Shown here: positions 1 to 64,000 of the stretch, one piece after another | How positions within the stretch are numbered: position 1 is the first letter of the stretch | Layout: each line of letters begins with the position of its first letter | From: an uncultured Rhodobiaceae bacterium | GTDB lineage: Archaea > Thermoplasmatota > Poseidoniia > Poseidoniales > Poseidoniaceae | Length of the DNA stretch: 64,000 nt | Reading direction: 5' to 3' | NCBI GenBank assembly: GCA_937911445.1 | Contig: CALDQY010000189.1 | Location: 185 to 64,184 of the forward strand | Notes under the pieces: generated by a model | Database searches by the model: none | Told to the model about the DNA's origin: nothing | Seen by the model: the letters and a program-made list of their open reading frames with translations, nothing else | Program-made: the position numbers and the translations under genes

Positions 1-116
1 TAATTGTTCGAGCATCTTTTTCATTATGTATCCGCACCTCGAGTGCCCTTCGTCTAATAAGCATGCCAATTCACGATGCGACGCCATGTCGTGTCATTCC
101 AATTCGAAAGAAGATG

Positions 117-237
117 GGTGCACGGTCACAGCGAAGGTGTTTACCCGGTCCCATCCCGAACCCGGAAGTCAAGCCCTTCTGCGTCTGTCCCAATACTGTG
201 GTACGAGAGTCCACGGGAACGGCAGTCACTGTGCCCC
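117..237 (+). rRNA. rrf: 5S ribosomal RNA (stand-alone, not linked to 16S/23S in this window)
   Basis: Contains the universal 5S loop C motif 'CCGGTCCCATCCCGAACCCGGAAGTCAAGCC' and a terminal helix formed by GGTGCACGG...CTGTGCC. Length is about 120 nt. Exact ends are +/-3 nt. Confidence 0.7.
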
Positions 238-320
238 TCTTCTTTCCTCTTGGATTCCCCGATCTTTTTCTTCCTTACACCTAAGATTTCTAAACTACGT
301 ACGGATACAACGTAACAAGG

Positions 321-992
321 GTGAAGGTCATGCCGATTGATACATTGGATATTCTTGGATCGGACCAGATTGGAATCCACCTTTCATCCATAGGCAAAGT
401 CCTCTTTCATCCCCGAGAACTTCCTGATCTCGTTCTCGAACAGTTGGAAACAACGCTGCAACTTGAGATGGCTCCGATTTCAATCGGTGGTTCAAACCTT
501 ATTGGTGCATTGCTCGCAGGCAATTCAAATGGCATTGCAGTTGCAGATATTGCCACAGAGAAAGACATCGACCAACTGACTGCCTACGGAGACGTTGTCG
601 TGATGGAGGGTGGCGTCAATACTGCAGGAAATCTCCTTCTTGCAAACGAACATGGCTGTGTCGCATCCCCGAGTATTCCACATGACGGATTGGAGATTCT
701 CGCAGATGTTCTTAGTGTTGATATCATTGCCACAACCATCGGTGGCCAGGATGTTGTAGGAAGTCTCGGAGTCGTCAACGATCAAGGTGTGTTGCTTCAC
801 CCAGATGTTGCCGGAGACGAAGTTCTTCTAATCGAAGAGGTTCTCGGAGTTCCTCCAATGGTTGGAACCGTCTCGTTTGGTTCTCCGTATGTTGGTGCAG
901 GCATTTGTGCTTCAAACGATGGAGCTGTTGCAGGTAGTGAAACAACTGGACCAGAATTGAATCGGATTGAAGATGCGCTGGGTATCATCTGA
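321..992 (+). CDS. eif6: translation initiation factor 6 (aIF6/eIF6)
   Basis: 223 aa with five-fold pseudo-repeat. The C-terminus 'SETTGPELNRIEDALGII' matches the conserved aIF6 end (TTGPEL..IEDALG). Internal 'GGSNLIGAL' and 'GTVSFGSPYVGAG' repeats are also present. Confidence 0.85.
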   Translation: MKVMPIDTLDILGSDQIGIHLSSIGKVLFHPRELPDLVLEQLETTLQLEMAPISIGGSNLIGALLAGNSNGIAVADIATEKDIDQLTAYGDVVVMEGGVNTAGNLLLANEHGCVASPSIPHDGLEILADVLSVDIIATTIGGQDVVGSLGVVNDQGVLLHPDVAGDEVLLIEEVLGVPPMVGTVSFGSPYVGAGICASNDGAVAGSETTGPELNRIEDALGII

Positions 993-1038
993 TAGCCGAA
1001 CACCAATGTTCAAGAGCCTCTCTTTGTGACTAACGCTC

Positions 1039-1944
1039 ATGGGAGAAATGCTCTATCAAGGGAAGGTTAAGCAAGTTTGGTCAACAGGTGACCCAGATGT
1101 GTTGGAATTCCGATTTACAAATCAAATTTCAGTTTTCGATCAAATTATTCCTTCATTGATTCCTCGCAAGGGTGAGTCATTGAATCGAACCACGGCTCAC
1201 TGGTTTAAGTTGGTCGAAGAGGAAGGCGTTTGTGGAACACATCTCGTTGAAGTTAATGCTGCAGACCGATGTCTTGTTCGCAAGGTTGAGGTTATCAAGG
1301 AACCAGGCGCAATTCCTCGTGATATGGAATGGGTTTTCGTTCCACTTGAATTCATTTGTCGACACTACCTTTCAGGTTCTGCGTGGCGGCGTTTCCAGCG
1401 TGGTGAATTGACTCCAGAGCAACTCGGAGTTTCTGCAGATTGCGAATATGGTGCGAAACTCGAGAAGCCGTTTGTCGAGGTTACGACAAAATTCGAAGCC
1501 TACGACCGGAACATCGACCGTGCAGAAGCACTCGAAATCTCAAACATTACAGATGAGGAGTACGATTCAATCGTTACTGCTGTTCTGAAGATTGATGAAA
1601 TCATAGAACGAGAAGCAGCCAAGAACGGTCTTATCCACGTCGATGGTAAGAAAGAATTCGCCCTTGGTCCGGGAAGAAAAGTCGTTCTTGTCGATACCTT
1701 CGGTACCCTCGATGAAGATCGATGGTGGGATGCAGAAGCATATGCGAATGGAGAATGCATTGAGTTGTCGAAAGAATTCGTACGAACCCATTACATCAAC
1801 ACTGGTCACCAAGCAGAATTGAAGGCTGCTCGCGATGCTGGAACTGATGATCCACCAATTCCTGCCCTACCGCAGTCGGTCATCGATGAAACAGCCGCTT
1901 TGTATGCTTCAATGTACGAGCGGCTGACTTCAGAAACCTTCTGA
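1039..1944 (+). CDS. purC: phosphoribosylaminoimidazole-succinocarboxamide synthase (SAICAR synthetase)
   Basis: N-terminal 'LYQGKVKQVWST..PDVLEFRFTNQISVFD' matches the PurC signature (LYeGKaK.vy.t.....l...f.d..SafD). Confidence 0.8.
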   Translation: MGEMLYQGKVKQVWSTGDPDVLEFRFTNQISVFDQIIPSLIPRKGESLNRTTAHWFKLVEEEGVCGTHLVEVNAADRCLVRKVEVIKEPGAIPRDMEWVFVPLEFICRHYLSGSAWRRFQRGELTPEQLGVSADCEYGAKLEKPFVEVTTKFEAYDRNIDRAEALEISNITDEEYDSIVTAVLKIDEIIEREAAKNGLIHVDGKKEFALGPGRKVVLVDTFGTLDEDRWWDAEAYANGECIELSKEFVRTHYINTGHQAELKAARDAGTDDPPIPALPQSVIDETAALYASMYERLTSETF

Positions 1945-1946
1945 TC

Positions 1947-2660
1947 CTAGGCATGCATGCGATGAATAAGCCCCGCTCCATGTCGCTCAGCTGCTAGGAG
2001 AAGAGCGTTCAAGTGACGCATTGCATCACGAATCCCACCGTCAATTGGTTCATCTTTGGCGACGGTCCATCCTCCACCGAGCAGGCTTGAACGTAATGTT
2101 TTGACCTCTTCTGACGTGAGAAAACCCATGATGTTCAATCCGGCTTTTCCATCCATGTATCGCTCATCACCGACTTTTTCTGAATTGCAACGAGTTAGAA
2201 GATAATCGAGATGGGTGACAAGATCATCATACAATTCATTGGATTTTGATGCCACACTTCGCACATTTTCCCGAACGTACAGTATGGTCGATCCTGTTGG
2301 ATGTGGGAACCGACCAAATCGTTCCCTGTTTTTGTCCTCTCCGAGCATGATTGGAAGGTTGTCTTGGTCCAACATTCTTGTCAGTGTAAACAAAATTGTT
2401 GGATCATCCCATTGAATCATTGACCTCGAATCATATTCATCAATACCTTGCGTCCGAAAGCGCTCTTGAATCCGAGGATGCTCACACATACTTTGCCATT
2501 CATCAGACGAACCATGCTCTGCTGAAACCAACGCACCGAATACTTCCGAGAGGAGTCCTGAATGACACCCGTCTAGCGTGTAGAACGCTGTCGTGCTCTG
2601 TTGATGAGGCTTCATTGCGTAACCGACACCATCCCCTCTATTGAGGTATGTGTTCGTCAC
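1947..2660 (-). CDS. hypothetical cytoplasmic protein (no recognised family)
   Basis: 237-aa ORF. Its start overlaps the stop of the upstream giant surface-protein gene by 4 nt (ATGA-type coupling). No signal peptide. Confidence 0.5.
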   Translation of the reverse strand: MTNTYLNRGDGVGYAMKPHQQSTTAFYTLDGCHSGLLSEVFGALVSAEHGSSDEWQSMCEHPRIQERFRTQGIDEYDSRSMIQWDDPTILFTLTRMLDQDNLPIMLGEDKNRERFGRFPHPTGSTILYVRENVRSVASKSNELYDDLVTHLDYLLTRCNSEKVGDERYMDGKAGLNIMGFLTSEEVKTLRSSLLGGGWTVAKDEPIDGGIRDAMRHLNALLLAAERHGAGLIHRMHA

Positions 2661-5600
2661 TGGAAGAATTTCGACATACGTTCCTCAATGCTTGACTGTT
2701 GCACAGCATCCTCATCCGGATTCATTTCTTTGCGTAAGGAATCCAATCGGCCTGACGGTGTATTGTCCTCTTGGACAGGAATCTCCTCAATCATTGTTGG
2801 TGGAGGATTGTCATCCTCTTCGATGACCGTCGAGATGTCATCAGCAACATCGTTCGTTTCCTCTGTTGCTGTTTCAAGAGCAGTAGTTTTCTTAGAAGGT
2901 TTATCCTGCTTTGGTTTCTTTGTATTGCTTTCCTTAGCCATCGATCGAATCAGGGCGTTGTCCTGTCTTTGCATCATAAAGAGGTAAGCACCAATCAAGA
3001 CGATGGCTACCAATGCACCCCAAATGACACTCGATGATTGGATAACTGAGTCTTGATCTGCGACGAAAATCACCGATGCCGTGTCGTCGCTTACATCGTC
3101 ATCGATGTCAAAAGGACTTTCACATGCCAATACAGCATCGAGCTGCTCCTTATCAGACAAGCCACTCGCATCTATACGGACATTCGGAGAAAATTGAGGC
3201 CCAGCTATATCAATGACAATATCTGCCTTGAAATCACTACTTCGACTCGTTACAGTAAGGATACAAACAGCATTCTCCAAAACAGCATAGTTTGTTCTCG
3301 ACACTGCAACATTGATGCTGCCTTCGGCAGATATGCTGCTAATTCCGACGTTCCACCCGGACTCTTGTGCAATTACCTCTTTGTCTATGCTTGCGAGGAC
3401 ATTGCCGTACTCATCGTAAGCTGAGACAACAATCGTCAACACACCCGGCGCAGGATCCCAGTTCAGAACACTCAGGTTTGCAAACGTTGATTCGTTTTCT
3501 AAAATTGTGAATCTTGAAGTCTGGATTGGAATCGTATCTCCTCTACTTGAACTCGCGACAAACGAGAGTTTGGTGTTCTGTGTTGGATCTCCATTGACTT
3601 CGCAACTGACAACATCACCAGTGTATGTGCCTTGACCAAGTTCAGAGAAGGCAGTGTTGACAAAGGAGCATGTGACAGCCGTCTGAGGTGAATTTCTTCC
3701 GATGAGAATGAGTTGAATCCGTTCCTCACCGCTGGTAAGGTTGACGTAATTTGTTCCTTGCAAAACTGAAAACGTGTACGTGCTGTCGGAGACAGAGGAG
3801 TAGGTTCCTTGGATTTCCTCTACTCCAGTGTCGTGGATTTCAACATCCAAATTGGTATTGCTTCTTCCCCAAAGCACTGGGCTTGACAGAAACGATAAAT
3901 TTGAGGATTGGATTGTGAAGTCGAACAACTGCGTTCCGAGGTTTGAGTGCGTCACCTCGACGGTTAGTTCAACATCAGATTTGTCCCAATCGCCTGACGG
4001 CATGAGATGAATCGGAATTCCCCGAACCTCTCCTGGCACCAATTGGATTGGCGTGTCGATATTGGCAGACCAACCTTGTGGCATGTCGGGAAGAACAAAG
4101 GCAATTTCTGCCAAATCGTTGCCTGTGTTTTCGATCCATGCAAGAGGATATCCCCCTTCAGAGCTGACATACCAATCACGCTCCATTTGGAGATCATAAC
4201 TGGATGAACCGATGACGCGAACGGGCACTTCAAACACTTCAGAACCTTTACCTACAGCATCAGAAACACGAATTTTCAATATATTGACATCTCCTTCTCG
4301 GGCGTCTACTGGCGCTTCAACATAGATGTCAACTGTTGAGGTTTGACCGGGCTCCATCAGTTCACCATCTGGGAGCGTTATGTTCCATCCTTGGCCAAAT
4401 TTGGTCAAGAACGGAGTGGAGGGTGCATTCCCTTTTTGCTCGAGTTCAACTTGAATCAGATCCCCTCCGGGTGCTACTTCGAGATTGCTATTTGCTAGAT
4501 TGAGTTCCCACTCGGAATACTCCATTACAGAGAGATTCACCTCGACCACATCAAGCACATACCCGGATGATACTATTGTGTAGGTCAATCTCGCACTTGC
4601 ATCCATCCAAGCATAAGGAATGGCTTGAACGACACTCAGTGTTTCAGATGCGTTAACCGCTAACATCGATGACGTTATGGGACCATGTGTATTCCATACT
4701 GCGGTATCGTTGGATGCAGTAGTAATTGAAAGCGATGGAACAAGTTGCACATCATCAACAAAATTCCCAATGTTGGTGATGTTGAATTCGAGGACGTGGT
4801 CACTGTTTGGTTGTACATCCTGTTGTGGCCCATTGACCAAAGTAATATCCCATTCGTGCCTCTGTTCTGCTTCGACCAAAAGCGTTGTAGTCGCTGCAAC
4901 TGACTTGTTGACCATCGATGCCCATTCAAATTCGAGATAGAACGGTTGAGCAGCAGGTAGGGTACTGCTTAATTCAATGTCGAGTGGCATGATGGTCGTA
5001 GCCAAAGGCCCCAAGGTTCTGATTTGGTTGTAATAGGTAAACTGAACATCATCGGAGGAGATGGCCTCTGTGGTCATGACACTGGCAGTAAACTCATACG
5101 TGTCTTCACCGTTACCAGGATTCTCAAGCTGAATGAGGAGCTGATGAGGTGTACTCACGTTGAAGCCATGCGGTTCAAGCGATGGTTGTGGGTCAATGAC
5201 GCTCAATCCAGCCCGATGAATCTGTAGAACGTGGATGCTCAAATCAAAGGCATGGTGCGCAAGGGGAGTTTGTTCATCTGCATTGAATGTAAGCCGCTGC
5301 GGAGGTGCGTTGGTTGGAATGTAAACCTCAAGATGGACTGTGTGGATCGAATTTGAGGGACCGTTTGCGGTAAGGATTCCATTTTGTAGGCTACCTCCGC
5401 TTGTGACGTTCCACTGCCAGTTCGGGAGGGCAATATTTGCTTGATTGAGATCCCAACTTAACGTTCCCGATTGAGGCAAGAGCATCTCGAATTCAAACGC
5501 ATGTTGCATATCAGGAACCGTTCGAATGTGCACCGGTGATGTGTGCGAACCCACCGCTGTGAAATTCGCATTCAGAGAACGGCACAGGGTGTCGTCTCCG

Positions 5601-8293
5601 CTACCTATGCACGTTGTCAGTGTTGTTGTTGTGGTCCCGCCGAACGTTGTCGAGCTTGGAACATCGAGGAGGATTTTCAGTTCTCTTTTCTCTCCTGGTT
5701 GGAGCGTGATGGAGTAGACATTATTTGATCCGTCGTTGAGTACAGGCGTCCCTCCCCAGGATGGATTTGTCCAATCGATGGAGGTTGTTGTTTCAACAGC
5801 GTTTCCTAGATTTTCTATGAGAACGTAGGATTCGGCTGTCTGACCAGGAAGACCGTAGCCTTCTGTGAACGAAAGTCCAGATGATCCAACAAGTGACAAT
5901 CCACGTGTACGAAGTGCTTCAATCGGAATCCATGACGATTCTTGAACACTCGAATCCGTGGTGAGGGTCGCTGTGAGTTCGATGTATCCGTCCTCGTCAC
6001 CAAGTGCATCTGTTGGCAAGGTGGCAACGAAGGGAATGGTGATTGGTGCTGAAGGAATAAGCTCAACGTTTTCCAAGGTCGTCCCGGCTTGTGGTTCAAT
6101 AGCCCAGTCTGCTGGCAAGTTCGTCGTATCATAGGAGAGATTCCAATTTGCTGTACGTGAACCTGTTGCAGTGATGGTAATATCAACAATTTCACTTGTT
6201 CCTGGTTCCACTCTTGTTACGGTTTCAGGACCTTGTATGAGGACATCGTATGGTTCAACGACAGTCAACGTCACTTGCTCGATGTTGTTGTCCTCACGTG
6301 CCTCGCTGAGATTCTGGTTCATGTCGAGTACGAGTTCGAAGGTGTGTGTGCCGAGGATGGCGGTGACATCGACGCTAAAGGTTGCTGGGCCCCCTTCTCC
6401 ACTAGGAGAGAGTGGTTCAAGATCTTCGAAGCGGACTCGTGTTAGCTCTTGACCGTTCATGTACAATGCGCAGTCTATGTTGTCCTCGTTTTCCCATGTT
6501 CCGATATTTGCAAACTGGCCAGTGACTGTCAGTGCTTGACCAGGATCTGGAGAAACCGGGTTGAAGGAAATTCCATTGCCATCAGGTAGCGGTGCCAGGT
6601 CAAGCAAACGCTGGGATACAAGCGTATCTCCGTAAAGCATGTCGAGATATCCATCTCCATCGAGGTCCGCAAAGGCAGGAGCAGACCAAACGCGATGCGG
6701 CATTGAAAGTGGCTCATCCCACCCTTCTGAAACCTCATTATCGAATCCGGTGTTACCTTCGAAAACAAAGATGCGACGACCAAATGCTACAACAATTTCA
6801 GGATCTCCCTCTCCATCAATATCCATCCATGCAGGAGGGGAAACAGCAATTTCGTCGTTATCATTTCCCGATCCTCCTCTGTTCATGACCTTGTTCCACA
6901 CCTCTGATGGTGGGTCATCGGTCAAGTCATGGCAACCCACCATTCCCTCTCTGTCGAATGTTACGGAAGATGAGGAATACCATGTTGCCCAGCACAATCG
7001 ATCGTGTACACCATCATCATCAAGATCAATCGGTAGAGGTGGCGCATCAGCGTAGCCATTGCGAGCACGGAAACTGAAAATTTCCTCGGTTGACGTTAAT
7101 TCCATGCCAATGAAACGAGCACCTAAGCCAACGGTCCGGCCATTGGCATCTGTTGGTACTGTGAGAATCATCTCTGGCGCAGCATCTCCATCGAGTTGAA
7201 CGACAACCGGACTGGGCAAGCGAAGCCGTGGCGCATCGGAATCCGCATCTGTGCCTGATAGTGCTACTCGACCCCAATCGTTCGAACCCGTACTTCCGTC
7301 AATTCTCCAAATCCACATGTTTCCTGAGTTCTCGTCGATGGTTGTTGCAACAACAACGGACGTTTGCCCATCAAGTTGAGCCCAAGCAGGGTCGCTCGGA
7401 TGCGTACCTCTGTCGAGTGTAACATCCCAGTTTACAGTTGGAGCGTTCGCTCCGAGTGGCAAACTGATGATGTGCGGGTCATCTGTTGTAGAGTCAACGA
7501 CAGTGAGGACAAGTTCCGGCTGTCCATCAAGTTCCAAATCTGCTAGAAGCGGTTGAGTGACGGAGAGATGGTTGCTTTGTCGCGTTTGGAAATGTGGACT
7601 CGTGATTCCAATCCTGTAATCTGTGCTGGTCCACGACCACATCAGTTCGTTTGAATGCCCTCCACTTTGCCAACCGGACTCGTCGCAGTACAACTCTGGT
7701 GACCACACGTCCACCTGAAGCGAAGAATCTGTGTCATAACTCACGATGATTTCGAAACTACCATCCAAGTCAACATCCGTTAGTACCGGAGTAGAGCGTG
7801 CAGCTTTTGTGTCACCGAGATCGACTTGCCACGCTAAATCGGCATCATCTCCTGAAAACAACGATAATTTCGTTGATGATGTTGACGTGCTCTCGTGAAG
7901 GAGAACTGCAAACAGGCCAAATGGCGCACAACGTTGGATGGCTCCTGGAGTTGTCGTAAGGCTTTCAGAGAAATTTCCGATAATTGAACCGTAGGCATCT
8001 GAACCGATGTCATCATCAAGTGCGACCCAATTGATGACAGGATCATCGATGGTCAGCATTGTGCCAGTTTGAGCGTCATGAGTTGGCATAGAACCATTGC
8101 GTGTAGGCGTACCACCGTATTGACCCCATGGTTGCTCGTAAGGGCTCCATGGTTGTTCGGACGTCAGTTCAACGGCTTTTTCATCTGCTAAATGTGTCCA
8201 ATGAATCTGGGTCAAGGATACCGTGAGCATCAATATAACGATGCCAATGGCAGGGAATTGTGACCCTGCTTTGGAATGGCTTTCGCTGCTCAT
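2657..8293 (-). CDS. giant cell-surface protein (1878 aa) with FG-GAP/VCBS-like beta-propeller repeats, Ig/CARDB-like domains, C-terminal TM anchor and ~100-aa acidic cytoplasmic tail
   Basis: Single uninterrupted ORF. N-terminal hydrophobic segment is 'IGIVILMLTVSL'. Many 'DLDGDG', 'DIDGEGDPEIVV' and 'LELDGQPELVL' repeats. C-terminal 'VIWGALVAIVLIGAYLFMM' TM helix is followed by a K/E/D-rich tail. Confidence 0.85.
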   Translation of the reverse strand: MSSESHSKAGSQFPAIGIVILMLTVSLTQIHWTHLADEKAVELTSEQPWSPYEQPWGQYGGTPTRNGSMPTHDAQTGTMLTIDDPVINWVALDDDIGSDAYGSIIGNFSESLTTTPGAIQRCAPFGLFAVLLHESTSTSSTKLSLFSGDDADLAWQVDLGDTKAARSTPVLTDVDLDGSFEIIVSYDTDSSLQVDVWSPELYCDESGWQSGGHSNELMWSWTSTDYRIGITSPHFQTRQSNHLSVTQPLLADLELDGQPELVLTVVDSTTDDPHIISLPLGANAPTVNWDVTLDRGTHPSDPAWAQLDGQTSVVVATTIDENSGNMWIWRIDGSTGSNDWGRVALSGTDADSDAPRLRLPSPVVVQLDGDAAPEMILTVPTDANGRTVGLGARFIGMELTSTEEIFSFRARNGYADAPPLPIDLDDDGVHDRLCWATWYSSSSVTFDREGMVGCHDLTDDPPSEVWNKVMNRGGSGNDNDEIAVSPPAWMDIDGEGDPEIVVAFGRRIFVFEGNTGFDNEVSEGWDEPLSMPHRVWSAPAFADLDGDGYLDMLYGDTLVSQRLLDLAPLPDGNGISFNPVSPDPGQALTVTGQFANIGTWENEDNIDCALYMNGQELTRVRFEDLEPLSPSGEGGPATFSVDVTAILGTHTFELVLDMNQNLSEAREDNNIEQVTLTVVEPYDVLIQGPETVTRVEPGTSEIVDITITATGSRTANWNLSYDTTNLPADWAIEPQAGTTLENVELIPSAPITIPFVATLPTDALGDEDGYIELTATLTTDSSVQESSWIPIEALRTRGLSLVGSSGLSFTEGYGLPGQTAESYVLIENLGNAVETTTSIDWTNPSWGGTPVLNDGSNNVYSITLQPGEKRELKILLDVPSSTTFGGTTTTTLTTCIGSGDDTLCRSLNANFTAVGSHTSPVHIRTVPDMQHAFEFEMLLPQSGTLSWDLNQANIALPNWQWNVTSGGSLQNGILTANGPSNSIHTVHLEVYIPTNAPPQRLTFNADEQTPLAHHAFDLSIHVLQIHRAGLSVIDPQPSLEPHGFNVSTPHQLLIQLENPGNGEDTYEFTASVMTTEAISSDDVQFTYYNQIRTLGPLATTIMPLDIELSSTLPAAQPFYLEFEWASMVNKSVAATTTLLVEAEQRHEWDITLVNGPQQDVQPNSDHVLEFNITNIGNFVDDVQLVPSLSITTASNDTAVWNTHGPITSSMLAVNASETLSVVQAIPYAWMDASARLTYTIVSSGYVLDVVEVNLSVMEYSEWELNLANSNLEVAPGGDLIQVELEQKGNAPSTPFLTKFGQGWNITLPDGELMEPGQTSTVDIYVEAPVDAREGDVNILKIRVSDAVGKGSEVFEVPVRVIGSSSYDLQMERDWYVSSEGGYPLAWIENTGNDLAEIAFVLPDMPQGWSANIDTPIQLVPGEVRGIPIHLMPSGDWDKSDVELTVEVTHSNLGTQLFDFTIQSSNLSFLSSPVLWGRSNTNLDVEIHDTGVEEIQGTYSSVSDSTYTFSVLQGTNYVNLTSGEERIQLILIGRNSPQTAVTCSFVNTAFSELGQGTYTGDVVSCEVNGDPTQNTKLSFVASSSRGDTIPIQTSRFTILENESTFANLSVLNWDPAPGVLTIVVSAYDEYGNVLASIDKEVIAQESGWNVGISSISAEGSINVAVSRTNYAVLENAVCILTVTSRSSDFKADIVIDIAGPQFSPNVRIDASGLSDKEQLDAVLACESPFDIDDDVSDDTASVIFVADQDSVIQSSSVIWGALVAIVLIGAYLFMMQRQDNALIRSMAKESNTKKPKQDKPSKKTTALETATEETNDVADDISTVIEEDDNPPPTMIEEIPVQEDNTPSGRLDSLRKEMNPDEDAVQQSSIEERMSKFFQ

Positions 8294-8558
8294 TGTTGTT
8301 ATTCATCCATGAGGGGTTGTTATTGTTTTGCTCTTCAAGCGTCGCATCACTGTCAATTACAACCCATTTTTGTGACCTCAGTGCTTAGAATTCCAAAGCG
8401 CAGTTGCTTGAATTGATGCGTGGGCTTCATATAGGGGTCGACTGTGGGCGAAATGACTTCGGTCAACTTCTCTCCCGAGGCGAAAGCCGGTGAAGGACGG
8501 AAAGGTTCTGCCTCTTCCTCTTCATCACTCGGTTTGAGAAGCCCGGGAGATGAGATAG

Positions 8559-9110
8559 ATGTACAAAATCGTCACAAGAGAGGATACCATTCGTATCCCT
8601 GCAGAGTACATGAAGAAAGGCCAATCACTCGACCAACACATCGACCGATTGGCAATGACCGCCTTCGAAGGTCGCTTCGATGAACAAAATCGCTTCATTT
8701 TGGTAACAAGCAACCACACGCCTCTCGGTCGTGGTCGCATCATCCACGGCGACGGGGCAATCTATCAGCGTGTTCGCTTCGATGCACTCCTCTTCTGCAT
8801 GGACGATTACGAAGTTGTTGAAGGAGCCATCTCTGAAGTCAACGAGTTCGGGGCATTCGTTCGCATCGGTCCAATGGAAGCTCTACTCCACAAATCACAG
8901 ATTCTTGATGACCAAGTCGAAGTCAATGTCGGTGCGGGCACCATCTCAGGCCGTAACGATGACAAGCGATTGGGCATCGGAACCGCTGTTCGTGCTCGAA
9001 TCGTTTCGCTGTCACCTGACACAAGCGATCCTCGCCGATCAAAGATTGGTCTAACATGTAAGCAACCAGGACTTGGGTCTCTTGAATGGCTTGGCGAAAC
9101 AGGTGAGTGA
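8559..9110 (+). CDS. rpoE: DNA-directed RNA polymerase subunit E' (Rpo7/RpoE1)
   Basis: 'MYKIVTREDTIRIPAEYM' N-terminus typical of Rpo7. S1-like C-terminal domain. First gene of the conserved rpoE'-spt4-S24e-S27ae operon. Confidence 0.8.
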   Translation: MYKIVTREDTIRIPAEYMKKGQSLDQHIDRLAMTAFEGRFDEQNRFILVTSNHTPLGRGRIIHGDGAIYQRVRFDALLFCMDDYEVVEGAISEVNEFGAFVRIGPMEALLHKSQILDDQVEVNVGAGTISGRNDDKRLGIGTAVRARIVSLSPDTSDPRRSKIGLTCKQPGLGSLEWLGETGE

Positions 9111-9316
9111 AGATGGCTAAGAATCCATTTGCATGCGGTGAATGTGGACTCATTCTCCAGGACGGAGTCGACCAATGCCCACGCCATCCCTCTGCTCAAA
9201 CCACAACTGACTGGCAAGGCTATGTCATTATTATTCACCCGTCGCGCTCGGAGATCGCAGAGCGATTGAACATTGACCAACCTGGTCACTACGCACTGAA
9301 AGTAAACATCCGATAA
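9107..9316 (+). CDS. spt4: transcription elongation factor Spt4 / RNAP subunit E''
   Basis: 69 aa with 'ACGECGLIL....CPRHPS' zinc ribbon, then 'WQGYVIIIHPSRSEIAERLNI..PGHYALKV' characteristic of Spt4. ATGA overlap with rpoE' stop. Confidence 0.8.
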   Translation: MKMAKNPFACGECGLILQDGVDQCPRHPSAQTTTDWQGYVIIIHPSRSEIAERLNIDQPGHYALKVNIR

Positions 9317-9329
9317 GGAGGACGAACAC

Positions 9330-9695
9330 ATGGATATTGTAAACCGAATAGAAAACAAACTACTCAACCGAGTTGAAATCGACTTCAAGTGGAATCACAA
9401 GGGGTCAAAGACACCCTCGAAGAAGGACATCATGGATCTTGTCAAGACCCTTGAGCCCGGTTCCAATCCTGATTTTATCGTCGTAAAGAACTGCAAGACT
9501 CGCTATGGACAAGCTTTGACAACAGGTCAAGCACTCATCTACGAATCTGCTGAGGCCATGAAGGTCGAACCAGAATACATTCACGAACGCCACAAGGGTT
9601 TCCGAAGTGGTAACGCAACCGAAGCGGTCGCTGAAGAGGCTGCTGAAGAGGCTGCTGAAGAGGCTGCTGAAGAAACAGAGGACGGTGGTGAATGA
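9330..9695 (+). CDS. rps24e: 30S ribosomal protein S24e with C-terminal (AEEA)n acidic tail
   Basis: '[26 protein letters not shown]....[18 protein letters not shown]' matches eS24. Strong AAGGAGG Shine-Dalgarno sits 10 nt upstream. Tail is encoded by a 12-nt tandem repeat. Confidence 0.85.
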
Positions 9696-9865
9696 TGGGA
9701 GAACCAAATCCAAAGGCAAAGTGGTCGAAGTATGCAATCTCTGAGGATGGTACACTCGAGCGCAAGGCTGAGCACTGTCCAAACTGTGGTCCTGGTGTCT
9801 TCCTAGGCACACACGCTGACCGCAAGACTTGTGGCCGTTGCGGCTACTCTGTCAAAAACGAGTGA
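9695..9865 (+). CDS. rps27ae: 30S ribosomal protein S27ae (eS31), 56 aa, missed by the ORF track (<60 aa)
   Basis: Own translation gives [56 protein letters not shown]. This carries the C4 zinc ribbon CPNC...CGRCG typical of S27ae. Its ATG overlaps the S24e stop (TGATG). Confidence 0.8.
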
Positions 9866-10905
9866 GTTAACACTCCATCGTTTGTGAGCATCCAAAGTTG
9901 CTCATCCTTGACCAAATGCTGAACAACGACCTCGTTCTGGTTTGTTGTTTGAACACTGTTTTGCCTCAACTCAATTTCCTCTCTCCAACCAGATAGAATC
10001 CACCTATCGTTCGTATGGAGTGCGTGTTGAACTGGCCCCTTTGTGGCAAGGTCAGCCACTTTTTCTCCTGTTCTGTAAAGGCAACAACGCCCATCGTTCA
10101 ATAAAAGGAGCCGTTCAGTTTCTGTTCCATGCACTTCTGAGAGAGCGCCCTCAATGTCAAAGTAGGAACTACCAATCTTACTTCCATCTTCTTTTGAAAG
10201 CCGCAAACATCCTCCCGCTCTTGACCACACTTCGATGGTCGTGGCAGTCTCATGGACAGAAACCGTCTCTTGGCTCATTGGTAGATGAGCGAGGTCAGGC
10301 CACTCTGGAGGCGGTGCCCTCCAGCGTTCCACTCCAGTGACATCAAAACCGTACACTCCACGATTCCAAAGAACGAACACAAACCCATCATCCATACTGC
10401 CTAAAGCAAGAGGCTCTGCATCGAGTACGTGAGCCCATGTTGCCCCCTCAGGTAGAATCGCATGCTCAAGGTTTCGAGCGACTCGTAAATCTCCACGTTC
10501 CACGCCGTCTCTAAATGGTCGATTGAGTGGCAAACACCCCATTCTTGCTAGTAACAATTCACGATCAATCCATGTTGCAATAAGGACATCTCCAACCACA
10601 ATCGCATGCTGGATGGACATTGGAAATGGGCGAGCATGTTGTTCGAGTGGATTCCAATTTTCATCAAGACGGCAGAGTTCTCCATCAACTCCTATGGCTA
10701 CAGCATAGACACCCTCTACATCGGGTGTTTCAATCAATTTGATTGTTCGGAACGGAAGGTTAGTTGAGTTTTCACCTTCGGCCATGAGTATTCGAGTGAG
10801 GGGTTCCTTGTCAATACTCGCTTTCAAGAAGTCCACCCACCTCGGCCAGAACATGTCCGACGTTGTTCTGATTGCAGTGAACAGCGATGATATTGCTTCT
10901 ACCAA
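9844..10905 (-). CDS. hypothetical beta-propeller-repeat protein (PQQ/WD-like repeats)
   Basis: 353-aa ORF with repeated 'hydrophobic-x-G-x-D/N-G' strand motifs. Real start is probably an internal Met (e.g. MAEGENST at 10785), because the annotated start would overlap dtdA. Confidence 0.5.
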
Positions 10906-11809
10906 TCAAGCGAAGTTTCTTCTCGAAAACCATCAGTGGTCGGAATGTGACGTTGTGGAATCTCAACCAGCGTTTGCGATAGGTAATGTCCGCATGTGGT
11001 TTTTACCAGAACGAATACTTTGGGAGGACCATCTCGACCGACGCTGGAATGATGCTACCAAGGAAACAGTGCGTGAAGTCATTTTTCCATCAAGACATGC
11101 TGCAGTAAGTGGAAAACCATGTCTTACATTGCATCCAATTGGCGTACCTCACCACCCACTCGGAGAGGAACCACCATTCGGTGGTCGTTCAGGTTTTGCT
11201 CCTCCTCCGAACCCTCGTATCGCACCTTGGTGGAGGCTTCTTCATCAAAAGTGGGAAGAGGATGCCATTCCTGATTTCTCACTCTCACTTGAAGTGACAC
11301 ATCATGGTCCAATCCTCGATGTACCAGCACTGTTCATTGAGGTTGGTTCAACAGAAAAATACTGGCCGAATGAGGAAGCTGCTTTACTCCTTTCAGAGGT
11401 GATTGCAGAAGGTCTCGGCTTTCGAGATGGATTCACGAATGAATGTTGGAGTTCAAGACATGTTGGAGAACCAGTTCTTGTGACTCTTGGAGGTGGACAT
11501 TACGCCCCGAAGGCGAACAAATTAGGTTTGGAAAACAACGTATGGATTGGACATATGCTAGCGAATCATTCCTTGCCGTTCGGTTCACAAGACGATCCAG
11601 GTATTCTTTGGAAACAATCGATTGATGCAGCACTTGCATCTACTAAATTGGCATTTCCAGGTGGAGTCATCGTCTGCAACATTGAAAAGAAATCGTTCAA
11701 AGGCTGGCAACGCCAATTGATCTACAGTCATCTCGACTCCATCGGGGTCGAAGTTGTTCGAACCAATGCCTTCTTGGAAATGGTCAAAGGATGTCGTGAA
11801 GTCCGGTAG
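10853..11809 (+). CDS. dtdA: D-aminoacyl-tRNA deacylase, archaeal type (DtdA)
   Basis: 'SLEVTHHGP...FIEVGSTEKYW...TLGGGHYAPK' matches DtdA motifs (ATHHGP / GGGHYAP). Start chosen at in-frame ATG 10853 ([13 protein letters not shown]) rather than ORF-track 10739. Confidence 0.75.
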   Translation: MSDVVLIAVNSDDIASTNQAKFLLENHQWSECDVVESQPAFAIGNVRMWFLPERILWEDHLDRRWNDATKETVREVIFPSRHAAVSGKPCLTLHPIGVPHHPLGEEPPFGGRSGFAPPPNPRIAPWWRLLHQKWEEDAIPDFSLSLEVTHHGPILDVPALFIEVGSTEKYWPNEEAALLLSEVIAEGLGFRDGFTNECWSSRHVGEPVLVTLGGGHYAPKANKLGLENNVWIGHMLANHSLPFGSQDDPGILWKQSIDAALASTKLAFPGGVIVCNIEKKSFKGWQRQLIYSHLDSIGVEVVRTNAFLEMVKGCREVR

Positions 11810-11826
11810 GGTAAGGAGGTTGGTTC

Positions 11827-12795
11827 ATGCTGTCAAAACTCATCGTCGCAATGACGCTACGTATGCCACGTTGGTTTGTACGTTGGGTTTCACGTCGCTA
11901 CGTTGCAGGATCAACTCTGGATGATGCAGTAACGGTCATGAAACGATTGGAGTCCGAGGGCGCATGCTTTACCATCGATGTTCTTGGTGAAGAAATCTCC
12001 TCTTTAGACGAAGCACAATTCTTCCTCGATGAATACGTTCGTGTCATGCAGGCAATTGTCGAAAACGACTTTGATGCCAACCTTTCGATTAAGCCGACGG
12101 CATTCGGATTGCTCATCGACAAGGACAAAGGCATGGAGAACATTGAATCCCTTGTCCGTCAAGCTGCCGAACATGATATGTTTGTCCGTTTAGATATGGA
12201 AGATCATCGTGTTACCACAGAAACCATTCAAGTTGTTCTCGATTTGCATGAGAAGGGCTTGACAAATGTCGGAACAGTCCTCCAAGGTCGTTTACATCGA
12301 ACACCAGATGACATCGGGGAAGTTGGTGAAGCCATCGGTCCACATGCTGATTACCGAATTTGCAAAGGAATCTATCTCGAACCTGAAGAGATCGCCTATA
12401 CAACACGAACAGATATCCGCAACAAAACCAATGACGCCATCAGGATGGCGTTGGAACACGGTGCCTATGTTGGAATTGCATCGCACGATGTCCCAGTTGT
12501 CGATTATTCCCTCGATGTTCTGAAGGAATTCAACATGGGTCCATCGATTGACGATCCGAGAAAAAACGCAGGAGCCCCGAGAAAAGGAAAGGGCCCGGGT
12601 TACGAATTCCAAATGCTGCTTGGCGTACGTGGCCCTATGCGACGAAGACTCACAAAGCAAGGACACCGTACTCGAGTCTACATTCCATACGGAGAAAAGT
12701 GGTATGAGTACAGCATACGGCGACTACAAGAAAATCCGACCATCGGATTGCAGATTGCCAAGGCATTTTTGATGCCTTGGACAAACCGTCCATAA
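11827..12795 (+). CDS. proline dehydrogenase (monofunctional PutA-like)
   Basis: 'RRYVAGSTLDDA', 'FVRLDMEDHRV', 'RICKGIYLEPEEIAY' and 'VYIPYGEKWYEYSIRRLQENP' are collinear with Thermus-type proline dehydrogenase. Confidence 0.7.
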   Translation: MLSKLIVAMTLRMPRWFVRWVSRRYVAGSTLDDAVTVMKRLESEGACFTIDVLGEEISSLDEAQFFLDEYVRVMQAIVENDFDANLSIKPTAFGLLIDKDKGMENIESLVRQAAEHDMFVRLDMEDHRVTTETIQVVLDLHEKGLTNVGTVLQGRLHRTPDDIGEVGEAIGPHADYRICKGIYLEPEEIAYTTRTDIRNKTNDAIRMALEHGAYVGIASHDVPVVDYSLDVLKEFNMGPSIDDPRKNAGAPRKGKGPGYEFQMLLGVRGPMRRRLTKQGHRTRVYIPYGEKWYEYSIRRLQENPTIGLQIAKAFLMPWTNRP

Positions 12796-13566
12796 TCACT
12801 TTCGGGCCTTTTTCTTCTTGCGCTTGTTTGACGGTTTGACTCGCTTCTTGATTTGCTCTTTTGGCAAGATTGGATTTGGATTGAAACCAAGGCGACCCTC
12901 TTTCCAGGCTTGACGTCGCTCTCTTGGCGTCTTTGGTTCGAATCGTTCTGGTCTTGGTGGTTCATGCAAATACATTCTCTTAATGTTGGACGCATCGACT
13001 GTGCCTCGTAATGTCCGTCCTTCACCTGTATGGATTGCACGAATGCGCCATGTCTGGACGCCAATGTCGAGCAGTGTTCCTGCTTTGAAAGACGTACCTT
13101 CTTCCACGATGAGTACATCAGGTGTTGAGAATTCGCCTCGAGTCTTCGTGATTTTGACTCGAAGCATATCTTGACGCAACGCAACTGCTCGAACAAGATT
13201 GCTGGCCTCGATTTCCTCAACTGATCCTTTTTCAGATTCGAGTCGAGTTATTCTCCAAGCCATTTCATCGTGTTCGAAAACATCGTTGAGTTCCAACCAT
13301 TCATCAGCGTCGAGATCGATTGTCGCCATGTATGATTCAGGACCATCGGTTAGCATGAACGGTACACGCTTCAACGGAGGTGCTCGGAATTGAATTTCAT
13401 GAACGGTGGAACATGCCTCACATCGCAACAAGTAATCCTTGCCTCGGCCGATTTCTTTTTCCTTGAGAATTTGGTGACCTGTCACATCTTCGCAATTAGG
13501 ACAAAGAACAGCGTTTTCGATGACCTCGTCGTCATCGAAGTCGTCTTCATAGAATTCGTCATCCAT
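12796..13566 (-). CDS. Zn-ribbon protein with lysine-rich C-terminal tail (hypothetical nucleic-acid-binding)
   Basis: CPNC...C..C zinc ribbon near the N-terminus. C-terminus 'KKRVKPSNKRKKKKARK'. The ORF extends to 13695, but start at Met 13566 (MDDEFYEDD) avoids head-on overlap with the divergent methyltransferase gene. Confidence 0.5.
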   Translation of the reverse strand: MDDEFYEDDFDDDEVIENAVLCPNCEDVTGHQILKEKEIGRGKDYLLRCEACSTVHEIQFRAPPLKRVPFMLTDGPESYMATIDLDADEWLELNDVFEHDEMAWRITRLESEKGSVEEIEASNLVRAVALRQDMLRVKITKTRGEFSTPDVLIVEEGTSFKAGTLLDIGVQTWRIRAIHTGEGRTLRGTVDASNIKRMYLHEPPRPERFEPKTPRERRQAWKEGRLGFNPNPILPKEQIKKRVKPSNKRKKKKARK

Positions 13567-13660
13567 GCTTCTCAGGTTGCTCTCGAAGCATGCCCCCTTT
13601 GAATCCACCGCATGTGGTACCGTCACAGTCTTCAAAACAAGCCGCTGTTGTGGTCTTTCC

Positions 13661-14377
13661 ATGAGCGAGGTTGGGCGTGACCAAGTTTTACCCACGCTCT
13701 TGAATGCAGATCATGGTCGTTCCCGTGACGAACCTGAAATCGCAGCGAACATTGCTACACAACTGGAGCACATGGGATTGTCAACATGGTCAATTTCTGT
13801 CTTGCGTCGATTGCGTGATGCCATTGGCCGCCAAGAACCAGACCGAGTTCTCGAAGTTGGAGGAAGTATCGGACATCGCTCTGCATGGTTGTACGACTTG
13901 TTTGCTGAACGTCCAGTCTCTCGTTTCGATATCATCGAACAAGGAGCAAAATTTGGGGTCATTCTCCATCGACTTCAAACACGATACGATGCATCATCGT
14001 GGTCAAACATCATTGTCAATGACTTTGCGACTCTGTGTGCTGAAGAAAAAGCTTGGAAACTAACAACTGCTTCCGGAGTAGGTGCCGATGAACGTCGCCT
14101 TTCCGAAGCCTACGATGCAATCATTGTTGACGCACCTCTCAGTCGATTAGCTAATGATTTGCAACATGCTATGGGTTTGCTTTCCAACAACGGTGTTCTC
14201 TACACAACGGAACCAGAAACACCTGTCGGAGAGTACGATGAACTTGATGATGATGGGAAAGCGAAGGTCGATGGATTCAATGCATGGATTAAATTCGTGC
14301 AAGAATCTCAACCGAACTATCACATGGCTTTTGTCCCGCTCTTCGGTGGGACCATTGTTGCCTTCTTCAAGCGGTAG
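13661..14377 (+). CDS. class I SAM-dependent methyltransferase (O-methyltransferase-like)
   Basis: Motif I 'VLEVGGSIGHRSAWL' and acidic 'FDII' motif II. Start at ATG 13661 (MSEVGRD) preferred over 13565. Confidence 0.6.
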   Translation: MSEVGRDQVLPTLLNADHGRSRDEPEIAANIATQLEHMGLSTWSISVLRRLRDAIGRQEPDRVLEVGGSIGHRSAWLYDLFAERPVSRFDIIEQGAKFGVILHRLQTRYDASSWSNIIVNDFATLCAEEKAWKLTTASGVGADERRLSEAYDAIIVDAPLSRLANDLQHAMGLLSNNGVLYTTEPETPVGEYDELDDDGKAKVDGFNAWIKFVQESQPNYHMAFVPLFGGTIVAFFKR

Positions 14378-15506
14378 ATTGTTGTCCAGCTAATTCTAAG
14401 AGGGCCTCAATATCGAGCAAACCGTATCCATAGTCGTCATCATGATCAGACTGCCCGTCCTGTGGTTGAACGGATTGCATAATCCAGTCTTTGACCTCAT
14501 CAATGGTTGAAACATCTCCTGATGTTCCATTGCTCGCAAGTTCGGGGTGGGCCTCGAGCAGTATGGCTATGGCACCTGTAACATAAACCGTGGCAGCACT
14601 GGTGCCGCTGGATGAGGACCATGTTCCTTGTGTGTTGAGAACGGGTACGTCTTTTGCAGGTGCGACCAGTTCAGGTTTCTTATCTGGGTCGCCACGTGGC
14701 AACTTGAACGGTAGTGCACTGAACCCGTTGTTTCCTGTTGAAGACTTTGCCCAATGATCTCCCGATAGGGTTACGCCTCCAACACATATCACGCGACGTT
14801 CACTCCCGGGTGAAGCAACATCCCCATCGTCATTTTCACCACCATCATTACCTGCGGCTGCCACAACAAATATTCCACGAGCAGTAGCATCGTTTACTGA
14901 GTCTTCAATGGTCCTGCCATTTGAACTTGGTAACGGAAACAAATCTTGCCCCCCACCCAACGAGAGGGAGATGATGCTCACGTTTTGACCGATGCACCAA
15001 TCGATTCCTGCCACGACGTCTTCCTCATATCCAGACCCATTGGCAAGCAGTGCTTTGGCAACGTAGAGGTTCACGTCTTTTGCGATTCCGTTAATCCAAC
15101 CATTTGCCACGAGGATTCCTGCCATGTTCGTCCCATGACCATGATCGTCGTATGGATTGGATTTACCTTGAACAATATCAACCCACGCTGCCACATCAAA
15201 ACCTTCCAAATCTGGGTGATTCAATTCCATACCCGTGTCGACAATGCACACATTGACTCCAGAGCCAGAATAACCGCTTGGAAGGTTGATGAGTTCTCTG
15301 TAGGTTTGTTCAGATTCAATCAGAGCATCGCTCGGTTTGACAAATGTCAGTCCATCACCTGCGATGATGTTGTAAGCAAAGCCTGCTACCAGGATGAGAA
15401 GTACGGCAGTGGCAACGCTCACAATGCGTCGAACGATTTCAAGGTCCCTTTCCAGTTGCGGAGATAGGCCCTCGTCTTTTGCATCTGTATCATGATTCCC
15501 TGTCAC
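14367..15506 (-). CDS. membrane-anchored subtilisin-like serine protease (peptidase S8)
   Basis: Catalytic triad contexts 'VCIVDTG', 'HGHGTNMAG' and 'GTSAATVYVTG'. N-terminal TM anchor 'IVSVATAVLLILVAGFAY'. Confidence 0.85.
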   Translation of the reverse strand: MTGNHDTDAKDEGLSPQLERDLEIVRRIVSVATAVLLILVAGFAYNIIAGDGLTFVKPSDALIESEQTYRELINLPSGYSGSGVNVCIVDTGMELNHPDLEGFDVAAWVDIVQGKSNPYDDHGHGTNMAGILVANGWINGIAKDVNLYVAKALLANGSGYEEDVVAGIDWCIGQNVSIISLSLGGGQDLFPLPSSNGRTIEDSVNDATARGIFVVAAAGNDGGENDDGDVASPGSERRVICVGGVTLSGDHWAKSSTGNNGFSALPFKLPRGDPDKKPELVAPAKDVPVLNTQGTWSSSSGTSAATVYVTGAIAILLEAHPELASNGTSGDVSTIDEVKDWIMQSVQPQDGQSDHDDDYGYGLLDIEALLELAGQQSTA

Positions 15507-15515
15507 GACAACCCC

Positions 15516-16739
15516 TCACTGAAATGCCTGAACTGCTTCTGAAAACGTATCGACAAAACGCTTGACGTCCTCCTCAGTGTTGTAGAAATAAGCAGAGGCT
15601 CTCAATGAGCCATTGTACCCTCTGTCATTGAACCAAGAATGAACACAGTGCTGGCCAGATCGAACCATGACGCCCGATACCTCGTCAAGAAGCAATGCGA
15701 TGTCATGTGCGGGAAGCTTTTCATCAAGAAGCAATGAACAGATTCCTCCACGTTTGGATGCATCTTCTGGGCCTATGATTGAAACACCATCCAAATCTTT
15801 GACTCCATCTGACATAATTCTGTTCAAATGAATCTCATGTTCGTGTATTTGTTCCATATCGAGACTTGTTAGGTAATCAATGGCAGCTCCGGTCGCCATC
15901 ATGCCTGCAAAATGACCGAGGCCACCCTCAAACTTGGAAGGTGTTGTGGCCCATTCAACACCATCATAGTGAGAAGTCTTGACCGTCTGTCCTCCAGATT
16001 GTATGGTGCGCATGGAATTGAGCAACTCCTCTCTACCCCAAAGACCTCCCATTCCTGACGGTCCGAGCATTTTGTGAATTGAAAACGCAAAGAAATCGAT
16101 GCCCATCTCTTGCACATCGACCGGCATGTGTGGAGCAGATTGAGCACCGTCAACACAGACAAGGGCGTCAAAATCTCTCGCAATTTTTGTGATTTCCCGG
16201 ATTGGAATTTCGATTCCATCGAGATTACCAACTTGGCTAACAGAAACCATTCTCAACTTACTACCTGCTTCTGCGCACATGTGTTCAAAGGCTTCGATAT
16301 CGAACGTGTTGTCCTCATGTGAAGTCACGACGCGATGGTCGATACCCTGCTCTTCTTCGAGTTGGAGCCAAGGGACAAGATTCGAGTTGTGTTCTCTATC
16401 TGTTGTGAGAACAACATCTCCTTTTTGCCATGACAATCCCTTTGCGACTTGATTGAGGCTATGGGTTGCATTACGTGTGAAGACGATTTCATTCTCGGAT
16501 GGTGCGTTGAAAAACTGACCGAGTGTTCTCCTGGAATGTGCGATAGTTTTCGAAACAGTTGTACCAAATCGGTGAACTGAACGGCCTCCACAGCCTGGCG
16601 TTTTTGTGTAATAGTCTGAAATTGCATTGATAACGGAATGTGGCCGTAGAGTGACGCATGCATTGTCAAGATAGGCAACAGGTTGCTCCTCACACAATGC
16701 TGGGAAATCTTCGCGTCGTTTTGCTAAATCCATCACCAT
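15516..16739 (-). CDS. cysteine desulfurase (class V aminotransferase, SufS/CsdA-like)
   Basis: PLP-lysine context 'FFAFSIHKMLGPSGMGGLWGR'. N-terminal 'AYLDNACVTLRP'. Catalytic Cys region 'RSGQHC' near C-terminus. Confidence 0.8.
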   Translation of the reverse strand: MVMDLAKRREDFPALCEEQPVAYLDNACVTLRPHSVINAISDYYTKTPGCGGRSVHRFGTTVSKTIAHSRRTLGQFFNAPSENEIVFTRNATHSLNQVAKGLSWQKGDVVLTTDREHNSNLVPWLQLEEEQGIDHRVVTSHEDNTFDIEAFEHMCAEAGSKLRMVSVSQVGNLDGIEIPIREITKIARDFDALVCVDGAQSAPHMPVDVQEMGIDFFAFSIHKMLGPSGMGGLWGREELLNSMRTIQSGGQTVKTSHYDGVEWATTPSKFEGGLGHFAGMMATGAAIDYLTSLDMEQIHEHEIHLNRIMSDGVKDLDGVSIIGPEDASKRGGICSLLLDEKLPAHDIALLLDEVSGVMVRSGQHCVHSWFNDRGYNGSLRASAYFYNTEEDVKRFVDTFSEAVQAFQ

Positions 16740-17653
16740 GCCTCCTGATCGGGAGAAACTTCGAGAATCTTTGCTTTGCTCATGAGATCCTCATCTGCAG
16801 AAACAGCCGCCTTCGTTCGGACACGTGCTTCATTGCCAAGCATTCTCTGTGGGAACCAAACGGTCCACAATAGTAGTGGAATCGTCAGAATCGAGAAGAG
16901 AATGTGGAGCGTCAAAGCCCATGTTCGTGATCCTGTGCGTTCAGCGATGTATTGTGCGCCAGTCCAAGCGCTGAGCACGGCTAAAGTGGCCCAAGTTCCG
17001 CACACCAACGCCCATCCTCGCAACGAATGCTCAAGCATTGATTCTTCCATCACCCGAACATCTTCGTGCAAGTGGTGAGTCTCAACATGCAGGTCCCTTG
17101 TTTCACGCACTGCTTTGATGAAGAAGTAGAGGAAGAAAATGCACACTAACGTGATGAGGAACCCACCCATCATGTCTGATAGCGAAAGTCCAACAGGGAA
17201 GTTCTTGTTCGTTGAGTGGAAGAAAACCTGAGCTATTCCGAATCCTGCCCAAATCATCAGCAATGTGATTGTATGTGTCCGCATAATTGGGAACATTTGG
17301 ATGAGCATGAACAGGAACCATCCCCAAATCAGTATGGAAATAACCATCTGAAAGTAGGCCGTACTTCCAGCGATTTGAAGGCCTTCCAAACCTGCAATTT
17401 TCGCATTCCCTCCATCAAAGATATCCGCATTGAGAGCGCCGAGAAGAATCGCAAGCACTGCTGACAGAATTGCAATCGTAAATTGCGGATTCCAATCGGT
17501 ACGAATCAATTTCAACTGGAACATCAACTCTTGACGGATTTGTGGTATGAGTGGATGGAAATCGAAGAACTTCGGTTCAACTTTGACATCATTCAACCTG
17601 AATGGAAGTGCATCGTGAGATGCGTCATGGGTTGCTGACTCCCCACCGTCCAT
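16733..17653 (-). CDS. hypothetical polytopic membrane protein
   Basis: 306 aa with at least 6 predicted TM helices. Overlaps the desulfurase start by 7 nt (same strand). Confidence 0.55.
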   Translation of the reverse strand: MDGGESATHDASHDALPFRLNDVKVEPKFFDFHPLIPQIRQELMFQLKLIRTDWNPQFTIAILSAVLAILLGALNADIFDGGNAKIAGLEGLQIAGSTAYFQMVISILIWGWFLFMLIQMFPIMRTHTITLLMIWAGFGIAQVFFHSTNKNFPVGLSLSDMMGGFLITLVCIFFLYFFIKAVRETRDLHVETHHLHEDVRVMEESMLEHSLRGWALVCGTWATLAVLSAWTGAQYIAERTGSRTWALTLHILFSILTIPLLLWTVWFPQRMLGNEARVRTKAAVSADEDLMSKAKILEVSPDQEAW

Positions 17654-17713
17654 GTCACCCCGTGAACGTCCCCCTTTGAGGTTCTTGCGTTCCTACATTG
17701 ACAAGCGAGAGCG

Positions 17714-17719
17714 TTAAAC
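17714..17719 (+). promoter_or_regulatory. putative weak TATA-like box (TTAAAC) ~30 nt upstream of tRNA-Ser
   Basis: Position matches archaeal BRE/TATA spacing relative to the mature tRNA 5' end. Sequence itself is weak. Confidence 0.3.
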
Positions 17720-17746
17720 CCTGATGACGATTGGACAGAATTGCGA

Positions 17747-17829
17747 GCCGAGATCGCATAGCCTGGTAGTGCGCGCGACTGGAAATCGCGTGGGCCTGTC
17801 CCTCGGGAGTTCAAATCTCTCTCTCGGCG
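17747..17829 (+). tRNA. tRNA-Ser (anticodon GGA), type II with 14-nt variable arm; CCA encoded at 17830-17832
   Basis: Hand fold. Acceptor GCCGAGA/TCTCGGC, 3-bp D stem, anticodon stem CGCGA/TCGCG with loop CTGGAAA, long variable arm, T arm GGGAG-TTCAAAT-CTCTC. Confidence 0.75.
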
Positions 17830-17873
17830 CCAATTCACATCCCTCTCGCCTGTTTTTGGAAGACGCGAAGCGG

Positions 17874-17879
17874 TTATAT
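17874..17879 (+). promoter_or_regulatory. TATA box (TTATAT) ~28 nt upstream of tRNA-Thr
   Basis: Canonical archaeal TATA spacing to the mature 5' end at 17905. Confidence 0.5.
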
Positions 17880-17904
17880 CGAAATGCTTGGTGGCATGGA
17901 CGCC

Positions 17905-17976
17905 GCCACCGTGGCTTAGTGGTATAGCACCTCATTGGTAATGAGGAGGTCGCGAGTTCGATCCTCGCCGGTGGCT
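17905..17976 (+). tRNA. tRNA-Thr (anticodon GGT); CCA encoded at 17977-17979
   Basis: Acceptor GCCACCG/CGGTGGC, anticodon stem CCTCA/TGAGG with loop TTGGTAA, T arm GCGAG-TTCGATC-CTCGC, 72 nt. Confidence 0.75.
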
Positions 17977-17989
17977 CCACCATCAAATC

Positions 17990-18010
17990 GACTTTTGATC
18001 GTCTTTTGCT
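17990..18010 (+). terminator. oligo-T tract downstream of tRNA-Thr (archaeal-type terminator)
   Basis: 'CTTTTGATCGTCTTTTGCTC' directly follows the tRNA. Confidence 0.35.
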
Positions 18011-18079
18011 CGGTAAACATTAAGAGTTGTCGGGATTGAATTCGTTGTGAAGAAGGGGACTTCTTCGGATGGGAAATAC

Positions 18080-18262
18080 ATGAGCACTACTACTGAAAAG
18101 AAGAACGATACGAAGGCACGCATCAAAGAACTGCAAACCCAAGTCGACGATTTGAAAGAACTTGTCAACACACTACTCTCTGTCATTGTTGAAGAACCAG
18201 ATGGTGTTCACAGCGGTTCTGCACCAACAGGCGGGCATCCACTCGCCAACACCTGCATGTGA
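18080..18262 (+). CDS. hypothetical small coiled-coil protein
   Basis: 60-70 aa ORF ('TKARIKELQTQVDDLKELVNTLLSVIVEE') between tRNA-Thr and rtcB. Coding status uncertain. Confidence 0.25.
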   Translation: MSTTTEKKNDTKARIKELQTQVDDLKELVNTLLSVIVEEPDGVHSGSAPTGGHPLANTCM

Positions 18263-19738
18263 TCAACCTTTGATGACGGCCATTGGCTCGAGGCGTAAAA
18301 CCGGACGTGCAAGGTTTGCTCGGCTTGTATTTTCGATGACTTGATCCACATTCTTGTATGCTTCTGGAGCTTCCTCGGAAAGAATATTCTTTGTTGCAGC
18401 TTGTACAACAATTCCTTTGTTGCGAAGTTCGTTTTCCTTCTGTTCAGCGTTGATTTGTTTCCTTGCAGCTGAGCGGGATAATGCTCTTCCTGCTCCATGA
18501 CAAGCACTCCCGAATGCTTGGTTTTGTTGTGTTCTTGGCCCTGCCATCAGCCATGAGCCGCGACCCATATCACCAGGAACAACCACAGGTTGGCCCGTAT
18601 CCGAAAAGGATGCATGAACATCGGGTTGATTGCCACTAAACGCTCTTGTTGCACCCTTCCTGTGTACGACACATGTGCAGTTTTTTCCGTGAATGACATG
18701 GTCTTCAATTTTGGCGATGTTATGCGATACATCGTAGAGGGTTGACAATTCGACTTCTTCCCCGAGTTCAGCCTTCAAACCCTTGAACAAACGGTCCGTA
18801 AGGACAGCACGATTCGTAAAGGCAAAATTGGCTGCGGTTTTCATATCATTGAGATAGGCTTGACCTTGCTTGGAATGGATTGGTGCAGATGCGAGTTGAC
18901 GATCGGGTAAAACGTAACCCCATTCCTCATCAATCCAATCGTTTCCTCGTTGCTTAAGTCGCAATTCCAACTGGTGAATGTGGTCACTGCAAACTTGGTG
19001 GCCGAGTCCGCGGGAGCCAGAATGAATCATTGCTACAACCTGATTCTCAGAAAGATTCCAATGTTGCGCAGTCTCAACATCAACGATTTCTGAAACCCGT
19101 TGTAGTTCGAGGAAATGGTTGCCACTTCCAAGCGTACCGAGTGCCTTCATGCCTCTTTGTTTTGCTCGATGACTGATGGATAACTCGTCAACCTCAAACG
19201 AACCATTCGACTCGACTGTGCCTGTAGCATGATGTTGTTCAACATCGATGGATTCAAGTTCACTCAATCCTCCACGTAAAATCAGATTCAGCTTGGATTC
19301 TGACAAGTCAATACCTCCTTTGCCTGAACCACCAGCAGGTATTCTGCCGTTCAAACGACGTGCCAATTTTTCGAGGTTCGGGATGTCGTCCGCTTCTAAA
19401 TTAAGAGCAACAGCTCGTACACCACAATTGATGTCAAAACCAACAGCACCAGGAGAAATTGCACCGCCCTGTTCGCCATGTTCGACATTGGTTGCCACAA
19501 CGCCTCCGATGGGAAGACCATACCCATAATGCCAATCGGCCATGCCCCAAGCGGTTCCAACCACACCGGGAAGTTCCGTTGCATTCATCAGTTGAATTGG
19601 CCCACGTCCGTCTTGATAATTTTCGATTTCTTCCATGGTTGAGATGATGGCTGCATCAACTTTCATTCGGTTGTGCGCTTTGATTCGAACAACACCCGGC
19701 GACGACAAGTCGACGTGCTTGGTCCAATCAGCAGCCAT
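18263..19738 (-). CDS. rtcB: tRNA-splicing ligase RtcB
   Basis: 491 aa. 'GFDINCGVR', 'GSGNHFLELQ' and 'HSGSRGLGHQV' metal-binding motifs typical of RtcB. Confidence 0.85.
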   Translation of the reverse strand: MAADWTKHVDLSSPGVVRIKAHNRMKVDAAIISTMEEIENYQDGRGPIQLMNATELPGVVGTAWGMADWHYGYGLPIGGVVATNVEHGEQGGAISPGAVGFDINCGVRAVALNLEADDIPNLEKLARRLNGRIPAGGSGKGGIDLSESKLNLILRGGLSELESIDVEQHHATGTVESNGSFEVDELSISHRAKQRGMKALGTLGSGNHFLELQRVSEIVDVETAQHWNLSENQVVAMIHSGSRGLGHQVCSDHIHQLELRLKQRGNDWIDEEWGYVLPDRQLASAPIHSKQGQAYLNDMKTAANFAFTNRAVLTDRLFKGLKAELGEEVELSTLYDVSHNIAKIEDHVIHGKNCTCVVHRKGATRAFSGNQPDVHASFSDTGQPVVVPGDMGRGSWLMAGPRTQQNQAFGSACHGAGRALSRSAARKQINAEQKENELRNKGIVVQAATKNILSEEAPEAYKNVDQVIENTSRANLARPVLRLEPMAVIKG

Positions 19739-19842
19739 GGTTGTCGTTCAACCTCTTTCTTTTGATGATTTCCACTTTTGCACACCAAATAAAGGGAGGG
19801 TTGAAAGGACGGAATACCCCCCGCAGAAATGGAGGCGTTCCA

Positions 19843-22692
19843 ATGAGTCTACCCCCGATTGACTTGGCAGTGTTCCATGACAATGGTTACACTCGGCATC
19901 AATGCCGTATCACTGACTTGTGGTTCTGGACATGCGATCCCCAACGGACGACCTGCGGAGATACTCACGAAGATGAATATTCCTTTATTGGAAAACCACT
20001 TATCGAGGGATTCGAACAACGTGGTCGTGCTTTGAAAGATGCAATGCGAGAAGCCTTCCTATCGTTTTTTGAAAAACATCAACATCATCGTGTTGAGCCC
20101 TATCCTGTTCTTGCACGATGGCGCGATGATATTCACCTCACCATCGCATCGATTGCAGACTTCCAACCTCACGTGACCTCAGGCCAAGTGGCGCCTCCGG
20201 CGAACCCGCTCACCATCTCACAACCGTGCATTCGTTTGACGGACGTTGATGCTGTTGGTCGTTCAGGTCGACACTTGACGACGTTCGAAATGATGGCTCA
20301 CCACGTTTTCAATCGACCTGATGATGGCGAGATGTACTACTGGATGGAAGAATGCGTTGCTTACTGTCATTCCATGCTAACCGAAACATTCGGGATTGAC
20401 GAAAAGGAAATCACCTACGTGGAGAATCCATGGTGTGGTGGAGGGAATGCAGGCCCTGCAGTCGAAGTCATTGTTGGCGGTCTCGAACTTGCAACGCTGG
20501 TGTTCATGAATCTCGAAGAATCGGACGATGGTGACATTGAACTCAAAGGAGATCGCTACAAAGAAATGCCACTGCAAATTATCGATACTGGCTATGGCCT
20601 TGAGCGATTTTGTTGGGCTGCTGCAGGAACACCCACCATCTACGAAGCGATTTACCCCGAAACGGTTGCTTGGCTCAAAGATCTGTCTGGCTTCTCAGAT
20701 GTCGTCACCCGATGGCCTGATTTGGATCTCGATCAACTCCTTGGTGAGATGAGCCGTCTCAATGGAATAATGAACATCGAGCCCGGTGTTGATGCAGACG
20801 AACTTTCTCAGCTGTTCATCGCTCGTCTCGGACAACGTGGCGTTGATTTGACGAAAGAGCAATTCATGGCCATTACCGAGCCTTTGTCGCGTGTCTATGC
20901 CATTCCGGACCACCTTCACGCCTTGACGCATATGCTCGGAGATGGACTCGTTCCATCCAATGCAAAAGCTGGATACCTAGCACGTATGCTTGCCCGTCGA
21001 ATTTTAAGAATGCGTGATGATTTAGGAATGGACGTATCACTTTCTGATCTCATCAACCATCATCTTGATGTCAACATGAGTGGGCATGAAATGAAACAAA
21101 CAAGGGATGGACTCTTGACCATCATGAATCTCGAAGAGGAACGTTACAGCGAAGTGTTGAGGAAAGGAACCAATCTGATTCAACAGTCCTTGAAATCTGT
21201 TGACCAAGGTGCTGAAGAATTACCGGATGAGTTGCTCTTCCAACTCAATGATTCGCATGGGTTACCTCCTGACATGGTCATCAACATGGCACAGAAGAGT
21301 GGATGGACACATTTGCGACTCCGAACAGGTTTCTCTGCGGAAATGGCTGAACGACATGCTAAGATGGCAAAGGCTGCAGCCGCAACAAGCCAACAATCCT
21401 CACTCGTTGATCAATTACCGGTTCTTCCAGAAACGGTTCCTTTGTACTACAATGATGTTCAACAACGGAGTTTCGATGCGAGCGTGTTGGCTTCCATCCC
21501 TCTTGTTGGGGGGGTTGGGCCTGAAGGGGCGACACATGCAGTTGTTCTCTCTGAAACTTGTTTTTACCCTGAAGGCGGAGGTCAAGAAGGGGATTATGGG
21601 TCACTTACGACAGACGGAACCTCACGTCAAGTTTTGGACACGCAGAAGGAACAGAACCTTATCCTGCATCTCTGTGATGGCCCCCTTGAAATCGGGGACC
21701 TTGTTCACGGAACCATTGACTGGCGTCGACGGAAGCAGCTGATGGATCATCATACTGCTGTCCACATCGTAGGAGGTGCTGCACGACGCATTCTTGGCCC
21801 TCACATCTATCAAGCAGGAGCGAACAAATCAACAGAACTTGCTCGTCTGGACATCACACATTACCGTCGGCTTACTCGTGACGATTTGGATGCCATTGAA
21901 ATTCTTGCAAACGAAGTTCTTGGACAGGTTTCTCGTACTGAAAAGACCATCCTTCCTCGCCATGAAGCTGACAAGAAACATGGATTTGACCTCTATCAAG
22001 GAGGTGCTCCCAAAGGCAACGAAATTCGCGTGCTCCGCATCTCTGACCACGATGTACAGGCTTGTGGTGGAACACATCATGATGAGCCTGGCCAAATCGG
22101 ATCGATTCGCGTGGTACGGTCCACTGCGGTTCAAGACGGTGTCGAGCGTCTCCACATCGTCGCGGGTGAGTCCGCACTCAAGTTTGCTCGTGAACAAGAC
22201 GAATTGCTCCGAGCAACATCGCAAACATTTGCTGTCTCCTCAGAAGACCTTCCGAAAACGGCAGAGCGTTTCTTCTCCGAGTGGAAAGAACAACGTAAGC
22301 GCATTGAACAACTCGAGGCAGAAATCGTTCGACTTCGAACCTCGGGCGGTGGAGATGATTCAATGACCATTGACGGCGTTCGTGTCGTTATCATGGAAGT
22401 TGAAGGGAACTTGAAACAGTTGACTTCGATGTTGCAAGAACTTACACGTGACGCTGCAACACCGACACTCGCAGTGTTGGGTTCCAAGGAAGGTGGTGGT
22501 AAACTCATGGTTGCATGTACAGAAAATACGATTGCAGCAGAACGTTACAACGCAGTTGATTTGCTTCGCTCCATTATTCCAAACATCAAGGGTGGCGGTG
22601 GTGGTCGTCCAACCATGGCTCAAGGTGGAGGTTCGGATGCAACCGGTCTGGATAATGCATTGCAAGCCGCGAAAGACCTTGTTCAATCATAA
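19843..22692 (+). CDS. alaS: alanyl-tRNA synthetase (archaeal type)
   Basis: 'FHDNGYTRHQCRITDLWFWTCDPQRTTCGD' matches the archaeal AlaRS N-terminus. Editing domain 'HHTAVHIVGGA' and 'CGGTHH'. C-terminal DHHA1-like 'GGGGGRPTMAQGGG'. Start moved to ATG 19843, which is preceded by GGAGG. Confidence 0.85.
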   Translation: MSLPPIDLAVFHDNGYTRHQCRITDLWFWTCDPQRTTCGDTHEDEYSFIGKPLIEGFEQRGRALKDAMREAFLSFFEKHQHHRVEPYPVLARWRDDIHLTIASIADFQPHVTSGQVAPPANPLTISQPCIRLTDVDAVGRSGRHLTTFEMMAHHVFNRPDDGEMYYWMEECVAYCHSMLTETFGIDEKEITYVENPWCGGGNAGPAVEVIVGGLELATLVFMNLEESDDGDIELKGDRYKEMPLQIIDTGYGLERFCWAAAGTPTIYEAIYPETVAWLKDLSGFSDVVTRWPDLDLDQLLGEMSRLNGIMNIEPGVDADELSQLFIARLGQRGVDLTKEQFMAITEPLSRVYAIPDHLHALTHMLGDGLVPSNAKAGYLARMLARRILRMRDDLGMDVSLSDLINHHLDVNMSGHEMKQTRDGLLTIMNLEEERYSEVLRKGTNLIQQSLKSVDQGAEELPDELLFQLNDSHGLPPDMVINMAQKSGWTHLRLRTGFSAEMAERHAKMAKAAAATSQQSSLVDQLPVLPETVPLYYNDVQQRSFDASVLASIPLVGGVGPEGATHAVVLSETCFYPEGGGQEGDYGSLTTDGTSRQVLDTQKEQNLILHLCDGPLEIGDLVHGTIDWRRRKQLMDHHTAVHIVGGAARRILGPHIYQAGANKSTELARLDITHYRRLTRDDLDAIEILANEVLGQVSRTEKTILPRHEADKKHGFDLYQGGAPKGNEIRVLRISDHDVQACGGTHHDEPGQIGSIRVVRSTAVQDGVERLHIVAGESALKFAREQDELLRATSQTFAVSSEDLPKTAERFFSEWKEQRKRIEQLEAEIVRLRTSGGGDDSMTIDGVRVVIMEVEGNLKQLTSMLQELTRDAATPTLAVLGSKEGGGKLMVACTENTIAAERYNAVDLLRSIIPNIKGGGGGRPTMAQGGGSDATGLDNALQAAKDLVQS

Positions 22693-23405
22693 AGCGATTC
22701 TAGTGCCAATCTGTCAAATTCAGACGCAGCATTTTCAATGGCATCGTTCAGATTGAACCAGGCCGCAGCCTCGATTTCTCCTTGTTTCAATTTCAGTTCT
22801 TCAATCGACCCGTTCCATCGTCCACAATATGTGAAACTGACAAACGATACACCGTCTCTGAAGAAAGATCGTTGCGTGATGACAGGTTTACGATTGTCGA
22901 GTTCAATGAGAATTCCTAACTCTTCCTGTGTTTCTCGAACGCATCCCTCTGCAGGTTCTTCACTGTGATTCATGTAGCCTCCTGGTAAACCCCAGTATCC
23001 TTTGAAAAAACCTCTCTCAACCTTTGCCATGAGAATCTCCTTCTTGTTGTTGCGAATTATGACCTTGGATACGAGACGATGAAGAGAACGGTAGACCGCT
23101 TCTCGTGCTACTGGGTGAACAGCGTTGTCGGAGACGACTTTGTCTTTCCAGGTCCAATGCTCGGGCCAATCCATTTCTGGTTCACCGTGCAAGACTGTGT
23201 ATGTCTCATTTCCAAACCGAAGATCGGTTTCACGACCTGCTGTCCATGATATTCCATGATGTTCAACTTCCTCAGGTGTTGGGAATCGTAGCAAAATTTC
23301 GTTTGTGTTCCGGCCCATGATGCAATCTTTGGGTCCATCACCATTCTCATCCACCAGCAGAAGTTTTCCGTCGTGTTCGAGATAGACGACGGTTCTCGGG
23401 TGCAT
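22683..23405 (-). CDS. NUDIX hydrolase
   Basis: Nudix box 'GLPGGYMNHSEEPAEGCVRETQEELG' (GX5EX7REUXEEXGU). Confidence 0.75.
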   Translation of the reverse strand: MHPRTVVYLEHDGKLLLVDENGDGPKDCIMGRNTNEILLRFPTPEEVEHHGISWTAGRETDLRFGNETYTVLHGEPEMDWPEHWTWKDKVVSDNAVHPVAREAVYRSLHRLVSKVIIRNNKKEILMAKVERGFFKGYWGLPGGYMNHSEEPAEGCVRETQEELGILIELDNRKPVITQRSFFRDGVSFVSFTYCGRWNGSIEELKLKQGEIEAAAWFNLNDAIENAASEFDRLALESLYD

Positions 23406-23485
23406 GGTCCTTCCTTGACTTCTCCCTTCATGAAGCCTCGTCTTTGATGGAATGGGTTGAAGTAGGACTTTGCCCTCGTTGAATC

Positions 23486-24193
23486 ATGCACGTAGAAGAC
23501 ATTCGTCCAGAGGGCTGGGCTTGCACATACCTCGTCGCAAACAACGGTGAAGCCGTTCTAATCGACCCTGTGTATGACTACATCAAGCATTATGAAACAG
23601 TGCTTGCAGAACGAGACCTCAAGCTCGCAGCATGCATGGCAACACATACCCATGCCGATCACATCACCGCCTGCTTTACGCTTAGTGAGGACCGAAGCAT
23701 TCCGTTTTACATGTGGAAGGATACTGCCTCTCTTGGTGTAACGGATTACATCGATGAGGACTCCACCATTACCATTGCTGGTGTGGAGTACACATTCCTT
23801 CACGTACCAGGGCACACGCAAGATTCTGTGATTATTTGCATTGATGGTCACATTTTTACTGGCGACTTTTTGTTCAACGGTGATGCTGGTGTTGGACGTG
23901 ATGACCTGCCTAGTGGTCGTCTTCTCGAACACTGGAATTCAATACAGTCGCTTTCTGTGTTGCCCGATCATGTACTCGTCTGCAGTGGTCATGAACCACC
24001 AGGGACAGAGTTGCAAACACTCGGATGGAATCGTGAGCACAACCCAATCTTGACCATGGCCTCGTTTGAGGAATTTGTGGAGTGGCAAACTCAAACAGCC
24101 GAAAAGCTCGGCTCTGTATCGAAAATCAAAACCGCCCTCCCGGCAAACATATTCGCAGAAATTCCTGATGACATTCCTTGGCTTTCACAGTAA
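23486..24193 (+). CDS. MBL-fold metallo-hydrolase
   Basis: 'HTHADH' zinc-binding motif, followed by downstream His/Asp ligands ('HVPGHT', 'GDFLF'). Confidence 0.75.
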   Translation: MHVEDIRPEGWACTYLVANNGEAVLIDPVYDYIKHYETVLAERDLKLAACMATHTHADHITACFTLSEDRSIPFYMWKDTASLGVTDYIDEDSTITIAGVEYTFLHVPGHTQDSVIICIDGHIFTGDFLFNGDAGVGRDDLPSGRLLEHWNSIQSLSVLPDHVLVCSGHEPPGTELQTLGWNREHNPILTMASFEEFVEWQTQTAEKLGSVSKIKTALPANIFAEIPDDIPWLSQ

Positions 24194-24228
24194 GTGCAAA
24201 CACATTTGAAGTGCCTTCTCGTCGGTTG

Positions 24229-26766
24229 AATATGTCCAAATTGCAACGTAAGAAAATCCACTTGGTTTTTTTCCTTCAATTGGTATTCCTGCTTTCACTG
24301 TCGTCACCTCTTGTACAAGGTACAAACCCATACGGTGACGTTAGTAAAATGGACGCAGCTCTCGAGTCCGCCTTGCAATCGGCACAAGATGTCGATGAAT
24401 CCTTCGAGGTGATCTTCCAACTCCATTCGCCTGTGACAGATGCTGATTTGGCTTACTTCTCTAAGATCGGAGCGACGCACCTTCACGAAGCGAAACTGAT
24501 TGATGGTGGATTAATTGAAGCCCCTACGGATGTTCTTCGAAAACTTTCAAACTGGGAACGAGTCGAATATCTTGAATTAAACCGTGAATTGGATTTCTTC
24601 TATTTGCCGCCTGATTGGGGTGGTAATCCGACGGATCCCTCCCTTATGATGCATGAAACAACACATGTCGTTCGAGCAACAGACGCATGGCACCGAGCCA
24701 TCATCGATGTCAATGGAAATGTACAGTTTGAAACGGACAATGCTTTCACCGAATGGGACGGAGATGGAACCGCTGTTGTCGACCTCGATACTGGTGTTGA
24801 TGCGGGCCATCCAGACTTCGATTATCTTGAACCTTGGACTGGTGAGAAAGTGATCTACTCCGCAAAATGGAATGGCGTTTGGACAGAAACTCGAAACTCC
24901 GACACATCCTCAGGACACGGAACACACGTCGGTGGCACCATTGCAGGAAACGGTGATGCATCTGCTGGACGAAGAGCAGGCGTTGCGAAGGGTGGACAAA
25001 TGGTCGCATTAGGAACGGGCGATGGCGCCTCCATCTTTGCTGCAGAGCAAGGTCTCGAGTGGACGTTTGAACACTCAATTCCATCGCAAAACCCGTATCA
25101 TATTCGTGTTGTATCGAATTCATGGGGGACAGACGGTGATTACGATCCAAACGGCGCTATCGCTACAATCACTGACAGACTCACTTTCGAAAACGGTGTT
25201 GCCGTTATCTTTGCCGCTTCCAATTCAGGTGGCTCAGGTGGTGGAGGCGAATGTGGTGGAGATTTGCGAACAAACGTGTACGCCAACACGCCTTCTGCGA
25301 TCTCCGTTGCTGCTCTGACCCATGACGGAACTCAGGTCACTTCGTTTTCTTCAAGAGGTTGTATGAATCAACAGCATACATGGCCAGATGTCGGCGCTCC
25401 AGGACGTGACATTTGGGCGACAGCCCCTCGTGGAACCGCCATCGACGCAAGCACTCGGACGCAAGGTGACCTGTATTACATGGCCATCTCAGGTACATCC
25501 ATGGCAACCCCTCACGTTGGTGGCATGGCTGGAGTTATTCTCGATATCGCACCATCCTTGGGTGTCGCAGATTATCATCGCGAAGATCACGATGAAGGTG
25601 ATAGCCTCGTCGGGGGTGAGGGTACTGCTGCATATGGGCAATTTGAAGATTGGGATACAGCCAACTATTCACGTGTTCACGAACTTGAATTGATTCTCGA
25701 ATTAACGGCTCGCTACGAAGGAATGGAAAATTCTTGCGAAGACGGGAACAGTGAAGATTCATGCAACGATATTCCGGAGGAATGTTATCGTTCGGCAACT
25801 GGTGAATGCCACGATTGGAGAATTGGGCACGGATTGACGGATGTCGATGCGGCTATGGCATTGGCACGAACACTTCAACTCATGCGCGACCAAGATGGCG
25901 ACGGTTTCGTTGATCATCCCGAATACACAGTTTGGGATGCATGGGCCATTTACGAATCCATGATGGTTGAAGCATCCATCCCTGTTAACACAGACCGAGT
26001 AAGTCATAGCTGGAAGGGCGATTGGAATCATTTCAACAACGGTGCTACCGGTGCTGTGTATTACACCGAAGATTCGCATTACGTTTGGATTCCAAATGGA
26101 ACTACCCAAATGGAGGCTCGGTTCGTACCAACAGAATTTGATTTGGATACCGCCCAAGGAGGTGCCTTGCAACTTGAAATCGATCTTGGAGAAGATGGTA
26201 GCAACGATGCACAAGGCGCGTGTACACGTGTTTCGGACGCTTGGATTTGCGACCTCGATGTTGAATCATCGCACTGGAATTCATGGGCACATTTTGATGT
26301 CACAGGTCAGGCATTCACGTTCTTCGGTATCCTCAACGATCCTGAGTTCTTTGAATCCCGAATTCCCTACACGGTTGACGTTACACTCACGTTGGACTTG
26401 AGCGAACCTGTCGATATTTCCGTCGAGCAACGACCTGATTTCTACTCGGACCTCGACCCTGCCTCTCCCTCGGATGCTTACGATTCTGAGTACGATGGTA
26501 TGCTCACCTTCACACGACCAGTGTACGACCAACAAGCCGTTGCAGCATTGATTCAACCAAAGGAAGTTGCCACAGACGATGTTGAAGGAGGCTTCTTCTC
26601 CGCTCTTGGAGATCTGTTTTCCGAATACTTCGGGGCTGCAAGTTTCTTCTTCTTGTTCGTTCTTCTAAGTGCCCTCGGAATTGGATATCTCGTGCGATCG
26701 AGCCGAATCGATGAACCGAAACTGTTGGTTTCTACATCCGTAGATGCTGAACTCATCGAAGATTAG
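24229..26766 (+). CDS. secreted subtilisin-like serine protease (S8) with large C-terminal extension and C-terminal TM anchor
   Basis: Signal peptide 'IHLVFFLQLVFLLSLSSPLVQG'. Catalytic 'VVDLDTGVD', 'HGTHVGGT' and 'GTSMATPHVGG'. C-terminal 'FFFLFVLLSALGIGYLV'. Start at Met 24229 preferred over 24178. Confidence 0.85.
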   Translation, partial: NMSKLQRKKIHLVFFLQLVFLLSLSSPLVQGTNPYGDVSKMDAALESALQSAQDVDESFEVIFQLHSPVTDADLAYFSKIGATHLHEAKLIDGGLIEAPTDVLRKLSNWERVEYLELNRELDFFYLPPDWGGNPTDPSLMMHETTHVVRATDAWHRAIIDVNGNVQFETDNAFTEWDGDGTAVVDLDTGVDAGHPDFDYLEPWTGEKVIYSAKWNGVWTETRNSDTSSGHGTHVGGTIAGNGDASAGRRAGVAKGGQMVALGTGDGASIFAAEQGLEWTFEHSIPSQNPYHIRVVSNSWGTDGDYDPNGAIATITDRLTFENGVAVIFAASNSGGSGGGGECGGDLRTNVYANTPSAISVAALTHDGTQVTSFSSRGCMNQQHTWPDVGAPGRDIWATAPRGTAIDASTRTQGDLYYMAISGTSMATPHVGGMAGVILDIAPSLGVADYHREDHDEGDSLVGGEGTAAYGQFEDWDTANYSRVHELELILELTARYEGMENSCEDGNSEDSCNDIPEECYRSATGECHDWRIGHGLTDVDAAMALARTLQLMRDQDGDGFVDHPEYTVWDAWAIYESMMVEASIPVNTDRVSHSWKGDWNHFNNGATGAVYYTEDSHYVWIPNGTTQMEARFVPTEFDLDTAQGGALQLEIDLGEDGSNDAQGACTRVSDAWICDLDVESSHWNSWAHFDVTGQAFTFFGILNDPEFFESRIPYTVDVTLTLDLSEPVDISVEQRPDFYSDLDPASPSDAYDSEYDGMLTFTRPVYDQQAVAALIQPKEVATDDVEGGFFSALGDLFSEYFGAASFFFLFVLLSALGIGYLVRSSRIDEPKLLVSTSVDAELIED

Positions 26767-28055
26767 AGAGGGTTCTGTGGTGCTTCTTTTGGAGCACTAC
26801 TTGGCATCGATTCGAGATCCTCAAAGGTTAGTTGTCCGGTGTGAATTTCTTCAATTTCTTGAAGCCGCTCAGCCATTGGTTTTCGTACAATAAATTCGAT
26901 ACGACCTTTGCTTCGTGTCAAATCGTAGGAAAGTGGGTCAAGTGCTTCGATGACCTGTTGTTCGAACGATCGTTGTACTCTTCGTCCTCTCCAAATCGAA
27001 TACCCCCATTGATATGCAATCCCAACGATAGCCGCACCGTAGAGGATGGCAAGGAAGGTTGCAGCAAACAAGGCGGCATTTCCGCCGCGGGCTTCCTCAA
27101 GCAAATCTCGCCCAAGGAGAAATATCAGACCAACACCAACTAAAGGTTTGAGCAGCGACTCTACCCACTGGTCAATCGGTATGAGTCGACCTTTGGATGG
27201 GTCAACAAAGACTAGGTCTGTTTCAAACGCTGTTGATAGTACCCCGACCAGTGCCAACAAAGCGATATACAACAAGGAGGAGAGAATGATTTCAGTTCCA
27301 AAGTTATCCAACTTGAAGATCCAATGAACAATCAAATAGGCGAACAATCCCAAAAATACACCACGTGGTACTCTGTGAAAGTGCTCGATGTGCTGTGAAA
27401 ATTCAGTGTAATTTCGCTCTTGTGCAGGATTACCACGGTGGGCTTGAGGGATGTGGATGATTTGCCAATGCATCGTTCGCTCGACGAGGCTCATGATTCG
27501 AATCAAGATTCGTCGCCTGATAAGAACAAATTCAACCAAAAGAATCACGGGCAGACCAACCAGCATGACTGGAAGTGCAACGATGAATGCGAGTGGAAAA
27601 ATAATCAAAGCTGGAAGGATAAGGAAATGGGAAATCGATAATGGATTCAATATGTCAGCCTCAATCAACCGTTGTCGTGATGGAGTAATTCTCAAGCTTC
27701 GAGCAACATCGTTCAGTGAATGTCGATAACTTTCCAATTGTCTTCCAGAATCTATGATTTGTCGAACGTTGGTTCGGTACTCGGATTCTTCATGACTTCC
27801 ACCGATCCAATACTGCCACATAAAGCGGAGCGGAATCGCTGTCAAAACAGGTACAGATAGGATGCCTAGGGCCCAGACAAGTGATTGAAGATCAACCTCT
27901 GCTGCCATAGGCTCACTGGACCGTCCCAGTTTTCTCCTTCCTATCAATCCATTGTGAAAAACTCGAAGCGAACCCAATGTTCTAACACCTCTTCGATAAG
28001 CATCATCCATGCGAAGAGTAGCCGTAACCGACGGTATGGCGCAAGAGGCCGTCAA
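26763..28055 (-). CDS. hypothetical polytopic membrane protein
   Basis: 430-aa ORF with about 8 hydrophobic helices. True start probably internal (e.g. MAAEVDLQSL), since the ORF N-terminus overlaps the serA-like gene start. Confidence 0.5.
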   Translation of the reverse strand: MTASCAIPSVTATLRMDDAYRRGVRTLGSLRVFHNGLIGRRKLGRSSEPMAAEVDLQSLVWALGILSVPVLTAIPLRFMWQYWIGGSHEESEYRTNVRQIIDSGRQLESYRHSLNDVARSLRITPSRQRLIEADILNPLSISHFLILPALIIFPLAFIVALPVMLVGLPVILLVEFVLIRRRILIRIMSLVERTMHWQIIHIPQAHRGNPAQERNYTEFSQHIEHFHRVPRGVFLGLFAYLIVHWIFKLDNFGTEIILSSLLYIALLALVGVLSTAFETDLVFVDPSKGRLIPIDQWVESLLKPLVGVGLIFLLGRDLLEEARGGNAALFAATFLAILYGAAIVGIAYQWGYSIWRGRRVQRSFEQQVIEALDPLSYDLTRSKGRIEFIVRKPMAERLQEIEEIHTGQLTFEDLESMPSSAPKEAPQNPL

Positions 28056-28995
28056 GAAACTCGAAAGCGCTGGTTGCGAGGTTGTTCAGGATTTCATCGA
28101 ACACGCCCAACTGGTTGATGGGGCATTGGCTGATTTCGATGCAATCATCGTTCGCAGTGCAACCAAACTAACGAAAGAAATGTTGGAAGCAAGTCAACCT
28201 CGCTTGAAGGTGGTTGCTCGTGCAGGCGTTGGTGTCGATAACATCGATCTTGACGCAGCATCTCGTCTCGGCCTACCGGTCGTCAACGCACCTCGGGCGA
28301 GTACTCAGAGCGTTGTTGAACTCACCGTTGGCCATTTGCTGTCTTCGCTTCGCTTCATCCCTCGTGCCGATCGATCACTGCGTGATGGTGGGTGGGCGAA
28401 AAAAGAACTCAAAGGGACAGAGCTCTATGGAAAACGACTCGGCCTTGTTGGTTTCGGACGAATCGCACAAGGCGTTGCGAACGTCGCTCAAGCGTTTGGA
28501 ATGGAGGTTCATTCCTACGATCCCTATCTCCCACTTGCTATCGCTAGGAAGGCAGGTGTGACGATGCACAAAAACGTCGACAATCTCTTCAAAACATGTA
28601 CGCATATCTCCATTCACTGCAACTTGACTGAGGAAACACATCATCTTGTCAATCAAAAGCGCATCAGTATGATGCCCGGCGTCGATCCGTTCAATCTCAA
28701 ATGTGGCAATCATGTCGTTAACTGTGCACGAGGAGGCATCGTTGATGAAGATGCAGCTTTCGAAGCACTTGAATCTGGACAATTGTCGTCCTTGGCCCTT
28801 GACGTCTTCGAATACGAGCCAGTTGATCCCACATCCCCTCTTCTTCAACATCCGAATTTCCATGGTACGCCTCATATCGGTGCTGCTACCATCGAAGCAC
28901 AGCGTCGTGTAGGGCTTGATATCGTCGATGCCGTCCTCACTGTTTTGGATGGTGGCATGGCCGAAACCACTGTCAATCGAAGCAATCTTTCCTGA
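28009..28995 (+). CDS. serA: D-3-phosphoglycerate dehydrogenase / D-isomer-specific 2-hydroxyacid dehydrogenase
   Basis: NAD-binding 'GLVGFGRIAQ'. Catalytic 'NCARGGIVDE' and His near the C-terminus ('HIGAAT'). Confidence 0.75.
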   Translation: MRRVAVTDGMAQEAVKKLESAGCEVVQDFIEHAQLVDGALADFDAIIVRSATKLTKEMLEASQPRLKVVARAGVGVDNIDLDAASRLGLPVVNAPRASTQSVVELTVGHLLSSLRFIPRADRSLRDGGWAKKELKGTELYGKRLGLVGFGRIAQGVANVAQAFGMEVHSYDPYLPLAIARKAGVTMHKNVDNLFKTCTHISIHCNLTEETHHLVNQKRISMMPGVDPFNLKCGNHVVNCARGGIVDEDAAFEALESGQLSSLALDVFEYEPVDPTSPLLQHPNFHGTPHIGAATIEAQRRVGLDIVDAVLTVLDGGMAETTVNRSNLS

Positions 28996-29057
28996 CCATT
29001 TTCACTTTTCAGAAGGGGTTCGCACAACGCTTCCCTAGCGTTCGTCGTTCCAACACC

Positions 29058-29351
29058 ATGGGACGAACTGTACCAACCTGGCGAGGACGCGTTGAACAAG
29101 AGATCGAAATTCTCGTACCGTACCGGCGCGCATTATCCCATGAGGATCGCTGTCGTTTTGATGCGATGCTCCATGATGTTCGAATGCGTCGAGCAGCAGG
29201 TGGCATGCTTCCTGCGCACGAGGCGTGGAGGCCGATGCTTTTGTCGATGATTCTTGGTGCTCATGAACGAATTCAAGCGCTTGAACAACGTATTGCATCT
29301 CTTCAACAACATATTTTGTCTTTGGATGGAGACGGTCATGACCAGCACTAG
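29058..29351 (+). CDS. hypothetical small Arg-rich protein, translationally coupled to the PolB gene
   Basis: 97-aa ORF. Its stop (TAG 29349-51) lies 11-23 nt inside the PolB start (ATG 29326/29338). Could be a regulator or accessory subunit. Confidence 0.35.
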   Translation: MGRTVPTWRGRVEQEIEILVPYRRALSHEDRCRFDAMLHDVRMRRAAGGMLPAHEAWRPMLLSMILGAHERIQALEQRIASLQQHILSLDGDGHDQH

Positions 29352-31731
29352 TGGCTGGATTTTGGACGCCCATCTTTGCTCAGCACAACTCGAAATGCTG
29401 GTATGGATTGTGACTGAGGAGGGCTCTGTTGTTTCATTTCGTGAGCCTTGGCATCCTACACTGCATGTCGCCGGAAGTTCATCAGATCTCGATCATCTCG
29501 TCGAATGGTTGTCGCAGCCAGAACTCTGGATACGATACGGTCTGCAACGTTATGCCTTTGAGAGAAAACGACCCGAATTGGGTTCCTTCGATACGGAACG
29601 TATGCTCGCACTTACGCTCGAATCGTCCGCTACATTACGCGCACTCGCCGAACACATCGATGCGCGTGGTGAACATGTTCGATACAACCTCTATTCCGTA
29701 GATGTTCGAGCTGAACAGCAGTACCTCACTTCGAAGCGATTGACCATTGGTTCACCTGTGTGCCTCGAAAACAACCACCTTTCGCTCTTGGAAAGAGATG
29801 TTCAACGACGTGACTGGCGATGTTGTCGACTTGAGGTTGTTCTCGAGGAGATTGGTCAAGGAGAAACGCTGTGTCGCCAGCCAACACGTGTTTTCGTTAC
29901 ACCATGCGATACGTCTGGCACCGTCACAGGGCCACAAGTTGCTTTTTTTCTGCAGCAATCCTCATCTCTCCAACAATTGGAACAGTGGTTTCAAGCGTAT
30001 GATCCTGATCTTGTGCTGTCGCTGCGTGGCGATACCGAAGGGTTTCCACATCTGTTGCGCTACGTTGAAGCCAAACATACAGCGCTCTGTCTTGGACGAA
30101 ACCAAACCCCTCTGAGACAGATTGGTCAAACGAGGATTCTTTCGTCCTATGGGCAGGTGTTGCGAAGCAATCCTCAGTTCCCACTCGAAGGTCGTATTCA
30201 TATCGATCTTTCGTCAAGTTTCATGTTTCGGGAGGGGGGACTCGATGGACTGTACGAACTTGCGCGTGTTTCTGCAACGCGAATCAGTGATGCCTCAAGG
30301 AAATCTCCGGGTTCGGTGATCAGCGCGATACAATACCGAGTAGCGATGGAAGATGGTGTGCTTGTTCCGTGGAAAAAGACGCGTCCCGAGGACACGAAGT
30401 CTGCATGGGATTTGTTGCAATCCGACCGAGGAGGGCTCTACTTGGACAGCCGGCCTGGTGTCTATGCTAACGTCATCGAACTCGATTTTGCAAGTCTCTT
30501 TCCAAGCATCATCGCAACACGCAACATCTCTCCAGAGACATTGAATTGCAGTTGTTGTCAACCGACCAAGAACACCACGCCACTACCTCTCCACCCGGAT
30601 GAAGCCAAAAAGCGGTTTCAATTGCAACAGCAGCAATGGAAATCAGCAAGTCTTGCATTTCCTCAACAGTGCTCAAATGCGTTTCAGGTCCCTGAATTAA
30701 TGACGCATACATGTGGTCGCAGGCATGGTTTTCTCGGCCGAGTCGTTGCACCTCTCATCGAACGACGTCGTCACCTTAAGCAGCAAATTGTCGTTAAGGG
30801 CGATGCCGCCGATCGTCAGCAGAACGCTCTCAAATGGCTTCTTGTCACGTGTTTTGGTTACACGGGATATCGAAACGCTCGTTTTGGTCGTATTGAAGCA
30901 CATGAAGCCATATGTGCTTGGGCTCGTGAACTTCTCTTGCAGACCATCGAATGTGCCCAAGAACGTGGTTGGGAAGTGTTGCATGCCATTGTCGACTCCA
31001 TCTGGATCCGTGATCGAGAGGGTCGTTCTCTCGAAGAACAGCATCACTCTGCGATGGATCTTTCGAATCATGTGCATAAAATGACGGGCATTCCTCTCGA
31101 ATACGAAGCAACGTACCGCTGCATTGCCTTTCTTCCAAGTCGGATGCACAGCGGTGGTTCACTGACGAAGTATTGGGCATATGGCGAGAAGGGAATGAAG
31201 ATTCGAGGGCTTGAGTTACGGCAACATTCGACGTGTCCTTGGGTTGCTCAACTGCAAACACGCGCCTTAGAAATGCTGGCGAATGCCGATGATTTGGCAG
31301 ATGGCATTCCAAGCTATCGTGTACAATGCCAAATTCAACGGCTTCTCCTCGACGAAGTGCAGCGTCTTGAACACTACCAGATACGTGCAAAGGATTTGCT
31401 CGTTGCCCAACGAATCTCTCGAAGGCCCTCTGCGAATTCCTCACAAACCGTGGCCATGTTGGCCTATCAGCGCTCAGAGTCGCTAGGTTATCCTTTGGAA
31501 TTGGCCTCAAAGGTACGTTTTGTTGTGTGCACAAAAGATGCCATTAATCCGTTGCAACGTGTTGTTCTTGCACGGGAATGTGAACACCTGGATGGTCCAT
31601 TTCGGCGCATCGATGTTGATTACTACCGTCGACTTGCTGTGCGGGCAATATGGTCGGTTCTCGCTCCATTTGGTTGGTCGGAAGAGCAACTGCTTGAGCC
31701 GCCAGTCGCTCGGCTGGAACAATGGATGTAA
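29338..31731 (+). CDS. polB: family-B DNA polymerase, bacterial Pol II-like, with substituted exonuclease and motif B/C residues
   Basis: 'QWFQAYDPDL' aligns with E. coli Pol II 'AWFANYDPDV'. Motif A 'DSRPGVYANVIELDFASLFPSII' aligns with 'DSRPGLYDSVLVLDYKSLYPSII'. Motif C appears as 'HAIVDSIW' in place of 'YGDTDS'. Motif B appears as 'KWLLVTCFGYTG' in place of 'KIIMNAFYG'. Exo I/II acidic residues are not recoverable. About 797 aa from ATG 29338. Confidence 0.8.
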   Translation: MTSTSGWILDAHLCSAQLEMLVWIVTEEGSVVSFREPWHPTLHVAGSSSDLDHLVEWLSQPELWIRYGLQRYAFERKRPELGSFDTERMLALTLESSATLRALAEHIDARGEHVRYNLYSVDVRAEQQYLTSKRLTIGSPVCLENNHLSLLERDVQRRDWRCCRLEVVLEEIGQGETLCRQPTRVFVTPCDTSGTVTGPQVAFFLQQSSSLQQLEQWFQAYDPDLVLSLRGDTEGFPHLLRYVEAKHTALCLGRNQTPLRQIGQTRILSSYGQVLRSNPQFPLEGRIHIDLSSSFMFREGGLDGLYELARVSATRISDASRKSPGSVISAIQYRVAMEDGVLVPWKKTRPEDTKSAWDLLQSDRGGLYLDSRPGVYANVIELDFASLFPSIIATRNISPETLNCSCCQPTKNTTPLPLHPDEAKKRFQLQQQQWKSASLAFPQQCSNAFQVPELMTHTCGRRHGFLGRVVAPLIERRRHLKQQIVVKGDAADRQQNALKWLLVTCFGYTGYRNARFGRIEAHEAICAWARELLLQTIECAQERGWEVLHAIVDSIWIRDREGRSLEEQHHSAMDLSNHVHKMTGIPLEYEATYRCIAFLPSRMHSGGSLTKYWAYGEKGMKIRGLELRQHSTCPWVAQLQTRALEMLANADDLADGIPSYRVQCQIQRLLLDEVQRLEHYQIRAKDLLVAQRISRRPSANSSQTVAMLAYQRSESLGYPLELASKVRFVVCTKDAINPLQRVVLARECEHLDGPFRRIDVDYYRRLAVRAIWSVLAPFGWSEEQLLEPPVARLEQWM

Positions 31732-32401
31732 AGTGGCTCAATTGTTGTTGGTCTATTGGATGGCTCGATTGTTTCATGGTCACTTGGTAAACGCCTGTGG
31801 AGCCTGTGAGCCGAAGTGTTGTTTTCTCTCGGTCCCCCCATGTTCCTTGTAATCGATGGCGAACATAAGGCCGCATCGTATGCTTGAGTTGTTGATGCAA
31901 GGGAGAGGTCGTCTTTCCATCGAGAAGAACAATTGGACAGTTTCGACCTACTTCTTCAAGCGAAGCCATGCAATGGCGTAGAATCGAACGTGCTTCAAAT
32001 CGTTTGATTTGTTCATCAAGGAACATTGCGAGCATACCATCGACAACGATCATCGATGCCTGTGTTAATGCAACCTCATGCCGAATTCTTTGGATAAGTG
32101 CATGCAGTTGATGTAAGGTGAATCCTCGCCCAATGTACAATCGACGTAACCCGTCTTCGATAGGACAATCCAGTGAACGCATGGATGGAAAAAATCCGCT
32201 TGGATCAAATCGATGACCTCCATCAATCCAATGCACAGCATGCCCTCTCGAAAGAAGAATGCTCGTCCAATGTTGAGCGAGTACTCGCCCGTCTTTTCCA
32301 AAGTATCCTGGTCCCTCGAGCAGGGTGATGCCTGTCGAAGGGATACGCAGTTCACTACGTTGTCGTTCTACTGGATGCATTGTCTCACCAAGTATTGCCA
32401 A
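31544..32401 (-). CDS. RecA-fold protein with degenerate P-loop (ImuA/SulA-like)
   Basis: 'ITLLEGPGYFGKDGRVLAQHW...HAVHWIDGGHRFDP' matches the RecA-family P-loop/strand pattern, but with GKD instead of GK[ST]. Walker-B-like 'ASMIVVDGMLAMF'. The ORF's last ~60 codons overlap the PolB 3' end convergently. Confidence 0.55.
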   Translation of the reverse strand: MAILGETMHPVERQRSELRIPSTGITLLEGPGYFGKDGRVLAQHWTSILLSRGHAVHWIDGGHRFDPSGFFPSMRSLDCPIEDGLRRLYIGRGFTLHQLHALIQRIRHEVALTQASMIVVDGMLAMFLDEQIKRFEARSILRHCMASLEEVGRNCPIVLLDGKTTSPLHQQLKHTMRPYVRHRLQGTWGDREKTTLRLTGSTGVYQVTMKQSSHPIDQQQLSHFTSIVPAERLAAQAVALPTNQMEREPTILPAQQVDGSNQHRCAEMDHPGVHIPVQEQHVATD

Positions 32402-32453
32402 TCACTGAAACCAAACCTCAGTGTTTTTGTAGGGAGTAATGGAAAAGTGAAGG

Positions 32454-33602
32454 ATGAATTTCAAACACTGTCGACAAGTGTGTCGATGTGTGCGTGAAGA
32501 GCGAATCATCATCCATTGCGACCTCGATGCATTTTTCGCATCGGTCGAAATCCTTCATCATGGCTTTCCTGAGGATGAACCGTTAATCATTGGCTCGGAT
32601 CCGATGCAAGGACGTGGCCGAGGCATTGTATCGACGTGCAACTATGCTGCAAGGGAATACGGTGTTCGGTCTGCGATGCCAATTTCTGAAGCATGGCGCA
32701 GATGTCCCGGACACCCTTTTGGCCCTGCCCGCTTCATTAGGGGTACTCGATCATTGTATTCGATGGCTTCACGACGCGTTATGAAGATTCTGAGGCAAGA
32801 TTCAGACAAGTTTGAACAGGCGAGCATCGACGAAGCCTATCTCGATGTTACTGAGATTGTCAAGCACGATTGGGATGAAGCGATGGCCCTTGCACGAAGA
32901 CTGCAACGATCGATTCATGCGAAGGTAGGCTTAACAGCATCTTTCGGAATTGGGCCAACACGAATCATAGCGAAGATGTCCTCCGAAGTGAACAAACCAA
33001 ACGGTATTCATCGAGTTCTACCCGATGAGATTTCAGAGTTCTTCGAGGCTCGATCTGTGAGAGAAGTACCGGGCATTGGTCCGAAAACTGCCAATGTTCT
33101 CTCGGAGTGGGGTGTGACAACCATGGACGAGGCCGTTGAATTGGGTGAACTCGCTCTAGCCAGAATGACATCTCGTCGATTTGCTTCTTGGTTGTTGAGG
33201 GTGGTTGAGGGTTTAACTTCCAACGATGTTAGTCCTCTAAGATCCCGTCGCTCGATTGGCAAAGAGCGAACATTTTCCAGCGATCAAAGTGATCATGAGC
33301 ATGTGCTCGAACTTCTTGAACAATTGACACAGACTGTGCTAGAAAAGGCTCGAACTGAAGGAATTGCAGGCCGTCTTGCAGAAGTCAAAATCCGGTACAC
33401 TGGTTTCGAAACACATACGCACGGACGATCAATACCTGTTGCCATGGACGATACAGATGTGTTTCTGAGACAAGTCCGCAGACTGTTTGCAGAAAACGTC
33501 CACCAGGACGAAAAAATCCGCCTCATCGGTTTTCGACTAGGGCAACTCGAAGAATTGGACTCCCGTCAAACGACGCTGGATTTTGTCGATGAATCAGAGT
33601 AA
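32454..33602 (+). CDS. dinB: Y-family DNA polymerase IV (DinB/Dpo4)
   Basis: 'IIHCDLDAFFASVE' and 'SIDEAYLDVT' catalytic motifs are intact. 'GIGPKTA' helix-hairpin-helix. Real start may be GTG 32490 just upstream of 'RIIIHCD'. Confidence 0.85.
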   Translation: MNFKHCRQVCRCVREERIIIHCDLDAFFASVEILHHGFPEDEPLIIGSDPMQGRGRGIVSTCNYAAREYGVRSAMPISEAWRRCPGHPFGPARFIRGTRSLYSMASRRVMKILRQDSDKFEQASIDEAYLDVTEIVKHDWDEAMALARRLQRSIHAKVGLTASFGIGPTRIIAKMSSEVNKPNGIHRVLPDEISEFFEARSVREVPGIGPKTANVLSEWGVTTMDEAVELGELALARMTSRRFASWLLRVVEGLTSNDVSPLRSRRSIGKERTFSSDQSDHEHVLELLEQLTQTVLEKARTEGIAGRLAEVKIRYTGFETHTHGRSIPVAMDDTDVFLRQVRRLFAENVHQDEKIRLIGFRLGQLEELDSRQTTLDFVDESE

Positions 33603-36056
33603 TTTGTGCATCCGAGTGAGGGTATCATGGAATCCAGTGAGGTTGTCTGGAATCACGATGCCTTCAATCTCAGCATTCAGCGATAAGCCGTTTTCTTTCT
33701 TCGTTTTCCAAACCTCACTGTTGAAGGATTCAATGCCTGAAGTTTTGGAATTCAAATCCTCATCGACCGATGGTAGATTGGGGAAGGAATCAACATCAAC
33801 AGCGCTCGTTCCGTAGAGCGTCATCGATATGTGATGGCAAAAGAAGGGACAAACTGGGCTGAATGCAGCGAGGAAATCACGTAGAATGCTATGAATGGTC
33901 CAAGCAGCATGCTGATCTCCATCGTACAACCGAGATTTTGCCATTTCAAGCCAATGTGAAGGCAAAATCCCAGTTCCGAATGTCTTGAGTGCCTGAGTGG
34001 CAGTGTAAATATCGAGGTTTTCCCAAGATGTTCGAACGCTTGCCATCATGGTTGCGAACTCAGATTGAATCCAACGATCTTCAATAGGATACGGTGCAGA
34101 TGGCTCATCCTCTGGACAATCAAACTGGCTGGCAAATCGGGCGACGTTGAATATCTTCGTTAGTACACCGAAGTACTTCGATTCAATTTCTTCTGGATTG
34201 ATGTGAAAATCATCTCCAACTTGAGCTTCGCATGCCTTCCACAGACGAAAACACTCACTGCCAATTTTGTTCGCTTTGAGACTGACCGAACCATCAGGTC
34301 CTCGCACCTTCCATGAACCTGTTCGTCCTCCTGCACCACATTCGAGGACACTATCTGCATCAATTCCATTTCCGAGCGATTTGGACATCTTTCTGCCCCA
34401 CGGGTCCATGCCTAGACCATCGATCCATACATGCTTGAAACCAGGTTTCTCTAGCAACAGGGCAGATTTCAGAAGGGTGTAATACAACCACGTACGAACG
34501 ATTTCTTTTCCTTGAGGGCGTAAAGCCGTTGGGAACGCCTTTTCGAAAACCTCTGGTTGGTTGAGATACCCGCTGACAAACAGATTGGAGTTGGAGGAAT
34601 CCATCCACGTATCGAAGACTTTCTCTTCACCACGGATTTGTCCCATTTGTTCTTCAAGTTCGGAATACAATCCGATGTCTTCTCTTGTGTCTCGCTGCAG
34701 AACTCTCGACCCTTCAGGAGGTGCGTCCTTCCACGGCTGTACATAGGTTCCAGCTGGTGGAACGATGATGTGTTCCTCGTCTTCGGAGTACCAAATTGGA
34801 ATTTCAGTGTGGTACCATCGTCGTCGTGATATTGGCCAATCGATGCTGATGTTGTCCATCCAATCCAACAAGAATTGTCGGTTGCGCTGCGGGTGGAATT
34901 CGATCTGTTCAATCAAGTCGAGCATCTTGTCTTGCATGTGTGTTTGGCGAACGTACCATTCCTTCAGTAGGATGATTTCGACAGGATTCTTTCCTCGTTC
35001 TGAAACGGGAACTTCTTGCTGTCGCTCTTCAATGGCATCGATATTGCCCTCCATTTCCAACATCTCGATGGCTTTTGCACGGGCATCAAGGACGGATAAC
35101 CCTTCAAGTGGACCCGAGATTGAGGTCATGCATCCGTTCAAATCGATCGCTTGGAATGGTGCTAGGCCTAGTTCTCTGAAGACTGCGACGTCGTTTTGAT
35201 CACCGAACGAACAAACCATGAGAATTCCACTTCCAAACTCGGACTTGACCGATGGGTGTGTCTGTATTTCAACGGATTGTGCACGTCCGGATACTGGCAT
35301 TGGAAGAATGGCTTTCTTCCCAACAAGGTGTTGGTAACGCTGGTCATCTGGATGAACAACAACGACGCCACAAGCGCAAATCAATTCCGGCCGAGTTGTC
35401 GAGATAACAAGGTCCTCACCGTCTTCGGTCGTCCAACGAACATCAACCAATTTGGTCATTCGACCAATTCGCTCCACTTCAGCATCAGCAATGGTCGTTC
35501 CTTCGACTGGGTCGTAGATGTTGGGTCTCAAATCTTCGACGATGTCTCCTTTCTTGAACAGTTCAATGAAGATTGATTGGGTTACTGATCTGTAATCAGG
35601 AGCGTCGGTGAGATACTCTGCGGCAAAATCGCAAGATAGGCCAACACGAGCAGCAGTTTTTCGCATGGCTTGTGTGAACGTCTCGATCGTTTCACGACAT
35701 AAATTGAGAAACTCTTCTCGGCCGTATGTCTTCATTTTCCGCTTTGTGTTCTTTTCGACGGTGAATTCAATATTGATTCCGTTCCGATCCACACCCCAAG
35801 GGAAGTAGACTTCCTTACCAAGCAATCGCTGAGAACGTGCCAGAACATCGATCATCGAATATTGTGCAACAGCGCCAATGTGCCACGTTCCCGATGGGTA
35901 TGGAGGTGGTGTGTCAATCACAAAAATTGGTTTCCCACTCTGTGGATTGAAACCATATCGTTGTTGATAGGCATTTTCATCGGCGTAATGTTGTTCTTGT
36001 ATGCTCTTTTCGAGGTCGATTGACCATCGCTTTTCTGGAAGTCGAGGCGTTCCCAT
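33594..36056 (-). CDS. valS: valyl-tRNA synthetase
   Basis: 'PPPYPSGTWHIGAV' HIGH region. 'TTRPELICACGVVVVHPDDQRY' (ValRS 'TTRPET...VHPED'). 'KMSKSLGNGID'. Start set at Met 36056 (MGTPRLPEKRW). The upstream 64 codons are probably not translated. Confidence 0.8.
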   Translation of the reverse strand: MGTPRLPEKRWSIDLEKSIQEQHYADENAYQQRYGFNPQSGKPIFVIDTPPPYPSGTWHIGAVAQYSMIDVLARSQRLLGKEVYFPWGVDRNGINIEFTVEKNTKRKMKTYGREEFLNLCRETIETFTQAMRKTAARVGLSCDFAAEYLTDAPDYRSVTQSIFIELFKKGDIVEDLRPNIYDPVEGTTIADAEVERIGRMTKLVDVRWTTEDGEDLVISTTRPELICACGVVVVHPDDQRYQHLVGKKAILPMPVSGRAQSVEIQTHPSVKSEFGSGILMVCSFGDQNDVAVFRELGLAPFQAIDLNGCMTSISGPLEGLSVLDARAKAIEMLEMEGNIDAIEERQQEVPVSERGKNPVEIILLKEWYVRQTHMQDKMLDLIEQIEFHPQRNRQFLLDWMDNISIDWPISRRRWYHTEIPIWYSEDEEHIIVPPAGTYVQPWKDAPPEGSRVLQRDTREDIGLYSELEEQMGQIRGEEKVFDTWMDSSNSNLFVSGYLNQPEVFEKAFPTALRPQGKEIVRTWLYYTLLKSALLLEKPGFKHVWIDGLGMDPWGRKMSKSLGNGIDADSVLECGAGGRTGSWKVRGPDGSVSLKANKIGSECFRLWKACEAQVGDDFHINPEEIESKYFGVLTKIFNVARFASQFDCPEDEPSAPYPIEDRWIQSEFATMMASVRTSWENLDIYTATQALKTFGTGILPSHWLEMAKSRLYDGDQHAAWTIHSILRDFLAAFSPVCPFFCHHISMTLYGTSAVDVDSFPNLPSVDEDLNSKTSGIESFNSEVWKTKKENGLSLNAEIEGIVIPDNLTGFHDTLTRMHKLL

Positions 36057-36189
36057 GCTTAACACCGGCCCTGCCCCCTGTGAACGGGGGGGTCCGATTG
36101 ACCCTGTGTGCGTTTCTTTTTCAACGGTTCCCTCACAACGAGACAGCAATACTTTCAATGAAAGACCCGAGGGGCTACTGGGTAGCCGT

Positions 36190-39100
36190 ATGCCGGAAGA
36201 CGCCGAAGACACAACATCCTCCCATGGTGAGGAGGACGTTGGACGCATTCAGGCGATTGCTGACTACAGTCGAGAGCGTGTACGAGTAGCCTCGGTTGAC
36301 ATCTCTGCCCGAGTGCGTGACTTTGATGCAAAAAAGGCAGTTGATGCAGTTCTCGAAGCTCCGAAGAGGTTGAAACGGGAATGGCAAAAAACCGGAGCAA
36401 CAGGTGTTATCACACGTTTTCCGATTGCAACAGTGGCCTTGTTTTTGATGATCACATTGTATTTTGTCACAACGTCAGGATTCCTTGACGACACGCAGTT
36501 TGATGATGATCCGAACGAACCTGCACTCAATGTCAATGGTGACATGGAAGTATACCTCCCAGATGGGAGTGAAGTCAAGGAACTAATCGAAATGGTTGAA
36601 GCGGATTGGACGACCAACGTTATGGTCATTTACATAGAATCGGATAAAAACAACATAACTGACCAAAGGATTTTGCAAGAAATCAGTTATGTTGAAAAAA
36701 GCATCAATCCTTATGTCTCTGACAATGAAAGCGATGATGTCATTTACATTCTTTCAATTTCGACGGTACTGAAGGAAATCAATTCAAGTTTGCCGCGTGT
36801 ACGTGACGCTTTCATCACCGAGTTGGGTCGCCAATGCCCATCTTTCCAAGAGGTCTGTGAGAACTTCGCCGCTAGTGTCAACACGGCATTGTCGGCAGGT
36901 GATGACCAATTTGCTGGTGGTTACGAAATTCCTTCCCAGACAACCATCGATTTGATCATCGGTGAAATGTACGAAAACGATGGGTCTCCTACGCCAGGTC
37001 TGGATAAACTCGCACGGAATACCAATGCATGCAGCGGCCAACCGAACGATGAAGGTACTGATGACAACGGTTGTTTTGATGGCGAGGACTTGAAACTCGA
37101 TCGAGCCATTATGGCAGTTGCAGTTGTCGACTCTATCGAGGCCAAAGATATCATCGAGGCAACACAACAACGCCTTGACAACATCTCGACCGAACAGCGT
37201 CCATGTGAATTCGATCAAAACGGTAACCCAGCGAGTGCTGACCGTTGTACCTGGGACGATCTTGGCCTGAAAATGACTCTTACAGGGCCCGTTCCCATTA
37301 CGAATTCTGTGACCGAGTTTTCGTTCCGTTTGTTCTGGGAAATTTTCCCGCTAGCAGTTGTCCTTGTCGCTATTGGTCTCTTTGTCTTCCACTCAGATCT
37401 TCTGCAAGCAGGTATCTCTGGTATACGCCCAATTCAAGGAATCAAAGTCGTCATCATTGCCGGTCTTCCAACACTGTGTGCAGTCTTTTGGACATTGGGA
37501 ATTATCGGGGCATCGAATTATGAAGTGACGATGACGGTCATTATCGTGGGTCCAATTTTGCTTGCATTAGGTGTCTCGTATGGTTTGCACATCACCAACA
37601 GATACGCTGAAGAAGAAGGTAGCAGAACCGAAAAGATGCAAGCTTCGATGAAATCAACTGGTCGTGCTGTTTTCTTATCTGCTGTCACAACCGTCATTGG
37701 ATTTATTTCACTGATTTTCACGCCTATGGCGCCAATCAAAACCGTTGGTATTGCGCTTTCAGGTGGAATTGTCATCGTCTACATCCTGACGATGTTTATG
37801 GTTCCAAATCTTACCCTGATTCTTGATTTACGTAAACCGAAACATCCTCCACTGAAAGTGTTTGATGCTGCTGTTGACGTACCGGTCAAACGCAACCGTA
37901 GTCTTATTGCGTTCTTCCTAATCCTGGTATTCGTTTCAGCAACGCTTGGCCAGTCCAATGTTGAAGAAAACATCGACCTGCTGGGTATGGCTCCTGAAGG
38001 TGAGCAACCGGTCATCAAGATGAAACAATACAGTCGTGAGTTCAATGCAGGCCAAATCGGTATGGTTCTTGTCCACGCAAACGTATCTGGCGATGTCACC
38101 GACAACGACCCAACCAATGATGATCCCGCTCAAAATCTGAAAATCATTGACGGCCTAGAGAGGAATCTCAATACTGTTGAAAATGCATCTGCTGTTTCTG
38201 TCGTGTTCCTCATGAAAGCAACTGGACTTGCCCCTACTCTCTCTGGTCAACCACTCCTTGCACAAATTCAAGAGATTCCTGGCTATGATATTCTACCAGA
38301 GGATGTTCGCAACACCTTCGAAGTCTTGCTTGATCAAGAGGTAACACAAGGTGCAACATTTTGGGATTTGCTGACCACTCCTGAAGAATTTGGCTTGCCG
38401 GGTTCAACGCAGAGTCAAATTTTCTTGCTCGATGTATTCTACTCTTCTCTGACAAAAGAAATGCGTGAAATTTTCATCAATTCGGATTATGATCGAACGC
38501 TGATTTACATCGACATGCCATTTATTCCTGTTGCTGATACCGCAGTGGCTGTTGATCAAATCAACGAATACTCTGAGGGATTCCAAGGTACGCATCAAGA
38601 ACGTGCTGAAAAACTGACAGGAGTCGCTGCAACCGCTATCGAAGTCAACAAATTGATTGTTGATTCGCAATGGACCTCACTCGGATTCGCCATCGTGCTT
38701 ACGCTGATTGTACTCGCCGTCGTGTTCAGAGACATTCGGTATTCACTCTTGACGACATCACCTGTGATTGCTACCGTTGCACTCCAATGGCTCGTTATGT
38801 GGCAAATGGATGTGCCATTATCCCTCGTAACCGTCATGATCGGATCGATTCTTGTTGGCGTCGGGGTCGACTTTTCGATTCACATCGCCAATCGTATACG
38901 TGAACTTGGCGGTGGGATTGAGGCGATTCGTTCTGCAGCGGTTGGAACAGGAATGTCGCTGTTTGAGGCTGCAGTCGTCACATCGCTTGGTATGTTTACT
39001 GCCTATCAAATTCCAATTCCTGAAATCAAACCTTTCGTGACGGTTATCCTCATTTTGCTCTGGGTTGCAGCAGCAAGTGCTTTGCTCCTCCTACCCGCTA

Positions 39101-39252
39101 TTTTCGTTACACTCGAGAAACTTGGAATCGGAGTTGTCGGTGGACCTTCTGCAATGTCAAGACGATTGGGACTTGGTAAAATGAAAGCAGATGACCCAGA
39201 CGTTTTGGAAGCCGTTCTCATCCACGAACCGAGCAACAAAGAAGCGTGGTGA
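36190..39252 (+). CDS. RND-superfamily / MMPL-type exporter (two 6-TM bundles with large extracytoplasmic loops)
   Basis: Duplicated TM blocks, e.g. 'FLSAVTTVIGFISLIF' and 'GSILVGVGVDFSIHIANR'. Large acidic loops. Start at ATG 36190 avoids overlap with valS. Confidence 0.75.
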   Translation: MPEDAEDTTSSHGEEDVGRIQAIADYSRERVRVASVDISARVRDFDAKKAVDAVLEAPKRLKREWQKTGATGVITRFPIATVALFLMITLYFVTTSGFLDDTQFDDDPNEPALNVNGDMEVYLPDGSEVKELIEMVEADWTTNVMVIYIESDKNNITDQRILQEISYVEKSINPYVSDNESDDVIYILSISTVLKEINSSLPRVRDAFITELGRQCPSFQEVCENFAASVNTALSAGDDQFAGGYEIPSQTTIDLIIGEMYENDGSPTPGLDKLARNTNACSGQPNDEGTDDNGCFDGEDLKLDRAIMAVAVVDSIEAKDIIEATQQRLDNISTEQRPCEFDQNGNPASADRCTWDDLGLKMTLTGPVPITNSVTEFSFRLFWEIFPLAVVLVAIGLFVFHSDLLQAGISGIRPIQGIKVVIIAGLPTLCAVFWTLGIIGASNYEVTMTVIIVGPILLALGVSYGLHITNRYAEEEGSRTEKMQASMKSTGRAVFLSAVTTVIGFISLIFTPMAPIKTVGIALSGGIVIVYILTMFMVPNLTLILDLRKPKHPPLKVFDAAVDVPVKRNRSLIAFFLILVFVSATLGQSNVEENIDLLGMAPEGEQPVIKMKQYSREFNAGQIGMVLVHANVSGDVTDNDPTNDDPAQNLKIIDGLERNLNTVENASAVSVVFLMKATGLAPTLSGQPLLAQIQEIPGYDILPEDVRNTFEVLLDQEVTQGATFWDLLTTPEEFGLPGSTQSQIFLLDVFYSSLTKEMREIFINSDYDRTLIYIDMPFIPVADTAVAVDQINEYSEGFQGTHQERAEKLTGVAATAIEVNKLIVDSQWTSLGFAIVLTLIVLAVVFRDIRYSLLTTSPVIATVALQWLVMWQMDVPLSLVTVMIGSILVGVGVDFSIHIANRIRELGGGIEAIRSAAVGTGMSLFEAAVVTSLGMFTAYQIPIPEIKPFVTVILILLWVAAASALLLLPAIFVTLEKLGIGVVGGPSAMSRRLGLGKMKADDPDVLEAVLIHEPSNKEAW

Positions 39253-39293
39253 AGCCAAGCAAAGGGATAAGACCTGTATTCCTACCAACAAAC

Positions 39294-39773
39294 ATGGTCA
39301 AGTACTGGTTGATGAAGTCCGAACTCGACGTCTATCCCTACGCACAACTTGTTGCTGATGGTAAGACGCATTGGGATGGAGTTCGCAATTACCAAGCAAG
39401 GAACATGATGCGTGACGAAATGAAGGTTGGAGATTTGATCCTTTACTATCATTCAAACTGCAAACCACCTCATGTTGCAGGGATCGCCAAAGTATGCAAT
39501 GAAGGGTATGGTGACTTCACATCTTGGGACTCCTCCTCAAAATACTTCGATGAGAAGTCAACTCCAGAAAATCCGAGATGGTTCATGGTCGATATTGAGC
39601 CTGTATGTGAACTCCAAAACATCGTCTCATTGGATGCTGTGCGACAAGAAGAAGCACTTGCAGATATGTTGCTAATACGAAGAGGGCAACGACTTTCGAT
39701 TCAGCCAGTCAAAGAAAACGAATTCCGACACATCTGCAGTATGGGTGGTGTTGACCCATCCAAAATTGAGTGA
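39294..39773 (+). CDS. EVE (PUA-like) domain protein
   Basis: 'MVKYWLMKSE...THWDGVRNYQARNMMRDEMKVGDLILYYHSN' matches the EVE/Thy28 signature. Confidence 0.7.
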   Translation: MVKYWLMKSELDVYPYAQLVADGKTHWDGVRNYQARNMMRDEMKVGDLILYYHSNCKPPHVAGIAKVCNEGYGDFTSWDSSSKYFDEKSTPENPRWFMVDIEPVCELQNIVSLDAVRQEEALADMLLIRRGQRLSIQPVKENEFRHICSMGGVDPSKIE

Positions 39774-39782
39774 AGTGATTCC

Positions 39783-40994
39783 ATGCAACACATAAGCGCA
39801 ACAGATCGTGCTCTCAACATAGAGTACGCCATTCGCGATGTGGTTGTTCCTGCTACAAAACTCGAAGCACAAGGTCACTCCATTATCAAGCTCAACATCG
39901 GTGATCCAATCGCATACCCGGGATTGCCAACCCCTTCACACATGGTCGAAGCCTTCGTCAAAGCGCTGAACGACGGAAAGAATGGTTACTCGCCGTCCTA
40001 TGGTTTACCAGAATTACGTACTGCGATTGCGAACGATGAACGAACAAAGGGTTGGCCTGCTTCAGCGGATGATGTCTACGTTTGTCACGGTGTAACAGAA
40101 GCACTGCAAGTCCTCTTCCAGGCTACGTTGGATGAAGGTAGCCAAGTCCTTGCTCCAGGTCCACACTATCCTCCTTACATGGCGTATCCTCAAATGTACG
40201 GTGCTGAAACAATTGAATACCGATTAAATTCCGATGATGGATGGTCGCTTGATTTTGATGACATTGAGTCAAAGATGAACGATGATGTTCGACTGTTTGT
40301 TCTAATCAATCCAAACAATCCAACAGGTGCAGTGGTCGGTCAAGAAGAAATTGATCGGTTGCTACAGATTCTGAAACCGTGGCCAAATTGTATTCTCGTC
40401 GCGGATGAAATCTATGATGGTCTTGATTTTTCAAACCGTCAAGTAAGTGCAGCAAGCCGATCTGATTCAATTCCAGTAGTAACCATGAACGGTGTCTCAA
40501 AGGTCTACTATGCACCAGGATGGAGGATTGGATACATGGCAATTCACGACCCAACGTCTGTTTTGTCCTCAGTCCGAGATGGTGTTGAACGAATCCTTCG
40601 TTCACGACTTTGTGCATCCACTCCAGCACAACTAGGATTCTTGGCTGGTTTACAAGAAGACCGCTCATGGATGAAGGAATATTCCAAAACTGTGCAAGAA
40701 CGTCGAGATGTCTGTCTCCAACGTATTTCTGGGATTGAGGGGCTTGAAGTTGAAACACCAGAGGGTGCATTCTACATGTTCGTTCGACTAACGGACGAGC
40801 ATTGGAGAGAAAACGACAAGCAGTTTGTCCTCCAATTGTTGCATGAGGAACATGTATTGCTCGTTCACGGTTCTGGGTTCAGCCAAGACAAAGGAAAAGG
40901 ACACGTACGGCTCGTTTTCTTGCCTGATGTTGCAACTCTTCACACAGCGTTTGACCGTATCGACGCCTTCTTGCAAAGACACCGTAATGCGTGA
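39783..40994 (+). CDS. PLP-dependent aminotransferase class I/II (alanine/aspartate aminotransferase-like)
   Basis: 'YSPSYGLPELR', 'NPNNPTGAV', 'SKVYYAPGWRIGY' (PLP-Lys context). Confidence 0.75.
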   Translation: MQHISATDRALNIEYAIRDVVVPATKLEAQGHSIIKLNIGDPIAYPGLPTPSHMVEAFVKALNDGKNGYSPSYGLPELRTAIANDERTKGWPASADDVYVCHGVTEALQVLFQATLDEGSQVLAPGPHYPPYMAYPQMYGAETIEYRLNSDDGWSLDFDDIESKMNDDVRLFVLINPNNPTGAVVGQEEIDRLLQILKPWPNCILVADEIYDGLDFSNRQVSAASRSDSIPVVTMNGVSKVYYAPGWRIGYMAIHDPTSVLSSVRDGVERILRSRLCASTPAQLGFLAGLQEDRSWMKEYSKTVQERRDVCLQRISGIEGLEVETPEGAFYMFVRLTDEHWRENDKQFVLQLLHEEHVLLVHGSGFSQDKGKGHVRLVFLPDVATLHTAFDRIDAFLQRHRNA

Positions 40995-43900
40995 TGAATG
41001 ACGGCGAAGTATTCATGATGAATAATCACAGGGTTCGCTATATGCGGAAGGTATTCCTGGGCAGTGTCCTTGTTATCTTGGGACTCCTTCCACAAGTTTC
41101 AGCCTCAACGGTTGCACAGCCAACAGATTTTGATGTGGCTTATCTTTATCCTCTCTTGTCTGCTCTTTTTGTTGCAGCCCTCTTGTGGAAATTTTTCGTA
41201 CCACGACAACTCTCTGCCCTGCAAGTAGCCTTTGAGATTGACGACAATCTCTACGAAGTTCATCGATTGACACGAACCATTGAAGATGCTCGAGAAATCC
41301 TACAACAAGGACGTGTGGCTTTTGGTGTCGGACTTTACATGATGGGGATGCTTGGCGTTCTCCTATTGATTTCTGAACTTATTTTCCAACCAGATGTTTA
41401 TTTCGAGCCGAACCTGTGGATCATCGGTTTGTTTGTCCTTCTTCCCATTCTCATCTCTCCTTGGGAAACCATGAACGCTCAACTGGCCGGTAAAGGTGAC
41501 ACGAGAATCGGTGCAACCTCGATTGGTGTCGGTGTTCGACGTATTCTCACGCTTTCCATACTCCTGTTTGCTACCATGATTGCGCTCTTTTATGGCATGA
41601 ACCAAAACGACGGAAAAATTACTCCGGTCTGGTTAGCGATTACCATGTTGGTCTTTATGGCGCCAACAATCCTTGCATACGGTCGTATCATGGGTGCATC
41701 TTGGAACATGTTGCTTGTGAACAAGTGGAGGACTGCGAACGGTCGAAAGAATCCTATCGATCCTGACAAACCATCCTTTGTCAACCGATTGTTCTCCTTG
41801 CTCCTTGTTTTATTTTTGATTACCATGCCAGTCACGGCTCTGAATGGTATTGTTACCGTGTTCCACGTTCTCTACAACAGTCCAAACAACAGTGAAGATA
41901 TCTTGAACTTTGGTGGAATCATTGGTCACTCCATTTATGTGCGAATCGATCTTATTTCCGAATTTTTGTTCCATTGGGAATTCATTAAATCCATGCCTCA
42001 ATTCCTGTCGTTCTATCTTTCGTTGAACATTGCGATTGTTGGTCTTGCGTTTATTTTTGAACTTACAAGAAACTTGATTCTCGGAGGGCAGACATTTGGT
42101 GGAATGTTTGGTGTTACGCTTGATACACCGCGTGAAATTCGTACCGAAGAAGCTGCACAAGGGCGTCAAATTTCATTTGCATTTGCTGGATTTTCTGGTT
42201 ATACTGTGCTCCTCCTCCTCCTTGTTTGCTACAAGGAATTCGGGGACCTCATGCCGTTTACTTCCGACTTGGAAAATCGAGGTTTTAACGAAGAAATGCG
42301 GTTGCTCGCGACATGGATGTTTATTGCAGTTGGTAACGCTGTCTTCCTTTTCACTTGGTTGTTATCGGTTGCACGATTGTCACCTCTTCGCCAAATTCGC
42401 TTTGATCTGGATCCTGAGGAACGACGTGAAGGCGCTGTCATGTTGGCTGGTGGTGATTGGATGCGTGAGTACATCGATAACGCTGCTCTCCAAGAAGATC
42501 TCGACGCCCTCATTCGTTTCCAAAAACAATCAATCGAAGGTGACCAATCTTTGGTTCGTCATGAAAAAGCACGTGCAAAAATGTGGTCCTGTGCCATTCG
42601 TGGATTGTGGCCAAAATCCATCGAAGAAGCGAAGAAAGTGCTCGCTCAATCAGGCGGCGACGATGACGAGGCAAGGATGTTGATTGCAACCGGCTACATT
42701 GCGACACGTCGATTGGATGCAGCACGAGGTGCATTGCGTGGCTTGCAACAACCTGAAGGATACGATGAGCCTGAGCTTCTGGCGTTCATTTGTGAATGGA
42801 TTGATCCATGGCACGGTAGTGTTGACGAGGATGACTTGTGGGATTGGGAGAACAATTCGACCATCGACCACCTAAACGAAAAGATGCGGATGCTTCGATA
42901 TTGGTCGCCTACGTTTTCCAAAGAAGCCACACAGCACAAAGACCGAATCTCTCTGGTCTCATCGATCTCCAATGTTGCCACTCTACGCATGCAAAGAAAA
43001 CACGAAGAAGCCTTGGAATTGGCTTTGGAATCTGTCAAGCAAGATCCGCTTGGGGTTCGACCTCGTATTGCTGCAGCATTGTGTCTGCTCGACCGGGGCG
43101 ATTGGCATCAAGCCCTCTCAATTTACAAAGAACTGCGTGAAAGCGATGTCAATGACCCTCGTGTCAAGGCTCTCTCTGTTATACTCGGTCATGAAGCAGA
43201 TGCAGAAGACATTGAGGTTTCATTGGTTCTCGAAAAAGGAAAGTCCTTGCGGCGATGGCTCGATGATGCTCCGGTGAATCCAGTAGCAGGTTTAGCCACG
43301 AAAGGTGGAATTGATGAAGCCATCAACGCCAACATTATGATCGTCAACCACGAAGCGGTTCGCAGAGGTATGACGCCACGTTATTCATCATCGCTCGTTC
43401 ATCGAATTGTTCAATTCTTCCTGTTACCTATGATCTTCGTAGTTGCAGGTATCGGTCTGGACTCCATCTATGGACCTGCTGAGGGTGCCGTTGCTACTGT
43501 GACGTTGTTTGTTCTTCAATTTGGAATGCACCGCTTTAATCGACAACAACGCAAACAAATCAAACACCGAGATCAACGGTCCTTGGTTCAGTATGCAAAA
43601 ATGATGAAACGTTCGAAGGTTAAACCTAGTCGAGATAACATTCCCGTAGGAACACATCTCTTGCTGTCTGGCATCCTTGTAACTGTCAACGGTGTTGTCT
43701 TGGATATTGGTCTCCCTGGATGGTTGACGGAACGTTTGCCCAAGGATTCCGATAAGACGATTCGATCGAGATTGAAGCGTAATGCGCTTTCAATTTCCAA
43801 AAACCGACCAGGTAAGCTCTCTATTCTTTCTTCAGGATGGTGGCTGAAGAGGCCAAAAGAAGAAGATTCAGACACGCCTGCTCTCGAACGGTTGATTGGT

Positions 43901-44089
43901 CCTGTTGCCTATCGAGGCCGACAAGCCATGGTCCAGAAAAAGACCACAGCACTCAACCGCTCGACAGGCATTGGTCCGAGTCGAGCGCCTGTTTCTGACC
44001 TGAATCTCTCCAGTCGTAATGTTCCGACACATACCATCGCAAGTGAACGCTCCACATACTCTGGTCCAAGAAGGCCAAGTCAGCGTTGA
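40994..44089 (+). CDS. hypothetical large polytopic membrane protein with central TPR-like soluble domain and basic C-terminal tail
   Basis: About 1030 aa. N-terminal multi-TM region, helical repeat region (aa ~480-720), two further TM helices, and an R/K-rich tail. Start ATG overlaps the aminotransferase stop (TGATG). Confidence 0.6.
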   Translation: MNDGEVFMMNNHRVRYMRKVFLGSVLVILGLLPQVSASTVAQPTDFDVAYLYPLLSALFVAALLWKFFVPRQLSALQVAFEIDDNLYEVHRLTRTIEDAREILQQGRVAFGVGLYMMGMLGVLLLISELIFQPDVYFEPNLWIIGLFVLLPILISPWETMNAQLAGKGDTRIGATSIGVGVRRILTLSILLFATMIALFYGMNQNDGKITPVWLAITMLVFMAPTILAYGRIMGASWNMLLVNKWRTANGRKNPIDPDKPSFVNRLFSLLLVLFLITMPVTALNGIVTVFHVLYNSPNNSEDILNFGGIIGHSIYVRIDLISEFLFHWEFIKSMPQFLSFYLSLNIAIVGLAFIFELTRNLILGGQTFGGMFGVTLDTPREIRTEEAAQGRQISFAFAGFSGYTVLLLLLVCYKEFGDLMPFTSDLENRGFNEEMRLLATWMFIAVGNAVFLFTWLLSVARLSPLRQIRFDLDPEERREGAVMLAGGDWMREYIDNAALQEDLDALIRFQKQSIEGDQSLVRHEKARAKMWSCAIRGLWPKSIEEAKKVLAQSGGDDDEARMLIATGYIATRRLDAARGALRGLQQPEGYDEPELLAFICEWIDPWHGSVDEDDLWDWENNSTIDHLNEKMRMLRYWSPTFSKEATQHKDRISLVSSISNVATLRMQRKHEEALELALESVKQDPLGVRPRIAAALCLLDRGDWHQALSIYKELRESDVNDPRVKALSVILGHEADAEDIEVSLVLEKGKSLRRWLDDAPVNPVAGLATKGGIDEAINANIMIVNHEAVRRGMTPRYSSSLVHRIVQFFLLPMIFVVAGIGLDSIYGPAEGAVATVTLFVLQFGMHRFNRQQRKQIKHRDQRSLVQYAKMMKRSKVKPSRDNIPVGTHLLLSGILVTVNGVVLDIGLPGWLTERLPKDSDKTIRSRLKRNALSISKNRPGKLSILSSGWWLKRPKEEDSDTPALERLIGPVAYRGRQAMVQKKTTALNRSTGIGPSRAPVSDLNLSSRNVPTHTIASERSTYSGPRRPSQR

Positions 44090-44142
44090 ATTCCTGTTGG
44101 TCGTTTCACAGAATTCATGAACCTCGTCGCCTAGCGTATGGC

Positions 44143-45435
44143 ATGGGAAATCTCTCTCCACGTGATTCGGTGAACGCAGTCCTCGATGCATCTGCGAAAA
44201 GTGCACGATTGTATGGGCACGGCCTCGGCATGATTGCATCTGAAAACATCATTTCACCCAATGTTAAACGAGCAATAAATTCCGATCTTCATGGGAGATA
44301 TGCAGAAGGGTTGCCAGGTAAGAGGTACTATCAAGGCTGCGATGATTTCGACACAATCGAGGACATTGGAATCAATCTAGCAAAGAAGGTTTTTCAAGCA
44401 AATTTTGCCAACATTCAATCTACCTCGGGCACCGTTTCGAACATTGGTGCATTGAAAGCTCTTGCAAAACCGGGTGATGCAATCACCGCCGTTTCAACCG
44501 CCGATGGTGGACACATTTCCCATGCTCGGATGGGTGCTGTAGGATTACGTGATCTCAACGTTTCCACGTATCCATGGGATGAGGATAGGATGGAACCCGA
44601 TGTCGATGCTTCTTGTGCTCTCATTCGCGAAGTAAAGCCCCAAATTACATTGGTTGGACAATCGGTGTTTCTGTTCCCTACGCCGTTGAAAGAGTTAGCC
44701 GATGCAGCGCATGAGGTAGGATCAACAGTGATGTACGACGGTGCCCATGTCCTCGGCCTTATCGCCGGTGGCGTATTCCAAGACCCGTTGCGTGAAGGTG
44801 CCGATATCATGACTGGATCGTCCCACAAAACCTTCCCTGGACCTCAAGGAGGATTTCTGCTATCATCAAGCGAAGATGCATCGTTTCATCGACGCCTGAA
44901 CAATGCAATGTTCCCCGGTGTGTGCTCCTCTTATCATTTGCACCACGTTGCAGGAAAAGTCGTTGCACTTGCTGAATTTGAGGCATTTGGTCAAGCCTAT
45001 GCAACTGATATTGTACGCAATGCAAAGGCCTTCGCTGAGTCACTCGCTGCAGAAGGTTTTGATGTTCTTGCCGAGTCAAGAGGCTACACGGCATCGCATC
45101 AGGTTCTCACGAGGCACGGCGATACCGATTCAGGAGCCGGTGCTGTCGCTGCGCGGAGGCTCGAGGATGCTGGCATAATTACAAACATGAACATGCTTCC
45201 TGGAGATACAAAGGCAATGTCCCCATCTGGATTACGCCTCGGCGTTCAAGAATTGACACGTGTCGGCATGGGCGTCAATGAAATGGCGGAAGTTGCATCG
45301 CTCTATGCACGAGTCTTGCTGAAACAGGAAGCGCCTGAGCTGGTCCGTAATGACGTTCAGCACTTGAAATCCGATTTCCAACATGTTCAGTACTGCTTTG
45401 ATTCCGAATCCATCCCTGCCTACGAAGGGATGTGA
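44143..45435 (+). CDS. glyA: serine hydroxymethyltransferase
   Basis: 'IASENIISPNV', 'YYQGC', 'TGSSHKTFPGPQGG' (PLP-Lys). ORF track starts at TTG 44086. ATG 44143 preferred. Confidence 0.85.
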   Translation: MGNLSPRDSVNAVLDASAKSARLYGHGLGMIASENIISPNVKRAINSDLHGRYAEGLPGKRYYQGCDDFDTIEDIGINLAKKVFQANFANIQSTSGTVSNIGALKALAKPGDAITAVSTADGGHISHARMGAVGLRDLNVSTYPWDEDRMEPDVDASCALIREVKPQITLVGQSVFLFPTPLKELADAAHEVGSTVMYDGAHVLGLIAGGVFQDPLREGADIMTGSSHKTFPGPQGGFLLSSSEDASFHRRLNNAMFPGVCSSYHLHHVAGKVVALAEFEAFGQAYATDIVRNAKAFAESLAAEGFDVLAESRGYTASHQVLTRHGDTDSGAGAVAARRLEDAGIITNMNMLPGDTKAMSPSGLRLGVQELTRVGMGVNEMAEVASLYARVLLKQEAPELVRNDVQHLKSDFQHVQYCFDSESIPAYEGM

Positions 45436-45755
45436 GGTTCATCGAACCAATCGTTACGTTGGACATCGTTCCAAAACGTGGCCAACTCATCCATCCATTG
45501 TTTGGTGAAGTCGTTCTTTGGAGACAGCACGAATTCCATACGTGGTGGAATCAGTTTGAAGCCATCATCGATCATCCACTGAGCCGCACATTCATCAATG
45601 GTGTCGTTGATTCTTTGGAGTTCAAGAACGCAATGCCTCGATTTGGGGGGTTGTTCCGGAAAAAGAAGTTCAAGAAAGAGTCTGATCGCATCGGCTGCCA
45701 ACTCGGTTGGGGTACCTTTCAATTTGAAAACCAAAACGTCGTTCAAAGCGCTCAT
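45420..45755 (-). CDS. hypothetical small acidic protein (coding status ambiguous)
   Basis: 111-aa ORF fully overlapped on the opposite strand by the N-terminal part of ORF 45432..46451. Only one of the two is likely real over this interval. Confidence 0.3.
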   Translation of the reverse strand: MSALNDVLVFKLKGTPTELAADAIRLFLELLFPEQPPKSRHCVLELQRINDTIDECAAQWMIDDGFKLIPPRMEFVLSPKNDFTKQWMDELATFWNDVQRNDWFDEPHIPS

Positions 45756-46451
45756 CCATTGCTTTCAGTTGCATTGGGCCAGTACCTCCTAGAGGCGTAT
45801 CATGAACAGCGGTTCAAGGTTCGTTGGGTCGAACCAAGGCCTCAAACCGTACGGCTTGAAATCGAAGCGTCCCCTGACCTACCTCATCCAAAGCCTGTTG
45901 AATCTTTGCCTTGGTCAATCACCCAACAGATGAAAACCACAGATTCGTGGTTAATCCTCGACCGACACTCACAAAATGAATTGAACTTTGAAGGCGAACG
46001 TGTTGTGTTGATTCCTGTTGAATCGATGGACCGCTTCCTTTCTGGGTGTTTGCCATATGTTTCTCAACAAGATGTTCAGTGGTTCGATGCAGATTCATGC
46101 AAACTCGATTCATACGAGTATCTCTTGCGAGCAACCATACAATCGATATCGAGCATGTTTCTCAAAAGTGAACAACCTGTCTACATTATCGACGGGTCGA
46201 GCTGGGCTGCATACATCGAAAATTACATCTGCGAACGTGGATGGGGCAACGCACACGTCACGAGCTACGATACATCCGACTTTAGTTTGGAACTAACAAT
46301 ACCCATGCAAAGTCAACTCCCATTCACGATTGGATTGTTGTGCGGAATGTGGGAACGTGCTCATGGCAGAGCATACCGATTGTCGTTACGAATAGAAAGT
46401 GATACTTTTGTCCTTCAAATCCAATCTTTGCTTGACTATGAAAATCAGTGA
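45432..46451 (+). CDS. hypothetical protein (start uncertain, may begin at an internal Met ~45636 or ~45930)
   Basis: 339-aa ORF. The downstream two-thirds has no competing ORF. Confidence 0.45.
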   Translation: MRFIEPIVTLDIVPKRGQLIHPLFGEVVLWRQHEFHTWWNQFEAIIDHPLSRTFINGVVDSLEFKNAMPRFGGLFRKKKFKKESDRIGCQLGWGTFQFENQNVVQSAHPLLSVALGQYLLEAYHEQRFKVRWVEPRPQTVRLEIEASPDLPHPKPVESLPWSITQQMKTTDSWLILDRHSQNELNFEGERVVLIPVESMDRFLSGCLPYVSQQDVQWFDADSCKLDSYEYLLRATIQSISSMFLKSEQPVYIIDGSSWAAYIENYICERGWGNAHVTSYDTSDFSLELTIPMQSQLPFTIGLLCGMWERAHGRAYRLSLRIESDTFVLQIQSLLDYENQ

Positions 46452-46552
46452 TTGTCTCTGTATTTGCGTTCAATTTTTTGAGCAAACAAGGTCAAGGTTC
46501 ATAACCGAACCATGTCGTCGACAGAGTAGTCAAGAAGCGGAGGCTACATCCT

Positions 46553-49500
46553 ATGTCACTTAATCACAATCAAATGGCGTACGCAGCAATCATCTCAACC
46601 CTCATTTTCGGATCCCTCTTTGTGGGTGTCAGTGGGTTCTATCAAACATCATCGGGCGTCGGTGATTTTGATAGCGCTGCTGAGGAAGAGATTACACCTC
46701 AAATCGAAATTTCCTCCGGTGATGCAATCGACACTGATGGAGATGGTTTGCCCGATGTTTTGGAAGAGTCGCAGTACGGTACACTGAAAGACGATCCTGA
46801 TACGGATAATGACGGTATGAGTGATGGTTGGGAAGTTGCACACGGTCTAAACCCACTTGACAGTGGTGAAGCTGAAGAAGCTGAGGAAGAATCTGGTTCC
46901 ACAAACCAAGCCGATGGTGCAGAAGTAAGCAATGAAAGCGATTCGTGGCCTGACCCAACTCAAGGAAAGTACGGTGACCCTGACAACGATGGTCTTACCA
47001 ACGAGCAGGAAGCTGAATTAGGAACCGATCCTCAGCGAGCAGACACAGATAACGATGGTTTGAACGACCGTTGGGAATCGATATACACAATGAACGTTTC
47101 ATCACCAGACGGAACTGTAACACTGTTTAATCCTCTCTCTGGAAACTGGGATTGTTCACTCCTCAATGGCCCACTTGAGCAAACACTTGCAGACATCCTC
47201 GAAGGATTTGAGGGTGCACCAAGCTGGGAAGAATTGGAAAGTCCGCTCGGCCGACACTCCTGTGACCAAGTCCTTGATTTCGATGACGACGGTCTGCTCA
47301 ACTTCCAGGAGGAAGCATACGGTACGAACCCTGCTGCAAAGGATTCAGACAACGATATGCTCCCTGATATTCTGGAAGTGAACAATGCCAACATGATTCT
47401 CGATTTCCAGCTTGGTTCAAATTGTGGTGAACCTGTCATCACGCCTCCTTCACAACGTCTTCCAACCGCTGCTCCATTTGCTGATGAAGTGAGTGCATCG
47501 TGGTTCTTGTCGGACATGGACGGAGATGGCTATCTCAACGGACCAAGTGATTGGGACACCGATGGTGACGGAATGCCAGATGGATTCGAGTTTTGTTTCT
47601 CCTTCAAGGACAACCACCCATTCGGCGTCTCGAACCCACAGAAAGCCGTTTCTGAACTCCTCAGCCCATCCAATGCATCGGATGGATACAACGACTGGGA
47701 TGAAGACGGACTCAACAATCTTGAGGAGTATCAAGTCGCCCTCAAATTCGGTCTGGTAAACGGCCTGCCATCCTTCACATCACCTTGGACCGAAGACACA
47801 GACCAAGACGGCATGCCTGATGGTTGGGAAGCAAGTCAATACAACCGGACAACGCTTGAATATCCACTTAACCCACGCAACGCGAGCAATGCGAACGATG
47901 ACATCGATTTCGATGGATGGGATTCCGATGGTGATGGTGACGTCGTCTTTGATGATCTCGAACTCACGACAACTGTCGTCGATGTCTACGTTACGAAAGG
48001 TGATTACGTCACAGCAAACTCAACCGTTGCTCGTGGGCAATATACGCTCGGCGGTGGTAACAAGCAAACCGTCTATCTCGTTGCTCCTGTTGATGGCTAC
48101 GTTTACCACATCAACGTTGCACCGGGTGATCAAGTAGAATCCCGATTGTTCGTTTGGATGAACGTTGTTGAAGAATCGGAACGATTCACCAACTTGATGG
48201 AATATGAGGCTCGATTTGATGAAAACGGCAATGCTGTTGGACGCTCAACAGACCCTACACACGGAGATACGGATCTTGATGGTCTCCTAGACGGAATCGA
48301 AGTCGGTGGCTGGGAGATTCTGGTTGTCAACCGAGGTGTGCAATTGACATGGGTTGTTTCAGACCCAGGTCTTGCTGATACTGATTCGGATGGTCTTTCG
48401 GACTTTGTTGAGTTCTCCTCCGCTTGCGATGGTCAAGGATCCAACGCTTCCAACGTTGATACAGATGGTGACGGTGAAAGTGACCAGCAAGAAGCTGTAC
48501 TCGGCTACATTTTCAACGGTGAACAATACTTCACATCGGCTTGTATGTTTGACACCGACAACGATGGACTTGAAGATGGCGAGGAGGTTATCGCCGGTGC
48601 AGATAACTTCGTCACGCATGCCAACAATTCAGATACAGATGACGATGGTCTAATCGATGGCAACGAAATTCTGTTTGTTCCACGACCGTTCCAACACGAA
48701 ACCAATCCACTGATCAACGACACGGATGCTGACGGCATGCTTGATGGATGGGAAATGCAAGTCAAGTCTACTGAAGCCAACACCAATTCTCACTCTCTAT
48801 GGGTTGCTATCTCAAATTGGGATCGACCCGGATGCACTGAGAGTACATCCAACAGCTGTCTAATGGAACCGGGGGGCTATGTCTGGATCAATTGGCTCGG
48901 CGGCTTTGAGTTGCAAAAGAAGTACGAGGTTCACGAAATGAATCTTTCAGGATTTGACATGCCCGGTAACCCTCTCTGCGATGGATGTAAAGGACGTTGG
49001 GCTCTTGACCCCTCTCTCAATTCGTTGAAGGATGATACATACGATATTGACAACGATACGTTGCCGAATGGTGCTGAATCCCCTACAAACTGGAATACCA
49101 ACCCAGTCGACGATGATACCGATGGTGACAAACTTCCGGATGGTTGGGAAGTGCAATATTCGTACGAGGCAATCAACAACAATCTCGTTGATAATGCGAC
49201 GATCAATGCATATGGAGCTCGTGGTGTCATGGACCCTTCGATGGCAGACAGTGACCTTGACGGAATCAATGATGGAGAGGAAGATCCAGATCAGGATGGT
49301 CTCAACCGGACAGGACTGATCAAGAAATATTGCCCTGGTTACAATGATTCAACCAATGCTGAATGCAACATTGACCCTGATACACCTGACGGAATGAAGT
49401 TCTACAACAACCTCGAGAACTACACCAACTATGAGGAATTGCAAAACGGTACGAATCCTGTTAGCAATGACACAGATGGTGACGCTTGGGAAGACGGCCC

Positions 49501-49714
49501 AGAAGTCTACTACATGGATCACGACGATGATGGAATGGCTACTGGTTGGGAGTATCACTTCGAATTTGACCCATTTGATGGGGCAGACCGGCTTGTGGAT
49601 AGTGATGGCGACGGCCATACCAACTACTGTGAGTTCAAGTGGGATACCAACCCACGAAACCCGGTCAGTTTCCCTGGTCAAGGTGAATTGTGCGATCCGT
49701 TTGAAGGTCAGTGA
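46553..49714 (+). CDS. secreted, highly acidic thrombospondin-type-3-like (DxDxDG) calcium-binding repeat protein
   Basis: N-terminal signal/anchor 'AAIISTLIFGSLFVGVSG'. Dozens of 'D-x-D-x-D-G-x-x-D-x-W-E' repeats (DTDGDGLPD, DPDTDNDGMSDGWE, DTDNDGLNDRWE, and so on). Confidence 0.8.
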   Translation: MSLNHNQMAYAAIISTLIFGSLFVGVSGFYQTSSGVGDFDSAAEEEITPQIEISSGDAIDTDGDGLPDVLEESQYGTLKDDPDTDNDGMSDGWEVAHGLNPLDSGEAEEAEEESGSTNQADGAEVSNESDSWPDPTQGKYGDPDNDGLTNEQEAELGTDPQRADTDNDGLNDRWESIYTMNVSSPDGTVTLFNPLSGNWDCSLLNGPLEQTLADILEGFEGAPSWEELESPLGRHSCDQVLDFDDDGLLNFQEEAYGTNPAAKDSDNDMLPDILEVNNANMILDFQLGSNCGEPVITPPSQRLPTAAPFADEVSASWFLSDMDGDGYLNGPSDWDTDGDGMPDGFEFCFSFKDNHPFGVSNPQKAVSELLSPSNASDGYNDWDEDGLNNLEEYQVALKFGLVNGLPSFTSPWTEDTDQDGMPDGWEASQYNRTTLEYPLNPRNASNANDDIDFDGWDSDGDGDVVFDDLELTTTVVDVYVTKGDYVTANSTVARGQYTLGGGNKQTVYLVAPVDGYVYHINVAPGDQVESRLFVWMNVVEESERFTNLMEYEARFDENGNAVGRSTDPTHGDTDLDGLLDGIEVGGWEILVVNRGVQLTWVVSDPGLADTDSDGLSDFVEFSSACDGQGSNASNVDTDGDGESDQQEAVLGYIFNGEQYFTSACMFDTDNDGLEDGEEVIAGADNFVTHANNSDTDDDGLIDGNEILFVPRPFQHETNPLINDTDADGMLDGWEMQVKSTEANTNSHSLWVAISNWDRPGCTESTSNSCLMEPGGYVWINWLGGFELQKKYEVHEMNLSGFDMPGNPLCDGCKGRWALDPSLNSLKDDTYDIDNDTLPNGAESPTNWNTNPVDDDTDGDKLPDGWEVQYSYEAINNNLVDNATINAYGARGVMDPSMADSDLDGINDGEEDPDQDGLNRTGLIKKYCPGYNDSTNAECNIDPDTPDGMKFYNNLENYTNYEELQNGTNPVSNDTDGDAWEDGPEVYYMDHDDDGMATGWEYHFEFDPFDGADRLVDSDGDGHTNYCEFKWDTNPRNPVSFPGQGELCDPFEGQ

Positions 49715-49717
49715 AGT

Positions 49718-51247
49718 ATGTTGAGAAGGACCAAAACAGCTCATTTGCTCGTTTTGTGCCTGCTTTTCAGTGTCCTTTCCTTCGCCGCAACTGCAACAAA
49801 CTCAGCAACGGAACCTGAGATTTCATTCGACCAAGACGATGGAATTCACACTACTTCGTTCCTAAATCTATCAGGTGATTCAACAGTACCCCTCACTTCA
49901 GTAGAAATTACTGTTTGGAATATTTCCCAACCTGACCAATGGGCACTCATTACTTCAAGCCCTTACCTTGATCAAGTAGTACCCTATACAGACCAAGTTA
50001 CTGATCTCACAAGGTGGTCATGGGAACATACATTCAGTCTGGACTCAATCGATTGCACTTGTTACATCGAGATATCGTTGCTTGAGCAAACAGATTTGGT
50101 TTCATTTGGTTTGATTGCATACATCGGCGATGACCACCATCGCCCGGTACTGAGGCATGCATTGGACATCGGTAGCAGCCAAATGTATTCTACGAAGATC
50201 TTCAATGATAATTCACTCGATTTGTCATTCAATTATTTGCTGCCACCATCACAAATTGAGTCATTTGATGCAAATGAACAGATTCTATCAAACGTTCGGA
50301 TTTGTCCCGCACCATTTGGCATCTGTTCGGAATCCTATAGGAGTCTCGATAGCACAGATGTTACGTTAGACAACATACTTGCAATCGAGGTTGATGCCGA
50401 TGCACAATCGATTCAAGATGGGTATTATCTCTTGCAGGTACAAATTCAAGATCTTTATCTCACATTATCGAATAACATTACACAGTTCGTTGTTGTAGAT
50501 CAATCCAAACCTGTTGTGAACCTCTCGGCTGTCGATGAGGTAATTGAATCTGCACTAATTCTGGTTGATATCGATGTAGATGACGGATACGAAGGATCTG
50601 CGTATACCATTACGTGGAGCATTACTGAACCAGATGGTACGCCACGTGCTGTTCTGGAATCAGAGATTCTTGAGGACAATCGTTTGGTTTTCGAACCGAC
50701 AAAGGCAGGAGAATACCGTGTTAATGCCTTAGTTCGTGACATTGGAGGTCATTTGGTTACAGTCAATCACAACGTAAGCGTCAGAAATGTTGTTCCGATT
50801 ATCGAAATCCGATTTGATGGTTTCCTTGTAGAAAACGGTTCAACTGTTACCATTCCATCTTCTGGCAACTGGACATTTAGTGCGAATACATCATTCGATA
50901 CGTCCAACGATCAAGATACTCTCGAGTACACGTGGTTCGTCGATGGAAAAACACTCCTCAGCGGTAAATCCTTCCTTGCATCAAATGACCTTCAACAAAC
51001 CAATTATCGTGAAATAAGGGTTCAAGTTACAGATGATGATGGACAATCTTCAGAATTGTACTTCCAAGTTGCCCAACAGGATGAACTAGATTCAGATTCG
51101 AATTCTGGTTCGATTCTAGCTTCGACAGTTTCACTTCTCTTCATTTTCTCTATCGCTGCACTTGTTTACATGCGTCAACGCAAACAATCTGAATCAAACA
51201 CAGGCTTTGCAAAATGGACTGAACGGGGCAAAGGGCCAAAGAATTGA
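49718..51247 (+). CDS. cell-surface protein with PKD-like Ig domains and C-terminal TM anchor
   Basis: Signal peptide 'LLVLCLLFSVLSFAATA'. PKD-like 'ITWSITEPDGT...YRVNALVRDIGG' and 'YTWFVDGK...VQVTDDDGQ'. C-terminal 'VSLLFIFSIAALVYM'. Starts 4 nt after the preceding gene. Confidence 0.7.
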   Translation: MLRRTKTAHLLVLCLLFSVLSFAATATNSATEPEISFDQDDGIHTTSFLNLSGDSTVPLTSVEITVWNISQPDQWALITSSPYLDQVVPYTDQVTDLTRWSWEHTFSLDSIDCTCYIEISLLEQTDLVSFGLIAYIGDDHHRPVLRHALDIGSSQMYSTKIFNDNSLDLSFNYLLPPSQIESFDANEQILSNVRICPAPFGICSESYRSLDSTDVTLDNILAIEVDADAQSIQDGYYLLQVQIQDLYLTLSNNITQFVVVDQSKPVVNLSAVDEVIESALILVDIDVDDGYEGSAYTITWSITEPDGTPRAVLESEILEDNRLVFEPTKAGEYRVNALVRDIGGHLVTVNHNVSVRNVVPIIEIRFDGFLVENGSTVTIPSSGNWTFSANTSFDTSNDQDTLEYTWFVDGKTLLSGKSFLASNDLQQTNYREIRVQVTDDDGQSSELYFQVAQQDELDSDSNSGSILASTVSLLFIFSIAALVYMRQRKQSESNTGFAKWTERGKGPKN

Positions 51248-51264
51248 TTAAAGAACTGTGACGT

Positions 51265-52653
51265 TTGCATGACACTATGAGCACAATGTTCGATGAGGCA
51301 TACGGGACGTTGCCAGAGAAACCACCTACTCTATCAAAGGAGGTCTATCGAGAACGACAAGCTCGATTGCTCTCGCAACTCGATGTCGATGATCTGATTA
51401 TCGTCTCCTCTTTACCAGAAGCTACGAGAAGCAACGATGTGCATTATCCGTACCGTTCTTCAAGTGACATGATGTACATGTGTGGTTGGACAGACCCAGA
51501 AGCCACGTTGATGTTTTACCATGATGATGGTGAATGGATTTCACATCTTTTTGTTCAACCTAAAGATACACTGATGGAAATTTGGGAAGGGCGACGTCCT
51601 GGCACAGAAGGTGCATTGCGAGATTGGCCAATCGACCGTGCTGATTCTTCTCATGATATGTGCCTACACCTCGAGCGCCTTCTCGAGTCATCCGTGCGTG
51701 TACACGTTCGTCCAGGTATTGACCCACGAATCGATTCGATCGTGATGTCTGCAGTTGAGAAGCGTGATCGAAAGCGCCAGCACTTTGGATCCGGTCCAAT
51801 TAGTGTCGAAGACCCCAGCCGTCGAATTGCTGAAATGCGATTGCGAAAATCCGATGAGGAGATTCAACAGATGCGTTATGCTGCAGAAGTTTCCTCAAAA
51901 GCACACGAATTGGCAATGGCAGCGAGTAAAGACGGGATACATGAATTTCAAATCCAATCCATCATAGAGGGATTCTTTGTCTACGGCGGTACGAGTGGTT
52001 GGGCTTATCCATCCATTGTTGGATGCGGTGAAAATGCAACCATTCTCCATTACACAGTCAATAATTCACCATGTCAAACCGATGAAATTATTCTGATTGA
52101 TGCTGGTGCGGAGTACCAAGGTTACGCAGCTGATATTACACGCTCTTGGCCTATTGGGGGTACCTTCTCAGATGCACAAAAAGAAATTTATGAAATCGTT
52201 CTAGACGCACAAGAGAAAGCCATCGACGCTTGTCGAGTAGGTAACCCATACAACATGCCACATGAAGTTGCCCGAAAAGCACTGGCTGAAGGATTGATTC
52301 GTCTTGGAGTTATTACTCAAACGCTGGATGATGCACTTGATGCTGAAACAGGAGAACTACGCAAGTGGTACATGCACAATACGGGACATTGGCTCGGTTT
52401 GGATGTACATGATGTGGGTACCTACAAGCCAGATGGTACACCACGTTTGCTTGAAGAGGGAATGGTACTAACCGTAGAGCCCGGACTATACTTTGGAGCG
52501 TGGCGTCCTGATGTCGATTGTCCAGAGCGATATGCAAACATTGGGATTCGTATTGAAGATGATGTCCTCGTTACCAATGGAGATCCCGATGTCTTGACCA
52601 TTTCCTGTCCAAAAACAATTGATGATATTGAACGAATTGTTGGTAGTCTTTGA
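51265..52653 (+). CDS. pepP: Xaa-Pro aminopeptidase (M24B)
   Basis: 'IDAGAEYQGYAADITR', 'HNTGHWLGLDVHD', 'GMVLTVEPGLY' metal-ligand contexts. Confidence 0.8.
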   Translation: MHDTMSTMFDEAYGTLPEKPPTLSKEVYRERQARLLSQLDVDDLIIVSSLPEATRSNDVHYPYRSSSDMMYMCGWTDPEATLMFYHDDGEWISHLFVQPKDTLMEIWEGRRPGTEGALRDWPIDRADSSHDMCLHLERLLESSVRVHVRPGIDPRIDSIVMSAVEKRDRKRQHFGSGPISVEDPSRRIAEMRLRKSDEEIQQMRYAAEVSSKAHELAMAASKDGIHEFQIQSIIEGFFVYGGTSGWAYPSIVGCGENATILHYTVNNSPCQTDEIILIDAGAEYQGYAADITRSWPIGGTFSDAQKEIYEIVLDAQEKAIDACRVGNPYNMPHEVARKALAEGLIRLGVITQTLDDALDAETGELRKWYMHNTGHWLGLDVHDVGTYKPDGTPRLLEEGMVLTVEPGLYFGAWRPDVDCPERYANIGIRIEDDVLVTNGDPDVLTISCPKTIDDIERIVGSL

Positions 52654-52662
52654 GGTGGCCGT

Positions 52663-53847
52663 ATGGCTTGGCAAGAGACGCTGCAAAGGATTCTATCTTC
52701 GAACGAAACGTTTCGTTTGACCGTCGAAGAATCCGTTGAACTCTACAATGATGCTCCTCTTCATCAGCTGATGACTGCAGCCCATCACCGAAGATGTCTG
52801 CATAATCCCTCGAATGAAGTCACCTATCTCGTCGATCGGAACATCAATTACACCAATGTCTGCACAATCAACTGCCAATTTTGCTCATTCTATCGCCCAC
52901 CTGGTCATGAAGAAACCTATACGCAATCCTACGAAGAAATCCATGACCGTATTCACGAACTTGAGGCAATTGGAGGTTCACGTATTTTGATGCAAGGAGG
53001 CGTGAATCCTGATCTTGAATTCAGTTGGTACATCGATCTCATCAAAGCGCTCCGAGAGCGCCATCCAACAATCGATTTGGATTGCTTTTCGCCTATCGAA
53101 ATCGAAGGGATTTCAGAAGTCACTGAATTGCCAACTCAGACAGTGTTAGAGCATCTCAAGGATGCTGGAATGCATGGCCTACCCGGAGGTGGGGCTGAGA
53201 TGCTTGTTGAGTCTGTACGAAAGGACGTATCTCCAAAAAAGGGACATCCTGACAACTGGTTGCGGGTTATGAAAGAAGCCCAACTTCTTGGATTGACAAC
53301 TAGCGCAACCAATGTCATTGGTTTTGGTGAATCGAACGCAGACCGTGTTCACCACCTCCAACGAATCCGAGAACAACAAGAAGAAATCCATTCTCTAGGG
53401 TTGCCTGGCTTCACATCGTTCATTGCATGGCCTGTGCAGTTGGAAACCAACACATTCGGAAAAAGAAATCGCGGCCAAAACAAGTTTGAACGAGGCGCTG
53501 GTTCAACCGAGTACTTGCGCCATGTTGCGATTGCTCGTTTGTTCTTGGATAATGTGGACCACATTCAAGCATCATGGCCGACGATGGGGATGGGGATTGC
53601 ACAGATGGCCTTGCTCGCAGGTGCTGATGATGCAGGATCAACCATGATGGAAGAGAACGTTGTCTCCGCCTCGGGAACGACCAAATTCAGTGCGACAGAA
53701 TACGAACTACAACTTTCTATTCAACGTGCAGGATTCATCCCAAAGCGACGCAACAGCGATTATGAGTTACTTGAAACACCCGACGCTCTGGTCGACGCCC
53801 CTGAGACGATCAGTCAACCACCTCGTCAAGCCGTTGAATTGGTGTAA
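52663..53847 (+). CDS. radical SAM enzyme of the MqnC/MqnE/CofH family (futalosine-pathway-like)
   Basis: 'NYTNVCTINCQFCSF' CX3CX2C cluster motif. 'ILMQGGVNPDL' and C-terminal 'GADDAGSTMMEENVVSASG' are typical of this family. Confidence 0.65.
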   Translation: MAWQETLQRILSSNETFRLTVEESVELYNDAPLHQLMTAAHHRRCLHNPSNEVTYLVDRNINYTNVCTINCQFCSFYRPPGHEETYTQSYEEIHDRIHELEAIGGSRILMQGGVNPDLEFSWYIDLIKALRERHPTIDLDCFSPIEIEGISEVTELPTQTVLEHLKDAGMHGLPGGGAEMLVESVRKDVSPKKGHPDNWLRVMKEAQLLGLTTSATNVIGFGESNADRVHHLQRIREQQEEIHSLGLPGFTSFIAWPVQLETNTFGKRNRGQNKFERGAGSTEYLRHVAIARLFLDNVDHIQASWPTMGMGIAQMALLAGADDAGSTMMEENVVSASGTTKFSATEYELQLSIQRAGFIPKRRNSDYELLETPDALVDAPETISQPPRQAVELV

Positions 53848-56800
53848 AAGACGACCCAAATCTCAGCGACGATGTTTCGCCCACCTTTGCTCGATTCACC
53901 AGTTGGGTTGTATTCTTGTCCATTGAAGAGACCTCGATAGGTCAATTCGTTGTTCTGGCCATTCATGTCTACCCAAGAAGTGATATCAAAACTCCATTGT
54001 TTGACATCTTGACCAGCGCACCACCCTGCTCTTCCAAACGGCCATGAACCAAATTGATTGGCAACGACTCCATTGTTGACTTCATTTTCACAGCCTGTGT
54101 TGGAATAGACGATTGGATGCCACTCATAGGTGTGGTGTGAATCCATGTAGTAGTGATGTTGATGGTCGCAGAACTCAGCACAATTCGCATCGTCTTGCTG
54201 GAAGCCATGCCCCGTGATGGTTGCAACAATCTCAACTCTGGTCGTTTCACTCGGAACAGTGAAATTCAGGCTTCGAACATATCGACTTTCATTGTTGTAT
54301 GTACCATCGAATTGTCCTCCAGTGAAGCCAAACTCGGCATCAAATGCCCGCTCACCACTTCCCCAATTTGAAAACAGGAATTTGATGGTAAGGTCTCCTT
54401 TGTTTGCACCTTTGTATCTGAATCTTCGCTCTTGATCGTCTTCAAGCATGAACAAATACGGGCTAATATCGGTTAACCACCGTCCTTCGCGTCCATATGT
54501 TGTAATCCAACGCATGAATTCAGTTCCACAAATCGATGAGTTATCTGCATCACAAATGTACAGATGTGCGAGATAATCCCATTCATGACATCCTCCATAG
54601 CTTCCATCGCTCTTTTGATACCGATTTGCTCTCTCATCACAGGCATGTTCATGAAACACTTCGAGTGTGTCGTACGATGAAAGATTCTCTGGTAGTGTGA
54701 AGGTCGCATTCCTGTACGAATTGTGATTTGCTCCCCACCCACCGGCATGTCGTTCGAAATCGTACAGGGTAACAACATCAATACCAGAATCTTGCATTCG
54801 AATTTCTGGTTCGAATTCAGCGTTCCATTGATGTGGTTCATATGTGTAGTGGAATGGATCATTCGTTTGTGAAATCCATGCATAAATTGAGCCAGTATCT
54901 CGTGCACGTTGGAATCGATCAATACCCATGAAGAATGGACTGTTGAAGTTGGATATCATCTGGCCTAAGCCGCCCTGTATGTTGCTTGCATCCATGTCGA
55001 TGTAATGAATACGGCCATCCCACTGTTCTTCTTCACTTGGGTTGAGTCGTGCTTCAACATCGCTTTTTCGCGAGAGAACATCGTTGTGATAACTTGAATC
55101 GAAGGAACCGTAGAACAGGTGAGTGTTGTCAGGTAAATTACGGATAAATGTTCCCGGATTTGTCGACCAAGTTGCTGAATTCGAGTTCCCACTTCCATCT
55201 GTATACTTGAACATAAACAAATAGACATCATTTCCAGTCCACTTGTTCTGGAATGTGAACGTACCATCGAGCGTTGGTACTGTGAAGGTAGGTACAATGT
55301 CCATTGGACCATTCACAGAAGTGCCAGCTGTCCATTGAACTGGCTTTTGGACGATGGCACAACCATCAACATCGATTGTCCATCGTGCGGGACTGTCGGC
55401 ACAAATGTCAACGTTGGCAAACACACCGTCACCATCGAGGTCTGCGCATCCCACTGAGTTGACACTTAACCCGCTCGGTGTCCCTTCACATGCATCGATC
55501 AAATCGTTCACACCATCTCCGTCGGTATCGCGTTCGATGGCTGCGCACCCGAATTCATCAACATCTGTTGCATTGGCCGGCGTTGTTGGGCACAAATCCA
55601 ATGTTGCCCCAGTTGCATTAACATCGTTGACGTTATCGTTGTCATCATCAACATCTTCGGTTGCATCATAGCAACCATCCATGTCGAAATCCGTGTTCAT
55701 TGTTCGCTCTGATTGCCAATTCGAACGCCCCTTCGGACACCCGTCTGTTGCATCGAGTTCACCATCGTTATCGTCATCTGAATCTTCAAGGAGGTCGTTG
55801 CATCCATCCTGGTCCCAGTCGTTGTAGAGATTCGCGGGCCAATTGATTTCTCCATTCAAGCAGGCATCATTGACATCAAGAATACCATCGCCATCATCGT
55901 CGTCATCGTTGGTGTCATCATGACATCCATCCTGATCACGATCGTTCTCAAGCGTGCTTGTCCACCCTAGGCTTGATGTGCAACCATCATTGGTATCCAA
56001 GATTCCATCGTTATCATCATCGAGGTCCTCGTCGAAATCTCTGCAACCGTCCTCATCAGCATCACTTTGAGCATTTGATGCCCATCCGTCCGATTCACCA
56101 TAACCATCCGGGCATAAATCGACACTATCTTGGATTCCATCTCCGTCCGCATCGTTGTTTTCTTCAACGATGATTGTGATGTTTTTCGAATCTTCAGTAA
56201 GCGTGTATTCTCCACAAACTGCACTTGTTCGAACAAAGAAGGTTTCTGTACGCACGTCAAGATCGGTCAAAATGTAGGAAAAGCTGCCGTCATCCTGTAG
56301 AGGCAGTGTGTTCGTTGTCACCGATGAATCTTCTTCATTGATTTCAATCATGGTAGTGCAGGTTTCCAACGTTTGATGCAATACTTGACCTTGAAGAACA
56401 AGCACTGCAGCCTCAACGACGAGGAATTGTGGTGCAACAATCGATGTCGTCCCTTCCTCTGGGAGGAGGATTTCGATTGTGTTTGTCATGCTAATCAGTT
56501 CTCCCTCTGTTGGAAGAATCGTAAGATCAACAACGTATGTACCGGGTTTGTTTGGTAGCAAAACAACGGAAATACTTGTTGTCTTCTTGGTTATGCTGTA
56601 ATCAGACTGGCTTACTGCTTCACCAGTGTGTGTTATGCTTGTTTCAACGGAATAATCACCTAGACCAGTTGTCTCAAGAAGGACGTTAAGATTTGTAATT
56701 TCACCTAGTTCGCCAGTGATTGATTCTTCATCCCATTCAGCTGTTAACGAGAAAGGGATTGAAACGGGCTCTTCCTCAACGACATCGGTATTCGTGTCAC

Positions 56801-56867
56801 TACTTCCGAAACAACCAGATAGCATCAACAGCGAAAGCAAAACAGCGAGGAAAGGCTTGTTGGCCAT
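53826..56867 (-). CDS. acidic lipoprotein with thrombospondin-type-3-like repeats and a ~450-aa Cys/His-rich C-terminal domain of unknown function
   Basis: Lipobox 'LLMLSGCFGSS'. Repeats 'DADGDGIQDSVDLCPDG', 'DADEDGCRDFDEDLDDDNDGILDTNDGC', 'DRDQDGCHDDTNDDDDDGDGILDVNDAC'. C-terminal 'ITGHGF...CAEFCDHQHHYYM'. Confidence 0.8.
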   Translation of the reverse strand: MANKPFLAVLLSLLMLSGCFGSSDTNTDVVEEEPVSIPFSLTAEWDEESITGELGEITNLNVLLETTGLGDYSVETSITHTGEAVSQSDYSITKKTTSISVVLLPNKPGTYVVDLTILPTEGELISMTNTIEILLPEEGTTSIVAPQFLVVEAAVLVLQGQVLHQTLETCTTMIEINEEDSSVTTNTLPLQDDGSFSYILTDLDVRTETFFVRTSAVCGEYTLTEDSKNITIIVEENNDADGDGIQDSVDLCPDGYGESDGWASNAQSDADEDGCRDFDEDLDDDNDGILDTNDGCTSSLGWTSTLENDRDQDGCHDDTNDDDDDGDGILDVNDACLNGEINWPANLYNDWDQDGCNDLLEDSDDDNDGELDATDGCPKGRSNWQSERTMNTDFDMDGCYDATEDVDDDNDNVNDVNATGATLDLCPTTPANATDVDEFGCAAIERDTDGDGVNDLIDACEGTPSGLSVNSVGCADLDGDGVFANVDICADSPARWTIDVDGCAIVQKPVQWTAGTSVNGPMDIVPTFTVPTLDGTFTFQNKWTGNDVYLFMFKYTDGSGNSNSATWSTNPGTFIRNLPDNTHLFYGSFDSSYHNDVLSRKSDVEARLNPSEEEQWDGRIHYIDMDASNIQGGLGQMISNFNSPFFMGIDRFQRARDTGSIYAWISQTNDPFHYTYEPHQWNAEFEPEIRMQDSGIDVVTLYDFERHAGGWGANHNSYRNATFTLPENLSSYDTLEVFHEHACDERANRYQKSDGSYGGCHEWDYLAHLYICDADNSSICGTEFMRWITTYGREGRWLTDISPYLFMLEDDQERRFRYKGANKGDLTIKFLFSNWGSGERAFDAEFGFTGGQFDGTYNNESRYVRSLNFTVPSETTRVEIVATITGHGFQQDDANCAEFCDHQHHYYMDSHHTYEWHPIVYSNTGCENEVNNGVVANQFGSWPFGRAGWCAGQDVKQWSFDITSWVDMNGQNNELTYRGLFNGQEYNPTGESSKGGRNIVAEIWVVFYTNSTA

Positions 56868-56897
56868 GTACCTTACATCGCCTTGAAGGACATGAAT

Positions 56898-58031
56898 CTA
56901 ACGTTCGCCGATGAAGAACTGTTCTGTTCTGGGATCGTTGATTTCAAGTTCATCGAGATGAACGATTGAATCCGGAAATTGAACATGAACTGGGCAAACC
57001 CAAAGCAGAGGCATTTGGTTGTTTCGTTTAATTTTTAGAATAAATTCCCAATGAATACGGTGCAGAGGCGAATTGACGGTTCCAGGCCACGATTGGTCAG
57101 GAGGACTTATCGAAAACGTTCCATCTCCTTCAATTTTCGAGGAACCACCTTCAGCGGAAAATCGCATCGGTCGCAAAAAGACACCACCTTGAATATCCTT
57201 TCTCTCGATCGGAGAATCCTCACCACCTGCAGTACCGTCATCGAGACTTGCTTCCCAATGATGTGGCAACGGTGTAGAAAGACCGACAGGTGGTTGTGAA
57301 CCCTTCGTTGTATTGGAAAGTTCAATGAGAGCCTCTCTTGATGGTGGTAGAGTACCTACTTGCCAATGACAGGATATCGATTTCCAATCTGGTAATTCAT
57401 CGGGCAATTTGATGCGGCCAGACAATGGCTTTCCACTGATAATTGGGTGATCAAATTCGACAACTGGTTGCTCTATTGGTGTTCGAAAGAAGTCTTGTTG
57501 ACGCTTGAGATCGACGAAATTAGCAATCAATCGGAGTACAATCGGTAGCATCAGTATGGGTACAACAAGGATACTCAGAATAGGATAATCAAGAAGACCA
57601 ATTTGGAGGCTTTTCGTTCCAACACTTGGTATGCCTATGCTACTTAACAACGGTTCCAAGAAGAGGTAAACAAGTGTCGAAAGAAGAAGAATTACTGCAG
57701 CATTGATCATTCTTCGAGCAATGCCATGAAGTTTGTTTGGAAGGATGTACCAACCTCTGCGTTGTTGTTTCACGAGTTCAACAAATGGTTTGCTATCTGT
57801 GAGGAATTCTGTCATTCGATCGTAGGATTCTCCGTTGTTGTTAACGATGGTTCGTTCAATCAACCATCCTTCTGAACTTTGAATCGTGTATGGCGGTAAC
57901 ACCCTGATTACTTCATCATCGCTGAGATCGGAGGCGATTTCATCTTCAAAAATCGGTGCAGCATTGGCGTTCAATCGTTTATCATCAAACGGAGGATACC
58001 GAACGCGATGAACAATCGACCAAGATGACAT
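56898..58031 (-). CDS. hypothetical membrane protein (2-3 TM)
   Basis: 377-aa ORF with central hydrophobic helices 'AAVILLLSTLVYLFL' and 'ILSILVVPILMLPIVL'. Confidence 0.5.
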   Translation of the reverse strand: MSSWSIVHRVRYPPFDDKRLNANAAPIFEDEIASDLSDDEVIRVLPPYTIQSSEGWLIERTIVNNNGESYDRMTEFLTDSKPFVELVKQQRRGWYILPNKLHGIARRMINAAVILLLSTLVYLFLEPLLSSIGIPSVGTKSLQIGLLDYPILSILVVPILMLPIVLRLIANFVDLKRQQDFFRTPIEQPVVEFDHPIISGKPLSGRIKLPDELPDWKSISCHWQVGTLPPSREALIELSNTTKGSQPPVGLSTPLPHHWEASLDDGTAGGEDSPIERKDIQGGVFLRPMRFSAEGGSSKIEGDGTFSISPPDQSWPGTVNSPLHRIHWEFILKIKRNNQMPLLWVCPVHVQFPDSIVHLDELEINDPRTEQFFIGER

Positions 58032-58040
58032 ATGCTCTCC

Positions 58041-59258
58041 TCAGGTGAACAGAAGCTTGACTCCTGCCTGCAAAGCCAATTTGCGGAATGCTGGAACTTT
58101 CTTCAACAATGCCAGACCTAATGGAACTGGCTTTTCAATATCGCCGATTTCATTGATGAGAGATATCACCTCAGGCTTTGCAAAATTCGCAAAATGTTCG
58201 TCCAACTCTTCATCCGTTCGGGTGGAAACCAGGAGGTCTCTTAGTGCCCGAGCACGATCTTGTTCCTTCTTCATTTTGGGCCACGAGGATTTTGTGACTG
58301 ATTTCAAATCCTTTTCTGATAACTGATTCAAATTAACATGTTTGACAAGTTTATCAGCAATCGATGAGATCTGCTTGAAACCAGGTCCAAGCCCCCCGCC
58401 AGTAGTCGGTTTCGCCATACCTGCGGCATCACCAATGACGAGTACTCGATCTTTGAAGGGTCTACGAATCATCCCTGAGGGGACCGGTCCACAATATCGT
58501 GCTGTTTCTGTGATGTTCTCAAATCGATCTTTCCACAATGGATGCTCGAGGAGATCGTTGTAACAGTCAAGCACTGTGCGCCCATCCAGAAGGTCTGCTT
58601 TTGACCAAAGACCGATTCGATGTGTGCCGTTTCCTGATGGAATCACCCACGCAAAGAATCCGGGAGCTATACTTGAACCACTGTACATTTCGAGCCAACC
58701 ATCTTGACCTTCATAGCCAATAACTTCGGTTTGAAATCCAATCATCATTTCTTTTGGATGGCCCATCTTGAATCGACGACGTACCCATGAATGTGCTCCG
58801 TCACAACCGATGAGTAACTTCGCTCTCAACGTCATTGTTTCCTGTGTCCGTTGGTTCACGATATCGATGACCACACCATCTTCGACAACGTCTGCAGATG
58901 TTGGTTGCGACTCGAGAATGAGGTCTGCTCCTGCCTCAAGTCCCTGCTGGACAACGGTTTGATCGAATCGTTTTCTGCAGACTACATAGGTTCTCAGCTC
59001 GCCTTGACGTCCGACAGGTACAAGTGTGCCAGATGGTCCATGAATAAGCGCACCATCGACGTCCTCTACGACCGTATCGTATGCTTCTACTGCATCCATT
59101 GCACTTGGTGTGACCAAACCTGCGCATTGGAAAGGCCTTCCAACTTCATTGTGTTCTTCAACCATCAAAACAGAAAGTCCACGTTCACACAACACGCGTG
59201 CAGTGTAACCGCCAACTGGACCTGCGCCGATAATGACAACGTCGTAGTCATGGTCCAT
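58041..59258 (-). CDS. geranylgeranyl reductase family (digeranylgeranylglycerophospholipid reductase-like)
   Basis: FAD fold 'YDVVIIGAGPVGGYTA'. 405 aa, typical archaeal GGR size and layout. Confidence 0.75.
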   Translation of the reverse strand: MDHDYDVVIIGAGPVGGYTARVLCERGLSVLMVEEHNEVGRPFQCAGLVTPSAMDAVEAYDTVVEDVDGALIHGPSGTLVPVGRQGELRTYVVCRKRFDQTVVQQGLEAGADLILESQPTSADVVEDGVVIDIVNQRTQETMTLRAKLLIGCDGAHSWVRRRFKMGHPKEMMIGFQTEVIGYEGQDGWLEMYSGSSIAPGFFAWVIPSGNGTHRIGLWSKADLLDGRTVLDCYNDLLEHPLWKDRFENITETARYCGPVPSGMIRRPFKDRVLVIGDAAGMAKPTTGGGLGPGFKQISSIADKLVKHVNLNQLSEKDLKSVTKSSWPKMKKEQDRARALRDLLVSTRTDEELDEHFANFAKPEVISLINEIGDIEKPVPLGLALLKKVPAFRKLALQAGVKLLFT

Positions 59259-59302
59259 GAACTGTTTACGGTGGACCGAACTTCAAGAAGTTTCTTCTGC
59301 GA

Positions 59303-62026
59303 CTACCGTTTTGCGAATCGATATCCAACTCGTTCGTTCTTTTTCAGCCAAAGAATCGCTGTGTAAGGGTTTCCAGATTTCTTGGCAATCAAATCATCAA
59401 AGGGTCCAATTTCTCCCTTTTCAATCAGCTGTTTCGCTTCCTCTCGCGTTATTTCTCGCTTTGAGATTTCACGAGCTATATCTATTTTACAACCGCTTGC
59501 ACTTGTTTTTGGTCGGAAGTGCGTCTCAGTTTCGTAGATTTCCGCACCATGCTTTGGACAAACTGCTACGACGCCAGGTGTAACCTCAAATCGACGTGAA
59601 TCGGCTGCCGCTTCTCGTGGAGGAAATTCAAACCCGACTTTGTTGCCTTCAAGAACAAGATAAGCAGGAAACGGTCGACCGCGACGTGAAATAAAATCTT
59701 CGATGAGTGGGGATTTGCCATCGACCAAAATTGATTTTGCCTCGTCTCTGTTGATTTCTCGCTTACAAATGACCTTACCAACACCTGAAAATTTGCAGCT
59801 TTCCTGATCGCATGCATAATGTGTATCGGTTTCACGAATCGTACCATCGCATTTCGGGCATGGACAGATTGCCTCATCAGAGGTGTTTGCCCGATTACCC
59901 GTCGATTTCGAGGATGAAACTTTTCCTTCATTTGAGATGACAACGGATGTCTCGTAAGCCTCACCATTCCGGTTGAAGAACCCATGCAAATCCATCAACT
60001 CCTTTTGCTCGAGCAGACGTTTCGCCGTAGAACGGTCGAACCAACGTCCGCTCGTATCCTTCCAGAACACAAACGAACATCCTTTTTCCTTCCCTTCATT
60101 TTTCTCGCAGGTATAGGATAGCGCTGTTTCAATAATCCCAGATGCACACTGTGGACAGTTGCCAATTGATTCATCTTGAGCAAACAATTGACTCCGGTCG
60201 TGGTCTCTGACCCTGGTTACCAAATCAGTGGTCTGTTCCACAATGTTTTCCATGTAACTTGAAGCATCCAATTCTCCACGTTGCACTGCTGTTAATGCGG
60301 ATTCCATTTCACCTGTGAGTTCGGCGGATGTGATCCATTCAACTGGGATTCGACGCAGTATTTCGATGATACGAATGCCGTGCGGTGTCGCATTGAGTGC
60401 TCCTGATTGCTGTCGTGAAATATAACCTCGTGAAAGCAATTTCTCAATTGTGTCTGCCCGAGTGGCTGGAGTCCCAAGACCTTTACCTGCCATCGCTTCA
60501 GCAAGATCCTCATCCTCGATATCCTTTCCAGCCTTTTCCATGAGGGATAGAAGTCGTGCTTCCTTGATGCGTGTTGGTGGCTTCGATTTTTCTTCATTCC
60601 ATTCATGGGACGAAATAGAAGCAAGTGGACTCTCCGTTGATAAGGTGCCCCAACCTTCTGGGTGACTGAGTTTCTTTGTCACGACCTCTCTCCAGCCTAC
60701 TGTGGTATATTGTTGGGCTTCTTTGTTGAAAATCTCTCCTCCCAAATCTGCGGTTCTTTTTTGCTTCTCAATGACTGCTTCTCCATACCAGGATGCAATA
60801 AAGTTCCGAACAATCATGTTGTAGAGCCGCTGCTCGTCTTTGGAAAGAGCGGAGGTAGGCAATTTTCCAGTTGGTATAATGGCGAAGTGATCGCTGACTT
60901 TTGCATCATTGAAATTTCGTGCAACATTTTGCATACCATTTTTTGCTAATGTATCAATGAAGCCTGACATCTCATCCAATTGTCCAAGATTGGACAAGGT
61001 TGTGTCAATGGTTCCTTTCATGTCGGTAGGAAGGAAGCGGGAGTCAGTACGAGGATAGGTCGTTAATTTATGGCGTTCGTACAACGCTTGAGCAACATTG
61101 AGCGTTCTCTTAGCCGGCCAAGAAAACATTGAGTTTGCCTGTCTTTGTAGCGTAGTCAAATCAAAATTCAAAGGTGGTCGCTCTTTGCTTGTTGTCACTT
61201 TTTCCATGACAGTGGCTTGTTCACCTGAATCTATGAGCGCTTGAATTCGATCTTTGTCTTCAGGAGTAAGAATCCAATGAGGTTTAGTATCCTCAGTTGC
61301 GGCCCCACCTTCCCATCGACCGGACCATGAACTATCACTACCTTCAAACTGAGCATTGAGGGTCCAAAACGGTGTAGCAATATGTTTCAGGATTTCAATT
61401 TCGTGATCCACAAGAATCGCGAGTGTTGCTGTTTGCACTCGTCCGAGGGAGATACGTTCGGTCCGCTTCTTTGGAAGAAATACCTCAGCAATCCTTGAAC
61501 CGTTCATCCCGATGAGCCAGTCAGCGTAACTACGACTGTAAGCTGCGTCAGCAAGGTTCTGGTACTCTGATGCGGATTTGCGCTCATCCCAAGCACGCTG
61601 TATAGCTTCCGTGGTCATGGATTGAAGCCACATTCGAGATACAGGCGATTTGGATTTCGAGTGTCGGTAAATTGTTTGGAAAATGAGTTCTCCTTCACGT
61701 GCAGCATCACAAGCGTTGACAATCTCTGTAACTGCTTTATCGCTCATCAATTTCTTGACTGCTGTAAGTTGCTTACGTGTCGATCCCGATTTTGGTTTGA
61801 ATTCAAATTCATCGGGAACGAATGGTAAATCAGCCGCAGTTTTTCTCCAATTTTTGAACTCTGGATTGTAATCATCCATGTATTTGAGCTCCAACATGTG
61901 ACCAACGGCCCATGTTACAACAATGTCGTTTCCTGACCAATGTGTTGTTTCCTTTTTGTTTATTTTAAGCACCTTTGCAATATCTTCGGCCACACTAGGT
62001 TTCTCGGCGAGGATAACGATGCTCAT
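59303..62026 (-). CDS. topA: type IA DNA topoisomerase (topoisomerase III-like) with repeated C-terminal zinc-ribbon modules
   Basis: 'VILAEKPSVA', 'VTWAVGHMLEL', 'DAAREGE', 'RVQTATLAILVDHEIEI', 'LYERHKLTTYPRTDSRFLP', 'TPATRADTIEKLLSRGYI'. Three Cys4-type ribbons follow. Start at Met 62026 (MSIVIL). Confidence 0.8.
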   Translation of the reverse strand: MSIVILAEKPSVAEDIAKVLKINKKETTHWSGNDIVVTWAVGHMLELKYMDDYNPEFKNWRKTAADLPFVPDEFEFKPKSGSTRKQLTAVKKLMSDKAVTEIVNACDAAREGELIFQTIYRHSKSKSPVSRMWLQSMTTEAIQRAWDERKSASEYQNLADAAYSRSYADWLIGMNGSRIAEVFLPKKRTERISLGRVQTATLAILVDHEIEILKHIATPFWTLNAQFEGSDSSWSGRWEGGAATEDTKPHWILTPEDKDRIQALIDSGEQATVMEKVTTSKERPPLNFDLTTLQRQANSMFSWPAKRTLNVAQALYERHKLTTYPRTDSRFLPTDMKGTIDTTLSNLGQLDEMSGFIDTLAKNGMQNVARNFNDAKVSDHFAIIPTGKLPTSALSKDEQRLYNMIVRNFIASWYGEAVIEKQKRTADLGGEIFNKEAQQYTTVGWREVVTKKLSHPEGWGTLSTESPLASISSHEWNEEKSKPPTRIKEARLLSLMEKAGKDIEDEDLAEAMAGKGLGTPATRADTIEKLLSRGYISRQQSGALNATPHGIRIIEILRRIPVEWITSAELTGEMESALTAVQRGELDASSYMENIVEQTTDLVTRVRDHDRSQLFAQDESIGNCPQCASGIIETALSYTCEKNEGKEKGCSFVFWKDTSGRWFDRSTAKRLLEQKELMDLHGFFNRNGEAYETSVVISNEGKVSSSKSTGNRANTSDEAICPCPKCDGTIRETDTHYACDQESCKFSGVGKVICKREINRDEAKSILVDGKSPLIEDFISRRGRPFPAYLVLEGNKVGFEFPPREAAADSRRFEVTPGVVAVCPKHGAEIYETETHFRPKTSASGCKIDIAREISKREITREEAKQLIEKGEIGPFDDLIAKKSGNPYTAILWLKKNERVGYRFAKR

Positions 62027-62107
62027 GTTTTCAATGCGTTTGTCGACTGTACTTGAAGGCTCGCCAGACTTGAAATACAAACAGATAACTTATGTTATCT
62101 GGTGGAT

Positions 62108-62539
62108 TTATTGAGAATTTTTGATGCGATTACGATGCGCTAATTCATTCCAGTTTTCTTCATCATCACGATACCCACAACCGCTGCAGCCTGGATAACC
62201 TGCAAGCAATAATTCAGAACACATCTGGATGAAATCTGTCATCAATTCCTGTACGTCAAACGGTAGCCACAATGCGTTCTCATCGCTCGGAACATCCGCC
62301 CGGAAATCAAACAGATTTTGGCCGTTTCTGACAACAGAAAACGGTCCTGCAGTGATCTCAGGAAATTCCAATCGTTGTGGCATTGAATCTGCCATGTTGA
62401 GAATCAAACGATGCCAGGATGCCACATGAGCTTGGGGGATGTTCAAAATCAAACCCTCCTCAGAAAGAATGCGTCTGCACGCTTCACGAACAGCAAGCCA
62501 TCTTGCAGAATTCTCCTCCATAAGCCGCCGAGGAAACAC
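62108..62539 (-). CDS. hypothetical protein
   Basis: 143-aa ORF with no recognisable motif. 'CSGCGY' Cys cluster near the C-terminus. Confidence 0.4.
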   Translation of the reverse strand: MFPRRLMEENSARWLAVREACRRILSEEGLILNIPQAHVASWHRLILNMADSMPQRLEFPEITAGPFSVVRNGQNLFDFRADVPSDENALWLPFDVQELMTDFIQMCSELLLAGYPGCSGCGYRDDEENWNELAHRNRIKNSQ

Positions 62540-62566
62540 AAGGATTGAAGGATATCGGTTCGAGCA

Positions 62567-63679
62567 TTGTCCATGGGCAGGCTCTTTCGCTGGTTTTCAA
62601 AGCCACTTTTGGCCATTCAGGATTCTGAAAAAGCCCACGCACGTTCGCTTCTTATGCTACGCATGGCATCATCAAATCCTGTGTTTCGTGCAGTGCTTCG
62701 CCTACTTTACAAACCAAAGAAAAGTATTCCAACACATTGCTTTGGATTGGATTTTGATCACCCGTTCGGTATTGCAGCAGGTATGGACAAGCGTGCGGAG
62801 GCATTACGTGGGTGGGAATCGATTGGACTTGCCTTCTCTGAGATAGGCGGAGTCACTATGCTCGAGCAGTCAGGTAATCCGAAACCGAGAATGTTTCGTC
62901 ACGGAGCTGATCGCTCCCTTGTAAATCGAATGGGATTCAACAATCCAGGCAGTGAGAAAGTTGCACAGCAACTTCAGCGTTCAGGGCCACAAACAAAACC
63001 GGTGTGGGCCAATCTTGGCAAATCCAAATCGACGCCTCTCGATGATGCGGCATCGGACTATTCCACAACGATGCAGCGTTTGTGGAGCCACATCGACGTT
63101 TTCGTTATCAACGTCTCATCCCCGAACACGCCGGGTTTACGTGATTTACAACATGGCGACCATCTGAAAGAAATTCTCACATCATGCATAGATGTGAACC
63201 GGAAGAATGCCCAACAACAAGGCCGGCCAAAAAAACCACTCTTGATCAAGGTCGCACCAGATCTTTCAACCGACGAACTCGATGCCATTGTGGATACGGC
63301 CATGGCCTGCGGGATTGATGGAATTGTAGCAACAAACACGACGCTAAATCGACCAAATCAGGAACATGACGTCTACAAGCAACAAGGTGGTTGTTCGGGC
63401 TCACCTCTTCGCCAGCAAAGCACGGATATGATTGCTCACATCTATGCCTACACAGAAGGAAAACTTCCCATCGTTGGAGTCGGTGGTATCATGAATGCTG
63501 ATGATGCTTGGGAGAAAATCACCGCTGGAGCAACACTACTCCAAGCCTATGCTGGATTTGTGTTTGAAGGTCCTGGTTTAACGAAGTCAATCGTTCATGG
63601 GTTGCATCGAAAGATGAGACAGCACAACATGAACACACTTTCCGAAGCTGTTGGATTGAACCATCGACAGTCATCATGA
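62567..63679 (+). CDS. pyrD: dihydroorotate dehydrogenase (quinone), class 2
   Basis: N-terminal membrane-association helix, then 'FGLDFDHPFGIAAGMDK' and 'NVSSPNTPGLRDLQ', typical of class 2 DHODH. Confidence 0.8.
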   Translation: MSMGRLFRWFSKPLLAIQDSEKAHARSLLMLRMASSNPVFRAVLRLLYKPKKSIPTHCFGLDFDHPFGIAAGMDKRAEALRGWESIGLAFSEIGGVTMLEQSGNPKPRMFRHGADRSLVNRMGFNNPGSEKVAQQLQRSGPQTKPVWANLGKSKSTPLDDAASDYSTTMQRLWSHIDVFVINVSSPNTPGLRDLQHGDHLKEILTSCIDVNRKNAQQQGRPKKPLLIKVAPDLSTDELDAIVDTAMACGIDGIVATNTTLNRPNQEHDVYKQQGGCSGSPLRQQSTDMIAHIYAYTEGKLPIVGVGGIMNADDAWEKITAGATLLQAYAGFVFEGPGLTKSIVHGLHRKMRQHNMNTLSEAVGLNHRQSS

Positions 63680-63721
63680 GCAGATATTGAAATACATCGG
63701 TCCAGTCGTGTGAGTTGATTC

Positions 63722-64000
63722 AATGTTGTCGTATCGCAACCGATTGCTTTTGATTGGTGGTGTTGTCACGATTGCCGTTCTTGGCACGATTTTTCTCCAA
63801 GCACCCGCTCCGACATTGACCGTGGATCAACTGATGGATGACAAGGTCACTCTTATGGATGAAGAGGTTGCGGTTCGTGGTGAAATTCGTGATGGAAGCA
63901 TCAATGAGACGACGATGACTTTCGTATTGGAAGGCTCAGAATTTGACCTGCTTATCGACTACTCAAACGCTGGTTCAATCTCAAACGGTTTAGGTGACAA
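63722..64000 (+). CDS. ccmE: cytochrome c maturation heme chaperone CcmE-like (partial, continues beyond window)
   Basis: N-terminal TM 'LLLIGGVVTIAVLGTIFL', followed by an OB-fold-like 'VRGEIRDGSI....FVLEGSEFDLLIDYSNAG' pattern like CcmE. Confidence 0.5.

Follow-up and report, generated by a model that had tools for sequence, protein, structure and literature searches.

A probable PolB2 mutasome locus of Candidatus Poseidoniaceae, with DinB as a neighbor and a conserved element ahead of PPB2 and iRadA

An operon of PolB2, arCOG07300 and an inactive RadA was first reported by Makarova et al. (2014; PMC4104785), and a heteropentameric "PolB2 mutasome" of PolB2, iRadA and three copies of PPB2 was later modeled by Timinskas et al. 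(2025; PMC11791011). In the latter work the group "3b (PPB2-PolB2-iRadA)" includes operons of Poseidoniales, whose complexes were modeled with ranking scores of 0.83–0.87. The same authors define an N-terminal MGRT arm as the hallmark of PPB2, give IVD and IID as the motif C forms of PolB2 (in their supplement), and assign iRadA docking to a D(K/R) motif of PolB2 and a beta-alpha motif ahead of it. They regard PolB2 as archaeal in origin, with movement from archaea to bacteria. In Sulfolobales, PolB2 is induced by damage and needed for targeted mutagenesis (PMC11791011; PMC6061795).

The PolB2 mutasome resembles, in outline, the E. coli Pol V mutasome (UmuD'2C-RecA) and the ImuA-ImuB-DnaE2 system in combining an error-prone polymerase with a RecA-family subunit, docked through an oligomerization-like motif, and with a small subunit that reaches the active site by an arm at its N-terminus (PMC11791011). 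It differs from both in that its catalytic subunit is of family B, not Y or C, and its RecA-family subunit is an inactive RadA paralog, not the recombinase of the cell or ImuA; PPB2 is also unrelated to UmuD'.

In the window (the whole 64-kb stretch of DNA that was analyzed), positions 29058–33602 hold four open reading frames in the order PPB2, PolB2, iRadA and DinB, with no other gene between them, as the initial annotation had reported. Three of them (PPB2, PolB2 and DinB) read along the plus strand, whereas iRadA is encoded on the minus strand and converges on PolB2; the strand of the RecA-fold gene was absent from that earlier description. The features of the locus are as follows.

29001..29010, plus strand: TTCACTTTTC element, 48 nt before the ATG of PPB2; it may be a shared promoter or a shared regulatory element
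29058..29351, plus strand: PPB2 ("partner of PolB2", arCOG07300; Pfam DUF8156 in relatives), 97 aa, helical, with an N-terminal MGRT arm
29338..31731, plus strand: PolB2, a family-B polymerase whose exonuclease site is degraded and whose motif C is IVD (Pfam DNA_pol_B, E 1.7e-26)
30988..30996, plus strand: PolB2 motif C, where I551-V552-D553 replaces the canonical DTD (HAIVDSIWI lines up with the Pyrococcus PolB segment YIDTDGLYA)
31544..32380, minus strand: iRadA, a gene converging on PolB2; its product (278 aa by homology) is a RadA/Rad51 core, putatively inactivated
31705..31728, plus strand: VARLEQWM at the PolB2 C-terminus, a degenerate PIP-like (PCNA-binding) motif by pattern, the motif class being that of PMC11791011
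31727..31750, minus strand: PIP-like motif of iRadA by sequence pattern, Q218-x-x-L221-x-x-F224-T225 (QQQLSHFT)
32442..32451, minus strand: second copy of the TTCACTTTTC element, 62 nt before the ATG of iRadA (32380)
32454..33602, plus strand: DinB / DNA polymerase IV, Y-family (NCBIfam NF002677; Pfam IMS, IMS_C, IMS_HHH)

The polymerase of the locus shared 94–96% identity with proteins of MAGs titled Candidatus Poseidoniaceae. Judged from this match, the host of the window is an archaeon of Candidatus Poseidoniaceae (Marine Group IIa), which agrees with the archaeal origin first proposed.

By homology with P0075, to which it is 95% identical, PolB2 starts at the ATG at 29338 and has 797 aa, with an ATG at 29326 as the other candidate. 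The best NCBIfam models for the polymerase were PRK05761.1-4 and -2 ("type B"; 363 and 351 bits), whilst the Pol II families gave 78 bits or less (NF004421, 78 against a cut-off of 570). Profile comparison with the PDB likewise favored Thermococcales PolB (E ~1e-48) over E. coli Pol II (5e-19), and the N-terminal half was 42% identical (E 1e-93) to EHR76801, a PolB2 of PMC11791011. E. coli Pol II is also a family-B enzyme, to which an "extender" role in damage tolerance has been ascribed. However, it consists of one subunit and its 3'-5' exonuclease is active, whereas the exonuclease residues of the window PolB2 are replaced. An E. coli-type Pol II identity was rejected on the bit score and the lost exonuclease residues, and the earlier description of the protein as Pol II-like gave way to a closer kinship with archaeal PolB.

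Motifs of PolB2 were read from alignments with Pyrococcus PolB and with 16 relatives. These showed that the proofreading exonuclease site has been lost at both aligned motifs: Exo I reads DxR in place of DxE (SVDVR, in the alignment of relatives) and the catalytic Asp of Exo II is a Gly (GDTEGF against GDNFDF of Pyrococcus PolB). Motif B has changed from KxxxNSxYG to KWLLVTCFG. In motif C, V552 and D553 were invariant across the 16 relatives and the first Asp of DxD is replaced, as it is in most members of the PolB2 group, which would place the polymerase there. With DxR, Asp to Gly, KWLLVTCFG and IVD all present in the alignments, the substitutions listed previously for Exo I/II and motifs B and C were essentially right. 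Just ahead of the GG in the YxGG region we located, by inspection, a D363-R364 pair that is invariant in the 16 relatives and is a candidate for the iRadA-docking D(K/R) motif; a like D-R pair is also present in published Poseidoniales and Thermoplasmata PolB2 sequences.

Replacement of the first Asp of DxD and of the exonuclease residues could mean that PolB2 is catalytically dead and that the complex of the triad has a structural or regulatory role, such as handling replication forks or regulating origins, and this interpretation has been given before (PMC4104785). We give it very little credence, as motif A retains its Asp (D383, SLYPS to SLFPS), and none of D383, D553 and K499 (the Lys of motif B) varies among the 16 relatives. 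Moreover, Dpo2 of Sulfolobales, with a similar substitution (IID), is active and required for targeted mutagenesis (PMC11791011).

The N-terminus of PPB2, MGRTVPTWRGRVE, starts MGRTVPTWR, with Arg3 and Arg9. Its stop codon (29349–29351) falls within the start region of PolB2, as had been noted for the 97-aa protein, giving an overlap of 14 nt. The protein was 54% identical (E 2e-32) to the Poseidoniales PPB2 listed with operon EHR76801 (PMC11791011 supplement), and precomputed matches to PF26485 were found on PPB2 homologs, one of them 98% identical. An AF2 model (mean pLDDT 80.8) contained helices only, the C-terminal one being 39 residues long. The window protein thus combines the properties of PPB2, namely a helical fold, a length of ~90 aa, the MGRT arm and arginines as residues 3 and 9.

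The iRadA open reading frame extends to a TTG at 32401 (31544–32401; 285 aa), with the likeliest start, by homology, at 32380, and it overlaps the 3' end of PolB2 by 188 nt. It shared 38% identity (E 2e-33) with the published iRadA EHR76800 (PMC11791011), and a profile search of the PDB matched RadA (E 6.3e-5). In the AF2 model the core had a pLDDT of about 70–90, and the top Foldseek matches were XRCC2, RadA and Rad51 (E 1e-9 to 5e-10, probability 1.0). No match to ImuA was found for the 285-aa protein in NCBIfam or Pfam. The proposed RecA-family structure was therefore upheld, as RadA/Rad51, and the ImuA-like identity was not. The N-terminal RadA domain is absent: residue 47 aligns with RadA residue 165 and the core begins at about residue 17. 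Walker A (GxxxxGK[ST]) reads GPGYFGKD, the degenerate P-loop seen initially, and GYGHAGRS in the published relative. A RadA/Rad51 core without the N-terminal domain and with ATPase-site residues lost corresponds to iRadA. Since the window protein retains the Walker A Lys and the Walker B Asp (D121), its inactivity is presumptive.

DinB scored 276.4 bits against the NF002677 equivalog cut-off of 256 (Pfam IMS 2.7e-38, IMS_C 1.8e-22). Its sequence contains DLDAFFASVE and SIDEAYLD, which we take to be the Pol IV catalytic motifs, supplying D23, D25 and then the D and E of SIDEAY. With the equivalog score and the Asp/Asp/Glu set, DinB is identified as a Pol IV, and the annotation of it as catalytically intact was sound. 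An ImuB analog reading of DinB was rejected because the protein is catalytically intact.

The presence of a RecA-fold protein, a Y-family protein and an error-prone polymerase side by side offers a general parallel to a horizontally acquired, bacterial ImuA-ImuB-DnaE2-like mutasome in which a PolB has replaced DnaE2. That origin is scarcely credible here: the RecA-fold protein matches RadA/Rad51, not ImuA, the Y-family protein appears to be an active Pol IV by the equivalog cut-off, and no C-family polymerase is present in the locus. Transfer of PolB2 ran from archaea to bacteria (PMC11791011), and the GC content of the locus (0.48–0.51) is unremarkable against 0.44–0.50 in the rest of the window.

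Sequence comparison identifies the first three genes as the known PPB2-PolB2-iRadA translesion-polymerase module, and the claim that the architecture was undescribed fails, as it had been reported twice (PMC4104785; PMC11791011). The window has the same three families in the same order, with the MGRT arm, IVD motif C, dead exonuclease, PIP-like motifs, and a RadA core with no N-terminal domain and a degenerate P-loop, and its three proteins match the Poseidoniales sequences of PMC11791011 (E 2e-32, 1e-93 and 2e-33). Differences were also seen. The window iRadA is inverted with its 188-nt overlap, whereas the text of PMC11791011 describes the genes as "in most cases" co-oriented. PIP-like motifs are present in both PolB2 and iRadA, which is rare according to PMC11791011. 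The upstream element described below does not feature in that paper.

At the PolB2 C-terminus, a canonical motif (QPSLLDFV, QPTLLSFM or QPSLLEFI) closes the proteins of relatives at 47% identity, and the Gln is missing from the window motif; from this pattern, PCNA binding by the PolB2 C-terminus may be proposed. In iRadA, 18 homologs share L221 and T225 without exception and F224 almost always, with Thr at the last aromatic position of the motif. The motif lies 5–8 residues from the C-terminus in 225-aa iRadA forms. In the window protein another 60 residues come after it, a tail modeled with low confidence whose coding sequence is antisense to the 3' end of PolB2; pLDDT is below 50 from residue 211. 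At the level of sequence pattern, both proteins thus carry a putative clamp-binding (PIP) motif, a feature that a fraction of PolB2 mutasomes have in iRadA or PolB2.

Taken together, positions 29058–32401 very probably represent the PolB2 mutasome of Candidatus Poseidoniaceae, in two units, PPB2 to PolB2 (plus strand) and iRadA (minus strand), with DinB as a neighbor. We take the exonuclease-dead PolB, the putatively inactivated RecA-family protein and the small protein to be a damage-tolerance polymerase module, similar in its architecture to bacterial mutasomes. Its mechanism is carried over to Poseidoniales from Sulfolobales experiments and AlphaFold models of homologs. PolB2 would act as a proofreading-deficient translesion polymerase, mainly extending mispaired or lesion-distorted primer ends, and would dock one iRadA and a PPB2 trimer. 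The MGRT arm of one PPB2 subunit is predicted to pass between PolB2 and iRadA, near the DNA, and the complex would be held on PCNA by its PIP-like motifs (QxxLxxFT in iRadA, and that at the C-terminus of PolB2).

We assessed how far this arrangement is conserved. At least one partner gene adjoined PolB2 in 76/80 genome-scan loci, and PPB2, PolB2 and iRadA were all present in each of the 52 related loci (52/52) with both flanks adequate. The related Poseidoniales loci recovered kept the order and orientation of the triad whatever the flanking genes; in another Poseidoniales clade it lies directly downstream of a DNA photolyase gene. Given that the three genes are adjacent and jointly conserved in the window and related loci, their arrangement is not due to chance. 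Because iRadA is encoded on the other strand, the triad does not make up a single operon in the window, and since this gene is always convergent in this gene order, the triad forms two transcription units.

Only two exact copies of TTCACTTTTC occur in the 64-kb window, upstream of PPB2 and of iRadA. Among unique related upstream regions, TTCACTTT was found in sense orientation in 60/75 ahead of PPB2 and 58/76 ahead of iRadA, and in 0/253 control upstream regions. It was absent upstream of the other labeled block genes tested in Poseidoniales, and no sense-oriented copy was found upstream of DinB (0/53). This conserved TTCACTTT element ahead of both PPB2 and iRadA across Poseidoniales is new here. 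Because the same TTCACTTT(T)C element stands ahead of each unit, we infer common, probably damage-responsive, control of the two.

The Sulfolobales Dpo2 system, which has a polymerase module homologous to that of the window, is governed by an Orc1-2 / ANTTTC damage-response element that is likewise short, T-rich and some tens of nt before the start codon (-23 to -55 in S. islandicus, against 48–62 nt in the window; PMC6061795). The consensus in relatives, TTTCACTTTCA, contains ACTTTC and fits ANTTTC; of the window copies, only that of PPB2 holds a fitting hexamer (ATTTTC). This likeness, a six-base match, is only a lead. The window comes from a different phylum, and an Orc1/Cdc6 gene is near the locus in 0/95 group-3b operons (PMC11791011 Table S1). 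No orc1/cdc6, LexA, SRAP or DUF72 neighbor was seen among the window genes scanned, which also sets the locus apart from the system of PMC11791011.

Could all four genes be one mutasome cassette, with DinB integral to it as an ImuB-like partner or obligatory inserter for a PolB2 extender? DinB adjoined the triad in 54/72 related loci, across PolB2 identities from 44% to 96%, and the photolyase neighborhood hints at placement beside damage-related genes. DinB is transcribed divergently from iRadA across a 73-nt intergenic region, and the second TTCACTTTTC element, read on the other strand, is 2 nt from its ATG. In the window's clade a factor bound there could affect both iRadA and DinB, and since the element touches the DinB start codon, co-control is possible. 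However, in clades at 44–48% PolB2 identity the element is ~150 nt away from DinB, which itself has no sense-oriented copy. In S. islandicus, dpo2 is damage-induced and the Y-family polymerase gene is not (PMC6061795), and an intact catalytic site is unlike ImuB. These data make a four-gene cassette unlikely.

The flanking genes also argue against it. DinB was absent in 18/72 loci, and where both flanks were adequate 41 loci had the triad with DinB and ValRS/2-Hacid_dh/MMPL, 11 had the triad alone and none (0) was mixed. DinB disappears from the neighborhood as part of a set with ValRS, 2-Hacid_dh (2-hydroxyacid dehydrogenase) and MMPL, in every case and never without them, and the triad remains intact; ValRS and 2-Hacid_dh are unrelated flanking genes. 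In PMC11791011 Table S1, IMS is found in 46/95 group-3b operons beside 2-Hacid_dh_C (45) and tRNA-synt_1 (42), compared with 4/1375 group-1a and 6/187 group-4 operons with IMS near polB2. DinB is thus a lineage-specific neighbor whose adjacency belongs to a conserved housekeeping gene block, not to the module. The proposed damage-tolerance cassette and its conserved neighborhood hold for PPB2, PolB2 and iRadA, with DinB an unlikely member. DinB would be an ordinary active Pol IV that may cooperate as lesion "inserter". In a PolB2 tree, the loci lacking DinB fell into one large clade and one small clade.

The ORF listing agreed with the initial annotation on four adjacent genes and their coordinates (29058-33602), which we name as follows:

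29058-29351, + strand: PPB2, the 97-aa ORF
29338-31731, + strand: PolB2, the family-B polymerase ORF (ATG start by homology)
31544-32401, - strand: iRadA, the 285-aa RecA-fold ORF
32454-33602, + strand: DinB, the 382-aa ORF

As relatives of PolB2 are 797-799 aa long, its start was placed at the ATG at 29338, giving a 14-nt overlap with the PPB2 stop. With most of its homologues at 278 aa, iRadA would start at 32380. This gene is convergent with PolB2, overlapping the PolB2 3' end by 188 nt, and divergent from DinB, an arrangement absent from the initial annotation.

In archaea and some bacteria, PolB2 genes have been found in linkage with genes for inactivated RadA paralogues and for a small alpha-helical protein, arCOG07300 (Makarova et al., 2014, PMC4104785). 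The small protein was renamed PPB2 and the RadA paralogue iRadA by Timinskas et al. (2025, PMC11791011), who modelled a "PolB2 mutasome" as a heteropentamer of PolB2, iRadA and three copies of PPB2. PPB2 is defined by an N-terminal "MGRT" arm with Arg3 and Arg9, PolB2 by replacement of the first Asp of DxD (IID in S. islandicus) and a decayed exonuclease domain, and iRadA by lacking the N-terminal domain and the ATPase residues; PCNA-binding motifs occur in iRadA or, more rarely, in PolB2 (PMC11791011). The supplement of that paper includes Poseidoniales operons, with sequences, in class "3b (PPB2-PolB2-iRadA)". BLASTP matched our three proteins to such a group-3b operon (PPB2, 54% identity, E 2e-32; PolB2 N-terminal 399 residues, 42%, E 1e-93; iRadA, 38%, E 2e-33), and the first three genes therefore represent a known system in an already sampled lineage.

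The polymerase matched Pfam DNA_pol_B at 1.7e-26. Its top NCBIfam models were PRK05761.1-4 and -2, "type B DNA-directed DNA polymerase" (363 and 351 bits, both under cut-off), with the Pol II models at 78 bits or less, and a profile of 16 relatives scored Thermococcales PolB structures at ~1e-48 versus 5e-19 for E. coli Pol II. The original label "Pol II-like" was therefore wrong. Alignment to Pyrococcus PolB and within the family showed that the motif A Asp is kept (D383), with SLYPS changed to SLFPS, that motif B reads KWLLVTCFG and that motif C has IVD for DTD; the Exo II Asp is Gly and the Exo I DxE is DxR. The substituted residues reported initially were thus correctly read. A Cys-bearing stretch at residues 404-459 (window 30547-30714) was also seen in Poseidoniales relatives, with C404, C406, C407 and C459 invariant. 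It lies between motif A and the region aligning with Pyrococcus PolB from about residue 445, much of it outside the aligned stretches, and may be a metal-binding element.

PPB2 begins MGRTVPTWRGRVE. It matched nothing significantly in the local Pfam and NCBIfam libraries, the local Pfam apparently lacking PF26485; its homologues, among them a protein with 98% identity to it, have a precomputed assignment to that family (PF26485/DUF8156). Its AlphaFold2 model was all-helical with a long C-terminal helix. The 285-aa iRadA had no significant Pfam or NCBIfam match either, and a profile of 18 homologues searched against the PDB found the RadA ATPase domain (6.3e-5). Its AlphaFold2 model had a confident core (residues 17-210, pLDDT about 70-90), for which Foldseek placed XRCC2, RadA and Rad51 on top (E 5e-10 to 1e-8, probability 1.0), confirming a RecA-superfamily fold; the same searches left the proposed likeness to ImuA unsupported. 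The RadA N-terminal domain is missing and the Walker A motif reads GPGYFGKD.

We are accordingly confident that the module is a PolB2 mutasome, its details being less certain. The system is already known, this order of archaea included (PMC4104785, PMC11791011), and the initial annotation erred in calling the architecture undescribed. Its mutasome analogy agrees with the published reading of the PolB2 system; placing a PolB in the DnaE2 slot found no support. As this system is in the literature, the finding changes little and adds one more Poseidoniaceae example. Only the conserved upstream element, the alternative photolyase neighborhood and the antisense-overlapping iRadA tail, all described below, are new here.

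Sulfolobales Dpo2 is an active polymerase and the sole damage-induced one; targeted mutagenesis requires it, and its main role is that of an extender (experiments summarised in PMC11791011). By analogy, PolB2, iRadA and a PPB2 trimer would most likely form a PCNA-tethered, proofreading-deficient family-B translesion "extender" complex. The identities of the parts, their conservation, their motifs and the shared upstream element were observed in these loci; complex formation, stoichiometry, polymerase activity and damage induction would be expected from published work on homologues.

A motif Q-x-x-L-x-x-F-T is common to iRadA homologues (window residues 218-225; L221 and T225 invariant) and is almost C-terminal in 225-aa forms. 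PolB2 ends in RLEQWM, and its relatives at 47% identity end in a canonical QxxLxxF[VMI]. Both subunits thus appear to carry PIP-like motifs, whereas this is rare among the PolB2 mutasomes of PMC11791011. Their coding segments lie practically side by side, one on each strand (iRadA, 31727-31750; PolB2, 31705-31728). In the window's clade the iRadA ORF extends 60 residues beyond its motif, on the strand opposite the codons for the PolB2 C-terminus (31544-31731), compared with an iRadA/PolB2 overlap of 0-71 nt in other clades. This tail had pLDDT below 50 in the AlphaFold2 model, and the constraint on PolB2 may by itself account for how conserved it looks.

DinB passed the NCBIfam DNA polymerase IV equivalog cut-off (276.4 versus 256), with IMS, IMS_HHH and IMS_C domains and the catalytic motifs DxD...F and SIDEAY, and reads as a putatively active Pol IV neighbor. 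Its C-terminus, ...RQTTLDFVDESE, resembles the QxxLxxF[VMI] of PolB2 relatives with one residue fewer from Leu to Phe, and may be a clamp-binding motif. To follow its linkage, 90 related loci were fetched and nine window proteins were placed in them by tblastn; from a PolB2-alignment scan of genome contigs the best 80 of 355 loci were kept, all of them from Poseidoniales. PPB2 followed by PolB2 and then convergent iRadA was found in all 52 loci with adequate flanks, at PolB2 identities of 44% to 96%. Of the related loci extending 2.5 kb or more beyond PolB2 on its downstream side, 54 had DinB and 18 lacked it. Where both flanks were adequate, 41 loci had the triad with DinB, 2-hydroxyacid dehydrogenase and ValRS, 11 had the triad with none of these, and no mixed case was seen. 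The DinB-less loci formed one large and one small clade in a PolB2 neighbor-joining tree. Co-conservation of the originally proposed four-gene cassette therefore held for PPB2-PolB2-iRadA and failed for DinB, which is lost together with 2-hydroxyacid dehydrogenase and ValRS. The unit that is moved and inherited is the triad, and DinB is part of a conserved housekeeping block (2-Hacid_dh / triad / DinB / ValRS / MMPL).

For linkage outside Poseidoniales we used Table S1 of PMC11791011. In group 3b, IMS lies near polB2 in 46/95 operons, alongside 2-Hacid_dh_C (45), tRNA-synt_1 (42) and Lactamase_B (32); the figures are 4/1375 for group-1a and 6/187 for group-4 operons. DinB adjacency was thus already tabulated, without discussion, and is lineage-specific.

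In 11 DinB-less loci of one clade the gene immediately upstream of PPB2, in the same orientation, belongs to the DNA photolyase family (PF00875, 31 bits versus a cut-off of 26.6):

L042, L044, L048, L052, L054, L056 (2563-4545), L061, L064, L069, L081, L084: photolyase-bearing loci among those fetched for comparison

Phytoene desaturase/synthase-like genes, judged by eye from sequence, were seen upstream of that photolyase gene. Roughly five distinct genomic contexts were found, and in two the triad adjoins a damage-related gene, DinB in most Poseidoniales lineages and photolyase in another. This adjacency is suggestive, though not significant, and keeps the idea of functional clustering alive. 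A division of labor with DinB as inserter and PolB2 as extender would be plausible by comparison with eukaryotic Y-family polymerases and Pol zeta.

In the whole 64-kb window the 10-mer TTCACTTTTC has just two exact copies:

29001-29010, + strand: copy 1, 48 nt upstream of the PPB2 ATG
32442-32451, - strand: copy 2, 62 nt ahead of the iRadA ATG; the DinB ATG, on the opposite strand, is 2 nt away

Copies with one mismatch numbered nine, at chance frequency and all within ORFs. We counted the core, TTCACTTT, in sense within 200 nt upstream, using non-identical upstream regions of related Poseidoniales loci. It preceded PPB2 in 60/75 regions and iRadA in 58/76. For DinB the counts were 0/53 in sense and 42/53 in antisense, the antisense copies being the iRadA element. 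The element is kept in both genomic contexts while the intergenic sequence around it diverges, and its usual form in other clades is TTTCACTTTCA. Copy 1 starts 6 nt past the stop codon of the upstream 2-hydroxyacid dehydrogenase gene, and a terminator of that gene was considered; this was rejected since no gene on the same strand precedes the iRadA copy, and since the PPB2 copy is kept where the upstream gene differs and is divergently oriented. A general promoter motif was likewise rejected, the core being found in 0/253 regions upstream of six control genes and the one-mismatch copies lying inside ORFs. Photolyase promoters in related loci have an ordinary TATATA box instead of the element, and a weak look-alike upstream of photolyase genes was not conserved. 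Given a specific cis-element in front of both transcription units, PPB2-PolB2 and iRadA are probably co-regulated.

The Sulfolobales damage-response element, ANTTTC, is an Orc1-2 binding site located at -23 to -55 relative to the start codon, and Orc1-2 is needed to induce dpo2 (PMC6061795). The hexamer ACTTTC within TTTCACTTTCA agrees with that element, though a six-base likeness is only a lead; in the window an ANTTTC-type hexamer accompanies the PPB2 copy only (ATTTTC, 28998-29003). Unlike the Sulfolobales system, group-3b operons have no nearby orc1/cdc6 gene (Table S1, PMC11791011), and that paper contains no promoter analysis. We regard it as unlikely that TTCACTTT(T)C serves as operator for a DNA-damage (UV) regulon in Poseidoniales resembling Sulfolobus Orc1-2/ANTTTC, in which case its placement 2 nt from the DinB start codon in the window's clade would tie DinB expression to the mutasome, coordinately or reciprocally. 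The locus would then be a translesion island in which inserter and extender are co-regulated, carried by archaea that rank among the most abundant of the surface ocean. Poseidoniales are abundant, uncultured archaea of the sunlit ocean, and the element offers a concrete handle for probing an archaeal DNA-damage response beyond Sulfolobales and haloarchaea.

The genome is that of a Candidatus Poseidoniaceae (Marine Group IIa) archaeon, PolB2 being 94-96% identical to that of MAGs titled Candidatus Poseidoniaceae, and the window covers a housekeeping stretch of it. Neighbors identified were eIF6, SAICAR synthetase, RtcB, AlaRS, a NUDIX protein, an S8 peptidase, 2-hydroxyacid dehydrogenase, ValRS, an MMPL transporter and an EVE-domain protein. 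GC content across the locus was unremarkable, and base composition lent no support to horizontal transfer. Scans for sigma-70 promoters, intrinsic terminators, Rfam families and tRNAs gave nothing relevant in the mutasome locus. Elsewhere, a 5S rRNA gene stands at the window start (118-237, +) without adjoining 16S or 23S genes, and a tRNA-Ser(GGA) (17747-17832, +) and tRNA-Thr(GGT) (17905-17979, +) pair lies further in. The ValRS ORF (33594-36248, -) is convergent with DinB and overlaps its stop by 9 nt. As listed it has 884 aa versus 820-830 aa in relatives, and this long form overlaps by ~250 nt the start of the divergent MMPL ORF (36001-39252, +), so translation of ValRS probably begins at an ATG further downstream.

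Follow-up and report, generated by a model that had tools for sequence, protein, structure and literature searches.

A PolB2 (Dpo2-type) DNA polymerase gene with predicted PPB2 and iRadA partners in a Marine Group II archaeon

RESULTS AND DISCUSSION

Gene content and synteny of the locus

The window (the whole stretch of DNA that was analysed, 64,000 nucleotides) encodes a family-B DNA polymerase, two predicted partner proteins and a Y-family DNA polymerase in close succession:

29058..29351, + strand: PPB2 (arCOG07300, DUF8156), a predicted small helical PolB2 partner of 97 aa
29338..31731, + strand: PolB2 (Dpo2-type family-B DNA polymerase), an ORF of 797 aa
31544..32380, - strand: iRadA (inactivated RadA/Rad51 paralog), 278 aa, with its ATG at 32380, convergent with PolB2
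32454..33602, + strand: DinB/Dpo4-type Y-family DNA polymerase IV, 382 aa, divergent from iRadA

An earlier note on this DNA had described a PolB ORF with substituted exonuclease and motif B/C residues, and its presence at exactly 29338-31731 (+) is confirmed here. The start codon (ATG at 29338) is backed by PolB2 homologs of equal length. The beginning of the ORF overlaps the 3' end of PPB2 by 14 nt, and its 3' end overlaps that of iRadA by 188 nt.

Gene order was compared across 80 GTDB Poseidoniales loci, representing ~80 species-level genomes. PPB2 was present in 77 of these (on the plus strand), iRadA in 75 (always on the minus strand) and DinB in 51. iRadA was convergent to PolB2 in the window and in all 75 loci that carry it, and co-orientation of the three genes was not observed among them. 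Because iRadA lies on the opposite strand, PolB2, PPB2 and iRadA do not form a single operon, unlike at most PolB2 loci. Convergent iRadA is, however, a published variant (group 3b), and is compatible with membership in the mutasome. The synteny of the window matches operon group 3b, with the full published mutasome present; in the published data set, 46 of 95 group 3b operons have IMS neighbours (Timinskas, Timinskas and Venclovas 2025, PMC11791011).

The catalytic motifs of the polymerase are substituted, and archaeal mobile elements often carry PolB genes, both of which would be compatible with a decaying pseudogene or with the polymerase of a casposon, provirus or plasmid. We consider such an origin extremely improbable, as the 797-codon ORF is intact and under strong purifying selection (dN/dS about 0.07; 0.065-0.078), and as the locus occupies a fixed position between a 2-hydroxyacid dehydrogenase and a class I tRNA synthetase in ~80 species-level genomes. 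Moreover, the flanks in the window include core genes (among them AlaRS, RtcB and tRNAs), and GC content shows no break.

Assignment to the PolB2 family

The predicted protein matched PF00136 (Pfam, E = 1.6e-26), and PolB entries in the PDB were matched with E-values down to 2e-31 (single sequence) and 2e-48 (profile). These best values were obtained with Thermococcales PolB, compared with 3e-11 and 1e-19, respectively, for E. coli DNA polymerase II (Pol II). Foldseek matched Thermococcales PolB along the full length (E about 1e-35), and Pol II was not in the top 50 structural matches. The "E. coli Pol II-like backbone" proposed previously is thus not borne out, although the anchors on which it was based do align in the family profile alignment (QWFQAYDPDL with AWFANYDPDV, and DSRPGVYANVIELDFASLFPSII with DSRPGLYDSVLVLDYKSLYPSII).

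These local anchors, and the fact that Pol II is likewise an extender-type translesion synthesis (TLS) enzyme (PMC11791011), could suggest an SOS-type single-subunit repair polymerase, Pol II-like and bacterial in origin, whose proofreading was lost secondarily. This is very unlikely, given that the protein is far nearer to archaeal PolBs by sequence as well as by structure, that the near relatives are all archaeal, and that scores against NF004420-NF004422 were 44-78 bits compared to cut-offs of 570-1435. Pol II also works as a single subunit and has its DEDDy site intact, whereas the window gene is accompanied by PPB2 and iRadA.

The top NCBIfam models were NF004418 (363 bits) and NF004416 (351 bits), both below their curated cut-offs (692 and 516, respectively), which indicates a divergent branch. 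Canonical archaeal PolB and Pol II models scored ≤83 bits. NF004418 is the haloarchaeal PolB2 model, against which the N-terminal half of a published Natrialba PolB2 scores 812 bits. The string spanning motifs B and C is also near letter-for-letter that of the published PolB2 table (ALKWILVACFGY...HGIVDSIWV in the table, ALKWLLVTCFGY...HAIVDSIWI in the window). Taken together, we estimate a probability of about 85% that the ORF is the gene for the catalytic subunit of a PolB2 (Dpo2-type) mutasome for translesion synthesis in a Marine Group II (Candidatus Poseidoniaceae) archaeon.

Polymerase motifs and other PolB2 features

The polymerase region contains the following features, for which conservation was counted in 120 Marine Group II (MGII) homologs and 149 cluster representatives (50% identity):

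30358..30435, + strand: loop VLVPWKKTRPEDTKSAWDLLQSDRGG, ending in the family-specific D(K/R) motif (D363-R364)
30478..30513, + strand: motif A ELDFASLFPSII, with catalytic D383 kept and the steric-gate Tyr replaced by F388
30547..30726, + strand: CxCC (C404, C406, C407) ... HxC (H457, C459) cluster at the base of the fingers, a candidate metal site
30820..30870, + strand: motif B variant QNALKWLLVTCFGYTGY, with K499 kept, Asn replaced by V503 and Tyr by F506
30976..31005, + strand: motif C variant VLHAIVDSIW, with I551 in place of the first Asp and the distal D553 kept
31705..31728, + strand: C-terminal PIP-like motif VARLEQWM, aligning with the PCNA-binding QVGLSAWL of KOD PolB

In motif B, where the window reads KWLLVTCFGYTGY and Thermococcales PolB reads KILANSYYGYYGY, Ser is also replaced (T504) and G507 is kept; the protein carries the PolB2-type pattern KW[ILVM]LV..FG. 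In motif C (HAIVDS in the window, YSDTDG in the canonical enzyme), Tyr is replaced by H549 and Thr by V552, and the string VLHAIVDSIW recurs near-identically in the published PolB2 table. The replacement of the motif B Asn and Tyr, the loss of the first motif C Asp, and the retention of the motif A Asp and the second motif C Asp had all been read correctly by eye. Family-wide, D383, K499, V503, F506 and G507 show no or almost no variation, H549 and D553 are also conserved, and position 551 is I/L. The motif C tripeptide IVD was found in 120/120 MGII homologs and 94/149 representatives, and DxD in 0/149. The window gene is an ordinary member of PolB2, and its altered motifs are conserved hallmarks of the family rather than idiosyncrasies. 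Misalignment of the motifs is ruled out by the agreement of independent phmmer, profile-HMM and family-wide column counts; the exonuclease and motif residues are absent, not merely shifted.

A polymerase lacking the Tyr and first Asp of YxDTD, the motif B Asn and an exonuclease site might be expected to serve as a non-catalytic scaffold, i.e., an inactivated polymerase whose contribution to a replication or repair complex is only structural or regulatory. This reading was put forward by Rogozin et al. (2008), who described PolB2 as an "inactivated PolB", and the same alternative in the earlier note corresponds to this superseded hypothesis. We regard it as unlikely. Metal- and triphosphate-binding residues (D383, D553 and K499) and the steric-gate F388 are invariant over >260 sequences, despite being needless for a scaffold, and polymerase activity is robust in two Sulfolobales PolB2 enzymes that share the xxD form of motif C (PMC8764526).

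The D363-R364 motif was present in 120/120 MGII homologs, with D in 142/149 and R/K in 138/149 of the representatives. The D(K/R) motif of PolB2 was defined previously, and its loop modelled as binding iRadA and the PPB2 arm (PMC11791011). In the AF2 model, pLDDT is <50 at residues 347-367, in the region of this loop, and confidence is also low at residues 389-463, around the Cys cluster. The four Cys of this cluster are conserved across PolB2, and it is possible that they form an undescribed metal site. At the C-terminus, L793 and an aromatic residue at 796 were found in 120/120 MGII homologs.

Exonuclease domain

The remnants of the exonuclease site are located as follows:

29827..29847, + strand: Exo I remnant RLEVVLE (residues 164-170), with Pol II D156/E158 aligned to E166/V168
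30013..30054, + strand: Exo II remnant VLSLRGDTEGFPHL, with G235 at the catalytic Asp position
30190..30270, + strand: GRIHIDL...YELARV segment, from which Exo III (YxxxD) is deleted

In Exo II, where the window reads RGDTEGFP and Pol II reads WNVVQFDL, Asn is replaced by R230, Phe by E234 and D229 of Pol II by G235. In Exo I, a one-residue shift in register would place Pol II D156/E158 at V167/L169 or V168/E170. Hence, at least one Exo I carboxylate is lost, and which one depends on the alignment register; the claim that both the Exo I and the Exo II Asp had been replaced stands for Exo II and, for Exo I, to this extent. The Exo I columns vary throughout the PolB2 family, and exonuclease positions are variable among the 120 MGII homologs and 149 representatives.

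A further change, on which the earlier note is silent, concerns Exo III. Between the beginning of GRIHID and that of the YELARV helix, the window protein has 21 residues, compared with 81 for the corresponding anchors in Pol II (271 to 352), a span that includes Y331 and D335. The segment is thus ~60 residues shorter than in Pol II and Thermococcales PolB, indicating that Exo III is deleted. Judging from its sequence, the window PolB2 lacks any complete DEDDy site, as the Asp of Exo II, at least one carboxylate of Exo I and all of the Exo III segment are gone. This agrees with the earlier suggestion that the enzyme has no proofreading site.

PPB2, iRadA and DinB

A Pfam scan gave no match in PPB2 and only Rad51/KaiC hints in iRadA (E = 0.12-0.16), and both were therefore identified via literature motif, pairwise comparison and fold search. 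The N-terminus of PPB2 reads MGRTVPTWR (R3, R9), the PPB2 signature, and the protein is 51% identical to a PPB2 entry in the published data set (E = 2e-32). PF26485 was found on 56 of 58 PPB2 homologs, and dN/dS of the gene is 0.08-0.16.

Within iRadA, three features were distinguished:

32288..32323, - strand: degenerate Walker A LLEGPGYFGKDG, with Lys kept and Thr/Ser replaced by Asp
31724..31750, - strand: PIP-like motif QQQLSHFTS in the tail (consensus QxxLxxFTS), just beyond which shorter homologs end
31547..31732, - strand: C-terminal extension (residues 217-278), encoded opposite the PolB2 C-terminus

The AF2 model of iRadA has a confident core (residues 10-204) and a disordered tail (205-278), and its top 50 Foldseek matches were all Rad51/RadA/Dmc1 ATPase cores. 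An N-terminal HhH domain is absent. Identity to an iRadA entry in the published data set is 37% (E = 1e-38). The Walker A motif reads GPGYFGKD, in which Thr/Ser is replaced by Asp/Glu, and the Walker B-like IVVDG retains its Asp; because the Walker A Lys and Walker B Asp are kept, loss of ATPase activity is putative. The iRadA core is constrained (dN/dS 0.10-0.15). Over the extension, the same bases gave dN/dS values of 1.2-3.2 in the iRadA frame versus 0.05-0.17 in the PolB2 frame, and residues 217-278 are thus unconstrained as part of iRadA.

DinB was recovered by NF002677 (276 bits, cut-off 256) and by the Pfam domains IMS and IMS_C, and is probably the lesion inserter.

Proposed mechanism

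The steps outlined here draw on homology to Sulfolobus Dpo2 and on published AlphaFold models. By analogy with Dpo2, PolB2 would polymerise DNA without proofreading, and would mainly extend mismatched or lesion-paired primer ends once an inserter has placed a base opposite the damage, with the neighbouring Y-family DinB as the likely inserter. The models predict a heteropentamer of PolB2, iRadA and three PPB2 subunits, in which the loop before D363-R364 would bind iRadA much as a Rad51 oligomerisation motif does, and one of the PPB2 subunits would reach in near the PolB2 active site with its MGRT arm. Recruitment of PolB2 to PCNA may occur via the PIP-like motif of the iRadA tail, via the C-terminus of PolB2, or through the two together.

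This outline is in keeping with what is known of S. islandicus Dpo2, an active polymerase without 3'-5' exonuclease activity that extends mismatched and lesion-paired termini (PMC8764526) and that is needed for damage-induced mutagenesis (PMC11791011). Further biochemistry and genetics of the family have been reported (PMC7390963, PMC8721586); PolB2 biochemistry concerns Sulfolobales enzymes only, the Dpo2 proteins of S. islandicus and S. solfataricus being the sole characterised members. The earlier note's proposals of a translesion or mutagenic enzyme and of missing proofreading were accordingly sound. The Pol II likeness was not, and neither was "altered dNTP selection", which is unsupported given the high fidelity of Dpo2 on undamaged DNA (PMC8764526); the identities of PolB2, PPB2, iRadA and DinB had gone unrecognised.

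Comparison with known systems

The closest known counterpart is the Marine Group II mutasome EHR76801 (PolB2)/EHR76800 (iRadA)/EHR76802 (PPB2), which also belongs to group 3b and to Poseidoniales and has an identical gene order (PPB2-PolB2-iRadA). For EHR76801, EHR76800 and three copies of EHR76802, a model of the complex reached a ranking score of 0.866 (Timinskas et al. 2025, PMC11791011), and EHR76801, the Marine Group II ortholog of the window PolB2, is included in the published PolB2 operon data set. Its source genome, CM001443, corresponds to locus L077 in our sample, and EHR76801 is near-identical to homolog P0071. The two loci share the neighbours 2-Hacid_dh, IMS/DinB, Lactamase_B and tRNA-synt_1, as well as the same motifs. 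EHR76801 is, however, only ~46% identical to the window PolB2, which represents another Poseidoniaceae clade. In the window clade, iRadA has a 60-residue read-through tail that extends 188 nt over polB2, whereas the ORFs at L077 do not overlap.

Dpo2 of Sulfolobus islandicus and S. solfataricus resembles the window protein in its xxD motif C (IID; IVD in the window), its D(K/R) motif, its lack of an exonuclease site, and its PPB2 and iRadA partners. In contrast to the window, the Sulfolobales N-terminal/exonuclease region is much shorter and much more decayed (motif C at 401-403 versus 551-553), the three genes are co-oriented (group 3a), and their expression is Orc1-2 dependent. Haloarchaeal PolB2 (NF004418) has an identical IVD motif C, a near-identical motif B and 40% identity over the palm-proximal 147 residues, but differs in operon order (iRadA-PPB2-PolB2) and neighbours (orc1/cdc6, SRAP). 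The closest solved structures are those of Thermococcales PolB (PolB3 group; KOD, Pfu, P. abyssi, 9N), in which GRIHxDL, motif A and the position of the C-terminal PIP align with the window PolB2; these are single-subunit replicative enzymes, however, with an intact DEDDy exonuclease, KxxxNSxYG and YxDTD.

More distant parallels are found among damage-tolerance polymerases. E. coli Pol II is a B-family, damage-inducible extender, but has an active exonuclease (D156, E158, D229, Y331, D335), canonical motifs and a single subunit. Eukaryotic Pol zeta (Rev3-Rev7) is an analogue only, i.e., an extender with a dead exonuclease whose accessory proteins are unrelated. The same applies to bacterial Pol V (UmuD'2C-RecA), which combines a small-subunit oligomer with a RecA/Rad51-family protein bound via an oligomerisation-like motif, but has a Y-family catalytic subunit.

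Both the substitution pattern and the PolB2 mutasome of Marine Group II are already known. As a discovery, the finding is therefore small: the pattern appeared in print in 2008, studies of 2020-2022 gave it its biochemical meaning, and the Marine Group II operon type followed in 2025. The gain is in annotation, as PolB2, PPB2 and iRadA can replace "DNA polymerase domain-containing protein" and "hypothetical protein" in public records.

A shared upstream element

Two copies of the 8-mer TTCACTTT precede PPB2 and iRadA:

29001..29008, + strand: TTCACTTT copy 1, beginning 57 nt before the PPB2 ATG, a candidate promoter/regulatory site
32444..32451, - strand: TTCACTTT copy 2, beginning 71 nt before the iRadA ATG and directly next to the ATG of DinB

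Over the entire window, exact matches to the 8-mer are not in excess (3 found versus 4.3 expected), and the weight of the element derives from its position and cross-genome conservation. Within 110 nt upstream of PPB2, 60 sites were found over the 80 Poseidoniales loci, a count that comes from related genomes and hence does not represent independent events. A degenerate motif, TTYASTTTYA, missed both window sites and gave one unrelated match. The presence of TTCACTTT upstream of both PPB2 and iRadA is possibly the only new item here.

It is tempting, but doubtful, to view TTCACTTT(C)A as an operator through which uncultured Marine Group II archaea control a DNA-damage (e.g., UV) regulon. If so, the operator would place the extender mutasome and the Y-family inserter under common control, acting at two distinct promoters. 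TTCACTTT contains ACTTTC, which is compatible with the Sulfolobus Orc1-2 element ANTTTC, and this fit may hint at an ancient code for the damage response in archaea. The ocean harbours abundant, still uncultured Marine Group II archaea, and a conserved island of a putative inserter (DinB) and extender (PolB2 mutasome) with a common upstream element offers a testable handle on their DNA-damage tolerance.

The polymerase gene and its substituted motifs

The open reading frame at 29338-31731 (+), delimited exactly as in the earlier note, is intact and encodes 797 aa with a single DNA_pol_B domain (Pfam). The gene is chromosomal and belongs to an uncultured marine Thermoplasmatota archaeon, because the window is even in composition (GC 0.44-0.51) and carries core genes (alanyl-tRNA synthetase, RtcB, a class I tRNA synthetase, tRNA-Ser and tRNA-Thr), and because the nearest relatives of the polymerase are proteins of Candidatus Poseidoniaceae (Marine Group II) MAGs at 95-96% identity. 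Low dN/dS values for the polymerase (0.065-0.078, versus relatives at dS 0.8-1.4) and for two neighboring genes described below, PPB2 (0.08-0.16) and the core of iRadA (0.10-0.15), show that all three are working genes.

The enzyme had been described by eye as a Pol II-like family-B polymerase with substituted exonuclease and motif B/C residues. We compared three independent alignments (phmmer against PDB chains; a 26-member family profile against PDB chains and, separately, against the E. coli Pol II sequence of NC_000913). All three concur on the substitutions, and the two anchor strings reported to match Pol II both align to it. The motif A Asp is retained (D383). In motif B (KWLLVTCFG), Asn and Tyr are replaced by V503 and F506, as had been claimed, and Ser by T504, while K499 and G507 are kept. 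Motif C (HAIVDS) has indeed lost its first Asp (I551) and kept the distal one (D553); its Tyr and Thr are also replaced (H549 and V552).

At the exonuclease site, Pol II D229 corresponds to G235, in line with the claimed loss of the Exo II Asp. The proposed replacement of the Exo I Asp holds only in part: the DxE pair is incomplete in any register, but the profile register sets E166/V168 opposite D156/E158, the register is uncertain by one residue, and family members differ freely at the Exo I columns. The Exo III helix is absent: 21 residues separate the starts of GRIHID and YELARV, whereas the corresponding anchors of Pol II lie 81 residues apart and enclose Y331 and D335. Hence, the acidic residues are absent from the alignments rather than present but shifted, given G235, the incomplete DxE pair and the missing Exo III helix.

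Assignment to archaeal PolB2

Conservation was assessed in 120 Marine Group II homologs and the best 149 of 533 cluster representatives (50% identity, exhaustive search, E <= 1e-30). D383, K499, V503, F506, G507, H549 and D553 were invariant or almost so, and position 551 was I or L across the set. The motif C tripeptide was IVD in 94/149 representatives, and none of the 149 had DxD. A D(K/R) dipeptide (D363-R364), 20 residues upstream of motif A, was found in all 120 Marine Group II homologs and nearly all representatives. Judged by this conservation, the substitutions are family hallmarks and not decay, and the residue pattern is the one that marks archaeal PolB2. This clade was described by Rogozin et al. 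(2008) as conserved, "apparently inactivated" PolBs that keep the distal Asp and have no Exo I counterpart, and Makarova et al. (2014) linked PolB2 to arCOG07300 and an inactivated RadA.

The best NCBIfam models for the window protein were NF004418 (363 bits) and NF004416 (351 bits); no canonical PolB or Pol II model exceeded 83 bits. NF004418 is a PolB2 model, as shown by its score of 812 bits with the N-terminal half of a Natrialba protein listed in the published PolB2 table. The published PolB2 motif string, ALKWILVACFGYQGF...HGIVDSIWV, is nearly identical to that of the window protein. Both scores fall under the model cut-offs, which suggests that the window PolB2 belongs to a divergent branch. 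The finding itself is already known.

In the structural model of PolB2 (mean pLDDT 76), Thermococcales PolBs were full-length matches (E ~1e-35), and Pol II was not found among the top 50. Two stretches were of low confidence. One is the loop 347-367, the docking site of iRadA and PPB2 in the published model (PMC11791011); the other is an insertion at the base of the fingers (389-463), where we noted a cysteine cluster:

30547-30558 and 30706-30726: CxCC...C cluster of PolB2 (C404, C406, C407, H457, C459, H463)

The four cysteines are present in 120/120 Marine Group II PolB2 and, family-wide, in 128-138 of the 149 representatives. The cluster may be a metal-binding site, although AlphaFold2 confidence is low there. 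It is not mentioned in the 2025 mutasome paper (PMC11791011), and its conservation across PolB2 is a side observation that may be new.

Partner genes and conservation of the locus

Timinskas et al. 2025 (PMC11791011) described a PolB2 mutasome of three components: PolB2; the small, helical PPB2, which inserts an N-terminal MGRT arm, with Arg3 and Arg9, close to the active site; and iRadA, which has the Rad51 core but no N-terminal domain. Candidates for both partners adjoin polB2 in the window, and a further polymerase lies immediately beyond iRadA.

29058-29351 (+): PPB2, 97 aa, N-terminus MGRTVPTWR, overlapping the polB2 start by 14 nt
31544-32380 (-): iRadA, 278 aa
32454-33602 (+): DinB, beyond iRadA and divergently transcribed; by sequence a genuine Y-family polymerase (Pol IV/Dpo4; NF002677 above cut-off)

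PPB2 shares 51% identity with a PPB2 sequence of the PMC11791011 dataset, and its homologs nearly all have PF26485. For iRadA, Pfam gave faint Rad51/KaiC hints only. AlphaFold2, run on 23 homologs, models its core (10-204, alpha/beta) with confidence and its tail as disordered; the best 50 Foldseek matches in the PDB were all Rad51/RadA/Dmc1 ATPase cores (E ~1e-9, ~200 aligned columns); and it shares 37% identity with an iRadA sequence of the same dataset. ATPase activity has likely been lost, since the Walker A motif (GPGYFGKD) keeps Lys and replaces Thr/Ser by Asp. On the 901-kb ENA contig carrying homolog P0011 (locus L001, 8372-9050 (-)), iRadA is split into two ORFs (128 + 102 aa); the assembly was pilon-polished, and the split is probably a frameshift error and not a real pseudogene.

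Of 80 species-level Poseidoniales genomes, 77 yielded PPB2 on the plus strand, 75 iRadA (always on the minus strand) and 51 DinB, with several missing partners explained by contig ends. The wider recurrent order is NUDIX, Lactamase_B, Peptidase_S8, membrane protein, 2-Hacid_dh, PPB2, PolB2, iRadA, DinB, tRNA synthetase and MMPL. This is operon group 3b of PMC11791011 (95 operons; neighbors 2-Hacid_dh_C 45, IMS 46, Lactamase_B 32, tRNA-synt_1 42), which includes the original Marine Group II genome CM001443 (our locus L077), whose complex of EHR76801, EHR76800 and three copies of EHR76802 was modeled there with a ranking score of 0.866. Scores, selection and synteny together rule out that PolB2 is of Pol II type, a pseudogene or the polymerase of a mobile element.

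A MAG labeled Salipiger bermudensis, a bacterium, includes two contigs (CAXQWT010000075.1, L027; CAXQWT010000069.1, L057) that encode a PolB2 of Poseidoniales type (84-85% identity), accompanied by DinB and by PPB2 or iRadA; both contigs are probably archaeal and mis-binned.

Elsewhere in the window, the class I (Val/Ile/Leu-type) tRNA synthetase at 33594-36248 (-) has a longest ORF of 884 aa that overlaps the 5' end of an MMPL-family ORF (36001-39252 (+)) by ~250 nt; since homologs measure 820-864 aa, the synthetase probably begins further downstream. Between Peptidase_S8 and 2-Hacid_dh lies a predicted 430-aa membrane protein without a Pfam match (26763-28055 (-)), and every Marine Group II locus examined has a 381-402 aa gene in this slot. 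Two very large ORFs, 2657-8293 (-) (1878 aa, FG-GAP repeat) and 46553-49714 (+) (1053 aa, bacterial TSP3 repeats), probably encode surface proteins.

Predicted role in translesion synthesis

The PolB2 described here has a polymerase-competent ligand set and lacks an exonuclease site; its partner genes are present, and its synteny with DinB is conserved. Sulfolobus Dpo2, the archaeal PolB2 studied biochemically, polymerizes robustly but does not proofread: it copies undamaged DNA accurately, inserts poorly opposite lesions and extends mismatched or lesion-paired ends very well (PMC8764526). It is described in PMC11791011 as a damage-inducible polymerase required for induced mutagenesis, and a switch between Dpo4 and Dpo2 is reported to complete abasic-site bypass. 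By analogy, Marine Group II PolB2 would be an extender without proofreading and, given the DinB synteny and the behavior of Dpo2 and Dpo4, the locus would encode an inserter (DinB) adjoining the extender complex. The loss of residues at the active site had also raised the idea of a non-catalytic scaffold, which is disfavored because the exact catalytic ligands are invariant in the family and Sulfolobus Dpo2 is active. Hence, of the interpretations offered with the original observation, the translesion, exonuclease-dead reading is right, with activity itself argued from Dpo2, whereas the affinity to Pol II and altered dNTP selection were not supported.

PIP-like motifs lie at the C-termini of all three polymerase-related proteins:

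31705-31728 (+): VARLEQWM, PolB2
31724-31750 (-): QQQLSHFTS, iRadA
33570-33599 (+): QTTLDFV, DinB

VARLEQWM aligns with QVGLSAWL, by which KOD PolB binds PCNA, other Marine Group II clades have QPSLLDFV at this end, and LxxAromatic is present in 120/120 Marine Group II sequences. Clamp recruitment could occur through QQQLSHF of iRadA, VARLEQWM of PolB2, or both. Clamp motifs on both proteins are rare (PMC11791011), and Marine Group II may be an exception.

Antisense overlap and a shared upstream element

In the window clade, polB2 (+) and iRadA (-) run into each other at their 3' ends, with an antisense overlap of 188 nt (31544-31731); most other Poseidoniales loci have 4-116 nt or none, and one (L072) has 167 nt. 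Within the overlap, the iRadA frame evolves neutrally (dN/dS 1.2-3.2) and the PolB2 frame is constrained (0.05-0.17). The iRadA tail contains the PIP-like QxxLxxFTS, directly after which shorter homologs stop, and the neutrally evolving codons are the extra 62 past this motif; hence, this part of the tail is an unconstrained read-through extension. The overlap is a side observation that may be new.

A further possibly new observation is a conserved 8-mer upstream of both PPB2 and iRadA, identical in its two copies:

29001-29008 (+): TTCACTTT, 57 nt upstream of the PPB2 ATG
32444-32451 (-): TTCACTTT, 71 nt upstream of the iRadA ATG and adjoining the DinB ATG

The window holds only three copies in 64 kb, these two among them, and the element also occurs at loci L007-L086. 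Over 80 Poseidoniales loci (715 kb), 103 of 151 occurrences fell in the two small gene-oriented promoter windows of PPB2 and iRadA. It is often seen as TTCACTTTCA or tandem TTTCAC, followed ~10 nt on by GGGGTY or GGGTCT. The element contains ACTTTC, consistent with the Sulfolobus Orc1-2 damage-response element ANTTTC (PMC6061795), a resemblance that carries little information.

Follow-up and report, generated by a model that had tools for sequence, protein, structure and literature searches.

The 64-kb window analysed here (a single stretch of 64,000 nt) contains a gene for a RecA-fold protein with a degenerate P-loop, convergent to a family-B DNA polymerase gene and overlapping its 3′ end by 188 nt. 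The locus raises the questions of what this protein does and whether so long an overlap has a function. We conclude that the ORF very probably encodes iRadA, an inactive RadA/Rad51 paralogue and accessory subunit of the archaeal PolB2 translesion complex, with the overlap being passive. The assignment rests on a RadA core fold lacking the N-terminal domain, substituted ATPase residues, homology to published iRadAs and constant PolB2 and PPB2 neighbours. The system is already known, being that of iRadA in the published PolB2 mutasome. The features of the locus are as follows.

29001–29008, plus strand: TTCACTTT element, 57 nt ahead of the PPB2 start
29058–29351, plus strand: PPB2 (arCOG07300 family), a small subunit, helical by family; 97 aa, N-terminus MGRTVPTWR
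29338–31731, plus strand: PolB2, family-B translesion “extender” polymerase; 797 aa, likely start ATG 29338
31544–32401, minus strand: longest ORF of the iRadA gene; 285 aa from TTG 32401
31544–32380, minus strand: iRadA by our assignment, an inactivated RadA paralogue; 278 aa from the likely start ATG 32380
32381–32453, no strand assigned: divergent iRadA/dinB control region, 73 nt
32454–33602, plus strand: dinB, Y-family DNA polymerase IV; 382 aa, catalytic motifs intact

Identity of the RecA-fold gene

A total of 74 homologues of the ORF were recovered, the most distant at 44% identity, and substitutions within the core follow a coding-type periodicity (codon position 3 > 1 > 2, 2928:1074:648). 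The gene is thus genuine and no chance ORF, and marine Poseidoniales archaea conserve it. The original prediction placed the ORF at 31544–32401 with an overlap of about 188 nt with the polymerase gene, and these coordinates hold. The true start is most likely ATG 32380 rather than TTG 32401, since a conserved GGTGA Shine-Dalgarno-like block precedes the ATG and most database orthologues are 278 aa long; orthologues of 224–245 aa also exist.

The AlphaFold model of the protein has a core at residues 17–210 with pLDDT mostly between 70 and 90. When this model was compared with the PDB using Foldseek, the best 50 matches were all RadA, Rad51, DMC1 or Rad51 paralogues, with target-normalised TM-scores up to 0.69, the best being a RadA/Rad51 ATPase core (E = 2.7e-9, probability 1.00), and a profile of the family also matched P. 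furiosus RadA in the PDB (E = 8e-4). The RecA fold proposed from the sequence is therefore that of the RadA/Rad51 ATPase core. The N-terminal domain of RadA is missing: the first core strand begins at residue 25 of 285, some 16 disordered residues lie ahead of the core, and the best target coverage was obtained with RadA constructs consisting of the ATPase domain only.

In the published PolB2-iRadA-PPB2 “mutasome”, iRadA (arCOG07763, arCOG04294 and arCOG08101) is a RadA paralogue that has become inactive (Makarova et al. 2014, PMC4104785; Timinskas et al. 2025, PMC11791011). We judged membership against nine published iRadAs, to which the family profile aligned over 162 columns with an hhalign probability of 99.9 (E = 2.6e-34), and not against a single truncated sequence from S. 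islandicus, for which the hhalign comparison was not significant, as is expected of a family that evolves fast. BLASTP against the Poseidoniales iRadA EHR76800 gave 38% identity (E = 2e-33). Pfam and NCBIfam scans of the ORF returned only sub-threshold matches, to Rad51 (12.1 bits for the Pfam model, with a cutoff of 22 bits), KaiC and ArlH, and a PADLOC scan returned no match.

Profile comparison thus leads to the RadA lineage and the iRadA family, not to an unrelated one. The protein had been likened to adaptors such as ImuA and SulA-like proteins; the functional analogy to ImuA or to the RecA of Pol V is apt, but membership is not, as hhalign places the protein in iRadA. We rejected an identity as ImuA because the partner polymerase belongs to family B, the neighbouring Y-family gene is an intact dinB, and Pfam and NCBIfam gave no ImuA match. 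An identity as a RadA/Rad51 recombinase was also rejected, given the Rad51 score below cutoff, the substitution of Walker A and of the catalytic Glu, and the missing N-terminal domain. The motifs that bear on activity and binding are listed below.

32291–32314, minus strand: degenerate Walker A, GPGYFGKD; aa 30–37 of the 285-aa ORF
32201–32230, minus strand: WIDGGHRFDP, aligned by HMMER to WIDTENTFRPE of P. furiosus RadA
32036–32053, minus strand: Walker B-like strand MIVVDG; strand 117–121 in the model
31727–31750, minus strand: PIP-box-like QQQLSHFT; aa 218–225, abutting the PolB2 stop codon at 31729–31731
31544–31726, minus strand: C-terminal tail specific to the clade; some 60 aa with the stop counted, lying antisense to the final 62 codons of PolB2

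In the predicted structure GPGYFGKD falls between strand 25–29 and helix 34–51, at the place of a Walker A motif, in agreement with the proposal of a P-loop that keeps its Lys and has Asp in place of Thr or Ser. Across 23 aligned orthologues G30, G32 and G35 are invariant and K36 nearly so, while position 37 is Asp or Glu in every one, giving GKD or GKE and not GK[ST]. The Glu of the IDTE motif of RadA and Rad51 is catalytic, and the alignment of RadA WIDTE with WIDGG indicates its replacement by Gly. The Walker B Asp is kept, D121 being invariant among the aligned orthologues. Conservation of the Walker B Asp and of the glycines and Lys in the P-loop is strict, beyond what would be expected of a fully dead site, so that iRadA may still bind nucleotide or phosphate. 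It is most likely a non-catalytic polymerase accessory with a degenerate ATPase site.

The QQQLSHFT motif marks the end of the conserved protein, with L221 nearly invariant and T225 invariant. The form QxxLxxFT, with Thr instead of the second aromatic residue, is present in most loci and degenerate in several. Published iRadAs terminate in QxxLxx[FW] motifs that are reported to bind PCNA, although such a motif occurs in only a subset of the family and is not strictly defining.

The PolB2 module and its neighbours

The module is complete: PPB2, PolB2 and iRadA lie side by side in the window, as they do in all loci that extend far enough to cover the three genes. The order PGDH-PPB2-PolB2> <iRadA-dinB> <ValRS, with iRadA convergent to PolB2 and divergent from the adjoining dinB, is kept in 34 of 34 loci and in a deeper lineage (locus L036). 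It agrees with the published neighbourhood table of operon group 3b, whose 95 operons contain IMS in 46 cases, 2-Hacid_dh_C in 45 and tRNA-synt_1 in 42, and Poseidoniales operons of identical gene order and neighbours are already part of group 3b in that dataset (PMC11791011). Groups 3a and 3b may differ in strand orientation. As iRadA lies on the strand opposite PolB2, with its own promoter region in common with dinB, it would not be co-transcribed with its partners, a point that counts against the mutasome reading.

The likely PolB2 start codon overlaps the PPB2 stop by 14 nt. The polymerase matches Pfam DNA_pol_B (1.7e-26), with no exonuclease-domain match in the Pfam scan, and is 30% identical to S. 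islandicus Dpo2 (E = 6e-35). Its DxD motif reads IVD (HAIVDS, 30982–31005) and aligns with IID of Dpo2 (HSIIDS), the first Asp being replaced; its DR (SDRGG, 30421–30435) aligns with the DK of Dpo2 (ADKGG), and the segment VLVPWKK...SAWDLLQSDRGG with the DK-bearing segment of Dpo2. With an altered DxD, a D(K/R) motif and an apparently decayed exonuclease domain, the sequence fits PolB2. PPB2 shares 54% identity with EHR76802, a published PPB2 (E = 2e-32), and carries the N-terminal MGRT motif described in PMC11791011. No model matched it in a local Pfam scan; precomputed annotation assigns the orthologue in L036 to PF26485/DUF8156.

The complex would consist of PolB2, iRadA and a PPB2 trimer, an architecture taken from published AlphaFold models and Sulfolobus experiments, with binding to PolB2, PPB2 and PCNA transferred from in silico work on relatives. 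Published multimer models of the Poseidoniales complex score 0.83–0.87. From such models, iRadA would dock on a PolB2 beta-alpha loop that mimics the RadA oligomerisation motif, and the MGRT arm of one PPB2 protomer would insert between iRadA and PolB2. By analogy, the C-terminal QxxLxxFT may tether the assembly to PCNA. Its activity would be to extend primer termini left opposite lesions, with the adjacent DinB a plausible inserter in the step before.

The spacer between iRadA and dinB is 73 nt in most loci and 70 nt in a few. It contains a Shine-Dalgarno-like GGTGAG ahead of the iRadA ATG, an inverted repeat CACTGA-N9-TCAGTG at 32403–32423 and, in a conserved block at 32444–32451 on the minus strand, a copy of TTCACTTT that abuts the dinB ATG. 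The copy upstream of PPB2 is invariant in every locus that reaches the region and stands at about −60 in L036; it may act as promoter or operator of the PPB2-polB2 operon. The window holds just three copies, of which the third, at 46165, lies within an ORF on its antisense strand and was taken to be a chance occurrence. The spacer and the PPB2 upstream region have a 10-mer in common, as do about 1% of random segment pairs.

These elements allow a more ambitious reading, which we consider unlikely. The locus would be a co-regulated two-polymerase island in which DinB inserts and PolB2-iRadA-PPB2 extends, under a common TTCACTTT(TC) element. The unusually well preserved GxGxxGK[DE] P-loop and Walker B Asp of this iRadA clade would then form a non-hydrolysing nucleotide switch, like ATP in the RecA of Pol V Mut, and the obligatory 3′ overlap would help to set the iRadA:PolB2 stoichiometry.

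The 3′ overlap and other readings of the locus

The 188 nt at 31544–31731 correspond to about 62.7 codons. The conserved iRadA protein ends at aa ~225–232, leaving ~54 extra residues, and residues 211–285 are predicted to be disordered (pLDDT <50). Other clades have a shorter tail or none. All 34 loci have a convergent overlap of at least 26 nt, with 62 nt in the deeper lineage; among relatives the length is 26, 38, 41, 62, 71, 116, 170 or 188 nt, and the longest form is still present in lineages whose iRadA identity is as low as about 67%.

Both the universal overlap and the persistence of its 188-nt form would suit a functional overlap, in which either the tail is functional in itself or the expression of iRadA and PolB2 is coupled through antisense RNA or transcriptional interference. 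The way in which the region evolves makes this distinctly improbable. The tail differs greatly in length from locus to locus, and its stop comes and goes even among near relatives: in L009 (278 aa) and L010 (224 aa) a single PolB2 Val/Ile codon switches between CAA and TAA in the iRadA frame. Each iRadA codon straddles two PolB2 codons, so that antisense stops arise at N[TT/CT/TC]|A. Substitutions in the overlap track the PolB2 codon phase only (position 3:1:2 = 814:300:95), and at a core identity of 74% the tail retains 41%. Of simulated synonymous recodings of PolB2, 50% left the antisense frame open over 61 codons or more. The antisense coupling raised in the original prediction thus finds no support in sequence evolution, though every locus of the clade has an overlap of 26 nt or more.

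On this evidence the overlap appears to be a passive product of gene packing and the tail an unselected read-through. The functional iRadA would end at the PolB2 stop codon, and in this lineage the antisense frame would run without a stop for 54 more codons, giving a disordered, fast-drifting tail dictated by the PolB2 sequence. The suggestion of a shorter true C-terminus is correct for the conserved protein and incorrect for the gene, whose actual stop in this lineage is at 31544.

It is very unlikely that the RadA-like protein serves the adjacent DinB, instead of or besides PolB2, in a pairing like that of ImuA with ImuB or within Pol V. Such a pairing would fit the position of dinB, divergent across a fixed spacer of ~73 nt in every locus with a conserved element abutting its start, the enrichment of IMS genes in group 3b neighbourhoods, and the precedent of RecA as a Pol V subunit in bacteria (PMC11791011). 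The DinB found here is, however, a full, catalytically intact Pol IV equivalog, unlike ImuB: it scores 276 bits against NCBIfam PRK02406 (cutoff 256), matches Pfam IMS, IMS_C and IMS_HHH, and has intact DLD and SIDEAYLD motifs. DnaE2 and UmuD are absent, and in archaea and bacteria alike iRadA is found together with PolB2 and PPB2, mostly with no Y-family gene nearby (IMS in 56 of 1823 neighbourhoods). The high scores of the published Poseidoniales PolB2-iRadA-PPB2 models also favour PolB2 as the partner.

An assembly or sequencing artefact that extended the ORF by a frameshift or lost stop codon, to which the shorter orthologues might point, has practically no chance of being correct, and the frameshift once suspected is excluded, because the identical 278-aa ORF and 188-nt overlap recur in 10 independent assemblies, including L001–L009, which come from different studies, and in database clusters of more than 200 members, with no indels in the alignment of the region.

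Relation to known systems

The protein resembles published iRadAs in having a RadA ATPase core without the N-terminal domain, substituted ATPase residues, an RGFTxHQ signature, a putative C-terminal QxxLxx-aromatic motif, fast evolution and a gene found with those of PolB2 and PPB2. It differs in that the Poseidoniaceae clade retains a near-canonical GxxxxGK followed by an acidic residue, together with the Walker B Asp, in that the gene in the window runs towards polB2 and overlaps it at the 3′ end, and in its lineage-specific disordered tail after the PIP-like motif. Archaeal RadA, RadB and the eukaryotic Rad51 paralogues share the ATPase-core fold and are the best structural matches, but identity is about 15%, the Pfam Rad51 score is sub-cutoff, and iRadA lacks the N-terminal HhH domain and has Asp for the Walker A Thr and Gly for the catalytic Glu.

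Published work has already likened iRadA in function to ImuA and to the RecA of Pol V (PMC11791011). In E. coli Pol V Mut (UmuD′2C-RecA-ATP) and in ImuA-ImuB-DnaE2, as probably here, a RecA-family protein is a stoichiometric accessory of an error-prone polymerase and not a recombinase, and the system is linked to DNA damage. In contrast to those systems, the polymerase is of family B here and of family Y or C there, and the small subunit is PPB2 rather than the UmuD′ of Pol V Mut. iRadA has no sequence match to ImuA models and belongs to the archaeal RadA lineage, not to RecA, and the neighbouring Y-family polymerase, unlike ImuB, is catalytically intact.

Since stops in the antisense frame depend on the codons of the partner gene, long convergent overlaps can arise and fluctuate neutrally, and this locus provides a worked example and a caution for the annotation of overlaps. 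The current understanding of the PolB2 mutasome is unchanged by the finding. It confirms that the abundant surface-ocean Marine Group II archaea have a complete PolB2 translesion module beside a Y-family polymerase, a combination relevant to DNA-damage tolerance and the generation of mutations in UV-exposed plankton.

Identity of the RecA-like gene

The original prediction placed a RecA-fold gene opposite the 3' end of a family-B polymerase gene, and an ORF is present there. The features discussed here are:

28009–28995, plus strand (that of PPB2 and PolB2), PGDH
29001–29008, plus strand, TTCACTTT copy upstream of PPB2 (−57)
29058–29351, plus strand, PPB2, the small subunit, starting MGRTVPTWR
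29338–31731, plus strand, PolB2, the polymerase
31544–32401, minus strand, iRadA ORF, 285 aa from TTG
32291–32314, minus strand, GPGYFGKD, aa 30–37 of the 285-aa ORF
32444–32451, minus strand, TTCACTTT copy upstream of iRadA, abutting the dinB ATG
32454–33602, divergent from iRadA, dinB
33594–36248, minus strand, convergent to dinB, ValRS

The iRadA ORF is a genuine gene. Among about 5.8 billion proteins searched, 74 are homologues with a lowest identity of 44%, all unnamed or "hypothetical" and derived from marine metagenomes and Thermoplasmatota, and a profile run against 1.84 billion cluster representatives gave 621 relatives at E≤1e-3, typically of 200–290 aa. Core substitutions in the close clade have coding periodicity, with codon positions 3 > 1 > 2 at 2928:1074:648. 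The start is more likely ATG 32380 (278 aa) than the TTG, because a conserved CAATACTTGGTGAG block containing an SD-like GGTGA stands before this ATG, the TTG falls within that block itself, and 278 aa is the length of most database orthologues.

A predicted operon that joins PolB2 to a small protein, arCOG07300, and to inactivated, fast-evolving paralogues of RadA was described by Makarova et al. 2014 (PMC4104785). The names PPB2 and iRadA for these partners come from Timinskas et al. 2025 (PMC11791011), whose model is a PolB2:iRadA:PPB2(3) heteropentamer with the conserved MGRT N-terminus of PPB2 inserted between iRadA and PolB2. The gene set of the window is exactly that described in this literature, and the RecA-like gene is the iRadA of the PolB2 mutasome. 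It is 38% identical to the published iRadA EHR76800 (E=2e-33), and, compared with an alignment built from nine published iRadAs, its family profile scores probability 99.9 (E=2.6e-34), a match on which an ImuA or SulA identity is rejected. The idea of a non-catalytic RecA-like adaptor was right in spirit, the family being iRadA. Profile searches had been suggested as a check; the Pfam scan of the ORF gave Rad51 and KaiC matches, both sub-threshold, and nothing else, and it was orthologue profiles that matched, not only the published iRadAs but also P. furiosus RadA in the PDB (E=8e-4, 23 orthologues).

The partners agree with this assignment. PPB2 is 54% identical to the published Poseidoniales PPB2 EHR76802 (E=2e-32), and PolB2 is 30% identical (E=6e-35) to Dpo2 of S. 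islandicus, an enzyme characterised by experiment. PolB2 HAIVDS aligns to Dpo2 HSIIDS, with Ile in place of the first Asp of DxD, and SDRGG to ADKGG, the D(K/R) motif; Pfam gave no match to an exonuclease domain in PolB2. PolB2 probably starts at ATG 29338, before PPB2 has ended, and the two share 14 nt up to and including the PPB2 stop (29338–29351), which suggests translational coupling. The listed mechanical start, TTG 29254, probably lies too far 5'.

Fold and ATPase site

The AlphaFold2 model of iRadA has a confident core at residues of about 17–210, with pLDDT below 50 at residues 1–16 and 211–285. The top Foldseek matches in the PDB are only RadA, Rad51, DMC1 and Rad51 paralogues (E=2.7e-9, probability 1.00), and since the best coverage is by RadA constructs of the ATPase domain only, iRadA corresponds to the RadA core alone and lacks the N-terminal domain. 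In the model GPGYFGKD lies between strand 25–29 and helix 34–51, the Walker A position. The degenerate site seen originally is confirmed in the orthologues: the Gly pattern and Lys are kept, and all of them have Asp or Glu in place of the Ser/Thr. The Walker B Asp is also kept (MIVVD, D121). In a HMMER alignment RadA WIDTENTFRPE pairs with iRadA WIDGGHRFDPS, so that the IDTE-motif Glu, which is catalytic in RadA/Rad51, becomes Gly. Judged by these alignments, the site is more damaged than was first recognised, as the catalytic Glu is lost, and is conserved beyond the need of a fully dead site. The conserved P-loop may still bind nucleotide.

The convergent overlap and the iRadA tail

PolB2 ends at 31731 and overlaps the iRadA ORF tail to tail by 188 nt, as predicted. 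A sequencing frameshift, one origin first proposed, is rejected because ten independent assemblies have the same overlap. We recovered 34 genomic loci, every one from Poseidoniales/Poseidoniaceae (Marine Group II) MAGs, and the overlap is universal among loci while its length varies: 26 nt (224–225-aa proteins), 38, 41, 71 (245 aa), 116, 170 and 188 nt (278 aa) in Poseidoniaceae, and 62 nt in a deeper lineage (P0077; L035–L037). Orthologue lengths, another suggested check, are mostly 278 aa in the databases, with the shorter forms existing too.

The conserved iRadA protein ends at Q218-x-x-L221-x-x-F224-T225, and as the F224/T225 codons sit over the PolB2 stop codon (31729–31731), all sequence within the overlap is beyond the conserved part. 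Position 1 lies opposite position 1 and PolB2 position 3 opposite iRadA position 2; each iRadA codon spans two PolB2 codons. Antisense stops occur only where a PolB2 codon N(TT/CT/TC) is followed by A. A single PolB2 residue, Val versus Ile, separates L009 (278 aa) from its close relative L010 (224 aa), and on the opposite strand the change reads CAA to TAA. Overlap substitutions in the 278-aa clade follow PolB2 periodicity (positions 3:1:2 at 814:300:95), the least variable position being iRadA's own third; the PolB2 C-terminus is 74–98% identical, and where the iRadA core is 74% identical its tail is down to 41%. When synonymous codons of the window's PolB2 C-terminus were resampled by local codon usage, 50% of the trials kept the antisense frame open over 61 codons or more. 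Given this PolB2-phase drift, the stop toggling and the 50% expectation, the 188-nt overlap needs no special explanation. The overlap is real and, from substitution patterns, evolutionarily passive; the tail is most plausibly a disordered extension that arises by read-through and is tolerated. Convergent transcription is unavoidable in this arrangement and might have regulatory effects.

Neighbourhood and proposed role

In 34/34 loci PGDH, PPB2 and PolB2 share one strand, iRadA faces PolB2 tail to tail, dinB points away from iRadA, and ValRS in turn converges on dinB; the deeper lineage, its PPB2 annotated PF26485/DUF8156, has the same arrangement. In the neighbourhood table of PMC11791011, operon group 3b, which holds Poseidoniales examples, lists IMS (46/95), 2-Hacid_dh_C (45/95) and tRNA-synt_1 (42/95). 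PGDH, dinB and ValRS are exactly these typical neighbours, so the locus type is already in the literature; the PolB2 mutasome is a known system, its Poseidoniales form and neighbours included, so that little in the window locus is new. Far-clade identities (iRadA 44–51%, PolB2 62%, PPB2 about 74%, DinB 80%, ValRS 82%) indicate that of the genes in the block iRadA evolves fastest, by a wide margin, in agreement with the high rates in PMC4104785. Longest-ORF calls for ValRS (minus) and an MMPL-family transporter (plus) overlap head to head by 248 nt (36001–36248), probably because the N-termini are called too long and not because the genes truly overlap.

The 8-mer TTCACTTT has three copies in the 64 kb. 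Those about 57–71 nt 5' of the PPB2 and iRadA start codons share one orientation and lie within blocks invariant across all loci (same positions, L001–L034), and the PPB2-proximal copy is found in the deeper lineage at about −60 (L036 7911). The two regions in the window have the 10-mer TTCACTTTTC in common; about 1% of random segment pairs share a 10-mer. TTCACTTT may act in both regions as a promoter or operator; at dinB it could instead be part of the translation-initiation (ribosome-binding) region. The iRadA/dinB start-to-start spacer (32381–32453) is 73 nt in nearly all of L001–L034 and 70 in a few, its length kept though its middle part diverges. An inverted repeat in the iRadA 5' region, CACTGA-N9-TCAGTG (32403–32423), is conserved in nearer Poseidoniaceae loci and not in the far clade, and could be a 5'-UTR hairpin or operator.

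C-terminal clamp-binding motifs are reported in many iRadAs (PMC11791011), and published iRadAs of other archaea terminate in motifs (such as GQLTLEVF, GQRTLEAF and NQTTLEEFL) comparable to QQQLSHFT of the window iRadA. The window motif has no second aromatic residue, and some loci have it in degenerate form, so a PCNA tether here is uncertain. The almost invariant PolB2 C-terminus, [VT]RL[DE]QWM* (31705–31731), resembles the archaeal PolB PIP box minus the leading Gln. Both proteins may thus carry weak clamp-binding motifs, a rare combination according to the 2025 paper (PMC11791011). The DinB C-terminus (33560–33602) closes with SRQTTLDFVDESE, a QxxLxF motif that is PIP-like or clamp-binding-like.

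Experimental support for a translesion mechanism covers two steps, in Sulfolobus only: Dpo2/PolB2 is exonuclease-free and extends mismatched or lesion-opposed termini (PMC8764526), and it acts sequentially with Y-family Dpo4 in abasic-site bypass (PMC8721586). For the window locus we infer that DinB would insert opposite the lesion and the PolB2–iRadA–PPB2 complex would then extend, with iRadA as a non-catalytic scaffold on PolB2 and its QQQLSHFT possibly serving as the tether to PCNA.
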